DNA from: Macrostomum lignano
Taxonomy: Eukaryota
Direction: 5' to 3'
Length of the DNA: 43,672 nt
Assembly (NCBI GenBank): GCA_002269645.1
Contig: NIVC01004508.1
Location: forward strand, 1 to 43,672
Part shown: positions 1-43,672 of the stretch, one piece after another
How the letters are laid out: each line of letters begins with the position of its first letter
How positions within the stretch are numbered: the stretch's first letter is position 1
Translations under genes and position numbers: made by a program
Notes under the pieces: generated by a model
Seen by the model: the letters and a program-made list of their open reading frames with translations, nothing else
Told to the model about the DNA's origin: nothing
Database searches by the model: none

Positions 1-410
1 GAAAAAGGAATACATTCTGTCAGTCTGCAGTTTCTAGATAGCCCAATAACAGGCTAAACTGATGGAACACAAAAAACAATTTATTGTGCGTACTGTGCTT
101 CTGGGCATAAAGCTACTCCTAATGAGCATATTGGTTCTCTTTAACTTGGAAAGAACAGTATCCCTGAAAAAGGAATACATTCTGTCAGTCTGCAGTTTCT
201 AGAAAGCCCAATAACAGGCTAAACTGATGGAACACAAAAACACATTTATTGTGCGTACTGTGCTTCTGGGCATAAAGCTACTCCTAATGAGCATATTGGT
301 CTCTTTAACTTAGAAAGAAGCAATATCCCGGAGAAAGAAATGCATTCTGTCAGTCTGCAGTTTCTAGTTAGCCAAGCTAAACTGATGGAAACACAAAAGC
401 ACATGAAATT
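1..410. repeat. Tandem repeat, ~165-bp unit, ~2.5 copies (truncated by window start)
   Basis: GAAAAAGGAATACATTCTGTCAGTCTGCAGTTTCTAG recurs at 1 and 166, and diverged at 331. Confidence 0.9.
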
Positions 411-3060
411 GCGCATTTTATATAAAATACATGAAAAATATTGAATTGCAGCAGTAATATTTTTATTTACAAATCAAGAAAAATTAATAATTCTTGATGT
501 ATATTTTTTGAAATAATAATTATGGTTAGGAGAAAAAACAAGAAAGAATTTTATGAGTCAACAATGTTATAAATATACAGAATTTTTTAAATTTTTTATA
601 ATTACAATGAAATCAAATATAAAAATATTTATTGGCTAGTAATATTACATAAAATTACAAGTAATTAAATAGGCTAGTATAGTCAATATTTTTATTGCAT
701 GTTATAGTTATTATTTTTATAAAAGTATACTAAGTGCCTGCCTGATATAATTGAATTTATACTTAATGGAAAAGCACTATGGAATCTTAAATAGATATTA
801 TGTTTATAATTTGACTTATTAGAAGAGAAGAAATATTAAAATAGAGGTTTTAACAAGTTGTAAAAAGCATCAGCAAGAAATGCCAATTTTTATTTTATTG
901 CCTATACTGATATTAACACTTTGACTGCATGTTTCAAGGACGTAATTGAAAAATAAATCTAAAAATATAGGAAGTAAAACAGCATAAAGGCTTCATTATT
1001 AAGTATGGCCACAAAAATACCACACGGCGTATAAATATAATGTATTTTTTATGCGCAAGTGCGCTGTAACTGCCTGCTGCCACGTTGCGCAATAAAGACT
1101 CGCAGTTCGAAATATTTTTTAATGTTTTCGCTTTGCATTAAAATAAATAGCTTAACAGTCAACACAAAATTGAGTGCAAAAATGCTGATGAAAGTGATAA
1201 AACTTTAATTTGATAACTTTTTTAATAGGAAAATTTACTATTTTTTGACTCGGGAAACGCACTTAATTTCGTTCACCGCGGAGTTCAGCGGCAGTCATTC
1301 AACACCGGAAATTTAACAAAAAACGTTCTCCTGCAGTTCAGGAGCAACGCGCACGCTGAAATTTTATGCGCACGTCGAAATCTGCCTATATTTTGCTTTG
1401 AAATATTGCATGACAGGTTTTCAGCTCTCTGGAAGGATTTATTGGGTTCACCGCCGGTTTCACCCCCCAAAAAATAACAAAAATCGCCCTCCTGATGTCC
1501 AGGGGCAACGCGGCAGAGCCAAAAATCTAGGCGCATCTCTAGTTTTACTTGCGCTATCGATTATGTATATTTTTAAGCCTTAAAAAATAAAGTTAAAAAT
1601 CCGGTGAACCAAGTGCCGGTGAATTCAGTAGTTAGTTTAGTAGTTACGAGCTCAGTGAATTTTCGGCTGCTTTCAAATCGACGCCGGAATTTCCGGGAAT
1701 TCGAGTCGATTTAACAAAACTATGGTGCGGTGGGAGCTCCAACAGCTGAGTACCTCCGGCTCGGGGAGGTAGCTGTCATCGTGGCTGCACGGTCGATTTT
1801 TCGTCCTTCAGAATGCTAGGAGGACAGGATGGGCCGATACGGAAACTGTAGTCAAATGGTAGTAGATTTATCTAACATTACTTTAATTTTAGTGGATTGC
1901 TGTCAACACCGTGGTAATTCACGAGCAAATCCTGAGACTTGATTATAGCTAGAACTTAGTTTAAGAACTCTTGATTCTAGATCACTAATCCGAGGTCAGA
2001 AGTCTTGGAGAACAATTTGATTTTTTAAACAGCGCCTTAATTAAAATACGCTCGTCAAGGGCGTTGACTACTATGGCAAAATATTTTTAAATATTAGAAA
2101 AAATGCTAAATAATTAAACGCAACTATTTGTATGTCGAGAAGTTCTGGATTTGGGCAATTCGGACTCAGTAGTATGGACCTCGGGTCGTATTGAAATTTT
2201 AGAAAAATGTACAGTACATTCCGTGCAGGTATTTCCTTTCTGCGAGGCTGTTTTACATGTAAGTATTCCACTCGAGTCTGGCCAAGGCGGGGCGAGCCCA
2301 GACTCGTTTATTAGATTCTCATGAGCTTACCACGGTTGGAAGGGGGTTTACCCCGGGTGGAAGGTTACACTGAACGGAAAATTAAAAAAGGAGGTTCACA
2401 CTGTGCGCGTCTAAATAGATTGAAATTTGTCGGAATTGATTGGAAATTTCGCAGTATGAGCCATAGATAGGAGGACAGAAAAAGCCAATTCATAGCCAAC
2501 TGTCGGAATTGATTGCAAATTGTTTGAATTGATTGCAATTGAATGCACGTCCGGCCAAGAACTACCATAAACTGTCTGAATTAAATGAAAAGATTTTTAC
2601 TTTGATTGCACGATTGCCAAAATAGAATGGAAAATGTGTAGAACGCAAAAGCCATAATATTAGTAATAAAATAATATAATACTCTGCAAAGACACTTGTG
2701 GCAGCTCTTCTCGTATATGGTTATGTATGCATGCAGCATTGATAGCCATTGCTCAATTCTCCTCTGCCCGAGCTAGCCCCCTGCCTGCCAGTTAGTCTGT
2801 CCTTGAACGCATTCGCTCCCTGCTATGTTTGGCCGCACAAGCCGCATTATAGCGTCTACTCTTGGCCATCATGTCGTCCTACATACGGTTTGATTCTGCT
2901 GCCGCTGTCAACTCTCGGTCCGGAGTGGCTCATCTGGTGGGAGCCAGCAGACACTGACTTCGGCGGCGGCGGCGGCGGCGGCAGCTAGGATACCAGCAGC
3001 TGGCACAAATGTTTCGCAGCCTAAATCCGTGTGCCGGCAACAATGACCATACAAACAGCA

Positions 3061-3157
3061 TCTCATCCAGATTCCCAACAATCTCACCCAGATTCCCAAC
3101 AATCTCACCCAGATTCCCAACAATCTCACCCAGATTCTCAACAATCTCACCCAGATT
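3061..3157. repeat. 21-bp tandem repeat (CCAGATTCCCAACAATCTCAC), ~4.5 copies, abutting the Polinton left end
   Basis: Unit visible at 3067, 3088, 3109, 3130 and partially at 3151; interrupted exactly by AGTAGT at 3158. Confidence 0.9.
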
Positions 3158-3462
3158 AGTAGTATAGAAAAAGACGCTTCTAGACCCAGAGCACTTTTTT
3201 AATGACCGTTTTAAGGGTCTAGAGGGGGGACACGGGGGTAAATAAAAAAACACATCTAAACACCCTTAACACATCTAATCACCCATAATCACCCCTGACA
3301 ATAAAAATCATTCCCAACACTTCCAAACACTCCCCAACACCCCCTCGCGTCCCCCCTCTTAAGACCTTACAAACGGTCATTAAAATAAGGTCTGATCTAG
3401 AAGCGTCTTTTTCTATACTACTACTCTATAACCCCTTGCCCGCGCCGCAGGCGCGAAGGGTC
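3158..3462 (+). repeat. Left terminal inverted repeat (305 bp)
   Basis: Reverse complement of 20808-21114. By-eye alignment shows no substitutions and two 1-nt indels (G5 vs G6 near 3234; a T missing near 3340). Confidence 0.97.
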
Positions 3463-3519
3463 ACAAAAGAGTTTAAACTGAGTCATGGTAATAGTAACAC
3501 TCAACAAAAAATTACTCTC

Positions 3520-3630
3520 ATAGCCACTATTGGCTAGCTTGCAAAATCTTGCCGTAGCAGGAATTGAACGCCCACTCAGCCATCCAACTCTATAAAAACC
3601 ACAGCCATCAACCCAGTTCTAGCTCATCTC
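3520..3630 (+). promoter_or_regulatory. Putative Pol II-type promoter upstream of the first Polinton gene
   Basis: ATTGG (reverse CCAAT) near 3528 and TATAAAAA at 3591-3598, in the non-coding gap between the TIR and ATG 3837. Motif-only evidence. Confidence 0.35.
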
Positions 3631-3836
3631 TCAGGAAGAAGAAGACAGGCTCCGCGCGTCACAAGTAAAATGGGGTGCCCACCATCAATGAATAAGTTTT
3701 TAACAAATCGTCCAGAAAAATTCTGGACGTCCAGAAAAAAATGACTCAATGCAGTATATACACCATCTTGGGTTGAAAAATATTCTTTTGTGTGTTCTCG
3801 TATTCTTTTTTTCTGTTACTAAAAATAGAACAAAAA

Positions 3837-4235
3837 ATGACACACGTTACACATGTGCAAAATATAAATGAGTATCAGGTAGGAGATCCAATTGAATACC
3901 GAGGTGAGGGACTTTTTGATTTGGTTGGAACAGCAGCAAATTTTGTTAAAGACAATATGGGGCTTATAGGGCAAGCTGGCTCTGCAGCAGGCTCTATAAC
4001 AAATGCTGTAAAAGGAGGAATTGAAGCAGCTAGAGCGGCAGAAGAACTAAAGAAATTGAGAGATTTTAACGACACCCTCTCACAAATAAATGCAATAAAA
4101 GATTTAAAGCTGGCACAAGCCGCACAACCAACAGAAACCCCCACGAAAACCACGCCAATAAGTAATAAAGATATTCAGGATTTTAATAAAATGTTAAATA
4201 CTATTAAAGGTGGAAAAGGATTAAAGAAATTTTAA
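3837..4235 (+). CDS. Polinton putative virion core/membrane-active protein (132 aa from ATG 3837)
   Basis: Intact ORF with AAAAAATG start. G-x-G-L motifs (RGEGL, GGKGL) resembling maturation-protease sites flank an Ala/Gly-rich amphipathic segment. Confidence 0.65.
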   Translation: MTHVTHVQNINEYQVGDPIEYRGEGLFDLVGTAANFVKDNMGLIGQAGSAAGSITNAVKGGIEAARAAEELKKLRDFNDTLSQINAIKDLKLAQAAQPTETPTKTTPISNKDIQDFNKMLNTIKGGKGLKKF

Positions 4236-4245
4236 CAATATAAAA

Positions 4246-5285
4246 ATGGACTCAGTTAATGATGATGAAACCGGTTATATTTTATAGGAGAAATTGTAGA
4301 TACCTTAAATCTTGATGATAATAAGCAAACCACACAATGTTAAAAAGATTGGATCGATTAGGTAAAAAGTTTGACTACGACATCGATACATTTAAACTCG
4401 CAGCAAAATATGCACAAGAAGGAAGGCCAATATCCTTTAAGAATCGCGGCAGAAATTATAGGTTGACAGACTCCGATGTGAAATTTTTAATGGAGACTCA
4501 CACTAAAAAGGACGGCGGATTACTACCCATTCTACCGCTTCTTTTAGGACTTGGCGCAGCTGGAGCAGTCGGTTTAGCCGGAAAAAGAATTCATGATAAT
4601 GTAAAACAGCTAGGAGAGTTAAGAGCGAAACAGGGGGGAATCTTGCCCCTTGCAGCTTTGCTCCCAATAATTTTTGCAGGAATTGGAGCAGCTGGAGGAG
4701 TTGCTGGCGGAGCAGCTGGAATTGCAAAAGCAGTAAATGACAAAAAAGCTGCGGACGAAAAAGCTAAAAGAGAGGCCGAATTTCAAAGACAGCAAATAAC
4801 GCAGGACGCACAATTCAAACAGAAACTTATTGATACCATTAATAGTAGTTCAGCAACAGCAGAGCAAAAAAGAAATGCAGAAGCTAGGTTAGCAGCCGGA
4901 AAAGGTTTACTCTTGCAAGGAACAAATCACGGGAATGGTTTGGTACTAAAAGGAACAACCCAAGGAAGTGGAGTTGTCGCAGATAAACTACATGAATTTG
5001 GCAAACTTTAGAAAAAACGGGTGAGAAAGCTAAAGGATTTTTTGACAATATTGGATCCAATTTTAGACCAGCTGTTCAGAAATTTTTATAAATTAGGAAA
5101 AGATTTTAACATCATTGAAAAACACGACGGAAGCGGATTATATCTCGAAATGCGACCAAAAGCAGGTTCAGGAATTTTCTTAAATTCAAATGTTATGGGC
5201 AATGGATTGCTATTACCAAAAGCAGATCTCGAATAGGCTCCTGGGGGGGGTCTGGACACCAAAAACACAAATTAAAAAATCAATA
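4246..5285 (+). CDS. Polinton virion protein with two adenovirus pX-like hydrophobic peptides (frameshifted; core ORF 4337-5011, same-frame continuation 5021-5236)
   Basis: KDGG|LLPILPLLLGLGAAGAVG and KQGG|ILPLAALLPIIFAGIGAAGGVAG; repeated GKGL/GNGL/GSGV/GSGL/GSGI motifs. Upstream TAAAAATG at 4246 joins after homopolymer indels; ends are approximate. Confidence 0.65.
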
Positions 5286-5317
5286 ATTCAAACATTATAT
5301 AAATTTTATTCTATAAA

Positions 5318-5509
5318 ATGGAAGCAATTTTAGCTCAAATCGACAACCCTGAACTTAGAGCACAATTAATAGCTCAAATCGATGCACAACGAATTGCCGA
5401 TAGGGCTGAAATAGAAGCAAGAATTAGGGCAGAAAATGAGATACGTTTAGAAAGACAATTAAATGATATTAATAACCCCAACCACAAGGACAAAATGGAG
5501 CTGAAGTAA
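5318..5509 (+). CDS. Small coiled-coil-like hypothetical protein (63 aa)
   Basis: Intact ORF with CTATAAAATG start; could be an N-terminal part of pPolB. Confidence 0.45.
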   Translation: MEAILAQIDNPELRAQLIAQIDAQRIADRAEIEARIRAENEIRLERQLNDINNPNHKDKMELK

Positions 5510-5559
5510 TATATATAGATATAGATATAAATACAAATTATAAAGAATATTTTAAACAA

Positions 5560-8500
5560 ATGAAAGATAAATTAAAGACTATATTAAACAATTATACTAT
5601 AAGGCCAAATAACAAACGACAGCCAATTAAGTATAAAATAGAAGTTGAAACAGAATTTAAAAAACCAAATATTCTTAATGCAAATTCAGAAATTGAAGTA
5701 ATAAATAACTTTTCACAAGAATCATATAAAACATTATTATCAATGGGAAATTACAACAATCAATTCGATCAAATAGAAGCTGAGTTTGATGAATGGATAG
5801 ATAAGATGACAGAAAACGGATCTGGGTTTATATTTGTATCTGTAATTCAGCAATAGTAAAGATTGCACCTATAGAAATTCTTAAAGGACGATCACATATG
5901 AAGCTCAAATTTAAATCACCTATGATTATAAATCCAGACAATAAAGATAATAAATGTTTATTATGGTGTTTATTAATTCATAAATATCACAATCAAGTAG
6001 AATCACACATTAATAAAATATATAATTATAGACAATATGAGGATGAAATAATAATGAAAAACATATCATACCCAGTAGCAATAGATGATATATATAAGAT
6101 TGAAAAAATGAATGGTTTAAATATTAATGTTTTACAATTGAAGAACCAAAAGATCTAGAAGAAATTCAGCAGGTCGATCCAGAATGGTATAAGAAAAGGT
6201 GTTATCTTGTTAAGCCAGCAACTGATATAACAGCACCAGATCAAATCGATCTTTTGTACATGCAGCGCGAAAATGAAACACATTATATATACATAAAAGA
6301 TATTAGTTCTTTTTTAAGAGAAAATAGAAATAGATATCCACTATGTAGAAATTGTTTTACATTTAAAAAGGATGAAACAGCTCTTAAAAACCACCAACGA
6401 TTTTGTTTAGATCACAAATTTACTAATGCTATAATGCCAGCATCTGAAGATGCAACCCTAAAGTTCCAACAACATTATATGGCAGTTAAAAAACCAATAG
6501 TAATATATGCTGATTTTGAAGCAACAAATGTTCCCTTAAAAGAATCACAGACGGTATCTGATGACGGTCATGCAAAGCATGCGACCCTACGGGACGGTGA
6601 ATGCACAAAAAAATTGGCACAACAGTTTCCGAATAGTTATTGTATATATGTACACTCCGTAGCTGATCATATATTTAAATCAAGGATGATTACTTACCAC
6701 GGTAATGATGCAGCTAAGCACATGGCAGAATCATTAGTAAATGTATTTGAATATATTCAAAATCAATATGATAAATTATCAAAAAATATTAATATGACAA
6801 ATAAGGATAGAGACAATTATAAAAATGCAACAAATTGTTTTATGTGCAAAAGATATTTAAGTAAGAAAATAAGATACGAGAACATTGTCATCTAACAGGA
6901 AATTATCGAGGGGCAGCATGTAGATCATGTAATGCAAAAGAAGGAAAAGGATGTAAGGAAATACCAGTATTTTTTCATAATGGTTCCGGATATGATTTTC
7001 ATTTCTTAGTTCGAGAATTGCTTCATTTAGGAAAGGATGAATATGAAATAAATATATTACCTAAAACATCAGAAAATTACATATCAATAACATATGGTAA
7101 GAAATACTCCCATCTAGTTTTTCTAGATTCCTTGAGATTCTTATCAACATCTTTAGCAAATGTTGTTTCATCATTAGTTCCAAAACCATGGGATTTAGAA
7201 ATAGTAAAGAAAAACTTTCCAATACTATTGAATCGTTTCAAAAAGGAAAAACTATCCGAGGAAGAACTAATGCTATTAACTCGTAAGGGCATCTACCATA
7301 TGAATATGTAACATCTGAAGACGTATTTTTTCATACCGAATTACCCCCAATTGAAAAGTTTTATTCAACATTATCACAAACAAACATAAGTGAATCGGAT
7401 TATGAACACGCTCAAAAAGTATGGAAATACTTTAATTGTAAAACATTTAAAGATTATCATAATCTATATCTTAAAGCAGATGTTCTCCTATTAGCTGATG
7501 CATTTGAAAACTTTAGGAATCATACATATGAGAATTTTAAAATTGATCCCGCATATTGTTTCAGTGCACCGGGATTAACATGGGCTTGTGGTTTGAAACA
7601 TACAGATGTTAAGATTGATTTACTAACTGATCATGATATGTTGTTAATGATTGAGAGAGGAATTCGCGGTGGATTCTCGGGTGTACTAGGAGATAGATAT
7701 ACTAAAGTAAATAATAAATATCTACCAAATTATAATAAAAAAGAAAAATCATCATATGTATTATATCTAGATGCAAACAATTTATACGGTGGTTGTATGA
7801 AACAAAAATTACCAATAGCTGATTTCCAATGGGAAGATGACCCCGATTATTACAAAAATATTCCCGAAGGAAGGGGCTGTATCGTAGAGTGGATTTGCAA
7901 TATACTCGGGAAGCAAAAGCAAAAACATATAAATATCCTTTAGCTCCAGAGCATTGTTCAGTTAATGAAGATGATTTATCACAAACACAAAAAGATTATC
8001 TTAAAGTAGATAATGCAAAACATCTAGCAACAAAAAAATTAATATTAAATTTACATGATAAGAAAAACTATGTAGTGCATTATAAGCTTCTACAATTTTA
8101 TGAAAAGCAGGGATTAAAAGTGTCTAAAGTACATCGAACAATATCGTTTATTGAGGAAGATTGGTTAGCTAAATATATTGACTTTAATTCAAATCAGAGA
8201 CAGATGTCAAAAACAAATTTTGAGAAAGATTATTGGAAATTAATGAATAATGCTTTTTATGGAAAAACGGTTGAAAATATTAGAGATAGAACCCAATTCC
8301 ATTTAGAAAAGGATATTGATAAAGCAAAGAAATATTTCTCAAAACCTAACTTTAAAGACTTTATAAAATTTGATGATAACTTTATGGGTATTCATATGAG
8401 AAATAAAACAACAAAATTTCTTAAACCAATATTTATTGGAATGGTTGTTTTAGATTATGCAAAGCTGGTAATGTATGAATATTATTATGATGTTATAAAT

Positions 8501-9293
8501 AAAACATGGCCAGATAACTATCCAATATATGCAGACACCGACAGTTTGGTATTTAAGGTTGAAACAGATGATCGGAGTCCGCGAACCAAAGGTTCGATGT
8601 CTATAAAGATATGGAAAAAATTAAGGATACATTGGACACTCCGACTATCCGGATAACCATCCTTTAAAATCAGATCAAAATAAAAAAGTTGTACTTAAAA
8701 TGAAAGATGAATTAAATAGCAAAATCATAACCGAGTTTATAGCAATAAGATCAAAATGCTATGCATTTAAGGTTTTAGGACAGGAGGGAGAGGTAAAAAA
8801 AATAAAAGGGGTATCAAGAGCAGCAGTAAAAAAGATAACATTTGATGATTATAAAAACGTACTTTTAGATTACCTTAATACAATTGAAAATTATCATGCT
8901 CCACAATATCGATTAAATTCAGATAAGCATCAGATGTTTGTCATCGAGACAGATAAAAAAACATTAAGTCCATTTGATGATAAAAGATATTTAGATGATA
9001 AAATTAAAACATATCCATATGGTTTAAAAGAAGAGATAAAAAATATGATAAAAGATAAAAAACAAAAAGAAGATATAATAAGTAAATATAATGAATACAA
9101 AGCGGCAATAAATAATTATTATTACGATTGTGATTGTGAATCCGAATGTGATTGTGAATATAATACATTTCTAGAATATGAAAAAGATATAGATAATTAT
9201 TATTCAACATTTCCAAAAGAACTTAAAAAATTAAATAAGGAAAAAGTCTTGAATAACTGGAAGAGATTAACAGAAAAATTACTTATCGGATAA
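5560..9293 (+). CDS. pPolB: Protein-primed family B DNA polymerase (about 7 frameshifts)
   Basis: ExoI IYADFE; ExoII FFHNGSGYDFH (6967-7000); ExoIII YLKADVLLLADAFENFR; PolA YLDANNLYG; PolB KLMNNAFYGK; PolC YADTDS; endonuclease-VII-like Zn insert CFMC...IREHCHLTGNYRGAACRSCN. Breaks near 5846, 6151, 6869, 7297, 7880, 8575-8595 and 8640. Confidence 0.97.
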
Positions 9294-9348
9294 AATCGCG
9301 TAAAAAACTAAAGCATGTAATTGTTTAAGCATAATATCCATTTCGATT

Positions 9349-9639
9349 TCATATATATTGAGCCAATTTCCTCGCAGTCGCAGGGTAACTTAAACAATCC
9401 TTTATTTTTTTCCTAAGTTTTTTTATTTTTCTAACCAATCTATCTATTTCAATTTCAATTACTATTTCAGCATAAACAATATCTTGTCTTAAAAAACGTT
9501 TTCTTTTATCTATCTCATATCGGATGGGAAACATATCGTCCCCATACTCATGATATTTCTGAGATATAATTATATTTATTTTTTTATTAATATCATTAAG
9601 TTCACGCTCTTTAGTGATAAGGATTTTTATCGTATCCAT
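9349..9639 (-). CDS. Hypothetical basic protein (96 aa)
   Basis: Intact ORF with AAGAAAATG start, packed between neighbours. Confidence 0.55.
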   Translation of the reverse strand: MDTIKILITKERELNDINKKINIIISQKYHEYGDDMFPIRYEIDKRKRFLRQDIVYAEIVIEIEIDRLVRKIKKLRKKIKDCLSYPATARKLAQYI

Positions 9640-9654
9640 TTTCTTATAAAAAAT

Positions 9655-9987
9655 TTAGTCTTCGTCGTCATCCTCCCAAACAGCCGCCAATTTTACAGTC
9701 CTATCACTCTTTTTATTATTTGTTTGTTTTAGTTTAAATTGCAATCCACCCTCGTTGCAGTATTTCATAACAAACGCTTTAGGTTTATTAATAACTAAAA
9801 CAGGAAAATTTTTAACATCATCTCCGCTTAGACATAAAATTTTTTGCCCATCTAATTGTAAAAATATTGATTGAAGCCCAATAAATTTAACCTGTCTCAA
9901 ACATATAATATTATATTCTTTATTCTCCAACATATTGGGTGTGAGATAATTAATCACATTAGAATCGGTTTTGAACCAGCTCTCCAT
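9655..9987 (-). CDS. Hypothetical protein with acidic C-terminal tail (110 aa); possibly SSB-like
   Basis: Intact ORF with TAAAAATG start; beta-rich body and WEDDDED tail. The SSB idea is inference only. Confidence 0.6.
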   Translation of the reverse strand: MESWFKTDSNVINYLTPNMLENKEYNIICLRQVKFIGLQSIFLQLDGQKILCLSGDDVKNFPVLVINKPKAFVMKYCNEGGLQFKLKQTNNKKSDRTVKLAAVWEDDDED

Positions 9988-10013
9988 TTTTAATCTAAAA
10001 AAATAACAAAAAA

Positions 10014-10526
10014 ATGAAAGACATTTATGTTTGTAATAAATGTAATGTGACTATGCACAGAGGGCAAACAGCAAACGGAGATATATATCATATGTGTTAT
10101 TCATGTTCTAAAATATATCAATTTGAAAAAACAAAAAAGATTGAAAACTCATATTACTATTTTAAAAACACAATTTTAAGAAATCTTACAAGAGACATTT
10201 CTGATCCAATTTTAATTCCCGGAAATAATGTTTATTTATATAATAACTTTTTCCATTTAAATAAAGGAAAGGGATTAAGTTCGAAAGACTCCGAAAGGAT
10301 TTTAATTTTAGTTGGATATTATTTCAATTTTCTTATTCGAGAGAATACAAAGTTTATAAGGATAGGTAACATACCTAACGAAATGTTATTGAAAAAGTCA
10401 TTGGAATTTTTATGTATTGATAAAAAATTTAAACCTAGGATCAGAAGAGAGTTACCACTTTGGGAAGAATATATAACATATGCATTAGAAAAACTAAACA
10501 ACCTGAAGTTCTACAGCACTTCCTGA
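10014..10526 (+). CDS. Hypothetical protein with N-terminal Zn ribbon (170 aa)
   Basis: CNKC...CYSC motif; AAAAAAATG start; intact. Confidence 0.7.
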   Translation: MKDIYVCNKCNVTMHRGQTANGDIYHMCYSCSKIYQFEKTKKIENSYYYFKNTILRNLTRDISDPILIPGNNVYLYNNFFHLNKGKGLSSKDSERILILVGYYFNFLIRENTKFIRIGNIPNEMLLKKSLEFLCIDKKFKPRIRRELPLWEEYITYALEKLNNLKFYSTS

Positions 10527-11148
10527 CCGCGGGCTTTGTGCCCCAGTAGCAATAGTTTCAGGTTCGTAAATGCCTAATGTTTCTATCGGTGGAGCTTTGG
10601 GTTTATCGAGTCTCAACTCTTTTAATTCCATATCGGTAAAAGTTTCAACATCTAAAATTCTATTTCTATCTTTTAAATATTTTTCATATAATTCAACCGC
10701 GGTTGATAATTCATGAATCGTTATCTCTCCGTCATCCAATATTTTTTGCACATATAAATATAATTGATTTTTATATTGTTGCAACATCTCTTAAAGATTT
10801 ATATTTTTCCTTTCTTTTTTTAAGATATAATTTAATTGCTAAAAGTATTGATAAGTTCCTGATCAATTCAAAACCTGATATTGAGCCAATTGAAATACCT
10901 AAAAATAATTGAGATAAATTAAGAGTTGGAATAGATTGTAAAATACCTAAAACGATTACACATAACATTGATAAGCTTCCAAATCCAATATTGAAAAAGT
11001 CCATATTTCTTATATGGTTTGAAACTCTTCTTACTTTTTTAGCATATAAATCATAATCATAGTTAATACGATCAACATTACTTAACATCTGACCTTTACG
11101 TTGGTTGAACCGGTCGCGTTCCCATTTATCTGCTTCAGATACCGACAT
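10494..11148 (-). CDS. Polinton two-TM membrane protein (one frameshift near 10780)
   Basis: ORFs 10771-11148 and 10494-10787 overlap and join. Two hydrophobic helices, then KKRKEKY and KILDDGEITIHEL, a pattern resembling conserved Polinton/adintovirus membrane proteins. Confidence 0.7.
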
Positions 11149-11160
11149 TCTCGTCTATTT

Positions 11161-11460
11161 TTAATAGCACCAAAATGAATTCCCCACGCTCTTTGGGATT
11201 TGCCCGGAGCTTAATAGGTATTGTATTGGAGTTATTCTTTCTTTTTTCTCCCATTTAAATCCTATTTTCCAAAACTCTTGAAGTATAATATGATTTTTTA
11301 ATAACTTAATTAATTCTTGAAGCTTCTTATTATCCTGAACATTTACAGTACTAAATAAAAATTTGGTATGAGATTTGAATGTTTTTATATTTGATTCTTG
11401 TTTAGGAATAGGAATAATAACATTATTTTGCCGCATCGATGGAGTTCTACTAAAAGCCAT
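11161..11460 (-). CDS. Hypothetical basic protein (99 aa, MAFSRTPS...)
   Basis: TATATAAAATG start at 11460 inside track ORF 11161-11607. Confidence 0.55.
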   Translation of the reverse strand: MAFSRTPSMRQNNVIIPIPKQESNIKTFKSHTKFLFSTVNVQDNKKLQELIKLLKNHIILQEFWKIGFKWEKKERITPIQYLLSSGQIPKSVGNSFWCY

Positions 11461-11499
11461 TTTATATAGAAATATTTTATATTTGAGTAGGAGGTTTTT

Positions 11500-13509
11500 C
11501 CAAATAAGCAGTAGAGGAAAAACATAACCAAACGATGTACTACCACAAACTGCGCCACGAATAAAATGTGCAGCATCCGATCCTCCAGTTCGAGCACCAA
11601 AACCCATAAGGTTCCACTTTATCTAAAGTTCCCCAAGTTCCACTATCATATGTGAAAACGTTCTGCCAATGAGGGTAAAGAATCACCAGCAACATTGTAT
11701 GTATGAATCTATACCAAACCCTTTGATTTAAAATATTAATTTCAAACAGATGCCAATCACCGTTATCAATATTTGCATAGGCTACAGTTTGATCCGCGTC
11801 AGTATTAACATCGCGCGGCTTGATCCGTCTGATTTTTTTGAACTCCAAAGTAGGCCAAATTTATCATGCCACTCACTAGCAAAAACTATCAATCCGGCGT
11901 CGGTTGATAATCCAGATCCAAATTCCGATGTTGGACGTTGGTGACAGTATGCATAAAACCAAACCGCATCTGCACCATCTCCTGTAGCATTAGCAACTCG
12001 GAAAAAGAAAGACGCAGATATATTTTGAAAATGTGTGAAATTGAATTGTAAAGCACCACTTACTCCAGAAGTTTCACGAGTAATTCTAGCGCCGTTTTGA
12101 TAATCGATATAAGAAGCGTCACCAATTAAAGAACCGACTGGATATATATCTCCGGCGGTTGTTGGATTTTGATATCCAGACCAATTGCAAATTACTGGTT
12201 CGAACAAGGCCGCATCAATAGCAGGTATTCCATCCAATTTATTTTTATCGCTTCCAGACATTCTACCATTTGATGTTGGAGTAGCTAGCTGATCTACGTA
12301 CGCTCGCGGAACTGCAGAAAGTATTTGAGTTGGCCAATTAAGATCTTGAATTTCAACACGGTGTTCAAATAATTGTATTTGACGAACCTCGATAGGTTGT
12401 GTACCGGTACCACCAGTTGGGAAGAATACGCTATAATATTTCCAAAAATTAGTCGTTAAATTAGATAGAGCAAATGATGTTGCTTGAACTGGTGATCCCG
12501 ACGTAGTTAATGTCGTCCATGAATCGGTAGCAACATTTTTTGCGCGAACCGACCACCCCGAGGGTATCTCAATTGTTTCACTGCCTGTAATTCTTAATTC
12601 AAATATTCTTCTATTATAACCTAAAAATTCAAATTGAATTTCCATATTGGTTGTGGTTCCGGTATTTGGTGACCATTGTGTCGCAAGGCTTCCATCTCCA
12701 ACTCGAAAAGCTGTGTTGCCATTTTCAGATGCTGTAAGAACAACATCAGGATTTGAAGTATTTGATGTAAGCGGCGTGGTAAAAATATCGGCGTCGGTTG
12801 CATTAGCTCGCTCGTTTACTTGGCCTAGAGTTATCGAGTCTGCGTTATCTGTTCCAAATAATAAATTTGTTAATTTAAAATTATTCATATTAATATTACC
12901 ACTACGAGTGGCAACTTGATTATCGACATAGTTCTTATCAACCACTGAATCACTAGTTGTAATTGAAACATTTATAATTCGGTTGTTGCTCATATCTAGG
13001 TTTCCGGTTGCGGTGGTTTGAACATAACGTGAATCAGAATCAGTTCGAGAATAAGAATCAGTTACATCTCTTTTTAAATTTAATCCATTATCAACTTCGG
13101 TTTTGGTATAAGAATCGGCTACGTTCCGTTTCAAATTTAATGAATTATCAACTTCGGTTTTGGTATAAGAATCGTTATATCTTTTTAAATTTAATGAATT
13201 ATCAACCTCTGTTTTGGTATAAGAATCGGCTGTATTGCGTTTTAAATTTAATGAATTATCAACTTCGGTTTTGGTATAGGAATCGGCTACGTTCCGTTTC
13301 AGATTTAGTGAATCATCTATTTGAGTTTTGGTATAGGAATCTGCAACATTTCTTTTTAAATTTAATTTATTATCAATTTCAGTTTTTTTATAACCTTCAT
13401 CCTCATTAATATATCGATTATCTCCAAATGTAACACTTATTCCACCAGATGTGCCACCACCACCACTACTTGTTGTTCCGTTCCATGAGGGTGTTCCAGA
13501 AAATAACAT
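11500..13509 (-). CDS. Fibre/receptor-binding protein: 19-aa shaft repeats, discoidin (F5/8C)-like domain and L-type lectin-like head; 3' part frameshifted
   Basis: About six YTKTEVDNSLNLKRNVADS repeats; VVDKNYVD and VPRAYVD tail-fibre-like motifs; WSP...IQFEF...WTTL...YYSVFF...IQLFE discoidin-like pattern; GDGADAVWFY and FGARTGGSDAAHFIR lectin-like motifs spread over ORFs 11782-13509, 11540-11848 and 11161-11607. 3' end is approximate. Confidence 0.75.
13035..13392 (-). repeat. 57-bp coding tandem repeat in the fibre shaft (~6 units, one of 54 bp)
   Basis: TCAACTTCGGTTTTGGTATAAGAATC... recurs with ~57-bp period. Confidence 0.9.
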
Positions 13510-13519
13510 TTTTTACTGT

Positions 13520-13960
13520 CTATTTTATAGAGTCTAAAATCGCCCTAAAGTCTTCGGGGTTTACACGAGCTTCATTCGAAAGTCGATATAAAAAATACAA
13601 CGCCGCTTGCCCGCAATAACTTTTATCAAAGGTTTGAAATTGTTCGTGATGATCTCCACATAAACGATTTTTAGTATGATTAAATTTGTCTTTTATTTCC
13701 TGTAACGGAGGAAGCGCGTATGAATCAAAAAAATAAACAAGTTTAGGTTTGGAATAAACTGCCGACCAATGAACACCATTTTCTTTTGTTGTTTCAATAT
13801 TAACAATGAAAGATCCATATTGTGGTAAGTCTTTGATCTCATCTCGCATAACACATCTGAATGGTTTTATTTTTAACTGCCTCGCCCAATTTGTTAATTC
13901 GATATTGCTTGTTGTGTCCGTTCCATATCTTTGTTTAAAATCATCCCACGTCATGGTCAT
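13520..13960 (-). CDS. Adenain-like cysteine (maturation) protease
   Basis: Catalytic pattern GVHWSAV (H), YFFDSY (D), QFQ...SYCGQ (Q/C); intact 146 aa. Confidence 0.93.
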   Translation of the reverse strand: MTMTWDDFKQRYGTDTTSNIELTNWARQLKIKPFRCVMRDEIKDLPQYGSFIVNIETTKENGVHWSAVYSKPKLVYFFDSYALPPLQEIKDKFNHTKNRLCGDHHEQFQTFDKSYCGQAALYFLYRLSNEARVNPEDFRAILDSIK

Positions 13961-13961
13961 T

Positions 13962-14144
13962 TTATGTTCCTGAAAAACTCTTGGTTTTAGTTAGTTTCGT
14001 AGGTGTGGGTTTTAACAATTCCTTTCTTATTTTATCAGCTTGTAACTGCCTTAATTTTGCTAGTTCTAGTTCGTAATTATCTTCAGCTTTTTTAACTTTT
14101 TCTGATTGTTTTTTTATTAAATTATTATTATTATTATTACCCAT
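13962..14144 (-). CDS. Small basic protein (60 aa), MG N-terminus
   Basis: Intact ORF with GTAAAAATG start, tightly packed between penton and protease. Confidence 0.55.
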   Translation of the reverse strand: MGNNNNNNLIKKQSEKVKKAEDNYELELAKLRQLQADKIRKELLKPTPTKLTKTKSFSGT

Positions 14145-14157
14145 TTTTACTATAGGA

Positions 14158-14940
14158 TTAAACCTGTTTTATACGTAAAATTATTGTTATTGACTGCCCA
14201 CCAAAACTTATTAATCTATCGCTTTCATCTACAATCCTAATATAAATTGATTGAACATATATTGATTTAATGGGTAATATATTGGGGTTTGGGTGCAACA
14301 ATCATTTTCTCTCCAATTGGAACAGCAAGAAATGGGATTGAATAAATAATTCCACGTTGAACCAAAACTCCATTATTATCTGTTATATAACCGCCGTTTG
14401 ATATGTCGGTTGTTATATTAATTGTATTACTCCGCCCTCAATGTTTCCCACTGTATCACCGGTGCTTGATGTGGTAACTATTCGGGAATTAAATCCAAGT
14501 ATGGTTCTGAGTGAATTTGCAATTGTGAAATCAACCTGATATCCGGATCCTAGTGATAGTGTGAATCTGCCAGACGGTAAATCAACACCTATAACAATTG
14601 CTCCTGCTACCCAATCACCATTAGTTGTTAATTCTCCTTCTATATAAGCATTCAAATCAGTATAGCTATACGCTCCTGGGTTAACGCTAAATGTTGTCCA
14701 ATTGGCTCCGGAATCTTTAGAATATCTAAATTGATTATTTGTTGCATTAATTAATTGAGGCATGTTGAAAACCGAAAATAGAATTAAACCTATTTGATAA
14801 CTTAGGCTTTGATCAAGTTGTAATGGATCGCGCAATTGAATCCGTTGCTCGCTGGTTGTCATTATAAACTGTAATGTTGTACTAAATTTTGAATTAGTTC
14901 GATCTACCAATTGTTTTATAGTATCTAAATTTGTAGTCAT
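14158..14940 (-). CDS. Minor capsid protein (penton, single jelly roll); frameshifted after ~14420
   Basis: LRDPLQLD...IGLILFSVFN...INATNNQFRY...PGAYSYTDLN...SLRTILGF. The shifted tail reads NITTDISNGGY...IIYSIPF...IYIRIVDESDRLISFGGQSITIILRIK and stops at 14158-14160. Confidence 0.88.
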
Positions 14941-14991
14941 TTTTATAGTGGGGAAATCGAACCTTTGGTTCGCGGACTCCGTCCGATCGTG

Positions 14992-15786
14992 CTATGTCTC
15001 TTCTTCCTCATTATCTTCTTTTATCAAATTTGTTAAAATTCTATGTTTCCTTTCTAACCTCGGATTGATATAAATATGTTTGTATTGGCTATCATCCCAA
15101 ATTTTTTTACACATACTTTTAAATGGTTTTGCATCCAATCCGGGATTAAATCTAGCGTGAATATTTTGTAAATCATAATTATCTAAATCAAACATTACAC
15201 AACAGCTAGCATTCTTTTTTATAATCGATTCTAATTCTCTAAAGGATTGAGTAAGATAAAAAGCTCCAATTCCATCTCCTCTACCACTAACAAAAATTTC
15301 CTTTTGCAATTCTTGATCACCGTCATTAATACAATCATCAAAAATAATTAGTGTTTTATCATGTTTTGGAATTTGATCATAGGCTAATCGGGTTGATACT
15401 CTAACAGTTGGGGCGCGATCGGACGAAGTCCGCGACCCTTCGGGGCGATCGGTGATGTTTTCTGGCTGTTGTGCCATTGTTTTACATAAATCCTCAATGT
15501 CTGCTAGATTAAATCGCGGTTCGTCATCATCCTCATATTGCTCATATGCTCTTAACATTCTAAACAAGACATCTTTTTTTAATTTGTTTTTTAATCCATG
15601 TTTAAGAAATTCATAATATTTTATTCTAGGTTTATTAGTATAAATTATTAAATTATTATAGTCTAACATTCCATCTGTTGTTAATAAATCGTAAACAAAG
15701 TGTGTTTTTCCTTTACCTGATCCTCCGATTACTAAACAAAGAAAAGGATCATTTGGAAATATTTTATTGTGTTTTGCCTTTACCAT
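14992..15786 (-). CDS. A32/FtsK-like DNA packaging ATPase
   Basis: Walker A GGSGKGKT, Walker B LIIFDD, motif YLTQSF; intact 264 aa. Confidence 0.95.
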   Translation of the reverse strand: MVKAKHNKIFPNDPFLCLVIGGSGKGKTHFVYDLLTTDGMLDYNNLIIYTNKPRIKYYEFLKHGLKNKLKKDVLFRMLRAYEQYEDDDEPRFNLADIEDLCKTMAQQPENITDRPEGSRTSSDRAPTVRVSTRLAYDQIPKHDKTLIIFDDCINDGDQELQKEIFVSGRGDGIGAFYLTQSFRELESIIKKNASCCVMFDLDNYDLQNIHARFNPGLDAKPFKSMCKKIWDDSQYKHIYINPRLERKHRILTNLIKEDNEEEET

Positions 15787-15896
15787 TTTTAAAGAAATAA
15801 TTTAAATAGGCGCGACGGTCGGAGACCTGCACTCATTTTACAATGGCGCGTCCCGAACAATCGTGCCATCAGCTTTAGCAATTGACATATATTCCT

Positions 15897-17310
15897 CTAG
15901 AAACAATACGTGGCGTCAAGTGCCTGATTACCGGTTTTATTAATCTCTAACATATAATTAAGTCCAATATTGGCTACGTTTTCTTTCTGTGCCGTTAGAT
16001 CATAAACAACCACTGGATGAATGTTTAGAAACTCTGTGGGTGTGTACTGAGGGACGGCATACGCTTCATTTTTAGCATAATCTTGATAATATTTTATAAA
16101 ATCATTAACATTATTATTTGCTATATTTAAATTTAGGGGGTCTTTAACCGGATAATATTGATCATCAACCTGCAGGCGGATATTCTGAACATTAAACTCG
16201 TTAATAGCTGCAGCCGCATTGTCTGTTGCGGTGGCTGCTTGTTCTGCTATGGCACCGGATTGAAGCCAATATAAATCCCCATTTGCTCTTTTACTCCTTC
16301 TATTTGTTATCTTAAACCAAACAAAAATATATCTCACCCGACGTTTTGATGTCAGTATTTGCCACTGGAATGAATCCTGGTTATTATTAATGGTTCGCAT
16401 AAAATGTCGACGATTCAAATAAAATATTTCCTGATCATGCGTTAACTGATTATCGATGTGTTTTAAAAGTGGGGCTGTTACCTCAATAGTTGGTACGACT
16501 AATTGAATTGAATCTATACGAACTGCTATATCGGTTGAAATTGAGGTTCCATAAAGTATCCTAGGCTGATATCCACCAGATATTTGCAACTGTATCCCAA
16601 ATTTTAATCCTTTCCATACCCGATTTGGTGAAAAGAACCCAAATAGTGGAAAGATTGAAAAGTCTTTGCTCATATGCTGTTGCTGTGGTTAAAACCGCTA
16701 CTGGGAATTTATTCTGACGAGCTATAAAACCTGTATTAATATCTTTTGTATTAGTCATGGTGGTTACAACTGGAACTATGTTTGTATTAAGGTAAACAAT
16801 TAGCGCTGCAGTATCTGCACCGGCTGCGTTTTGTACATTAGGGAAAACTACTGCTTGTCCATTACCCCTTATCAGGCATCCACCCAACATTATCACCAAC
16901 TTGTTTTGATAAATAAGTATAATTTAAATGTTTCAAAACTCCATTAATCTCTGCGGGGTTTGATGATGTCTCAACCTCAGCACCATTAACAGTTAGTTGA
17001 GCTTGGGAAAAACATTTATAAAACCAATCATTTTCTATTATTATTCCGGATCGATCTGCGATATCTCCGGCTGCAAGAGCAGTTCCATCATTTCTAGTAT
17101 ACAACCATCTAACGCGGAAAAACGCATTTTTCATATCCAATATAGTGTTGGTTGCGCCGATGTCAAAAGTTACCGTTCCAGTAGTAAAGTTATTTGAATT
17201 ATCACTTGTTGGTAGGGTATAATTTAAATCTTTGCTCTGACCTCATTAATATACTGTCGGTGCTTTTTGAAATGAAATTTATCACTCCACATAGTTTTTG
17301 TTTCAGCCAT
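15897..17310 (-). CDS. Major capsid protein (double jelly roll), ~470 aa, 3 frameshifts
   Basis: ATG 17310 (TTAAAAAAATG). Fragments LDMKNAFFRV...CFSQAQLTVNGAEVE, IDSIQLVVPTI, RVRYIFVWFK, VQNIRLQVDDQYYP and VVVYDLTAQ follow the Polinton MCP pattern. ORFs 16862-17140, 16561-16899 and 15897-16673 overlap in series. Confidence 0.9.
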
Positions 17311-17344
17311 TTTTTTAAGTTAAAAAAGTTTTTTATGTTAAAAA

Positions 17345-18010
17345 ATGAGTCAATTTATGGACGTTGATGGAGAGTTAGCGATTTATAAAGAGAAGCAAAG
17401 ATATTCTGATTTTGTTAGAAATTTACAAAAAAGAAAGTTAGGAATACAATTAGCGGGTGAAAGATTTGCTGCTCCTTTTGTTAATCCTATTACTGGGAAA
17501 ATTAGTGAACTAGAAAAAACAGATAAAGATCTTCTGGAAAAAATTGCTACGAATACTGAGCCAAAAGAGGATGAAATTTTGGATGAGCCGCCTGCTTATG
17601 ATGTTGATCAAGCACAATTGAGAATTGCAGAGATTAGACGTGCAGAGCGGGGCGATCGGGAACAATATCCAAGAGTACCAGCTAGTATTGCTGCGACAGA
17701 TTTAGGTAATAATAATTATCGAATTGGTGGAGTTGATAAAAATCGAAATGAACTATATAGAGAATTGGGTGGAGCATATAATATTGTTATGAACCCTAGG
17801 GTAAAATTTAACCCTGATTTATATACTAGGGATGAATTAATAAGTGCTAGAATTTTTTATGATGAGTTAGGAGGAGCTGTTAAAAATACCAGCTTGTATA
17901 AAAGGATTGTTAATTCTATAAATAACAAACTAGCTGTTGGTGATGGATTTAAAACACCACGAAAACTTGTTTTAGCTGCTGCGAAAGCTGCTGGACATAC
18001 TGGTGTTTAA
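17345..18010 (+). CDS. Polinton hypothetical protein (221 aa)
   Basis: Intact ORF with TAAAAAATG start, divergent from MCP; C-terminal VGDGF G-x-G motif. Confidence 0.75.
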   Translation: MSQFMDVDGELAIYKEKQRYSDFVRNLQKRKLGIQLAGERFAAPFVNPITGKISELEKTDKDLLEKIATNTEPKEDEILDEPPAYDVDQAQLRIAEIRRAERGDREQYPRVPASIAATDLGNNNYRIGGVDKNRNELYRELGGAYNIVMNPRVKFNPDLYTRDELISARIFYDELGGAVKNTSLYKRIVNSINNKLAVGDGFKTPRKLVLAAAKAAGHTGV

Positions 18011-18037
18011 TTAATTGTTAAATTTATTTTTTATAAA

Positions 18038-18640
18038 ATGGAAACTAATAAGATTTGTACTAAGTGTAAACAAGAAAAACCGATGACAAAAGAATTTTAT
18101 TTTTGGAGAAATGATTCAAAAAAATTTAGAAATGATTGTCGATCTTGTCATAATACCTCATCTGCTATTTGGATAAAAAACAATAAAGATAAATGGAATG
18201 AATATAGAAAAAATAAGTATCACACTGATGATAATTACAAACATATTGTTTTAATTAGAAATAGAATAAATTGGGCGTTGAAAAATTTTAATGACAAGGA
18301 CTATATCTCATATCTTGGTTGCACAAAAGAATTCTTTTTTGATTGGTTAAATTTCACAAGAAATTATTATGTATCAAAAGATTATACTGGAAAGTTAGAT
18401 ATTGATCATTTCATTCCCGCTTCTTCGTTTAGTTACAAAGATGAAGATCAGATGAAAAAGTCTGAAAATTGGAGAAATAAAAGATACTTAACTAGCGTAG
18501 ATAATAACTATAAAAAAGTTAAACAACCAACCATTGAAGAGTTTGCAAAACAATTGGTGCTATCATGTATTTTTAAGGCTATTAAAAATGAGCAACCGAA
18601 CGAAGTTCGCGTTCCTTCGGAACGATCAAATAGTGTTTGA
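18038..18640 (+). CDS. Free-standing HNH/endonuclease VII-like (beta-beta-alpha-Me) endonuclease (200 aa)
   Basis: N-terminal CTKC...CRSC Zn finger; YLGC...FFDWL; DIDHFIP...NWRN...DNNYKK, resembling HNH-type endonucleases of large DNA viruses and phages. Confidence 0.8.
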   Translation: METNKICTKCKQEKPMTKEFYFWRNDSKKFRNDCRSCHNTSSAIWIKNNKDKWNEYRKNKYHTDDNYKHIVLIRNRINWALKNFNDKDYISYLGCTKEFFFDWLNFTRNYYVSKDYTGKLDIDHFIPASSFSYKDEDQMKKSENWRNKRYLTSVDNNYKKVKQPTIEEFAKQLVLSCIFKAIKNEQPNEVRVPSERSNSV

Positions 18641-20224
18641 AGGAGGATTGTTAGATGTTCAAAAAGGATTAACAAGCTTACCACCAATCTTTACTACTGG
18701 AAGGTATACAAATGAATTACACATCCCATCTTACAACTTCGCGGGTGGAGCTCGAGCTGTGCCCGAGTGGTAGATGCAAAGCTACTGCTAGTCACTATTA
18801 GTGGCAACACCAGCCGCTCACTCAATCCCCTAAAGCTTCAAGTACCACTTTGTTTTCGAAAGATTACAAAGGAACAGAGGTAACTCCTCTTCCCAACGGT
18901 AACAAGCTTGAAGATAAATATATGGGCAAGAGTGAATCGAAAACCTAACCTCATATGACTTGAGTATGGTTGAGATGCAACGACTGTACGCTGGTGGGCT
19001 TGAAGGACTTAGTCAATCCTTATGATAGCTTAAGACACAGTCTACTCCTTTGTGAAAGCAAAGGTATAAAGGCCGGGTTGACTCGACTCGATCTCCGATT
19101 AAATCCTGATAATACTCCAAAAGCCGATTCAATTCCCATTAACGGTATTGATTGGTTAGCATACTATCATGACTTAGCATACAGAGATGCTGATAAGAAC
19201 TCACCCGAGGAAGCATTAAGATTAAAACATGAAGCCGATCAAAAAATGATTCAAGGATTAGATAACTTGCAGGGATTATCAGTAGGTCAGAGATTAACTA
19301 GGTGGATGGTTAAAAAGATTTTGCAGTCTAAAGTTAAATTTGGTTTGGGAATTAATTATAATCAACATGGAAATAATTGTGTTGAGTGTTTGTTGTTAAG
19401 TGGCGGTGGGTTAAGTTCTGATGAGGCAAAGATTCTTCATAAAGAATATCGAAAACCTAAATTTTATAGAAAAATCATGAACTTCAAAAAGAACGAAATT
19501 TGGTATGCTGATTTAATGTCTATGCCGATCGATAAAGGATATAAATATATTTTAACCATATTAGATGGTTTTACTCGATACGCGTGGGCTGTTCCTTTGA
19601 AATCCAAAAAAGGAGAGGATGTTGCTGCTGCTTTTAGAAGTCTTGGAGAAAAAAGCGAAAGATTGTGTGTTGACGAAGGAAAAGAATTTTACAATCCTCA
19701 TATGTATAAATTATATCATTTTGAAAAAGGACAAGAAAGGAAAAAGGACGCGAATGGGGAGTATATTAATAAAATTTATTCTATTTATGGAGAGAGTAAA
19801 AACGCATTAATAGAAAGATTTAATCGAACTTTAGGTAAGAAATTGTGGTTTCAGTTTAGTCTTAATGGAAACCAAAAATGGGTAAAAATATTACCAGACG
19901 TTGTAAAAGATTATAACAATTCATATCATTCGGCCATAAAGATGGCTCCTCAACAAGCTTATAACAATCCTGAAAACGTTAGGGTTACTTTTGGAGATTT
20001 TGAAAAAAAAGAAAACTAAAGGTTTTAAGGTTGGTGATTCTGTTTATATCTATAAATGGAAAGATAAGTTTGAAAAGGGAAGAAAAGGATATTGGAAAAT
20101 AAGTGAGAAATTTACCATCAGTAAAGTTTTAAATACAAACCCTACAACCTATATAATTGCTGATAAGGATGGTGAAGAAATATTGGGTTCTTTTTATGAG
20201 AACCAGATAATGTCTGCGAACTAA
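18588..20224 (+). CDS. PLA2-integrase fusion (exon 1 18588-18746, exon 2 19081-20224; one indel in the A-run near 20005); ~430 aa after splicing
   Basis: TAAAAATG start. LHIPSYNFAG|TRLDLRL...INGIDWLAYYHDLAY...EADQKM is a parvovirus VP1u-type PLA2. IWYADL...ILDGFTRYAWAVPLK...VDEGKEF...IERFNRTL is an rve DDE core. C-terminal FKVGDSV...GSFYENQI. Confidence 0.93.
18747..19080 (+). ncRNA. Group I self-splicing intron (IC-type with P5abc), 334 nt, no internal ORF
   Basis: P1 exon CGGGU/IGS GCCCG with U.G; perfect 7-bp P3; 6-bp P4; P5abc with A-rich bulge and GAAA L5b; P6 with 11-nt receptor-like motif; P7 GACUG/CAGUC with bulged C; J8/7 UAAGACA; P9 GAAA hairpin; terminal G. Removal restores the PLA2-integrase frame. 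Confidence 0.93.
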
Positions 20225-20234
20225 GTTCAAACAG

Positions 20235-20459
20235 TTACTTAAGACAACATGGTAGTAAATTTTTTATAACAAACAAAAACAATATTATTACTATAATTGT
20301 TACTAATATTATTATTGACATTTGTTCAACTGTTATCAAACTTAAATTTTCATTAAGTTCATTAATCGGCACATTTCCGATGTAGGAATAGTTTACCTTC
20401 ATTTTTTTATATATATTTTTCACAATAAATGTCGTTTCTGTTATAGAATAATAGTTCAT
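20235..20459 (-). CDS. Small single-TM protein (74 aa), C-terminal LLPCCLK
   Basis: Intact ORF with TAAAAAATG start; hydrophobic IIILVTIIVIILFLFVI segment. Confidence 0.6.
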   Translation of the reverse strand: MNYYSITETTFIVKNIYKKMKVNYSYIGNVPINELNENLSLITVEQMSIIILVTIIVIILFLFVIKNLLPCCLK

Positions 20460-20475
20460 TTTTTAAATATTTTTT

Positions 20476-20790
20476 TCACATAAAAATTTCACTTTCATTC
20501 TCTGAATCACTGGTTTCATATGAACTATTTGTTGATTCGGAATCTGTTGATCTAACCTCCCAATCATCCGAATTTAAATAATCTCCAAGTTGAAATATTA
20601 ACTCACCCTCTTGTTCTAAATCATACATCTCATCTAGCTCTAATGGATAAAGCTTTAGGTCATGCTTGTCGTCATATTTTAAATAAACTTCATCAATTAT
20701 TCCATTCAAAATATGTTGTTTTATTATCTCTGCATTTTTAGCAACAGTCTCAAAAGTATCACTAACAGAAAAGGTGTAAACTCGGGTCAT
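20476..20790 (-). CDS. Acidic hypothetical protein (104 aa), first gene inside the right TIR
   Basis: Intact ORF with CTAAAAATG start 18 bp from the TIR. Confidence 0.65.
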   Translation of the reverse strand: MTRVYTFSVSDTFETVAKNAEIIKQHILNGIIDEVYLKYDDKHDLKLYPLELDEMYDLEQEGELIFQLGDYLNSDDWEVRSTDSESTNSSYETSDSENESEIFM

Positions 20791-20807
20791 TTTTAGTAAC
20801 AGAAAAA

Positions 20808-21114
20808 GACCCTTCGCGCCTGCGGCGCGGGCAAGGGGTTATAGAGTAGTAGTATAGAAAAAGACGCTTCTAGATCAGACCTTATTTTAATGACCGTTTG
20901 TAAGGTCTTAAGAGGGGGGACGCGAGGGGAGTGTTGGGGAGTGTTTGGAAGTGTTGGGAATGATTTTTATTGTCAGGGGTGATTATGGGTGATTAGATGT
21001 GTTAAGGGTGTTTAGATGTGTTTTTTTATTTACCCCCCGTGTCCCCCCTCTAGACCCTTAAAACGGTCATTAAAAAAGTGCTCTGGGTCTAGAAGCGTCT
21101 TTTTCTATACTACT
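20808..21114 (-). repeat. Right terminal inverted repeat (307 bp)
   Basis: Ends ...GAAGCGTCTTTTTCTATACTACT at 21114; matches the left TIR. Confidence 0.97.
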
Positions 21115-21115
21115 G

Positions 21116-21502
21116 GCGAACAACACCAGCACTACTGAAGCTGCATCGTCTTCCGCGCCTTCCAGCCGCCGGCCTACAAATTCATGGAGTGAGACCTTAT
21201 TCCGGCTGTCAGAAAACCTCTTTGATGATAGCAAGCTCGAAGTTGATTTGCACACACAGGAGCAGCGGGATGGTCCATCGGCAACGAAACGGTTGCGTGC
21301 GACCGACCCAGAAGGCGACGCTTCAACGATTCCAAAGTCAAGTGTGCCGGATCTGAACCCCCGTCATGCTTTGTCTGGCTCTGGTGACAACGACTGCAAC
21401 ATCACCCGGATAGAGGTGCCAGGCTCGAACCCGCCTTCGCCGACAAATTCAGCTGCAGCAGTAGCAGCAGCGGATGCCGGGGTGGCGCTGCAGCGTCGAT
21501 AG
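21116..21502 (+). other. Open, GC-rich host-like reading frame starting immediately after the Polinton right end
   Basis: Stop-free from 21116 (ANNTSTTEAASSS...HTQEQRDGPSATKRLR...QRR*); may be an interrupted host exon. No domain recognised. Confidence 0.4.
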
Positions 21503-22000
21503 CAGTGGCAAAACGGAATGGTAGCAGATGGAGTGAGTAAAGATGCTGACTGATTGTTAGCTTGTTTGGTTGTTTGTTTGTTGCTTCTGTATTGTTAGTA
21601 TTAGCTATTGTCATTATTGTTATTAAAATGAGCTACTGAGTCGGAAAGAAGAAGCTATAAGCCGTTTTTTACCTACATGCTGCTGTCTACCGAGCATTCT
21701 GCTGTTATTGGCGTCGACATGGCCTTGCCTTTGGACAGTTCATTTTCTTCGTTTCCAATTCAAAAGTAAAAGAGCAAGTAACAGCTGGCTGGCTGGCTTG
21801 ATATTGAAGGGGGTGGGGACTGAAGTACACCTAATAAATAAGAATAAAAGCCTTGACTGGAATGCACTGTGTTTATTGTCTATGGCACGCACTCTACGAA
21901 GATTTTAAATGCTATTTAAGAAAGTTTTCTTTTTATCCTCTCTCTAAAACGAATGCGGAAGACGCGAATTGACTATTTATAGATTTCTAACTACTATATA

Positions 22001-22707
22001 TACCTTTTTACGTTCTATTTGATAAAAACTGCAACCAATTTGGCCACGGCTCAGCCTGACGCAGCCGCAGCAATTTTCCATAGACAGCCACCGCTAGCGG
22101 CAACCAATTTGTTAAAAACTGCGAGCTATTTTGCCAGCTTGAAGATAGCAGCTCAATAGCATAACAATAACGATAAAGAATGTTAACAATACATGCACGA
22201 AGTCAGAACATTATGTCCTCAGCATTCAAGCACCGATTGAAGTACGTCTGGGAATGGTTGATCCAGCGCAGGCACTTGAGAGGCGTGATGCAGTTCAGTG
22301 CTTGCTGCACTTCTCTCTTCAGAATGCGCATTCTGTGCTGATGCAGTGTCGCACCTGCTGCAGCAGCCAGTCCAGTATCTGCCAACTCTACCAGTTCGTT
22401 CATACGTGGTCACGATGTTCCTCACTGTCGGTTTCTTCATCCCCATCATTCTGCCAAGCTCTCTCCAGTCGTCGCCACTCCTGTACGCTCTCACGATTCG
22501 CTCTCGATCCAGCTGACTTATCTTTTGGTACGGCCCACGATTCGCCATCAGAGCAGCTGCTATCTTCAAGCTGGCAAAATAGCTCGCAGTTTTTACCAAA
22601 TTGGTTGCCGCTAGCGGTGGCTGTCTATGGAAAATTCTATGTCTATGGTCAGGCTGAGCCGTGGCCAAATTGGTTGCAGTTTTTATCAAATAGAACGTAA
22701 AAAGGTA
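22001..22707 (-). mobile_element. Internally deleted (non-autonomous) Tc1/mariner-superfamily DNA transposon
   Basis: TA duplications at 21999-22000 and 22708-22709; ~153-bp TIRs (TACCTTTTTACGTTCTATTTG...). N-terminal HTH MANRGPYQKISQLDRERIVRAY...KPTVRNIV is joined out of frame to a transposase-like C-terminal helix (ITPLKCLRWINHSQTYFNRCLNAEDI); DDE core absent. Confidence 0.9.
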
Positions 22708-22880
22708 TACTAGCATGCATATAAAAATGGATACATATATATGTTATTAATTGTGCATTAATCAACAGCAGCAGAAATAGAAGGATAAATCATTAGATCC
22801 ATCAACTGTATAATAACTAGCGAATAACAGATAATTATTATATATGAACTTTTACAACTGTTAATTAAACGTGCTCATTA

Positions 22881-23010
22881 GAGAGAGAGGGAGAGAGAGG
22901 AGAGGGGAGAGGGGAGAGAGGAGAGAGGAAAGAAGGGAAGAGATGAGAGGAGAGAGAAAAAGGAAAGAGTAGAAAGGAGAGATTAGAGAGTAGAGAAGAG
23001 AGGAGAGAGG
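22881..23010. repeat. GA-rich polypurine microsatellite-like tract
   Basis: About 130 bp almost entirely G/A. Confidence 0.9.
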
Positions 23011-23139
23011 CTTGTGCATGCTTTCGCGTCTCACTCACTCACTCACCGAAGAAGTTAGAGCAGCGTCCACAGGCATTTGCTGCCCGAAATTTGAATCAGC
23101 GGCGGTTGCGGCAGCCGCCTCCGCAAAGCTACTTATGAC

Positions 23140-23610
23140 TTATTGCCACTCAGTCTGCGTGGCGATGGTATGCATGTCGGGACGTACAGCACTCTGTTGC
23201 TCGTCTGCTGACGCAGCCGCCGTTGCTGCCTTTCTACCGCACACACCGCGGTGCTTGCGGATCTGCCGGACAAATGCGTTGCATCCGGCGGTGCACAGAA
23301 CAAGCCGCTCATCCTCATTATACACATTTGGCTCCATGGACAGCTCAAACAACTTCCAAAGGAGCGAGCGGCGAGCCTCTGTGTTGGCGGCGACCCAGCC
23401 GGCATCTGTTGGGTACATATGCGCTGGAAAAGCCTGCCGGGGATGCCAGTCCCGTAATAGGTTGTCAGCGTGGTGTCGCATAAAATGGCGCTTGCGCGAT
23501 GCTTTATTCAGTACCACCAAGCACACCAGGCAGAGTCCCGAATTACCGCCGGTACATATTGGCTGAAAGCATATTTTGATGCGAGCTCGTACTATGCTGG
23601 GACAGACCTT
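23140..23610 (-). other. Possible exon or TE fragment with a C2H2/BED-like zinc finger
   Basis: Open frame reads GLCLVCLVVLNKASRKRHFMRHHADN (C-x2-C-x11-H-x3/4-H). No further domain recognised. Confidence 0.35.
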
Positions 23611-24833
23611 TCAGAGGGGAACGAAAACGAAAGCGAGACGAAAAATACTTTGTCTATGGCAGTCACGAGCCAATAGGAAAGAACGGGGGGGGGGGAAAGG
23701 GATGTTAAAAGTGAAGATCGAGCGAGATAAAAAGAACTGGCTCAGATTAGCACTCCATTCTATTCTTTCCTCCATGGTTAAGCTCCGCTGCCAGCCGGCA
23801 TATCAGCCAGAGTACGCCCCAAAGCTTGGGGTTTCAGCCATAGACATTACTATAAGGAGGGGTGTCTGCCAAACAGACTCCAACACTCCAACTCATGAAC
23901 GATCGATTTAGCCGCACAGGACAGACTGCGAATTCGGGGTTTGTACCATAAACTAAAAAAGCAAAGACTGGCTGCCACATGCACTGGCGCTTGGTCTCCC
24001 CCACTCTGTCTGTGGGTCAGACTACCAAACGGGCAGTTTGGCCCATAGACAACTACTGTACCAACCGATTTGGTAAAAAGTGGAGCGGGGCGAGCGCGAG
24101 CCGAGGAGCAGCAAGAATTCATTTCCTAGCTCCCAGCTATACTGACTCTATGCATCTCTTCTTGGAAGCAGCAATTGGTCTTTCCAGCTATACTATATAC
24201 TTGGGTGAGTGAGCGCACGATTGGATATCATATACACTGTTGCTATATATTATGTATTTGTGTATTGACGAAGCCCATAAAGTTTTAATTTTCTTCTTTC
24301 CCTTCCGATTCGCAAATGCTAGCGAGTTACAATACGAAAGAGCATAGACCATACAACTACAAATGACATAATTCTGACATATGCATTGATACAAAACGGA
24401 ACTTTCTGTGAGGACGGGCAGACTTTACGGGCAGATTTGAAATTTCATGTAAATCGTGTGTCGACTAAGTACACAACATGCGTACAGTGTAGACCGCGTG
24501 ACAGTACAGTGCACACTTCAGGTACAGCTGTACTCTGAGCCCAAGCAGATCAACTGTATAATTTTTAGCCCTGCACGCACAGAAGTAGTGCAAAGTTATT
24601 TTTAGACCACATTCATCCAGCCAGTCTTGGTGCGCATTTCTTGGAAATGTATAAGTGGCCTGTGCGGAGCACTTCAGCAGTTTTTGCTTTTGTCCTTTGC
24701 GAAGTAAGATTAGATAGAAAAAATATGGTATATATACGCCATTTGCTGGAGCAAGATCAATGGCTGCCATTATTTTCTAGCGCTTTACGTATACTCTGAT
24801 AACCTTCTGAGCTAAATCGAAACGATAGCAAAA

Positions 24834-27800
24834 ATGTCTGCAAAAGCAGACTCTAAAATGGAGGACTACATTGCTGGTGAGACTATTAATTCAATCTCTT
24901 TTATAGGAATTCCCTCAGGACAGGAAAAGATAGGCCACTTTGGTTGGTTTTGATTTGCATACAGAAGCAAAATTTATGATTGAATAAGCAACTGTCAGGT
25001 GATAAGCGCCAAAATGAACGCCAGAAGACAAAACTGGATGGACAATCGGCAATAGACAAACAGCATGCAGTATCATGCATGATCGCCATGATAAAGATTG
25101 TTCAATTCGTAGTCTTGGGTTCGCTCGACTCAGGACCATCAGATGCAGCCTTCGACTTTCTAATCGCAGAAATTTAAATAACAAAACAAAACCATAATAC
25201 CTAAATTTAAAGAATTATTTAACTCCTCATTACAGAATGTCAGGCACTGAATCAGTGGGAGGCTGAAATCCTGACAACCCAGCGTCACGTGACCCATAAA
25301 GAGCGGCTGACATTTCCAACTGAGACGGGCAGTTCACAGAGCTATCGCATATTGCCGACAGAGGAAGGCAGCCTCAGTCTAGACGAGGCTGTGTTCACCC
25401 AGATGAAGCGGAGACACAATAATCAACTGAAAATGCGAGGCGCAATCACTCTGGATGCCTTCAGGGCCAAACTGCTGCAAGAGTTCACTGTGGTAGGTCA
25501 TTGAATCATTATTTTGTTTCCATGTTTCTACAAGTATTACAGTTTTTTAGGGCGTTGGCTTCAGTTTAGCATTCTTGAGGCTATACGTACATTCGTTTGC
25601 ACAAACCAACGTTGAATGTGCAACTAATAGCTGGCAGAGGAGCGGAGCACATCTTAAAAGTGCTTTGAGCAGTGTTGTGTTGTTTTTTAAGCCATATCTT
25701 ATATATTGCACGGCGCATTCGTACACCCGCGAGTGACTCATCAACATGTCACACTGACACTACTACTACTACCAGGAGGGATTGTGTGTGAAAGTAAAAA
25801 TATATGGAGAGAAAGGCGACCTGTGGATTTGGGGGGTGCCCCTCGTCCTTCATGCCCTTACACCTATCTAAAATAACAACACATTTCAAAACATCGCCGG
25901 TCTATAAAGAGAAGCTTAACGTTTTACATGACGTTAAACATATATCATATATAAGGGCTTTTCAATGAACATCCTTATAATCTCTTGAGCCACTGACTTT
26001 GGAGACAGCAAGCCTGGACCATAAATGAATAGTATAACTGGATCGCCAAAAGCTCGATTTAGGCACTAGGCACTCAACTAGGCACCCAATCTCGAAAGAC
26101 CGATCTAGATAAAAAAAGTTCAGAAATTAGGGCACCCTTAGCACTTGACTTTAATAAGTGTTGACTGAGCCTTCACTACCTGCCGACTATAGATATTGAT
26201 TTAGTCCATTAGAGTGCTGACCGTATCAGTTCCGTCTGGCTAAGCTCTAAGTCATTAACCTTTTGTTCATATGAACGGTAAGCCCCGAAAAGGTTATAAA
26301 ATAAGCTGCAGGAGTCACTTCTCAATATAGGCGCGACGAATGCCCATCATTCCGACAGAGACATCCTTAAGTATTTCAATTATTCCGTAATTACAAACCT
26401 AAAGCTTTGTTTAATAATGGCTAATCTCGCCTCCTTTCCAAAAAATGGCTGTGACTAAGAATGATAAGACCATGAAAAAAACAAGATGCTATATCACTTA
26501 GCCATAGACCGGAAAGACTTAAGAGCTTGTTAGTTTGCAGAGCGATGTCGCAAATCACACGGATACGTACGCAGACACACGTACATAGTGTACAGCGGCC
26601 CTGACTATATCGTGTTTTAGCATTTACTTTTTCTGTGCCTTAGACGTTGGCCCTCATGATTGTGAATTGCATGCACTACGACGAGTCCGAGGCCAAGTTT
26701 TATGCATCTGACTAAACAAGAGACAGTGCACGGAATCGAACCAGGGGTTTACTTACCGCTGAGCTGCTCTGGCTTTAGACTCTGCCCTCGGTTGGAATGA
26801 TATTAATTTCACCCCTAACTTTCTTCTTATCTTCTTCCTCCCTATTTCACACAGCCGAACGGTGACGCGCAGCAGCAACAAGAAAGCCGCAGTACAAGCA
26901 GCGACAGTTCAGCCGATACATTGGACTCAGCTGAAACGGCAGTCGCTTTTCGACGCGTGTTCGGTTTAAACATTCGTATTCGACCAGGAAATAAAACGTA
27001 CAAGAAGGACTTGCTGTTTGGAAGCTGCGACAATGGCAAGGCCGTGATTGACATCGGCCACGTATATGGCCAGATATACGTGCCCCTGGGCGAGGCAGCG
27101 AGCAGTGGTGAGCGTCGGGGTGAAAGTACGAGTATATTTGATAAATTTGAGATGCCTGTGCTGCCAACGTCTGCGGTGTGACAGGATTGCTTATTGAAGG
27201 TGGGGAGAGGCGCCTAAGCCACTGCAAAGGGGACGTTAAAAGCCACTGCAAAATGGGCGCGAAAGCCACTACAAAAAGGCGCGAAAGCAATTGATAGGGC
27301 GCACAAAAGGCTACCGAAAAGAGGCGCCAAAGCTACTGATAGGGGGCACAAAAGGCTACCGAAAAGAGGCGCCAAAGCTACTGATAGGGGACGCTGATTG
27401 CCTACCAATAAAGCTGGGTTAGTGTGAGCCTGTTGCTTCCCTCCCCTGGCTATTCCCGTGAATGTGGCGCATATTGAAAATGCATGCAAACTATTTCCAA
27501 ACCCAGACTCAGTGGAGGCCGAACTTCGCAGCTCAGCTCTAAGCAGTATAGTCGAACGAATCTCAACAGAAATTCAAAGAGGCCAACAGAAGAAACAAAG
27601 CCAAAAAAATTATGAAAGTTCTGGCAGCAGAGAATCGTCGACAGTTTCTGGTTCAGGAGACGCCGACTTAGCGGTTGCAGCCGCGGCTCGAGCAAGTAAA
27701 CTCAACCGCATCCTGGACCTGTTCGAGGGCGTGCAACAGGTGGACAATTCGTGCGAACCGACAGCCGGACCCGTCAATGTGGAGTTTCAGCGTCGTTTGA

Positions 27801-30080
27801 CTGAAAATCCCGCGTGCTACCGACTGTGCACGGTGAGATCCGAGCAGGGCGCTTCGGGCAAAGAAATTGGCGTGCCTGTTACTGAGCAGGAGGACGGCTT
27901 GAGTCGGATTGTGCTCAACAACCCCGGTCGCTGGCTGCCTGGACAGCAGGTAATAATGTGGGCTTTGTTGAAAGTGTAATTCTTTATGAACTCAAAACTG
28001 CGCAGTTTATTGCAGTCATTGTAGTAGTATGGTTGGGGTCCCAACTCCCACCCTGCATTTCCACCGCAGTTCAGAGCTTAATTTATGAAATAACCTTTTT
28101 TTCCAAACCATATATTTTAGCTTTAAGTAAAACCCTTCACAAATTAGCCTAATTAAGTTTTCTACATCTCTAAATTACCTGTCTTGGCGTACATTTAACT
28201 ACAGCGTTTAATCACAGTACATTCGAAGTATAAACGGACTTCTGCCTTGACTACTCACCACCAGGTGGTTGTGGAGCTCCTGGACGAGGTGCAGCCCAAC
28301 GGTGCATCCAAGGGCCGCGTCCTCGGCTACTACAAGCGCCAGTTGCGCTACAGCTTCCTCGGCCACCAGCAGCTGCAGAAACTCCTGGCTGAGCAGCCGG
28401 ACCGCTTCAAGATTTGCACCCTCGAGCTGAACGGCGTCCAAGGGGGCTCGGCGGTTCCGGTCGACCCCAGCGACCCGATCGCCCGCATCGAGATCAACGG
28501 GCGCGAGAACTGCGGCAGGGCCTGCGCCAACGACCAGGTGGTGGTGGAGATCATGGAGATCAAAGGCGCTGACCCGGCTAATAAAGAGGTCAAAGGACGC
28601 GTTGTTGGCATGCATCAGCAGGTGCGAATTTGTTAAGCTCTTTGTCGACTTATTTCTAAACTCTTAGGGCATCGATTGGTTACAGAAAATGGGTTTGGGT
28701 CGGGCATGCGGTCCTGAAAGTCAGTACTGTGAGAACTGTGACTGTACTGTCACAGCATAACATGCGCAACCTTGGGAATCACTCGGCCAACACACACATG
28801 TAAGTCGCTATGGGCTGAGAGCAGTCACGTGACTACTATTCCGTCCAATAGCGACTTGAATCGGGTGAATCCCTAGGTTGATGATAGGCCGGGTGAATCC
28901 CTAGGTTGCGCCCAAGCATGTGTCACAGTACTGTCAGAACTGTGACTTGAGTCTAAACAACTATCATTTAAAAAATTTCCAACGTAAAAATGAATCACAA
29001 AATGCTCAGTGCTTTATGAAAAGACAACTAATTTACAGTATTACAGAGCCTTCTCAATCACTTCTAACAGGCGGAGAAGCTGCGCTACCAGCTGTTTCTC
29101 TGCGAAGTGCTCAGCAGCGTTGGCGCACTGATGCGACCGTTGTGCGGCACCTTCCCGAAGATTAACTACGACAATTCGATTGCTCAGCATGCTTTGAAGA
29201 ATGAACCAAACGATTTGCTCGATGGACACCAAGAGCGCAGCAGCACAGGGCAGCAACAGGTGACTCAGAAACAAAATCATGCGCGAAACATTGACCGCGA
29301 CTTTGTGTCGGTCTTCTTACCGAAAAGGTGTGAGCTAATTTTTAATTACATTATATTGCTACTTTTGTTTAATAATTTCAGCAACGACGTTGAATGCATT
29401 TAAACAATTTTCAAATCTTACTAGGGATTCGACTGGTAAAATCTACTTTGAGCACGATCGCTATCAGCGAGTAAACAAAGAATTCTGCGAGCAGACTTTT
29501 CTGGTGTGCTTCGAGTATTGGCGTCTGGACAAGAACTACCCCATGGGAAAGGTGGTCTACGTGCTCGAAAGCACCGACGGCTCGCTGGCAGAGGCGTTCG
29601 GTCTCATCCAAATGCGACACCGGCTGCCTCGTCCGCTGCGAGATTCAAAGAAGCTGCGCAATCAGGTGGCTAACGTGCAGCAAAAGGACAACAGCATGGG
29701 TCTAAGGGACCGGCTCGACATGCGTAAGGTGCTCACCGTTACCATTGACAACCCGGACACGCGGGACATGGACGACGCAATCAGCTACGAGCGTTGCTAC
29801 TCAACAGGCGTAGAAACCGTCGGTGTTCACATCACCGACATCTGCGAGTTCATCGGCATCAAAGGCTCCCCGCTGGACCGTGTGGCTCGGGGTCGCCTCC
29901 GAACCATCTACCCGCCTAAGGTGGGCAAGTCGCAGCAGCAGGTGACACCCAACCACATGCTGCCGAAAACTCTGGCTGAAGACGTGCTCAGCCTCTGCGA
30001 AGGATCCGACAGGTTCTGTCTGAGTGTGCTCTTTAAGTTCAAGCGTGACGGAAAACACGTAAAAGTAAGATATCGCGCGC

Positions 30081-30117
<37 letters not shown>

Positions 30118-33100
30118 GGGTGTTTTTTGGTTGAGTGAGCACGTGCTATACTCAGCAACGATTGAAAAGTCGTCAGTGATGAATTTCTCTTGGACGATTC
30201 TGAAATAAAAGATACGAGAAAACTGATCGGAGTAGCTTTAATCCGTCCAACCCTCGCACACCGCTCCCCCCACTTTATTGCTCAACTCAAGTCGGCCGCG
30301 GCGTAGCTGAGTTGAGTCAATCGCAAAGAGGCGCAGAGGCGCAGAGATTGCAGAGATTTTTAGGCGTTGTGAAATTCAGGCGTTATAAAATTTAGGCGAT
30401 GTGAAGGAGGCTCTATCTTCAGTTTTAGGCGTTGTGAAATTTAGGTCTTATGAAAGCGTCTTGTGATTCGTATAGAGACAATTTTAGATTGCAGCGTTAA
30501 AGTCTGACTATCTAAAAATTCGCCTGTCTGTCTCGCAGAACGCCTGCGTAAGGAGAAGTATTAAGTACAACGTATAATCAGCAACAGTCAAAAGTTCCAC
30601 CTGTACAAATCACGCGTAGTTAGAGAGAAAACTTTCTTTTAAAACTCACAGTGAAAGGTGAGTAAAAATATTTTTGCTTGGTGAGGTGGAACTTATGACT
30701 GTTGTTGGGTTATATATTACCTCACACTCACAGACAGTAACCGTTGAAATGTCTGCAATGTAAATAACGCCACTCTATGTAGTTCTCTCGACTATCGAAA
30801 ACAACATAGGGCGTAGGCAGACGCTCTATTTGTAGTGGTGAAATTATCGATCGAGTAACGCCCAAATCCAATGCGTGCAGGGAATAGGGGGTTAGGTCCC
30901 CAGCCCCCAGCCAGGCCGATACAGTTTGCCTTTCCTCTCATATTTGACTTTAACTCTCTCCTTACGTCGTATTGCTCTGATATTGGCTGAGTTGGATTGA
31001 GCCTGCCCCCTAGGCACACGGTCTTTCGTCTTTCGTCCGTCTTGCGTTCACGTGTGTACGAGCTACGAGATAAATGCTTGCAGGCTGCAAACCTTAAGAA
31101 AGAGGAGTAATTTTTCCCTTGAAATATATTTGCTACATTAAATTTCAGTTATGCAACGCACAAAAACTAATATTTCTTACAAATTTATTTGCCAATGACG
31201 AATCGAATTATTATAGATATTTAGATATTCATGCAGTTAGTTATTTAAATAAATATAAAATTAATGCCTAGCTCTAGCTAAACCAGCCGACACGCCGACT
31301 TCAAATTCATTAACTAAGATTGTGTATGACATCTCAGATTCTATGCGGACCTGATGTAATCGAATTAGCTTGCAATTTTACCTACATTACCAACTTTTAG
31401 AGCCCTGCAAACCTCCTCTGGGAAAAGCCCGAGTTCCACCAGACCGTCATTCGCAGCGACCTCCGGCTCAACAAGATCGACGTGCAGCCGGTGCTGCTGG
31501 AGACCGAGCGCAGCGCCGACAGCTTCGGAGACCGCCTGACTCCCGACTTCGTGTCGATGCTGCGCTCTCTGTGGGACATCGCTCGACGCCTGCGGCTGAA
31601 GCGGCTTGGTGAGGCCGGCTTCCAGCTGCAGGATGACGACTTCTGCGACGACGACGACGAGCAGGGATCCATCGGGCGGACCTTCGAGACCAGCTGCCTC
31701 ATCGAGGAACTCATGGTGCTGGCCAACCTGTCGGTAGGTCAGTGGTTGGCAGAGCAGCAGCGGCCGGTTGTGGCTCGAGTCCAGGACGAGCCCCGACCTG
31801 TCGAGGTCCAGAATTGGCTCGGTAAATTCGGTCAGACGCTGGTGCACATGCCGCGACTGCAGCGCGATCTTCGAGGCCTCAATGTCTCGTTTAGTCTGTG
31901 CAACTTTCCGCTGTCTCTGTCTCGAGCTGACTATGACTTCATCATGAAGTACCAAATCGGTAGGCCTCGCGATTGCGTTCTACGGCTCATGCACGACAGT
32001 CGCCATCCGCACATGATGCTGGCCCTCAGTGAATGGTTCTCCGTCACACAGCCCGCGCACTACGCACCAACGGCGGACGAGACGTCAGCCAAAGAAGCTC
32101 GGCGAAAGGTGTACCACTTCAGCCTGCAGCAGGCGAACTATTTGCACTTTACAAGCCCCATGCGTCGCTATCCGGATATTGTTGTCCACAGGGCGTTCCG
32201 AGCGGCGATTAACAATCAGCAGCAAGGCCCGGCGACAGGAGAGACGTCCGAGAGTCTTAGCGATCTGTGCGACTCGCTTCGAAACCTGGAGCGTAGAGTC
32301 AAGATGTTCGAGAAGGACTCCATGAGCTACGCCTACGCCAGCCGTCTGAAGCGACGCCCACAGCAAGAGCTCGTGGTGTTGCGCTCCATCGATGATGGCG
32401 AGATGTCTTTCACGAGTAGCCGTCTTCGCCGCATGCCCAAGACACTCGGAGTCGTGAAGATGTCCAGCTTCGGACTGGATGCTCGACCTGAGCCTCGAGG
32501 ACTTGAAAAGTTTCGCTGCAAATGGAGCCGACGCATTTTCGTGCATTCTTCATGCGAAGACTCATCAAGCTACAACACTCCAGTACTTCATTACATTGGC
32601 AGTGAGGTTCGTGTTAAGCGAGACGTTTACGTCCAGCGCGTCAACTGCGATCCTGTAGTGAAGCTGCGCAAGGACTTCATAAGTTCCGGCGCCAATTACG
32701 AGTCAGTTCGGGGCCAGTTTCGCCAGCTGCAAGACGTTGTGCTTGAAGATCAAGGTGCGTGGATGATCACCTGTGAGAATGACCAGCTCGCTGTCGGAGC
32801 GAATGAACAGCTTCTGGTGTCGGGCAAGCCAGTCCAGTTCTACCGCGAGTTCGCGGTCGGCGATATCATGCGGCTGCAGTTCCGAGCACAGTTGCGTCAG
32901 GGCCTGCTAACGCCCAGCGTTGCGCTGATCGAAGTGTGCGGCAGCCACACGGTGTGCGTAACGCACAAGGACGATCCCGTGCGCTGCTTCGCGGAGGTGA
33001 CGGATGTCAAGTCCAAGCCCTCGTACCGCGACATCGACGAGTACGCGACCATCTGGCAGCGCATCGTGGCCATCGAGTCTGCCACCATCGCAGCATCGAC

Positions 33101-36100
33101 TGATGACAGCGTCATCCTGCATGAGGTGGCGCTCGACTGGAGCTACCACCAGCCCACTGACCGGTGGCTAGCCGCCTTTCATCTGCCTTCAGATTACTGC
33201 GTCCAACGCCAGATCAAGGTTGGAGCTGACGCCACAGTGCTGGACCCGTGTTCCGAAGACAAAATTAAAGAACTCGTTGAGCACAGTGGACGCGGTGGTG
33301 GCGCCAACCTCAGCGAAGAGGCGCTCAACGAATCTTTTCAGCTGGCTGGCGAGAGAGCAAGGTGGGCAAGTTCTGGTAACTGTAGAAGTCTATGAACAGT
33401 TTGTTAGTTTTTAGTATTAATCCTGTTCACCAAGGGGGTTGATCCTAATAGTCAGGTTGGCGCTCCCATGTGCCAGCGGCCCAGGCTCGATTCTAAGGGC
33501 AGTCGCATTAATTTGGGGCTAAAATGCAATCTCAGCTTGGCTCTGCTTGTGTGCAATTAACGCTTTTGAAGGCCAACCCCCAAGGCACAGTGAAGAGTGA
33601 AGTGTACATGCCTAACGATAAATAATAAAGTTAGGGCCGCTGTACACTCTTGTGTGAGTGTGTGCCTGTGCGTATGACTGCGTCCATATCCTTGCGCTTG
33701 TGTACCTGCTCAGGGGAGTCGACAGAATGTGCAGCCATGCATCTCGCCGGTTGTTTGACAATGTCGCTTAAAGTGCGCGAGTAGCGAGCACCCTGCCCTG
33801 ACCTGAATTGAGTTACAAGTCCACCAAGCGCAATTAAAAACAACCTGCCATTGCAGAGCATATAATCCAAAAATTAGTCAAGGTTGTCAATCAGGTGCAT
33901 CTTTTCCCAAAAGCGTTGACGCTGGCAAGCGGCATCACAATATTCTTATCAGCTTTGCCCATTGACAAACCGCGGTAGAGTTCTGATTTAATCTCAATTG
34001 TCTCGTGTACTTGTTTTCTTTTCTAGATACAGCGACTTTGTCTGCTTGCGCTTTTCGGGTGGCAGCTCCAATGTCCCAGGCTCTGAAGGTTTCACCACTG
34101 TTGCTCACGGCGGTATCTTGCTAGTTTACCAGACTGTACACGGCCGCAATGTCAAGTGCAACTGCCGCAGAAGCGACGGCCCAACTGGCTATTTTTGCCA
34201 GATTGTCGTGTTTTCACTGCAGCAGCACGACTTGAGCCCGCGATTCGATTGGTCCAGCGTGTCCACAGCCACCGTGGAGGTGATGCAGAAGTTTCTGCCA
34301 ATCCGACGCCAGGAGTTGGCGCTGTGGCGCCTTCCGGCTATGCCCAGCACATCGTTGGCGCACAAGATCGCTCTGTTGGGCTCGAGAGAAGCTCGAATCT
34401 CGGGTGCGTTTAAATCTTCGTCATTTCAGTAGATCCTAAAATGTATTCGCATTGCAATGAGCGTCATCTACTGAGGATATTATCCCATCTGTCAACCTAT
34501 TGTGTTGTTAAATGTTTCAATTCCGAAGTGCGATTTAGAAGAGCTAAATAGTTTTTACATGCGTCCAAACACAATAGAAATTTCTTTACTCTAACACCAA
34601 AAACGTTCCACAGCTCGTTTTGTGGCCTAAGTCTCTGACCACTCACTCCAAGTCAATCGATCAAATTTTCTCTAGACTATACTTACAGATGTTCTCTAGA
34701 CCATTAAGTCAGCTATTTTCTAGACTACTGGCCTTTTGTTTTTAGGCGATTTTGTCAGATGTTCTCTACAATATTAAATCAGAGCTTACGTTGTCCTAAT
34801 AAGCCAGTTTTATTAAGTGCAAGCTACTACTTAAAGAATTGGTTAAAAAAAGCTTTTAACAAAATAGTTTTTTGTATTTTCTGCGCATTAAATATTCGGA
34901 TTGGATGCAAAACATTTTTAAATTTCATCTTTTTAGACGCAAGCTACGGTGAGAAGCTGCACCAGAAAGGTGTCGTGAGCTACTCGATTGAGACTGGCGC
35001 TGAGGAGCGGTTTAACGAGCACACTGGTCGCACTTACATTATGCGAAAGAGAATTCCGTGCAATGTGGCGCAAAATGATGCCATCACGGAGGCGATGAAG
35101 TACGACTTGACGCTCATCTGGGGCCCGCCAGGTGGGATTCTCATCACGCATTAATTCTATTTATTTGCAATGCTAAGTGCTATTATTCAGAACGAGAAAG
35201 CGCTTATTTGTTTTTTCACTTGCTGTATTTTAACAAGCTGGGTTTTATTTTTCTTTGTTTTTTTCATACTTTAATGCATGCTTGCCTACATACATGTACA
35301 ATATTGTCAGTATTACGTAATAATCGCTATATCAGCATGGAATCGACCTCAATTTTGCTATAGGGAAAAGAAGCTGTCTGCGCTTCAGAACTAATTGGGT
35401 AAGACAACAAAGAGATGCGACAGAATGTTTGCACTGTCAAAGATTTGCACTTCCTGATGGAAAGCTACATGTTCTATGTAATGCCAGATAATGACTCCAT
35501 GTGTTCGTTGGGGTAGAATACTGTCCATGTCTACCAACTCTTTGCACCGAAAATAACGTTTGTAAATGATTAGTGTCTACTTTTACGTTCACTCTAAGTA
35601 CGAGGATTAACTAACCTTTTCTTATGATATCCTTGATGTCTCTATAGGATGTCTCTTCAAGCTAAGAAAGCGGTCTTGTTTATTGTATCCACTGTTTTAA
35701 TCATTGGTGACGGTAGAAAATTTTTATTCAATATTAACTGTTTTTGAAAAGGAACAAAGCTGTTTTACTTAACAACCATTATATAATCTAGACGATTCAC
35801 GCGACATTTCAGGCACTGGCAAGACATCAACAGGCGTCATGCTCACTTACTGGTACGTTTTTGTAAATCGCTGCTTCGACGAAGACCAGTCAGATGTGGG
35901 ATCATCTGACGATTCTGGTGAAGACGACAACGATGACGATGACAACGGCAGCAACCCAAGTGAGAGCCAAATAGCAGTCGATGATGATAGCGAAGAAGCT
36001 GCGGCCATAGACTATTCGGCTTTCAGCAAAGGCAACGACAGTGGTCAAGATCAAACTGGAGAGCTTCGAGAGGCCTTGTCTAGAAGTTTAGCGGAACCTG

Positions 36101-39100
36101 GCGCAACTGACGGAGGCTGGAATATCGTGAGCTCAAAACGCCGCGCTGCTAGGCGGTCGACTCAAAGCCAAAGCTCTTTCGAACCGACAGCTGGGCCGAC
36201 TGAAACGACTCCAGTAGCACCGATGCGGTCGAAGCGCTTCGACAAACAGTTGACGGTTCGCGATGAAGAACTGCAGACACGTCGCCAGGTGCTGTACTGC
36301 GGCCCATCAAACCGATCCGTGGACGTCGTGGCCGAATATTTGAAGGCAAAGTTAGACAAAAAGTGTCCAACAATCGTTCGCGTCTTTAGCGAGCAACTGG
36401 AGCAGAAAAAGTACCCTGTGCCAGGCGAAGGTGTCAGCAATAACAGTGGCGATGTAGATTCTGGCGGCTACATAACTCCATTATTGCAGGTAGGGCTGAA
36501 TTGTATCCTATGTACAATTATATGTATCCTATGTATGTGTACAATGTATCCTATGCATAAGGTCCTATATATTGATGCATTTTATTGACTTTACAAAAGC
36601 ATACTGACTTACAAGCCTGGGGTCCGGTTCAGAGAAAGCATTCTTGCACCATTTTTTGTTGCGTGCTGCATGCAATTCATCAGCCAACAACATCCTTTTG
36701 ACTGAAATTAATGAACTATGCGATATGTTTCCAATGAATTTCAGGAAATGGCCCTGCACGAGCTGATTCGCAACCCGGATCGCAATCCGATTTCGGCAGA
36801 AACTCTGCTCGCATTCGACGATTTGTTTCGTCGGTTCTTGGACGCTGAAAGGCACACTACCGCTGCCTGGACGAGGGCCTTGACCCAGACTGCTGAGTCA
36901 AACTCCAAGTTTCAGTCCTATCTTAACCGCCTGGCACAGGAAATGGTCACTTCTGACCGAGGTAAATTGGATTTCAGAAGCTTTAGCTATCGAGACTTGT
37001 CGCTGCTTCAGTTAATAACAGTGTACAGAAAGGTTGTGACCGCGGCTAAGAAGCGCGTGCTGCAGCAGTTCGAAGTGATCCTGTGCACGACGTCAGTGAG
37101 CTGCAGCTCAGTACTGCAGACGGCCTGCAAGTTCAGCCAAATCATCATTGATGAGGCGGGCATGTGCACCGAGCCGGAGACCCTCGTGCCTCTGGTAGAC
37201 TGCTCACCAGCCAACCAGTCAACGATCAATGCGCAGGGGAAGAAGAAGGCATCGCACTTCACCGAGCGCCTGGTGCTCATCGGAGATCACAAGCAGCTTC
37301 GACCAATTATCCAGAATAGAACTGCTGAACAGCTCGGCTTGGGCGTGTCGCTTTTCGAGCGGCACAGCCATCGGGCGATTATGTTGAGCTATCAGTACCG
37401 AATGGTAAGCCTGATTTGATGCGCAAAAATAGTCGCTTTAGACAGAATCATGAGAAGCGCTTCGTTTAATAGCGACTTACATGCGTTTGTATTGCCAGTT
37501 CGTATAGAAAACGGCCTAAAAAGTGTAACATTTGTGCATGTATGCCGCTATCTTGAATTCCGACATAAAGCACTGATAAATTTAAATGCACAGTCTTTTG
37601 GGTCTACAGCTTGGGGCCGATGTGCACACAAACCTTTGTGACTGCCTAAGCAACCACGATCGTATTTCTGTCAAAATTCAGGGTTCAGGTCAAGTGGACA
37701 AACGTTCCATTTCTAACTCCTTGAGCCCCTTGAAAATTAAATACCCAGCTAATTGCATCACCCGCAGCACCCGAGCCTGTGCGAGTTCTCTGCCGACTAC
37801 TTCTACCGCACTAGTAGCGCTCATCTGCAAACGCGACAGTCGCCATCTTGGACTGGACTTCAAAGTGATGATGTTTGGGACCCCGACCGCGAATGGAACG
37901 GCATTAACACTCATCGCTTAGCAAAGCACTACGTGTTCGATTCCTACAACTTTCGCACTGAAGGTCGCGTTAGCGGTAAGCTGCGACTAGAGAACGCCAA
38001 TGTGCTCATTGGCTGCTGGCCCGGAGTGCGCAGGCCGGATGACTACCCAGTTGACTCCTATAGCAGCTCCTATAGCAGCTCCGTCTACTCTTCGCACCGA
38101 GTTGTACAGCCGACAGACCTGCACGTGAAAGGCGAAGAGGATCGCATTGTGTTCCTTCACGTTGAGGGAGTCGAAGAGAAGACCACCGTGTCCACGGAAG
38201 AGGGCTCCGAGGACTCGCGTCGGAACTTGGCGGAAGTTGAAGAAGTGGTAATGCTCGTTGCTTGTGATCCTAAAGAAGGTCCGATTGTTGCAAAACCAGA
38301 TATCGCGCGAAAACCCTTACTATTCTTTTACTATTCGTTTTACTATTCTTCTTCACTGATTTGCTATTTCACCCACCGCTAACAACTTGAATTTTTCACG
38401 TGAAAATCCAATTAAAACCGTCTGGTGGACATTGTGACCTTTCAGATTCGCGTCTATGAGGCAATCCGCAAACGAGCCGAGCGTCCTCGGCTTTTCAACG
38501 AATCTCTGGCAGTTCTGTCTCAGTACCGTTACCAGGTGAGCAGCATCGCCAAGAAGATACGCAGCTGCGGTGTCAAGTCGCCCATCGTCAAGACAGTCAT
38601 CGAAAGCCAAGGTAAGATTTGATTGCGTCGTGCTGATCATAACTGAGATTTGCTTCTGTAAGCTCGTAAAAGCTGCTAAGTAGTTCAAATTGCGTATTTT
38701 TTATAGAAGTGGCCTTTCTATCTTTAATAAGGTGCTCTGATATCTTTATATAAGAAGCCTCATAATTTTATCTCATTTGATTGATATCCCAGGTAGCGAA
38801 TTCGACTACGTCATTCTCTCCCTCGTGCGCTCGCTGCCCAACTACGAAATTCCGAAGTCCCCGATTCCAAGTTGGGAGCACAAGTATCTGGGATTTATTA
38901 CCGATGCCAACCAGATTAATGTGGCGCTCACTCGAGCTCGCAGAGGCCTCATTATTATCGGTATGTGCAACAACACTATTAAAGATCTTCCTAATTTGTA
39001 CGGACACAGAATCAATTGAAAGTCACTCATGGGAAACGCCTACCAAATCTTCTGTACTATTTAGGCAATCGGTTCCTGCTGCAAGCAAATCCGATGTGGA

Positions 39101-39786
39101 GCTCTCTGCTGTCCAGTCTGAGGAGCCGCCACTGCATCGTCGACAAGCCGGCCGACTTTCCCGCTAAGACTGGCGACAAGCGCTTTTACACGCGCGATGG
39201 CAACGACCCGAAACTGTCGGATCGCGACAGCGGTTCGTCTGCTAGGGCCTGGAATGGCGGCGGCGGCGGCGGACGGTGGAATGGCATGGAAAATTGGAAA
39301 TCGAGCCAGCAACAGCAGCAGCAGCGGTGGCAGCAGCAGCAGCGACAGCAGCAACCGCAGCAGTGGCAGCAGCAGCAGCGACAGCAACCGCAGCAGTGGC
39401 AGCAGCAGCAGCGACAGCAGCAACCGCAGCAGTGGCAGCAGCAGCAGCGACAGCAACCGCAGCAGTGGCAGCAGCAGCAGCGACAGCAGCAACCGCAGCA
39501 GTGGCAGCAGCAGCAGCGACAGCAGCAACCGCAGCAGTGGCAGCAGCAGCAGCGACAGCAGCAACCGCAGCAGTGGCAGCAGCAGCAGCGACAGCAGCAA
39601 CCGCAGCAGTGGCAGCAGCAGCAGCGACAGCAGCAACCGCAGCAGTGGCAGCAGCAGCAGCGACAGCAGCAACCGCAGCAGTGGCAGCAGCAGCAGCGAC
39701 AGAAGCAACCGCAGCAGTGGCAGCAGCAGCAGCAGAACTTTGTCTTGGTGCAAGATGATTTTCCTGCGTTGCCTCCAAAGAAATAG
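24834..39786 (+). CDS. HELZ2: HELZ2-like protein: cold-shock/OB + RNB (RNase II/R) exoribonuclease + UPF1-like SF1 helicase, ~2,592 aa, 16 exons
   Basis: Phase-consistent GT-AG exon model: 24834-24876, 25236-25492, 26855-27125, 27507-27949, 28205-28621, 29071-29329, 29382-30064, 31401-33361, 34027-34403, 34937-35131, 35813-36489, 36745-37404, 37768-38247, 38446-38611, 38793-38960, 39065-39786 (7,779 nt). RNB motifs TIDNPDTRDMDDAIS, IEELMVLAN, HFTSPMRRYPD. Helicase motifs GPPG|TGKT, PSNRSVD, IIDEAG, GDHKQLRP, QYRM|HP, QG|SEFD, NVALTRAR. The first four exons are less certain. Confidence 0.92.
27292..27390. repeat. 45-bp tandem repeat (~2.2 copies) in a predicted intron
   Basis: GATAGGG(C/G)GCACAAAAGGCTACCGAAAAGAGGCGCCAAAGCTACT repeated. 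Confidence 0.85.
30084..30113. repeat. (GT)n microsatellite in an intron
   Basis: Directly visible run of GT dinucleotides. Confidence 0.9.
39310..39735 (+). repeat. Coding 36/33-bp tandem repeat encoding (QQQQRQQQPQQW) x ~11
   Basis: 12 TGG codons between 39328 and 39720 at 36- or 33-nt spacing in the last exon. Confidence 0.95.
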
Positions 39787-42105
39787 ACTTCTGAACTGAA
39801 TCAGATTTTCGGAATCCGGAAGAGTACATGATTGGATATCATTGTTCTTGTACGTTGTGCAAGGCAACATTTTATTGACCATGTTACCTATTTTATTCCA
39901 GTTTTTAAAAGTTGGAAAACCTTGAATTCTCTGTTGGTGTTACTTTTACACAAGCTAGTGTGCCATTGGTGTATGAAACTTATCATAGTAAAGTAAGTCA
40001 TTTTTCGATCTATCGTTTAATCCCACGTTAGGTGGAGTATTTAGAACCTTCGACAATATTTATCAAAAATTATTCATGATGTATTAATGATAATATTCAT
40101 GGTTTTGTTTTAAGCATCTTATTGCGCATGCGAACAAATAGAATCTAGAATCCCGTAGCCATCAATTATCTTTATTTATGCTTATTTTTTAAATTGAGTA
40201 ATCTTGCAGATTGTTTTGAGCCTCGTAATCAACTTTTTTTCTGTTATCTTAGTATTATTTACAAACATTTCACTTTAAATGAGAAGTGCAACTTAACTCA
40301 TGATTAAACGTTTATTTATTAGAATAGTTTTGAAAAAAATAATTTACACAGTTTTTTCGTTTTTTATTAAGATTTTCACGCAAATGCTTACTGTTTTTGG
40401 TGGCTTGGTTTTCTTCCCACACATGTACTTTCCTCTTTGCGTTCATGACGCTCGAAAACATGAAATATAACATTTTTTCAACGATATGACTTTGACTTAT
40501 TTGACAAAAGCTGCAGGGCAGGCTGCGAACGCACATTCCGCTCATCCCTGAGCGGCTGACGTGTCGCTAGGAACGTAGAGTTGGCGCCGCCCAGGGAGGT
40601 CCCCTAGGGTCCCTCCTGGGAATGTAGCGCGTGATCTAATTGAAATTTTCGGATTCGCACGTGTAATATTTTAAAATATTAGATTAAAATAGATTAGGCA
40701 AATAGATTAGGCCCTAGGCAAACCTATTATTGGAGCATGTAGAGATTTTAAAGCTAATAATCCTATTTGCCTATCGCCGATCGGCGAGTCCTAACAGAGT
40801 GATAATCCTAGTTAAGAATGACTAATTAACGAGACTTGACGCTTTAATTTAGTTAATATAAAGTTACAAAATTTTGATTCGCGATTCGCAACGCAATTAA
40901 ACTCGAACAATAATAATTGAGATAAATATAACTGACGCAAATTTGGTGAGCGGATCTCAGCTCTAGACGAAGATGGAAGACAGAAAACCGAACACAGGAC
41001 CACGGAGAAAGCTCCCTAACCACACTGGCCTAAACCCAGAACCTCTCAAGCGAGGACCCTGACGGATTGACAGTTCAACGGAGCTCTGGCTAAGTCCTAC
41101 CAGCTCTGCCCTTCAGTGCAACACTGAGGCCCTCGGGGTCGAGGCCACGCACTTTGTCAAAACCGTCAGTTCCTGTCTAACTGCGCTTTTCGACGACACT
41201 CTCTGAACAGGGTTATCGCGAGTGTTACGCCAACAAGGCTAGTGCGGTCGGGCAAGGGGAACAAAGCAAAGACCGGGGGTCGATTCAATTAGGCGCCTCA
41301 AAGCGCAGCAAAAGGCAGAACGGCCGGGAGATGGGACAAAACCAGAGGCCAGGAAAAACAGAAGACAGAAGTGAGATCCGGCTGCCAAACATACTTTCAT
41401 TTATAGTCACATTCAAACCCTTCCAAACCCCCCTAAAGCCGGGTGATGGGTGTCTGGCCGGCCGCATCCGACTTGCATTGGACCCGCGGCGCTCTCTCAG
41501 GCCGGGTAGACTTGGTTTGCCGCGTGCCAGGGGTCCAGGCCGGTCGTGATTGGCTGGCCGCGCAAAGCTGGGGTACACTGTAAAACTGTTGACCCTAATA
41601 AGTGCACTCTTTGTTGTGTAGTCGGTTTGCAGATATGTACATCTGCTATGTACATCTGTTTTCCGATATTGATCTGTCGCAGCTAAATGAATATATAAGT
41701 ATAAATATACCAGTCGGTAGGCCAACTTGGTCTGAGTTCGTGAGTACCCCTAAATTCAGTCTGACTCTCTCAACACAACACTCTTAACATGGAATTCGCG
41801 TCTAGCTTTCTGGCCTGTTTACACTAATAATAAACTCTAAACTGAAAAGTACTTTGAAAAAACGTGTGACTAAAATAGAGCAAAATGCAACAATTACATG
41901 TAATATTGCAATAATTAATGACAATTAAAGGTAATTTACGCAAGATGCTCAAACTACACACGCTTCAATAATTGATGTGTGCAGTCCGAAGTATAAGTGA
42001 GTTTGGCTCAGTGACGTAGCCGGGGGGGGGCGGAGGACCGCGGCCCTCCCAATCGCCTGGGGGTGGGTGTTGGGCGCGGCGGGTACAAAAAAACCATGAG
42101 GCAAT

Positions 42106-42446
42106 TGAGTGCTTGCGGCGCTAAAATGAGTGCCTGCGGCGCTAAAATGAGTGGCTGCGGCGCTAAAATGAGTGGCTGCGGCGCTAAAATGAGTGCCTGC
42201 GGCGCTAAAATGAGTGCCTGCGGCGCTAAAATGAGTGCCTGCGGCGCTAAAGTGAGTGCCTGCGGCGCTAAAATGAGTGCCTGCGGCGCTAAAGTGAGTG
42301 GCTGCGGCGCTAAAATGAGTGCCTGCGACGCTAAAATGAGTGCCTGCGGCGCTAAAGTGAGTGCCTGCGGCGCTAAAATGAGTGCCTGCGACGCTAAAAT
42401 GAGTGCCTGCGGCGCTAAAGTGAGTGCCTGCGGCGCTAAAATGAGT
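42106..42446. repeat. 21-bp minisatellite (TGAGTGCCTGCGGCGCTAAAA), ~16 copies
   Basis: Directly visible; variants GGCTGC, GACGCT and AAAGTG. Confidence 0.95.
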
Positions 42447-42524
42447 AGGGGTCGATGCGGCGGAGTATATGTATGCGAGAGGGATCTTCCACGAGTCTTT
42501 AAGGCCGCATGCCATTACAACTAG

Positions 42525-42640
42525 TGCCTCTACCTTACCTACCTTGAATACTTAGAATACCTTGAATACCTTAAATACTTGAATACTTAGAGTGCCTCTA
42601 CCTTACCTACCTTATCTACCTTAAATACTCTACCTTGATA
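42525..42640. repeat. Degenerate short repeats (CTACCTTA / GAATACTT)
   Basis: Low-complexity TACCTT/AATAC units; AGTGCCTCTACCTTACCTACCTT occurs twice. Confidence 0.6.
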
Positions 42641-43672
42641 ACTGGTTTCGTCACCTGAGTTGCAGAAATTACAGTTCGCGTTGGGTGCTGACCTGCAAGT
42701 GCTGGTGCCTGGAGACGCAGCCGATGCGCTTAACACATGCGCTTTCTGCAATATCTAACATGTAACGTAGTCGTATTTATGTTTCCAGTCGATACATAGA
42801 TAGGGGAGGAAATGTATTGCTAATCGTATATTGTTGTAGTTCTACTATATGTGTATATACAGTTTTATTAAATAAATTTTAAATTTGAGTTTAGGGTTGT
42901 CGAGTGTGTTGAGTTCCCCGTATTCATATATAGTCCTTCTTCCCTCTCATATGCTTTACCGTAGCCAGACAGACTCCTACAACCGAGTTTAATACCTTTG
43001 AATATTTACTTTATAATACAATTAGCGATTTACTACAAAAATCTATAATTCTGGAAGCGGTCACATAAAATCGTCGAAAATTTCATGAATCCATCCATAA
43101 ATGCATAAAATAGCTTGTAGTAGCGATTTCTCTTTTCTCATGCGCTCAACAGACTGCAGACTCTCAAAAAATCATTACGTTTAACCGAAACATTGACTTT
43201 GAAACCACCGCTTTTTCAATTTTTTAAAATACGCTTGTTGCCACGCCTCTCGTGTCTGCGCTTACAGATCGACTGTGCTCTCGCGACCTGTCGCGCGCTC
43301 TGCTTCCTAGATGCGACTCGCTCAAAGTGCTTCTCCATCTTACACTTTCGAGGCATCTTTTGAGGCCTCGTCGACATTCCTAACGCTTGTTTCTTCTAAT
43401 TAAATCTCGGGAAAAGCTGATTTCTGGTCATTGTATGGTCCGGGATTTTACATGGTTCATTTAGCTACAGCTATGCGTTAGCAGTGCATCATACATGTAT
43501 GTACGAGTACACTTTAATGATTGTGCTGTTTAACACTAAAGATAATGTCTACACACATCGCTTTATAGAAATTTCTTAAGTTAAAAATGAACATCAGTAA
43601 ACATATGGTCGGAAATTTTCTGGAGTAATTCATCAGAAGCCGTAGTGTATTTCGATACAGTTTCGTAACATT

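Follow-up and report, generated by a model that had tools for sequence, protein, structure and literature searches.

Endogenous Polinton-type elements of Macrostomum lignano carry a slot in which unrelated nuclease genes replace each other, directly upstream of a PLA2-integrase gene that is interrupted at a Gly-Pro codon pair by a putative group I intron; in a second family of these elements an Eco47II-type restriction nuclease, one of the slot genes, is located within the intron itself, and the elements have lost the sequence GGNCC nearly throughout. The locus can probably be understood as a nuclease slot combined with an intron which shields the last GGNCC site of the element, a model in which the restriction nuclease would recognise and cleave GGNCC, the intron would splice and spread by homing, and the HNH nuclease, the other type of slot occupant, would have a target of its own.

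The window, the whole stretch of 43,672 nucleotides of Macrostomum lignano contig NIVC01004508.1, contains an endogenous element of about 18 kb bounded by terminal inverted repeats, which belongs to the Polintons (Mavericks) by these repeats, an rve integrase, an A32 ATPase, a jelly-roll capsid and a protein-primed polymerase. The capsid was recognised through a PF21738 match of the family-2 homologue, which is 22% identical to the capsid of the window element, and the polymerase, to which Pfam gives no match and which is split among several ORFs, was identified in broken ORFs by what we take to be family-B motifs. The features are as follows.

3158..21114, Polinton-type element with terminal inverted repeats, A32 ATPase and rve integrase; it contains 0 GGNCC sites
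3158..3462, left terminal inverted repeat, from repeat search
20808..21114, right terminal inverted repeat, from repeat search
17345..18010, forward strand, upstream gene (ORF) forming the left edge of the nuclease slot; function unassigned
18038..18640, forward strand, HNH-type nuclease gene, variant HNH1, one of the alternative slot occupants
18588..18746, forward strand, PLA2-integrase exon 1, ending at the Gly codon of a YxGPG-type motif
18594..18626, limits approximate, small palindromic insertion which extends the HNH/PLA2 overlap in the window copy
18747..19071, forward strand, predicted group I intron of type A, ORF-less; G19071 is favoured as the 3' end, G19072 or G19080 being possible
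18742-46/18761-65, forward strand, intron A helix P1, from the helix table
18808-14/18990-96 and 18818-23/18930-35, forward strand, intron A helices P3 and P4, from the helix table
18982-87/19037-42 and 19047-52/19059-64, forward strand, intron A helices P7 and P9, from the helix table
19072..20019, forward strand, PLA2-integrase exon 2, the remaining PLA2-like domain fused to the rve integrase

The upstream gene matches no family in Pfam or PHROG. Exon 2 matches PF00665 (E 8e-8) and, weakly, the PLA2-like PF08398 (E 0.008, below the cut-off); its open frame comprises 351 aa in the window copy and 419 aa in most sisters with intron A, and its dN/dS amounts to 0.05 (pairwise means, not independent).

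The original prediction described an intact HNH gene which overlaps the PLA2 gene by 53 nt and ends 106 nt in front of an ORF-less intron, a geometry that holds in every respect. The frame at 18038-18640 is open, encodes 200 aa and retains the catalytic motif, the PLA2 start is at 18588, exon 1 ends at 18746, and no ORF of at least 60 aa starts within 18747-19080. The extent of the overlap varies among the 124 family-1 loci surveyed below: at 69 of them it is 20-23 nt, with the PLA2 start 126-129 nt 5' of the splice site, at 20 the start is 159 nt 5' of that site, at 5 it lies elsewhere, and at 30 no start was called. The HNH1 protein consists of an N-terminal Cys4 zinc finger and a C-terminal DH..N..N motif, whose residues H124, N147, N156 and K159 do not vary across an alignment of 46 sequences. 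Its designation as endonuclease VII-like derives from phrog_1035 (E 2e-7, residues 5-130), one of several weak matches to phage 'endonuclease VII' and HNH profiles in PHROG, and a Pfam search assigned no family. A profile search retrieved 20,311 relatives at E<=0.001, where a word-index search had found none. The structure model (pLDDT 93.6) gave fold matches of Z <=4.9 at best, which are weak and among which the top rows include Hpy99I, GVE2 HNH, Cap5 and Cas9 HNH, and no Foldseek match at E<=0.001. An ORF of at least 175 aa is present at 65 of 90 HNH loci, all 65 with the catalytic motif, and the HNH domain has a dN/dS of 0.33 (pairwise means, not independent); at the extra HNH loci the gene directly follows, on the 3' side, the same upstream gene as at 18038.

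The intron at 18747 is, judged by its predicted fold, a group I intron of the self-splicing type, an assignment made because of its helices and their compensatory changes. The helices P1, P2, P2.1 and P3-P9 can be drawn, the P3-P7 core shows the bulged base, the G-C guanosine-binding pair and the P4-P6 domain, and P3, P4, P6 and P7 are all fully paired in the window copy. The U.G pair of P1 at the 5' splice site (U18746.G18761) is kept in 10/10 distinct A variants; in three decayed relatives the region of this pair is absent and some core pairs are broken. Among 13 intron sequences, double compensatory changes occur in P5b, P5c and P9, and none was found in P3, P4 and P7 save one P3 pair in two decayed copies. 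The fold has a z-score of -3.0. The Rfam model RF00028 detected neither intron A (at E<=1) nor one ORF-less intron of type B (L025).

The insertion site, GGN|CCN at the Gly-Pro codons, is fixed through the intron-less alleles L058, L129 and L136, in which exon 1 runs straight into Pro-Gly-Thr-Arg. At the 3' side, G19071 would keep the reading frame and allow an 8-bp P10 starting at the first exon base; G19080 would also keep the frame, and G19072, the homologue of the end of intron B and of the three decayed relatives, would leave exon 2 out of frame in 24/24 type-A copies. The 3' junction is identical in all 24 copies of intron A, barring one upstream base, and the possibility of a degraded single copy was rejected on this ground. 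A spliceosomal GT-AG intron at 18745-19071 was rejected as well, as the frame would shift into a stop and the ribozyme helices would be left unexplained. No DNA copy of the predicted exon junction of intron A was found in the genome. Contigs of four runs presumed to be RNA contained no joint across the intron either, a result that bears neither on expression nor on splicing. A second intron, type B, occupies the same insertion site, has the 5' half in common with A and a different core, and has a terminal adenine in 70 of 97 copies. Two long inserts, unrelated DNA within intron A (L046) and a truncated intron (L159), contain no full nuclease. A search with the intron-A core motif found no viral contig, and the intron-B motif led to 80 viral loci, none of them with a match to PLA2 or integrase.

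The relation of slot genes to introns was surveyed by an exon 2 search, in which 150 of 507 candidates were scored and most of those scored were taken, weak fragments being excluded; the resulting 161 loci, minus 24 duplicates, 11 loci of the second family and 2 without exon 1, gave 124 family-1 loci. Intron A is present at 24 of these, intron B at 97 and no intron at 3. The slot holds an HNH gene at 84 loci, an Eco47II-family nuclease at 34 and a broken or remnant gene at 6. Divided by intron A, B or none, HNH1 is found at 3, 63 and 3 loci, a second variant, HNH2, at 12, 3 and 0, the restriction nuclease at 7, 27 and 0, and the broken or remnant slot at 2, 4 and 0. Wnt exons, with 86 Wnt matches in the 764 Mb host genome, are often present in 2-4 copies, so the assembly contains duplicate haplotypes and the locus counts are not independent; collapsing at 99.5% identity to 96 haplotypes left the pattern unchanged. 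The arrangement in which a nuclease gene stands free next to an intron without ORF, inserted at the Gly-Pro codons of PLA2, is real and recurs in family 1. An independent distribution of HNH gene and intron, which by the terms of the original prediction would refute it, is observed in part: HNH1 is found with A, with B and without intron. HNH2, in contrast, is linked to intron A (7 of the 9 haplotypes left after collapsing, versus 2 of 55 for HNH1). Two observations concern the co-conversion that the original prediction proposed to look for near 18746. An identical 334-nt intron A region is present in 12 of 23 copies whose flanks diverge by up to 11%, and it accompanies three slot genes, namely the restriction nuclease and both HNH variants. 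Six HNH2 copies with this identical intron show 99.4-100% identity across slot, exon 1 and intron and less in the flanks (upstream gene 93%, exon 2 94-98%). A block of HNH2, exon 1 and intron A is thus shared, yet the same intron also moves without that block.

These mosaics bear on a distinctly less probable alternative, in which HNH itself cuts the intron-less PLA2 gene at or near the insertion site and spreads together with the protective intron, the restriction nuclease being a parallel partner. Besides the near-identical HNH2-exon 1-intron A block within divergent flanks, the dN/dS of HNH, the motif in every long ORF and the constant place of the gene at the extra HNH loci, two HNH relatives, P0015 and P0166, speak for it: they end in the same 46-residue intron-core read-through as the intron-type nuclease P0176, so that HNH and the restriction nuclease both seem to be carried by a single intron elsewhere. 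P0015 is 34% identical to HNH and groups with the slot HNHs in one subclade of 16 rows (100/100); no viral contig was found for it. On the other hand, all three intron-less family-1 alleles carry HNH with the catalytic motif (two full-length, one N-terminally broken, two of the three being near-identical), HNH1 pairs with A, B or no intron, three different slot genes occur beside the identical intron A, and the link of HNH2 with A is inflated by shared descent and haplotype duplicates. The restriction nuclease accompanies an intron-less allele at 0 of its 34 loci, a comparison with no statistical power (Fisher p=1). The nuclease-intron partnership proposed originally is supported in part, but the partner best supported is the Eco47II-type enzyme, which has a predictable target at the insertion site.

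This enzyme, which replaces HNH in the slot at the 34 loci, scores 27 and 30.1 bits with PF09553 (RE_Eco47II, cut-off 25.9) in intronic copies and 23.8 bits, below the cut-off, in a free-standing copy. Its model (pLDDT 92) has EcoO109I as best fold match (Z 9.8, rmsd 3.7, 157 aligned; Foldseek E 5e-5), and both the PD-(D/E)XK fold and the catalytic residues are present; the available text of PMC3424549 counts the Eco47II family among the PD-(D/E)XK enzymes. The catalytic E-D-ExK motif is kept in 22 of 23 intact free-standing copies, and dN/dS is 0.21 in the free-standing and 0.29 in the intronic form (pairwise means, not independent). Eco47II homologues recognise GGNCC, as the accessible part of PMC10305163 states, and this family membership, together with the avoidance of the site described below, suggests the same specificity for the Polinton nuclease. 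In family 2, about 60% identical to family 1 across the PLA2 region, the nuclease ORF lies within an intron at the GGT|CC site at 20/20 loci, which were selected through similarity to the intronic nuclease ORF; an independent metagenome contig, Ga0224502_10072777, has the same layout with an intron-borne nuclease, and RF00028 is passed by the introns of both (85 and 81 bits, cut-off 50). Three intron-less family-2 copies contain neither nuclease in the stretches examined. Pfam detected no methylase among 26 family-1 and 16 family-2 ORFs, in contrast to the relatives in IMG/VR, 10/10 of which adjoin a C5-methylase-like gene (two confirmed by TIGR00675) and several of which are labelled giant-virus assemblies. 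In a tree that resolves no order of the free and intronic states, the enzymes of Polinton type group by themselves, in a clade long separate from the restriction-modification forms (100/100); the nuclease had no match in prokaryotic genomes.

The window element contains 0 GGNCC where 200 shuffles give 20.4+-4.7 (observed/expected 0/20.7), and likewise the intron-bearing elements C1867 (0/22.8) and C2696 of family 2 (0/21.3), of 18-19 kb. In the intron-less elements C3967 (2/20.5), C3031 (2/20.8) and C2167 (1/15.1, with the boundary placed just inside one further GGNCC near the element end), the Gly-Pro site is each time among those remaining; HNH-carrying copies are depleted as well as intron-less ones, and the host flank is not (54/46.5). 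Of 1024 gapped patterns, with the ranking limited to those having an expected count of 12 or more, none has a lower observed/expected ratio than GGNCC in either family, and the long ORFs of both families encode Gly-Pro 0 times versus 6-8 expected. Family 1 shows a deficit in CCNGG and other GG..CC spacings too (8-14 versus ~21), so a fair baseline for GGNCC is nearer 11. A control family, which is richer in G+C and defined by polymerase match alone, is mildly low in GGNCC (12-17 versus 19.5-22.4). A fourth PLA2 group, considered as a control, is decayed, embedded in host DNA and uninformative. Of the viral restriction-modification loci, 9/10 have small expected counts and a modest or no GGNCC deficit, and one G+C-rich locus has 36 versus 112-131. 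No second motif among the 1024 gapped patterns is as depleted as GGNCC, which is expected if the HNH target is long or tolerant.

According to the explanation favoured here, these Polintons would use an Eco47II-type endonuclease of predicted GGNCC specificity, related to giant-virus restriction-modification enzymes, and, with a methylase apparently absent, the genome-wide loss of GGNCC together with the intron would replace methylation. Since a Gly-Pro pair is always encoded by GGN-CCN, synonymous change cannot remove that site; the group I intron would interrupt it in the DNA, and at the RNA level splicing would rejoin the reading frame. In an intron-less relative the Gly-Pro GGNCC would be nearly the sole cuttable site, so that among these viruses a 5-bp cutter could play the part of a homing endonuclease; repair would copy the intron, at times with the slot gene. 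The nuclease would act from inside the intron in family 2 and from just upstream in family 1, the layout of collaborative homing, and probably also cuts unrelated DNA. HNH would be a second mobile nuclease, which occupies the same slot in most family-1 copies, probably spreads through its own longer target nearby and may gain the intron's immunity against the GGNCC cutter; going by three alleles, its self-protection does not appear to depend on the intron. In its fullest form, which we regard as plausible and offer tentatively, this would be a methylase-free restriction system with all sites deleted and the last, unavoidable one hidden under a ribozyme, by which a 5-bp enzyme becomes a homing endonuclease, with free and intron-borne states in one genome and HNH competing for slot and intron.

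As an objection in its own right, a cutter of host DNA would endanger the integrated element, and no control mechanism was found. It is unlikely, though compatible with the explanation favoured here, that the GGNCC nuclease serves chiefly as a weapon, be it against the DNA of the host or against unrelated viruses that co-infect, with the intron as a passive shield and the mosaics as ordinary recombination. Self-protection from a frequent cutter predicts site loss from the whole genome, the 5-bp site is common in host DNA (54 in 22.6 kb), intron-less alleles are common in family 2 (with the junction in 19/24 matches), and an intron endonuclease in competition is known from phage PhiPA3 in the available text of PMC11620839; the position in or just upstream of the intron, however, is that of a homing element, and the identical 334-nt intron regions between differing flanks point the same way. 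That a co-infecting giant virus imposed the GGNCC loss through its Eco47II-type restriction-modification pair, the intron being favoured as a shield and HNH and the Polinton nuclease joining later as largely neutral passengers, is highly improbable, since both nucleases are under purifying selection, the Polinton-type enzymes are a separate clade (100/100) and no helper virus was identified in this analysis, even if the viral enzymes most closely related belong to restriction-modification pairs in IMG/VR contigs and GGNCC is missing in HNH-carrying and intron-less copies alike.

The nuclease slot and shielding intron, if the reading is true, would offer a direct view of a restriction enzyme turning into a mobile-intron nuclease and of working group I introns in animal nuclear DNA. 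More than a hundred predicted group I introns sit in endogenous viruses of one animal genome, and group I introns are described as absent from metazoans except a few basal lineages and some sharks in the accessible text of PMC10964413. Both states on the proposed path between free-standing nuclease and mobile intron are present in one host, and under the model these Polintons would be viruses that co-infect and compete with each other. It predicts that the enzyme cuts GGNCC and that the intron junction is immune, which bears on the origin of homing elements from restriction enzymes. A restriction enzyme without methylase and with an intron hiding the last site is apparently an undescribed variant: in the literature covered, with most subscription papers outside its scope, the intron site, the nuclease in Polintons and the loss of GGNCC were not found described.

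Several related systems are known, all cited here as far as the text of the sources was available. Collaborative homing is documented for T3/T7-like and ICP1 cases (PMC10448857) and raised as a possibility for entomopoxvirus helicase-nuclease pairs (PMC11296320), spliceosomal introns of mirusviruses contain PD-(D/E)XK and HNH genes (PMC12768974), and further related sources are PMC8502044 and bioRxiv 10.1101/2023.08.22.554363. F-CphI and the psbA intron of cyanophage S-PM2 (PMC6083498) likewise combine a free-standing nuclease with an ORF-less group I intron, and the Polinton intron is also predicted to interrupt the nuclease target. In contrast to F-CphI, the present case concerns a eukaryotic integrating virus in an animal, a slot with alternative, unrelated nucleases, a short-site restriction enzyme as best partner, and free and intron-borne states in one host genome; cleavage has been demonstrated for F-CphI and is a prediction for the Polinton nuclease. 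Protist Polinton-like viruses carry group I introns of ~300-380 nt and HNH and GIY-YIG genes (PMC12220804); those introns are reported there from protists only, in a short gene that precedes the capsid gene, and the available text assigns them no nuclease partner, whereas the present introns belong to an animal host, interrupt the PLA2-integrase gene and are of two types at a single site. PhiPA3 gp210 resembles the Polinton enzyme in that an intron nuclease may harm co-infecting intron-less relatives; gp210 is a phage HNH nickase with experimental demonstration (PMC11620839), and the Polinton enzyme, for which such an effect is a prediction, is of another class.

With the Eco47II-family restriction-modification systems, the Polinton enzyme has the Pfam match, the catalytic motif and the EcoO109I-like fold in common; it differs in that no methylase was found with it, that it is intron-borne or intron-adjacent, and that its apparent protection consists of site loss and the intron. 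I-Ssp6803I is a homing endonuclease of PD-(D/E)XK fold encoded in a group I intron, and likewise places a restriction-enzyme fold within such an intron. Intron endonucleases of the I-Ssp6803I type recognise long sites, whereas the 5-bp family site of the Polinton enzyme would become unique through its genome-wide avoidance.

Introns A and B, the two group I intron types that occupy the same Gly-Pro site of the PLA2-integrase gene, are about 80% alike in P1-P2.1 and the P5 extension (window 18761-18914 compared with the type-B locus L025), whereas their P4/P6/P7 cores differ, that of B being presumably IC1-like and that of A IE-like. Such sharing of P1-P2.1/P5 between introns with different cores suggests that the two are related through recombination between ribozymes. 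The last base of the type-B introns (L024-L149 in the host genome) is A in 70 of 97 and G in the other 27, and the guanosine-binding pair is unaltered among the copies read.

Decayed type-A relatives with a partial exon 2 were found at L182-L184 (host contigs C45, C114 and C2521), with no recognisable element around them within the stretches fetched. The intron-B core motif matched at least 122 viral stretches in IMG/VR (L233-L354), many on contigs carrying giant-virus assembly labels, and in 15 of the 80 stretches with flanks a relative of the window HNH gene lies within 5 kb of the motif.

The final nine codons of exon 1 (window 18720-18746 and sisters) comprise more than 30 haplotypes with numerous amino-acid changes, and the synonymous divergence of PLA2-integrase exon 2 is high (dS 0.49). 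Together, these patterns may be a signature of target escape, and the exon 1 end is a candidate target of the HNH nuclease. The alternative occupant of the nuclease slot, the restriction nuclease, also has a more divergent free-standing copy after the upstream gene at L185 and L186 (host contigs C1063 and C1064), with no PLA2 match downstream within the stretch fetched. In the window element (3158-21114), CCNGG is observed 8 times against 20.7 expected, a family-1 deficit that is missing from family 2; CTNAG and CANTG are likewise under-represented in family 1. Either another nuclease or a codon effect is a candidate reading.

Smaller insertions and host sequences in the window are as follows.
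8573-8601: small palindromic insertion, polymerase region of the element
14953-14981: small palindromic insertion, near the minor capsid gene
18594-18626: small palindromic insertion, HNH/PLA2 overlap
29543-37419 and 21999-22716: fragments of host genes that encode RNB and AAA_11 domains; short element of the Tc1/mariner type, carrying inverted repeats

The palindromic insertions, with a core of the CGAAC..GGTTCG type, are possibly a mobile mini-element; they also occur in loops of some type-B and family-2 introns. The host gene pieces we take to be HELZ2-like.

Family 2 (L209:1950-4448 and 6071-7537) encodes a primase-D5-type helicase and has an Endonuclease_7 match, which falls in the ORF resembling the N-terminal part of the polymerase. 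In the window element, each terminal repeat (3158-3427; 20843-21114) is partly palindromic in itself, and the two ends match each other in direct as well as inverted orientation, an arrangement like that of flip/flop hairpin ends.

Follow-up and report, generated by a model that had tools for sequence, protein, structure and literature searches.

Mobile group I introns related to those of giant viruses probably form a family in the PLA2X-integrase gene of an animal Polinton, in the genome of Macrostomum lignano. We observed in this genome the ribozyme structure, an insertion site shared by three intron types, intron-less alleles, an open frame fusing PLA2X to the integrase, and nucleases beside or inside the introns. 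A preliminary description had proposed that a self-splicing intron gates the output of a PLA2-integrase polyprotein; its observation was confirmed in part and its interpretation supported in part.

The window, i.e. the whole stretch of 43,672 nt that was analysed (contig NIVC01004508.1), contains at 3158-21114 an AT-rich element of about 18 kb, bounded by inverted repeats. This element is a Polinton. It presents the Polinton/Maverick (alpha adintovirus-like) set of rve integrase, packaging ATPase, adenain protease and PLA2X, and its terminal inverted repeats finish in AGT repeats, which we take to be the Polinton/Maverick end motif. A 6-bp target-site duplication is another hallmark of Polintons/Mavericks; none is visible here, as the flanks of the window copy differ. 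The features of the element outside the PLA2-integrase gene are:

3158 to 3462, no strand: left terminal inverted repeat, beginning with AGTAGT
13520 to 13960, minus strand: adenain-like cysteine protease, candidate cutter of the linker (Atlas score of 0.96-0.97 to Peptidase_C5 clusters)
14992 to 15786, minus strand: A32-type packaging ATPase (PF04665, above cut-off)
20808 to 21114, no strand: right terminal inverted repeat, finishing in ACTACT

The protease gave no match in Pfam and PDB searches. Profile searches with the PolB and capsid fragments likewise gave 0 matches, and their assignment comes from motifs and from position, the fragments at 5560-9293 carrying by eye what are presumably protein-primed PolB motifs. 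Several genes of the window copy are broken. The family comprises at least 150 scored PLA2 matches among 501 candidates in the genome. A search for Wnt genes gave 86 matches in this genome, in keeping with an animal host.

The PLA2-integrase gene is composed of the following parts:

18588 to 18746, plus strand: exon 1, 53 codons, whose end falls in the PLA2 calcium loop, within its first half
18771 to 18773, plus strand: TAG closing the unspliced frame, inside P2
19081 to 19350, plus strand: PLA2X body (HD at 19168-73, Asp at 19237-39, first in-frame AUG at 19246, KxKxGxG end)
19342 to 19413, plus strand: linker GLG..H..CxxC..LSGGG, with a protease-type site
19414 to 20019, plus strand: rve integrase core (DDE), its frame cut short by a frameshift within an A-run, near 20003-20010
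20018 to 20224, plus strand: C-terminal 68 codons of the integrase, out of frame in the window copy

The start codon proposed at 18588, in TAAAAATG, was borne out, and so was the unspliced frame of 61 codons, which ends at the TAG of 18771-73 in the 5' strand of P2 (18767-73). Exon 1 of the window copy has a 33-nt hairpin insertion that most copies do not have. Read-through was blocked by a stop in all 77 intron-bearing loci examined. The intron length of 1 mod 3, pointed out in the preliminary description, turned out to be incidental, since type A introns measure 330-334 nt with all three remainders found; a gate by length was rejected, the block to read-through being the stop. When the 334 nt are removed, the frame does run through the HD..D residues, the GLG/GGG linker and the rve core as described, but it ends at 20019 and not at 20224. 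The break near 20003-20010 is either a real mutation or an assembly error, and in most other copies the frame is open over about 380 codons.

The intron of the window belongs to the type that we call A, and presents the following features:

18747 to 19080, plus strand: group I intron of type A, 334 nt, with candidate 3' ends at 19080 and 19072
18747 to 18765, plus strand: internal guide, of which 18761-65 pairs with exon positions 18742-46 (P1, with a U.G pair)
18808 to 19042, plus strand: catalytic core, with P3 (18808-14/18990-96), P4 (18818-23/18930-35) and P7 (18982-86/19038-42)
19047 to 19064, plus strand: P9 with a GAAA loop
19072 to 19080, plus strand: odd 3' end, with G19072, Pro-Gly codons at 19073-78 and two nucleotides ending in G19080

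Compared with RF00028, the segment 18747-19080 gave an E-value of 1.3e-9 and 42.8 bits over the full length of the model, the gathering score being 50. Rfam reported nothing in the window intron at the gathering level, in the 18-kb scan, or over four type B and A loci taken together. The same segment folds better than 100 of 100 shuffled sequences (z of -3.6). Its P7 holds the G-binding G-C pair, the P3-P7 pseudoknot and the P4-P6 domain are present, and the guide at 18747-60 is able to pair with exon 2 in two registers (P10). P1, with the U.G at the 5' splice site, is fully paired in 23 of the 24 parsed type A loci, and its exon and guide strands co-vary in types B and C. All 75 parsed loci (2 loci unparsed) have a fully paired P7, with three different sequences, and compensatory changes among the types are also seen in P1, P3 and P4. 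We regard the insert as a real group I intron interrupting the PLA2-integrase fusion. Placing the 5' splice site further on, within the guide, was rejected, as this offers no U.G helix with a possible loop. A profile of the three types detected no second intron in the window.

Ninety loci around the PLA2 gene were taken from the genome for variety, i.e. as a non-random sample, and 88 contained the gene. Type B accounts for 52 of these (small indels shift the register in two) and type A for 25, at 24 places; 8 loci are intron-less, 2 are of type C and 1 is rearranged. Genome-wide pattern counts gave 24 for type A and 112 for type B with 0 for the controls; a 12-nt pattern for type B was discarded because of its high control count. 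Type C was seen 19 times (one locus and 18 of 20 further top matches), with a nuclease inside an intron at the same site. Its reading frame lies in the P2.1 loop and matches the Pfam family RE_Eco47II, of the PD-(D/E)xK class. Types B and C scored 62.3 and 78.3 bits against RF00028, both over the threshold, compared with 42.8 bits for type A. Over 150 intron copies, of three types, are carried in a protein-coding gene of animal chromosomes, brought there by an endogenous virus.

The intron-less copies read F-A/T-G-P-G-T and place the insertion of types B and C between the first G and the P, and removal of a type B or C intron restores the intron-less gene exactly. In type B the last base is A in 75 and G in 25 of the first 100 of the 112 matches, the G-binding pair being normal, while in type C it is G in 16/16 readable copies. 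The missing terminal G in most type B copies should slow the second splicing step. These natural A and G variants, side by side, provide a test of the importance of the terminal G and, if the introns do self-splice, most sister introns would also splice without it. Peripheral modules (two versions of P2 and two of P5b) are common to the types, which means that the introns recombine.

Among 155 public loci, the closest relatives from outside were an intron of a VLTF3-like gene (nhmmer E-value of 3e-15) and one of a giant-virus contig. An intron at the same PLA2X site was found in 0 of 80 metagenome loci, 58 of which were parsed as intact, the other 22 being read by eye as frameshifted, truncated or variant. 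No PLA2 relative was found in the viral contigs. In four database proteins the called start lies directly upstream of P-G-T, which hints at the same interruption elsewhere.

Upstream of the gene, and overlapping the PLA2 start, lies a free-standing nuclease gene:

18038 to 18640, plus strand: zinc-finger/HNH (endonuclease VII-like) gene (PHROG 1035, E-value of 2e-7)

In other copies this gene is swapped for a PD-(D/E)xK gene, whose product is 61% identical to the nuclease inside the type C intron. The upstream PD-(D/E)xK gene is present in 22 intron-bearing loci and the HNH-like gene in 53, both families occur with types A and B, and all subfamily-1 loci with exon 1 have one or the other. Over 23 type A copies the mean identity is 97.5% in the intron, compared with 91.3% in exon 1 and 95.0% downstream. 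Type A copies hardly differ over the first 29 nt of exon 2, while in type B exon 2 varies from its first codon. Such a near-fixed start would be expected from co-conversion; the uniformity of the type A intron could also reflect structural constraint or the common descent of the copies. The intron-less copies, the three interchangeable types, the adjacent or intron-encoded endonucleases and the introns more uniform than their flanks all point to a selfish homing intron. Against homing counts the presence of the HNH-like gene beside 3/3 intron-less subfamily-1 copies.

The 3' end of type A needs separate consideration. Its last 8 nt (19073-80) are identical in 24/24 copies. G19072, 8 nt after P9, corresponds by homology to the base that ends types B and C, and of 16 readable type C copies 8 have these six exon bases directly after the intron; the bases 19073-78 are therefore exon-derived. 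G19071, G19077 and G19080 are in frame. G19072 is out of frame, splicing to it alone meets a stop at once, and no single G taken as the 3' end restores the intron-less junction. The preliminary description names YxGxG as necessary, but its junction 18746-19081 fails to rebuild this loop, as it is without the Pro-Gly of the G-P-G-T seen in intron-less copies. The YxGxG calcium loop is present in intron-less, type B and type C copies, and the length of the loop is unchanged in 164/164 homologues spanning it, 106 of which read GPGT. Since Pro-Gly is missing from a loop of fixed length, the product of the junction 18746-19081 is probably without active PLA2. Parvoviral calcium-loop variants are attenuated, according to one report (PMC12455919).

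We give about an even chance to type A splicing in one step to G19080, with an in-frame product in which the integrase would be intact, the loop two residues short and PLA2 activity probably absent. This end has its own P9.0 (ACU with 19076-78) and P10. A short-loop PLA2, unprecedented among the 164 homologues, would be awkward for the one-step reading.

Splicing in two rounds is a tentative alternative, in which the intron would leave at G19072 and the freed intron would then excise 19079-19080 by the chemistry of the trans-excision-splicing known from the laboratory, giving the normal loop of the intron-less copies. The sequence allows it, as the Pro-Gly codons within the last 8 nt of the intron repeat the 5' splice-site target: after a first ligation, a second copy of the P1 target (19074-78) would be followed by 2 nt ending in G. 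The guide pairs with exon 2 in both registers, at −9.8 kcal/mol from 19073 and −10.8 kcal/mol from 19081, and 19073-92 folded as P1 and P10 with 2 nt looped out reaches −19.9 kcal/mol compared to −8.4 kcal/mol for the 5' exon alone. The homology of G19072 to the B and C ends, the six exon bases after type C, the fixed loop length and the 8 nt common to all 24 copies fit the two rounds as well, and single-nucleotide excision by intron-derived ribozymes through their 3' G is described in vitro in PMC2532722. However, a near-palindromic guide together with a 5-nt repeat in exon 2 may account for the two registers, equally good pairing is found for 37 of 3000 local 12-mers, the invariance of the 8 nt is expected from co-conversion alone, and a single step to G19080, with its own P9.0 and P10, needs no second round. 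We also know of no natural case of trans-excision-splicing. If type A does need a second excision, it would be the first known to us, and a reaction that we know only from engineered ribozymes would be needed for a normal viral protein in an animal nucleus.

A DNA copy with precise loss of the type A intron gave 0 matches in the genome, and no copy with an intron after Pro-Gly was found among the 27 matches of the exon-2 motif, which correspond to 24 type A places, 1 type B and 2 unrelated sequences. Four contig sets over 17300-20300 contained type A and type B junctions in unspliced form, together with a single intron-less joint whose sequence is that of a genomic intron-less copy, and did not list a joint of 18746 to 19073 or 19081. 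As the sets are possibly DNA and rare variants drop out of them, they are no evidence for or against type A splicing.

It is doubtful that type A introns yield no useful product, i.e. that they are passengers which splice to G19072 or barely at all and depend for their mobilisation on protein supplied by copies that are intron-less or carry type B or C. The homologous, out-of-frame end at G19072, the minority status of type A (24 compared to 112) and the several broken genes of the window copy would suit such passengers. Nevertheless, the helices of the core have stayed intact through numerous compensatory changes, pairing of the guide with exon 2 from 19081 has been gained, and 18 of 25 type A loci have open downstream frames, a share near that of type B (44 of 51). 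Use of another G by type A is highly unlikely.

Downstream of the intron, the gene has the HD..D catalytic residues of parvovirus-type PLA2 (PF08398), and an intron-less copy scores above the Pfam cut-off. PLA2 and integrase form one frame in both subfamilies and in 8/8 intron-less copies, and an integrase stretch is also present in 23 of 175 homologous proteins; on comparison of these sequences the fusion is conserved. At many metagenome loci PLA2X and integrase are separate neighbouring ORFs. A motif (M/I/L)xGxG or (M/I/L)xGGx, which we take to be the adenovirus-protease-type consensus, is found in the linker of 80/83 loci in five spellings, and also in the two closest outside homologues and in 4 of 14 outside fusions in all. 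The linker was searched for a Met and has none. Fusion in one frame and a conserved candidate protease site in a Met-free linker make a cleaved polyprotein a reasonable idea, and because the fusion is conserved and the linker Met-free, the full polyprotein of the intron-bearing copies would need splicing. Such a fusion, with its protease-type site, suggests how Polintons package the integrase.

It is unlikely that the integrase is instead made independently of splicing from the AUG at 19246 (or 19306), by an internal promoter or reinitiation, with the protease trimming an N-terminal extension. This AUG stands in an AAAAATG context like other starts of the element and is present in both subfamilies, and PLA2X and integrase are separate neighbouring ORFs in many other elements. 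However, 11 other AUGs lie between 18591 and 19245, there is no evidence of an internal start site, and the conservation of the AUG at 19246 is explained by its Met being part of the PLA2 helix motif.

We propose that mobile group I introns colonised the calcium loop at the point between G and P-G-T, the most conserved motif of the PLA2X-integrase gene. They would spread between element copies by homing, type C through its own PD-(D/E)xK nuclease, types A and B through gene conversion together with the nuclease encoded separately upstream, and would self-splice from the element mRNA. The ligated mRNA would give a single PLA2X-integrase precursor, whose linker the element protease would cut so that the integrase is packaged as a core protein. 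Homing, self-splicing and cleavage of the precursor by the protease are what we infer, and the dependence on splicing would be the cost of a parasite and not a designed switch.

The preliminary description had seen in splicing a possible regulatory switch, but the intron-less copies, interchangeable types, nucleases and uniform introns point to selfish homing. That splicing evolved to gate entry and integration is quite unlikely. A stop does block all unspliced frames (77/77) and the linker is Met-free, most subfamily 1 copies have an intron, and the terminal-A variants could tune the rate, as a coral intron without terminal G splices with low efficiency in vivo (PMC6545197). Nevertheless, intron-less copies with open frames coexist with the interrupted ones, the site was without introns in the 80 metagenome loci, three unlike types are interchangeable and associated with nucleases and signs of co-conversion, and the Rfam search found no sensor-like domain in the intron.

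There is only a negligible chance that the insert is a decayed insertion or an assembly artefact and not an intron: its RF00028 score is below gathering and the 18-kb scan gave no report, but 24 near-identical copies, four independent read sets, a full core with covariation and sister types over the threshold largely refute this already.

The components of the system are known, while their occurrence in an animal nuclear protein-coding gene, the three competing types and the presence of both nuclease stages appear to be new. The literature searched, with most subscription papers outside reach, contained no report of group I introns in animal Polintons. The searched passages of a nematode Polinton preprint bring up a group I intron only as one conceivable origin of an HNH domain, and PMC11296320 mentions such introns only when discussing homing. 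The core is the same as in the group I introns (RF00028) of nucleocytoviruses and protist polinton-like viruses (PLVs), described at 309-376 bp in PLVs of a cryptophyte, a rhizarian and a chlorophyte (PMC12220804). Here, in contrast, the host is an animal, the gene is PLA2X-integrase and three types compete for one site, most type B introns end in A, and type A duplicates the splice target at its 3' end.

Group I introns of nuclear rDNA likewise reside in nuclear chromosomes, and in some of them a peripheral loop contains an endonuclease gene. According to PMC3679873, group I introns of the nucleus occur only in rRNA genes of microbial eukaryotes, and according to PMC10964413 metazoans lack them apart from basal lineages and five sharks, whereas the Polinton introns interrupt a protein-coding gene of an integrated virus. 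PLA2X with its pX-like tail was described by Starrett in 2021 (PMC8502044), and the domain of Adintoviruses/Polintons and of parvovirus VP1u (PF08398) is the same as here, with the HD..D dyad and a C-terminal pX-like GxG. Here, however, it is fused to the integrase and interrupted in the calcium loop; neither fusion nor introns are mentioned in the portions of that article and supplement text covered by the search.

Type B resembles the hexacoral ND5-717 intron as a natural intron without omega-G, and ND5-717 ligates its exons, inefficiently in vivo, without the terminal G (PMC6545197). The coral intron is mitochondrial, fixed and host-assisted, while the A and G endings are polymorphic here within one genome. 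Type A shares with engineered trans-excision-splicing a P1, a looped segment ending in G and a P10, the likeness being one of pairing geometry only; in the designed ribozymes the 3' G is the nucleophile (PMC2532722).

In the collaborative homing of phages, a free-standing endonuclease acts with an ORF-less intron, and a model with two nuclease stages is set out in PMC3984707. The Polinton copies are similar in having a nuclease beside the host gene and a homologue inside sister introns, and differ in that both stages are found in one animal genome, with an Eco47II-like PD-(D/E)xK enzyme. One genome allows one to ask whether transcripts made by animal Pol II let group I ribozymes fold and splice and, as both stages are present, how a free-standing nuclease becomes intron-encoded.

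The P2.1 loop of the type C intron, one of the three group I intron types at this site in the genome, holds an ORF for an Eco47II-like PD-(D/E)xK nuclease (copy L056:693-1379; also L246-L265), and this ORF extends into the ribozyme core. The nuclease frame is open, over 237-250 codons, in at least 13 copies. Upstream of PLA2, the resident gene is exchanged between copies as a cassette, being either HNH-like or PD-(D/E)xK (window 18038-18640 versus L028:2266-2769). The PD-(D/E)xK cassette accompanied 0 of 8 intron-less copies, which is a small sample.

The type B introns (e.g. those of L026-L030, L031 and L040) have a standard guanosine site, and among the first 100 copies listed from the genome the intron closes with an A in 75 and with a G in 25. 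The type A intron of L024 (L024/L025) carries an 833-nt insertion within P8. The copy L057 presents the 5' end of an intron, followed by a rearrangement and an intron-less gene.

In the database proteins P0022, P0024, P0079 and P0094, the called start directly precedes P-G-T, a hint that elements of other samples may be interrupted at the same site. The giant-virus contig L096 contains two tandem group I cores, and the same P7 pair is found in a different, GC-rich RNA with an ORF downstream in several short IMG/VR contigs (L095, L103, L104, L114, L135 and L136).

In the linker between PLA2 and the integrase core, an H..NNCxxC motif (window 19351-19389) is kept in both subfamilies of element copies and in two outside homologues; it is a possible zinc site.

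Within the ORF at window 17345-18010, 90 nt with GT..AG ends (window 17374-17463) are skipped by a single, low-depth contig of run X5, whose contigs may derive from RNA. As genomic copies without these 90 nt were found at 0 of 26 loci, the skipping may reflect a spliceosomal intron, and may also be a sign of sense transcription.

Hairpin-forming insertions of 30-35 nt, related in sequence, are variably present at several places in the element, exon 1 and intron loops among them, and are possibly a tiny mobile repeat:

Short hairpin insertions
window 18594-18626
window 14956-14992
window 15413-15449
P5 of L026, L027 and L065

In the window copy, the putative polymerase region is split over at least five ORFs and the putative capsid region over three:

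Putative polymerase and capsid regions
window 5560-9293
window 15897-17134
window 14413-14940

Either this Polinton copy has decayed or the assembly has introduced indels into it, and a target-site duplication was not found at it. On the host side, the window contains nested inverted repeats that make up a 710-bp element (21999-22709), as well as a HELZ2-like gene whose product has an RNB domain and an AAA_11 helicase domain (29543-37419).

Follow-up and report, generated by a model that had tools for sequence, protein, structure and literature searches.

IC1-type group I introns at one codon of a Polinton PLA2-integrase gene in the nuclear genome of a bilaterian animal: structure, distribution and probable splicing and homing

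Polinton elements residing in the nuclear chromosomes of a bilaterian animal carry group I introns with IC1 architecture at a single codon boundary of their PLA2-integrase gene. The copy examined most closely lies in the window, the term used here for the whole stretch of 43,672 nucleotides that was analysed. Taking structure, distribution and genomic setting together, we put the probability at roughly 80% that one IC1 intron lineage colonised this boundary, entered bilaterian nuclear chromosomes by way of Polintons, and is both spliced and propagated by homing.

The PLA2 loop encoded by a Polinton gene in the window is split by a full-length group I intron of IC1 type. The original prediction, made from the letters of the sequence, had listed helices P1, P2, P2.1, P3, P4, P5a to P5c, P6, P7, P8 and P9, and all of them pair: P1 joins 18742-46 to 18761-65 with U.G at the 5' splice site, P3 joins 18808-14 to 18990-96, P4 joins 18818-23 to 18930-35, and a short extension of P5a has its partner strand at 18898-901. 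The P3-P7 pseudoknot and bulge are present, and the guanosine site in P7 is the G18982-C19042 pair. The Tetrahymena-like IC architecture proposed at the outset was borne out by these helices and by the peripheral features, namely P2, P2.1, P5abc with its A-rich bulge, a GAAA L5b and an 11-nt-receptor-like motif in P6, a set that we take to define the IC1 subgroup. None of 100 shuffled sequences folds as well as this region (z -3.8). Chance folding was rejected, and so was a spliceosomal intron, the ends not being GT-AG. The Rfam model RF00028 aligned over its entire length (model positions 1-253 of 253) to 18763-19064 with 42.8 bits and an E-value of 1.3e-9, thus providing the covariance-model match that had been proposed as a check. 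This score lies under the RF00028 gathering score of 50, so that a standard Rfam scan of the window at the gathering threshold returned no RF00028 match, in line with the earlier warning that sequence searches could miss the intron.

Covariation was measured over 42 pairs belonging to P5a, P5b, P5c, P6a, P7, P8 and P9, in 20 introns aligned by MAFFT and left unfitted. The resulting 840 cells, which are not independent events given that the introns are related and that the types of this genome share peripheral domains, were paired in 96.4% of cases, and 27 of the 42 pairs had changed on both sides among the 20 introns. None of 500 shuffles reached any of these measures, and slid controls were paired at 34-49%. 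The G-C pair of the guanosine site was invariant (20/20), and four of the six P7 pairs changed on both sides. P3 and P4, both misregistered by MAFFT, stand outside the formal count and were compared in a hand table only, in which P4 of type A (the type of the window intron) departs from that of types B and C at five of six pairs yet stays paired. The compensatory change expected in P4 and P7 was therefore found, by hand in the former and by formal count in the latter, and the alignment of intron copies that had been suggested as a check came out in favour of the fold. Compensatory variants also segregate within the genome.

The interrupted gene is part of an 18-kb element delimited by inverted repeats (Table 1). 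The element is a PLA2-bearing, adintovirus-like Polinton, with pPolB, an rve integrase, a packaging ATPase and long TIRs; the Polinton context of the original prediction rests on TIRs, pPolB, A32 ATPase and PLA2-rve integrase that were all found. Exon 1 runs as far as the first PLA2-loop Gly, its final base being the U of the P1 U.G pair, and exon 2 encodes the remaining PLA2 domain (HD..Y) fused to the rve integrase; integrases were the only matches in a PDB search. Several genes of the window element are in pieces: the family B DNA polymerase is split over several overlapping frames, and exon 2 has a frame change near 20000, with its tail in 19940-20224 and an open frame of 351 aa versus about 400-419 in most copies. 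The ORFs at 15897-17242 and 13520-13960, candidates for capsid and maturation protease, had no informative Pfam or PHROG match. In the accessible text of PMC8502044, adintoviruses likewise combine pPolB, integrase, packaging ATPase, a parvovirus-like PLA2 and TIRs in animal hosts, with a pX-like tail on their PLA2, whereas the PLA2 described here is fused to the integrase. An intron is mentioned only once in that text, in connection with group II maturases of a different group of viruses.

Table 1. Features of the window, with positions counted from its first base.
Feature	Position	Strand	Evidence or remark
Left TIR, with internal palindromic segments	3158..3462	.	96-100% complementary to 20808-21114
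Protein-primed family B DNA polymerase	5476..9293	+	ORFs; PF03175, E 3.7e-6 on 7287-7940
A32-type packaging ATPase	14992..15786	-	PF04665, E 9.8e-7
Free-standing HNH/endonuclease VII-like ORF	18038..18640	+	PHROG endonuclease VII, E 2.2e-7; HNH, E 4.8e-5
PLA2-integrase exon 1	18588..18746	+	ORF and homologues; start codon inferred from both
Group I intron, IC1 architecture, type A	18747..19072	+	Extends to the terminal G homologous to the 3' splice site of the sister introns
Intron 5' end: extended guide (P10 side) and IGS	18747-18760 and 18761-18765	+	Pairing
Homologue of the exon's Pro-Gly codons	19073..19078	+	Invariant in 24/24 type A loci
Two surplus bases ending in G; originally predicted 3' splice site	19079..19080	+	Alignment to homologues
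PLA2-integrase exon 2	19081..20019	+	PF00665, E 8.2e-8; PF08398, E 0.008
Right TIR	20808..21114	.	98-100% identical to about 40 other TIR ends
Host gene, several exons, RNB and AAA_11 helicase domains	29339..37419	+	Domain matches

Across the genome at least 87 introns occupy the same PLA2-loop codon (24 of type A, 35 of type B and 28 of type C), counts that are inflated because the contigs are redundant, as is apparent from Wnt and troponin matches occurring in identical sets of two to four. Type A is that of the window, type B measures about 300 nt, and type C is 880 nt long and contains a PD-(D/E)XK ORF. From 488 exon 2 candidates 150 were scored, and the junction was viewed at 70 and parsed at 69, yielding 24 type A, 35 type B, one type C and nine intron-less loci, one of the latter in the close family and eight in a family about 63% identical; the reading leaves out 80 further close-family places and the other type C copies, and L089 contributes a 3' end only. 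The type C copies come from a DNA search with 28 full-length matches at 80-100% among 41 rows. RF00028 matches in the genome, 28 of 28 scored at 73-91 bits, fall largely in the same places; with this model type B introns reached 61-64 bits (3/3 tested) and type C 85, all above the cut-off. Every intron begins after the first Gly of the PLA2 loop (G-P-x-T). The base at -1 is U in 60/60 intron-bearing loci, as the U.G pair of P1 requires, and C in 9/9 intron-less loci, two rows of this count standing one base out of register. The nine intron-less loci read through as G-P-G-T, and relative to them the window insert consists of 326 nt plus two surplus bases. Insert and flanks are identical in 12 loci, and in one copy of type A the P8 helix is interrupted by an additional 835 nt. 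P5b and the upstream nucleases swap among intron types, the copies recombining freely.

Beyond this genome we compared 84 loci, made up of 4 viral loci and the best 80 of 432 metagenomic ones. The PLA2 motif is present in 65 of the 84, three of which (L094, L133 and L121) are interrupted at the same codon. A profile built from the introns of this genome alone recovers these three at E-values from 6e-18 to 1e-12; they were missed by an Rfam E-value scan of 14 outside loci. Two 5'-junction patterns searched in viral contigs occurred at 42 and 82 loci, and only the L094 contig matches the intron profile. Viral sequences contain the P4-P6 motif of types B and C in no fewer than 122 stretches, a large share of them binned as giant viruses, and 122 of 122 match the intron profile, with no PLA2-integrase match beside these loci in the DNA examined (full flanks for 80). 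These viral loci suggest a donor pool from which the introns may have come.

Immediately upstream of exon 1, a single slot is occupied by a nuclease gene in 59/59 type A and type B loci: 47 are HNH/endonuclease VII-like (alleles 50-100% identical) and 12 are PD-(D/E)XK proteins, 61-67% identical to the ORF inside type C introns, itself an Eco47II-like PD-(D/E)XK (PF09553, E 3.7e-6). In the ESM Atlas the type C ORF lies near unnamed phage proteins, some with restriction-nuclease families in 11-22% of their members, which serves as a lead only. The same slot is filled by a GIY-YIG nuclease in the outside contig L094. Collaborative homing and the formation of composite introns have been described for phages in the accessible parts of PMC3984707 and PMC11296320, with the same pairing of an ORF-less intron and a neighbouring free-standing endonuclease and with a composite intron; the carriers there are phages, whereas here they are animal Polintons, for which homing is proposed from sequence. 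The HNH gene is not strictly coupled to the intron, since the intron-less allele L031 carries it upstream as well.

The assembly searched (764 Mb in 5269 contigs) contains 86 Wnt and 18 troponin matches. By their known distributions these genes identify the host as a bilaterian, troponin being, to our knowledge, restricted to Bilateria. The window also includes a multi-exon host gene (Table 1) that is presumably HELZ2-like. A search with this flanking gene recovered bacterial RNase R as its only homologues, COX1 had one weak match and led to no mitochondrial contig, and mir-2 was absent among the 60 of 109,891 candidates scored, so that the host is placed no more closely than Bilateria. Contig C1881 holds both flanks of the window element with the element itself absent, and from this empty allele it follows that the element is chromosomal; two further contigs have the same left flank adjoining a TIR. 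A 6-bp target-site duplication is absent from the window copy, and the empty site and the two contigs with the same left flank give spacings of 115 versus 109 nt, which by coordinates only fit 6 bp. Intron copies sit on contigs of 0.4-2.4 Mb, and contig C67 carries a Wnt exon together with a type C intron. Integration into an animal nuclear genome, a central claim of the original prediction, thus withstood scrutiny on the strength of C1881, C67 and the Wnt and troponin genes. If the elements came instead from a contaminating or symbiotic alga, fungus or protist, IC1 introns would be in familiar company, being typical of microbial eukaryotes and of giant viruses (as the 122 motif-bearing viral loci attest). 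That origin is at odds with the empty allele on another contig, with the lengths of the intron-bearing contigs and with C67, and 24 of 24 listed sequencing runs share the organism code, with holders from 7 studies. Contamination was rejected and is largely excluded.

We favour a course of events in which an IC1 lineage with close kin in giant-virus contigs would have colonised the codon boundary that follows the leading Gly of the G-P-x-T loop, and Polinton integration would have carried the introns into bilaterian nuclear chromosomes. The element transcript would probably be made by host Pol II, since the element showed no RNA polymerase of its own. Reading on from exon 1, the frame meets a stop within the intron, so splicing is needed; exogenous G would attack the U.G site, and the exons would be ligated at the terminal G. 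Types A and B may spread between Polinton copies by means of the adjoining free-standing HNH or PD-(D/E)XK gene, and type C by means of the same PD-(D/E)XK gene within the intron. The 12 identical loci, the 98-100% identity of the TIRs and the empty allele indicate that insertion is recent. Assembled contigs from 4 of 24 runs (three guessed to be RNA, one of unknown kind) showed no joint across the intron over 18450-19500, a result that weighs neither for nor against splicing, such contigs dropping rare forms and possibly being DNA. The introns could also be real but silent fossils, once spliced in a virus or protist and today persisting in silenced or decaying proviral copies. Many copies are indeed frameshifted, most type B introns end in A, and the type A copy with the P8 insertion fits this picture too; it sits poorly with the recent insertion, with the mostly synonymous change in type B exons and Pro-Gly codons and with the segregation of compensatory variants within the genome, and we consider it quite improbable.

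The 3' boundary of type A is ambiguous. A 334-nt insert, 18747..19080, had been predicted, of which the 5' end stood and the 3' end at G19080 did not hold as placed, the homologous site being G19072, although G19080 may be the one in use. G19072 aligns with the terminal base of the sister introns, and G19080 was rejected as the ancestral boundary. The exon resumes at Pro-Gly codons, as judged from intron-less alleles and sister introns; Pro-x codons restart it in types B and C and in the outside introns, and type B Pro-Gly codons vary at third positions only (32/35 loci with an intact hexamer). From P7 to G19072 there are 29 nt, compared with 30 in eight of nine sisters and 29 in L081, where a 1-nt loss shifts the count, and 37 to G19080. 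The terminal base is A, not G, in 27 of 35 type B introns, and G in type C and in the three outside introns. A terminal A may mean slow or failed ligation in type B; a literature search for group I introns ending in A found no precedent. One bacterial precedent is the Coxiella intron that ends in A. Among 61 homologues compared for the loop, of which 12 were not parsed, two residues stand between Gly and Thr in 49/49 parsed loops, reading G-P-G-T in 39. Ligation at G19072 would put a stop codon directly behind the hexamer in the message. With G19080 the frame stays open and the loop is two residues shorter, a form seen in 0/49 parsed homologues, and at G19071 the frame is open with a loop one residue longer. 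The corresponding P10 energies, -11.4 (G19072), -10.8 (G19080) and -11.4 kcal/mol (G19071), are too close to tell the sites apart.

The likeliest single reading, put forward tentatively, is that the type A 3' splice site shifted from G19072 to G19080, leaving the integrase in frame and the loop two residues short. An 8-pair P10 forms in the G19080 register; the guide base 5' of the IGS G is U in type A, where it pairs with A19081, and G in all sisters, where it pairs with the exon's first C. Bases 19086, 19087 and 19089, synonymous and specific to type A, pair in the G19080 register only. P10 strength, on the other hand, does not single out this register, which is equalled by 30 of the 288 possible synonymous versions of the four codons. 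The three type A-specific bases weigh against splicing at G19072 (or G19071) only, which we find unlikely. G19072 is nonetheless the homologous site, and a P10 starting from 19073 or 19072 is as stable (-11.4 kcal/mol). If G19072 alone were used, type A would be a defective passenger that homing spreads and that the integrase of other copies mobilises in trans; homing needs no working host gene, and the copies recombine freely. Exon 2 changes are, for all that, mostly synonymous (57 versus 24 codons, a hand sum over 12 distinct type A variants that are also shared with type B), and a gapped pattern search of the genome found 0 intron-less alleles carrying type A exon 2 codons.

Type A could alternatively be processed in two steps, by splicing at G19072 and by guide-directed cleavage and ligation between 19078 and 19081, the second reaction taking place in cis before splicing or in trans through the excised intron. 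Positions 19074-19078 duplicate the five terminal bases of exon 1 and can form a helix with the IGS that closes on U.G, and the surplus piece ends in G. Guide and 19073-19092 would join in one uninterrupted helix, P1-like plus P10, at -19.9 kcal/mol versus -8.4 for exon 1, and in the MFE fold the IGS is bound to this second copy of the exon 1 end. G19072 keeps the spacing of the sisters, a possible offset P9.0 can be drawn by eye (C-G, U-A; in L094/L133 U-A, U-A or U.G), and the hexamer is invariant at all 24 type A loci, although the type A 3' ends are too alike for invariance to mean selection and a simple shift to G19080 would need a strong P10 too. The chemistry resembles trans excision-splicing, shown in vitro for three group I ribozymes in the accessible text of PMC2532722, which depends on three things that type A offers: a U.G at the end of P1, a short segment whose last base is G, and P10. 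That is an engineered in vitro reaction, called non-native in the same text, we saw no natural case, and a natural role here is hypothesised. Two-step processing is accordingly a possibility on the unlikely side. The combined proposition, that Pol II transcripts in the nucleus of a bilaterian are spliced by active homing ribozymes and that type A in addition excises a two-base segment from its downstream exon, appears improbable.

Group I introns are known from chlorovirus genes. Nuclear group I introns are described as confined to rRNA genes of eukaryotic microorganisms, with homing endonucleases of the His-Cys box kind, in the accessible text of PMC8395846 and PMC3679873. The IC1 introns of nuclear rDNA in fungi, algae, myxomycetes and ciliates have the same P1-P10 core, U.G site and P7 G-C, and also the A-rich bulge of P5abc, the GAAA of L5b and the receptor-like motif in P6 (partly PMC8395846, as far as accessible); they interrupt rRNA and are accompanied by His-Cys box nucleases, whereas those reported here interrupt a protein-coding gene in an animal and are accompanied by PD-(D/E)XK and HNH nucleases. 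Closer in setting are the RF00028 introns of 309-376 bp in an endogenous PLV gene, reported in the accessible part of PMC12220804 only from a rhizarian, a chlorophyte and a cryptophyte, where an intron of this self-splicing class was also carried into the nucleus by a mid-sized DNA virus. The gene they interrupt is short and precedes that of the capsid, and that part of the source assigns them no endonuclease, in contrast to the bilaterian host, PLA2-loop site and intronic and free-standing nucleases found here. A 2025 database (PMC11835236) records animal group I introns, in its accessible text, only in placozoans, corals and sponges, mostly as mitochondrial IB4 introns; they share with ours an animal host and protein-coding genes but are organellar, mostly IB4 and non-bilaterian, as opposed to nuclear, IC1-like, proviral and bilaterian.

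The available portion of a study of nematode Polintons (10.1101/2023.08.22.554363) brings up group I introns solely because an HNH domain might derive from them, and that of 10.1101/2024.03.25.586562 holds nothing relevant to animal nuclear group I introns. In the literature on Polintons/Mavericks, adintoviruses and animal endogenous viruses, within a coverage that leaves most subscription journals outside, no report of an animal nuclear group I intron was found. The belief that nothing of the kind had been reported therefore survives for animal nuclei and falls for the association of intron and virus, given the protist PLV introns in the accessible part of PMC12220804; because of that precedent, the novelty lies in the animal host and in the mobility picture and not in the pairing of intron and PLV.

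This genome breaks, dozens of times, the rule that ties nuclear group I introns to rRNA genes and to microbes. It offers a natural system for asking if self-splicing introns are kept out by the animal nucleus and its capped mRNA pathways, or if all that was lacking was a vector. As ORF-less introns, endonuclease-bearing introns and empty alleles coexist, homing and the birth of composite introns become open to study in an animal, and more cases are probably hidden in animal Polintons, Rfam having missed the window copy and three outside introns. The two-base excision, if true, would be a natural ribozyme-catalysed RNA editing step of a kind so far only engineered. Animal-adapted ribozymes and a new PD-(D/E)XK family of putative homing nucleases may also find use in RNA circularisation and trans-splicing.

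In 27 of the 35 type B introns, group I introns that occupy the same codon of the PLA2-integrase gene as the type A copy in the window, the terminal base was A rather than G (e.g. L030, L032 and L036-L040). The G-C guanosine site was retained in these terminal-A introns, as was the pairing directly 5' of the end. Variants of P5b and P5c were common to intron types A, B and C despite their differing cores (loci L017, L018, L020, L023 and L063 versus L087, a type C intron), which points to an exchange of parts between the three types by recombination.

Small insertions of about 30 nt, palindromic and belonging to one family, were found in Polinton ORFs and, in some introns, in the loop after P5c, their presence or absence differing from copy to copy; their appearance is that of tiny mobile hairpins. 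The type A intron of L024 (G000:C249, a contig of this genome) carried within P8 an insertion of 835 nt which, as judged by eye, had TG...CA ends and an apparent 4-bp duplication, resembling a solo LTR. Each TIR of the window Polinton contained internal inverted segments (3153-3427 and 20843-21114), in which respect the element is similar to those with hairpin or flip-flop termini.

Small insertions and other repeats
Feature	Position	Location
Palindromic insertions, ~30 nt, one family	window 8573-8601, 14953-14981, about 18592-18626	Polinton
Palindromic insertions, ~30 nt, same family	L032, L033, L087	inside intron
Tc1/mariner-type HTH remnant in a short element that has long inverted repeats	window 21999-22709	
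Gln-rich coding repeat (end of host helicase region) and 21-nt tandem array	window 39238-39770 and 42040-42522	

Alleles of the free-standing HNH ORF just upstream of the intron site (window 18038-18640 and homologous slots) were 50 to 100% identical, against about 70-100% for the adjoining gene, suggesting a fast turnover of this nuclease slot. At least 122 IMG/VR stretches (L221-L342), many of them from giant-virus bins, contained IC1-like relatives of the type B and type C introns. The Eco47II-like ORF inside the type C intron (L087:693-1190) had 13 metagenomic homologues with 46-62% identity, together with which it may make up a PD-(D/E)XK homing endonuclease family that belongs to eukaryotic DNA viruses.
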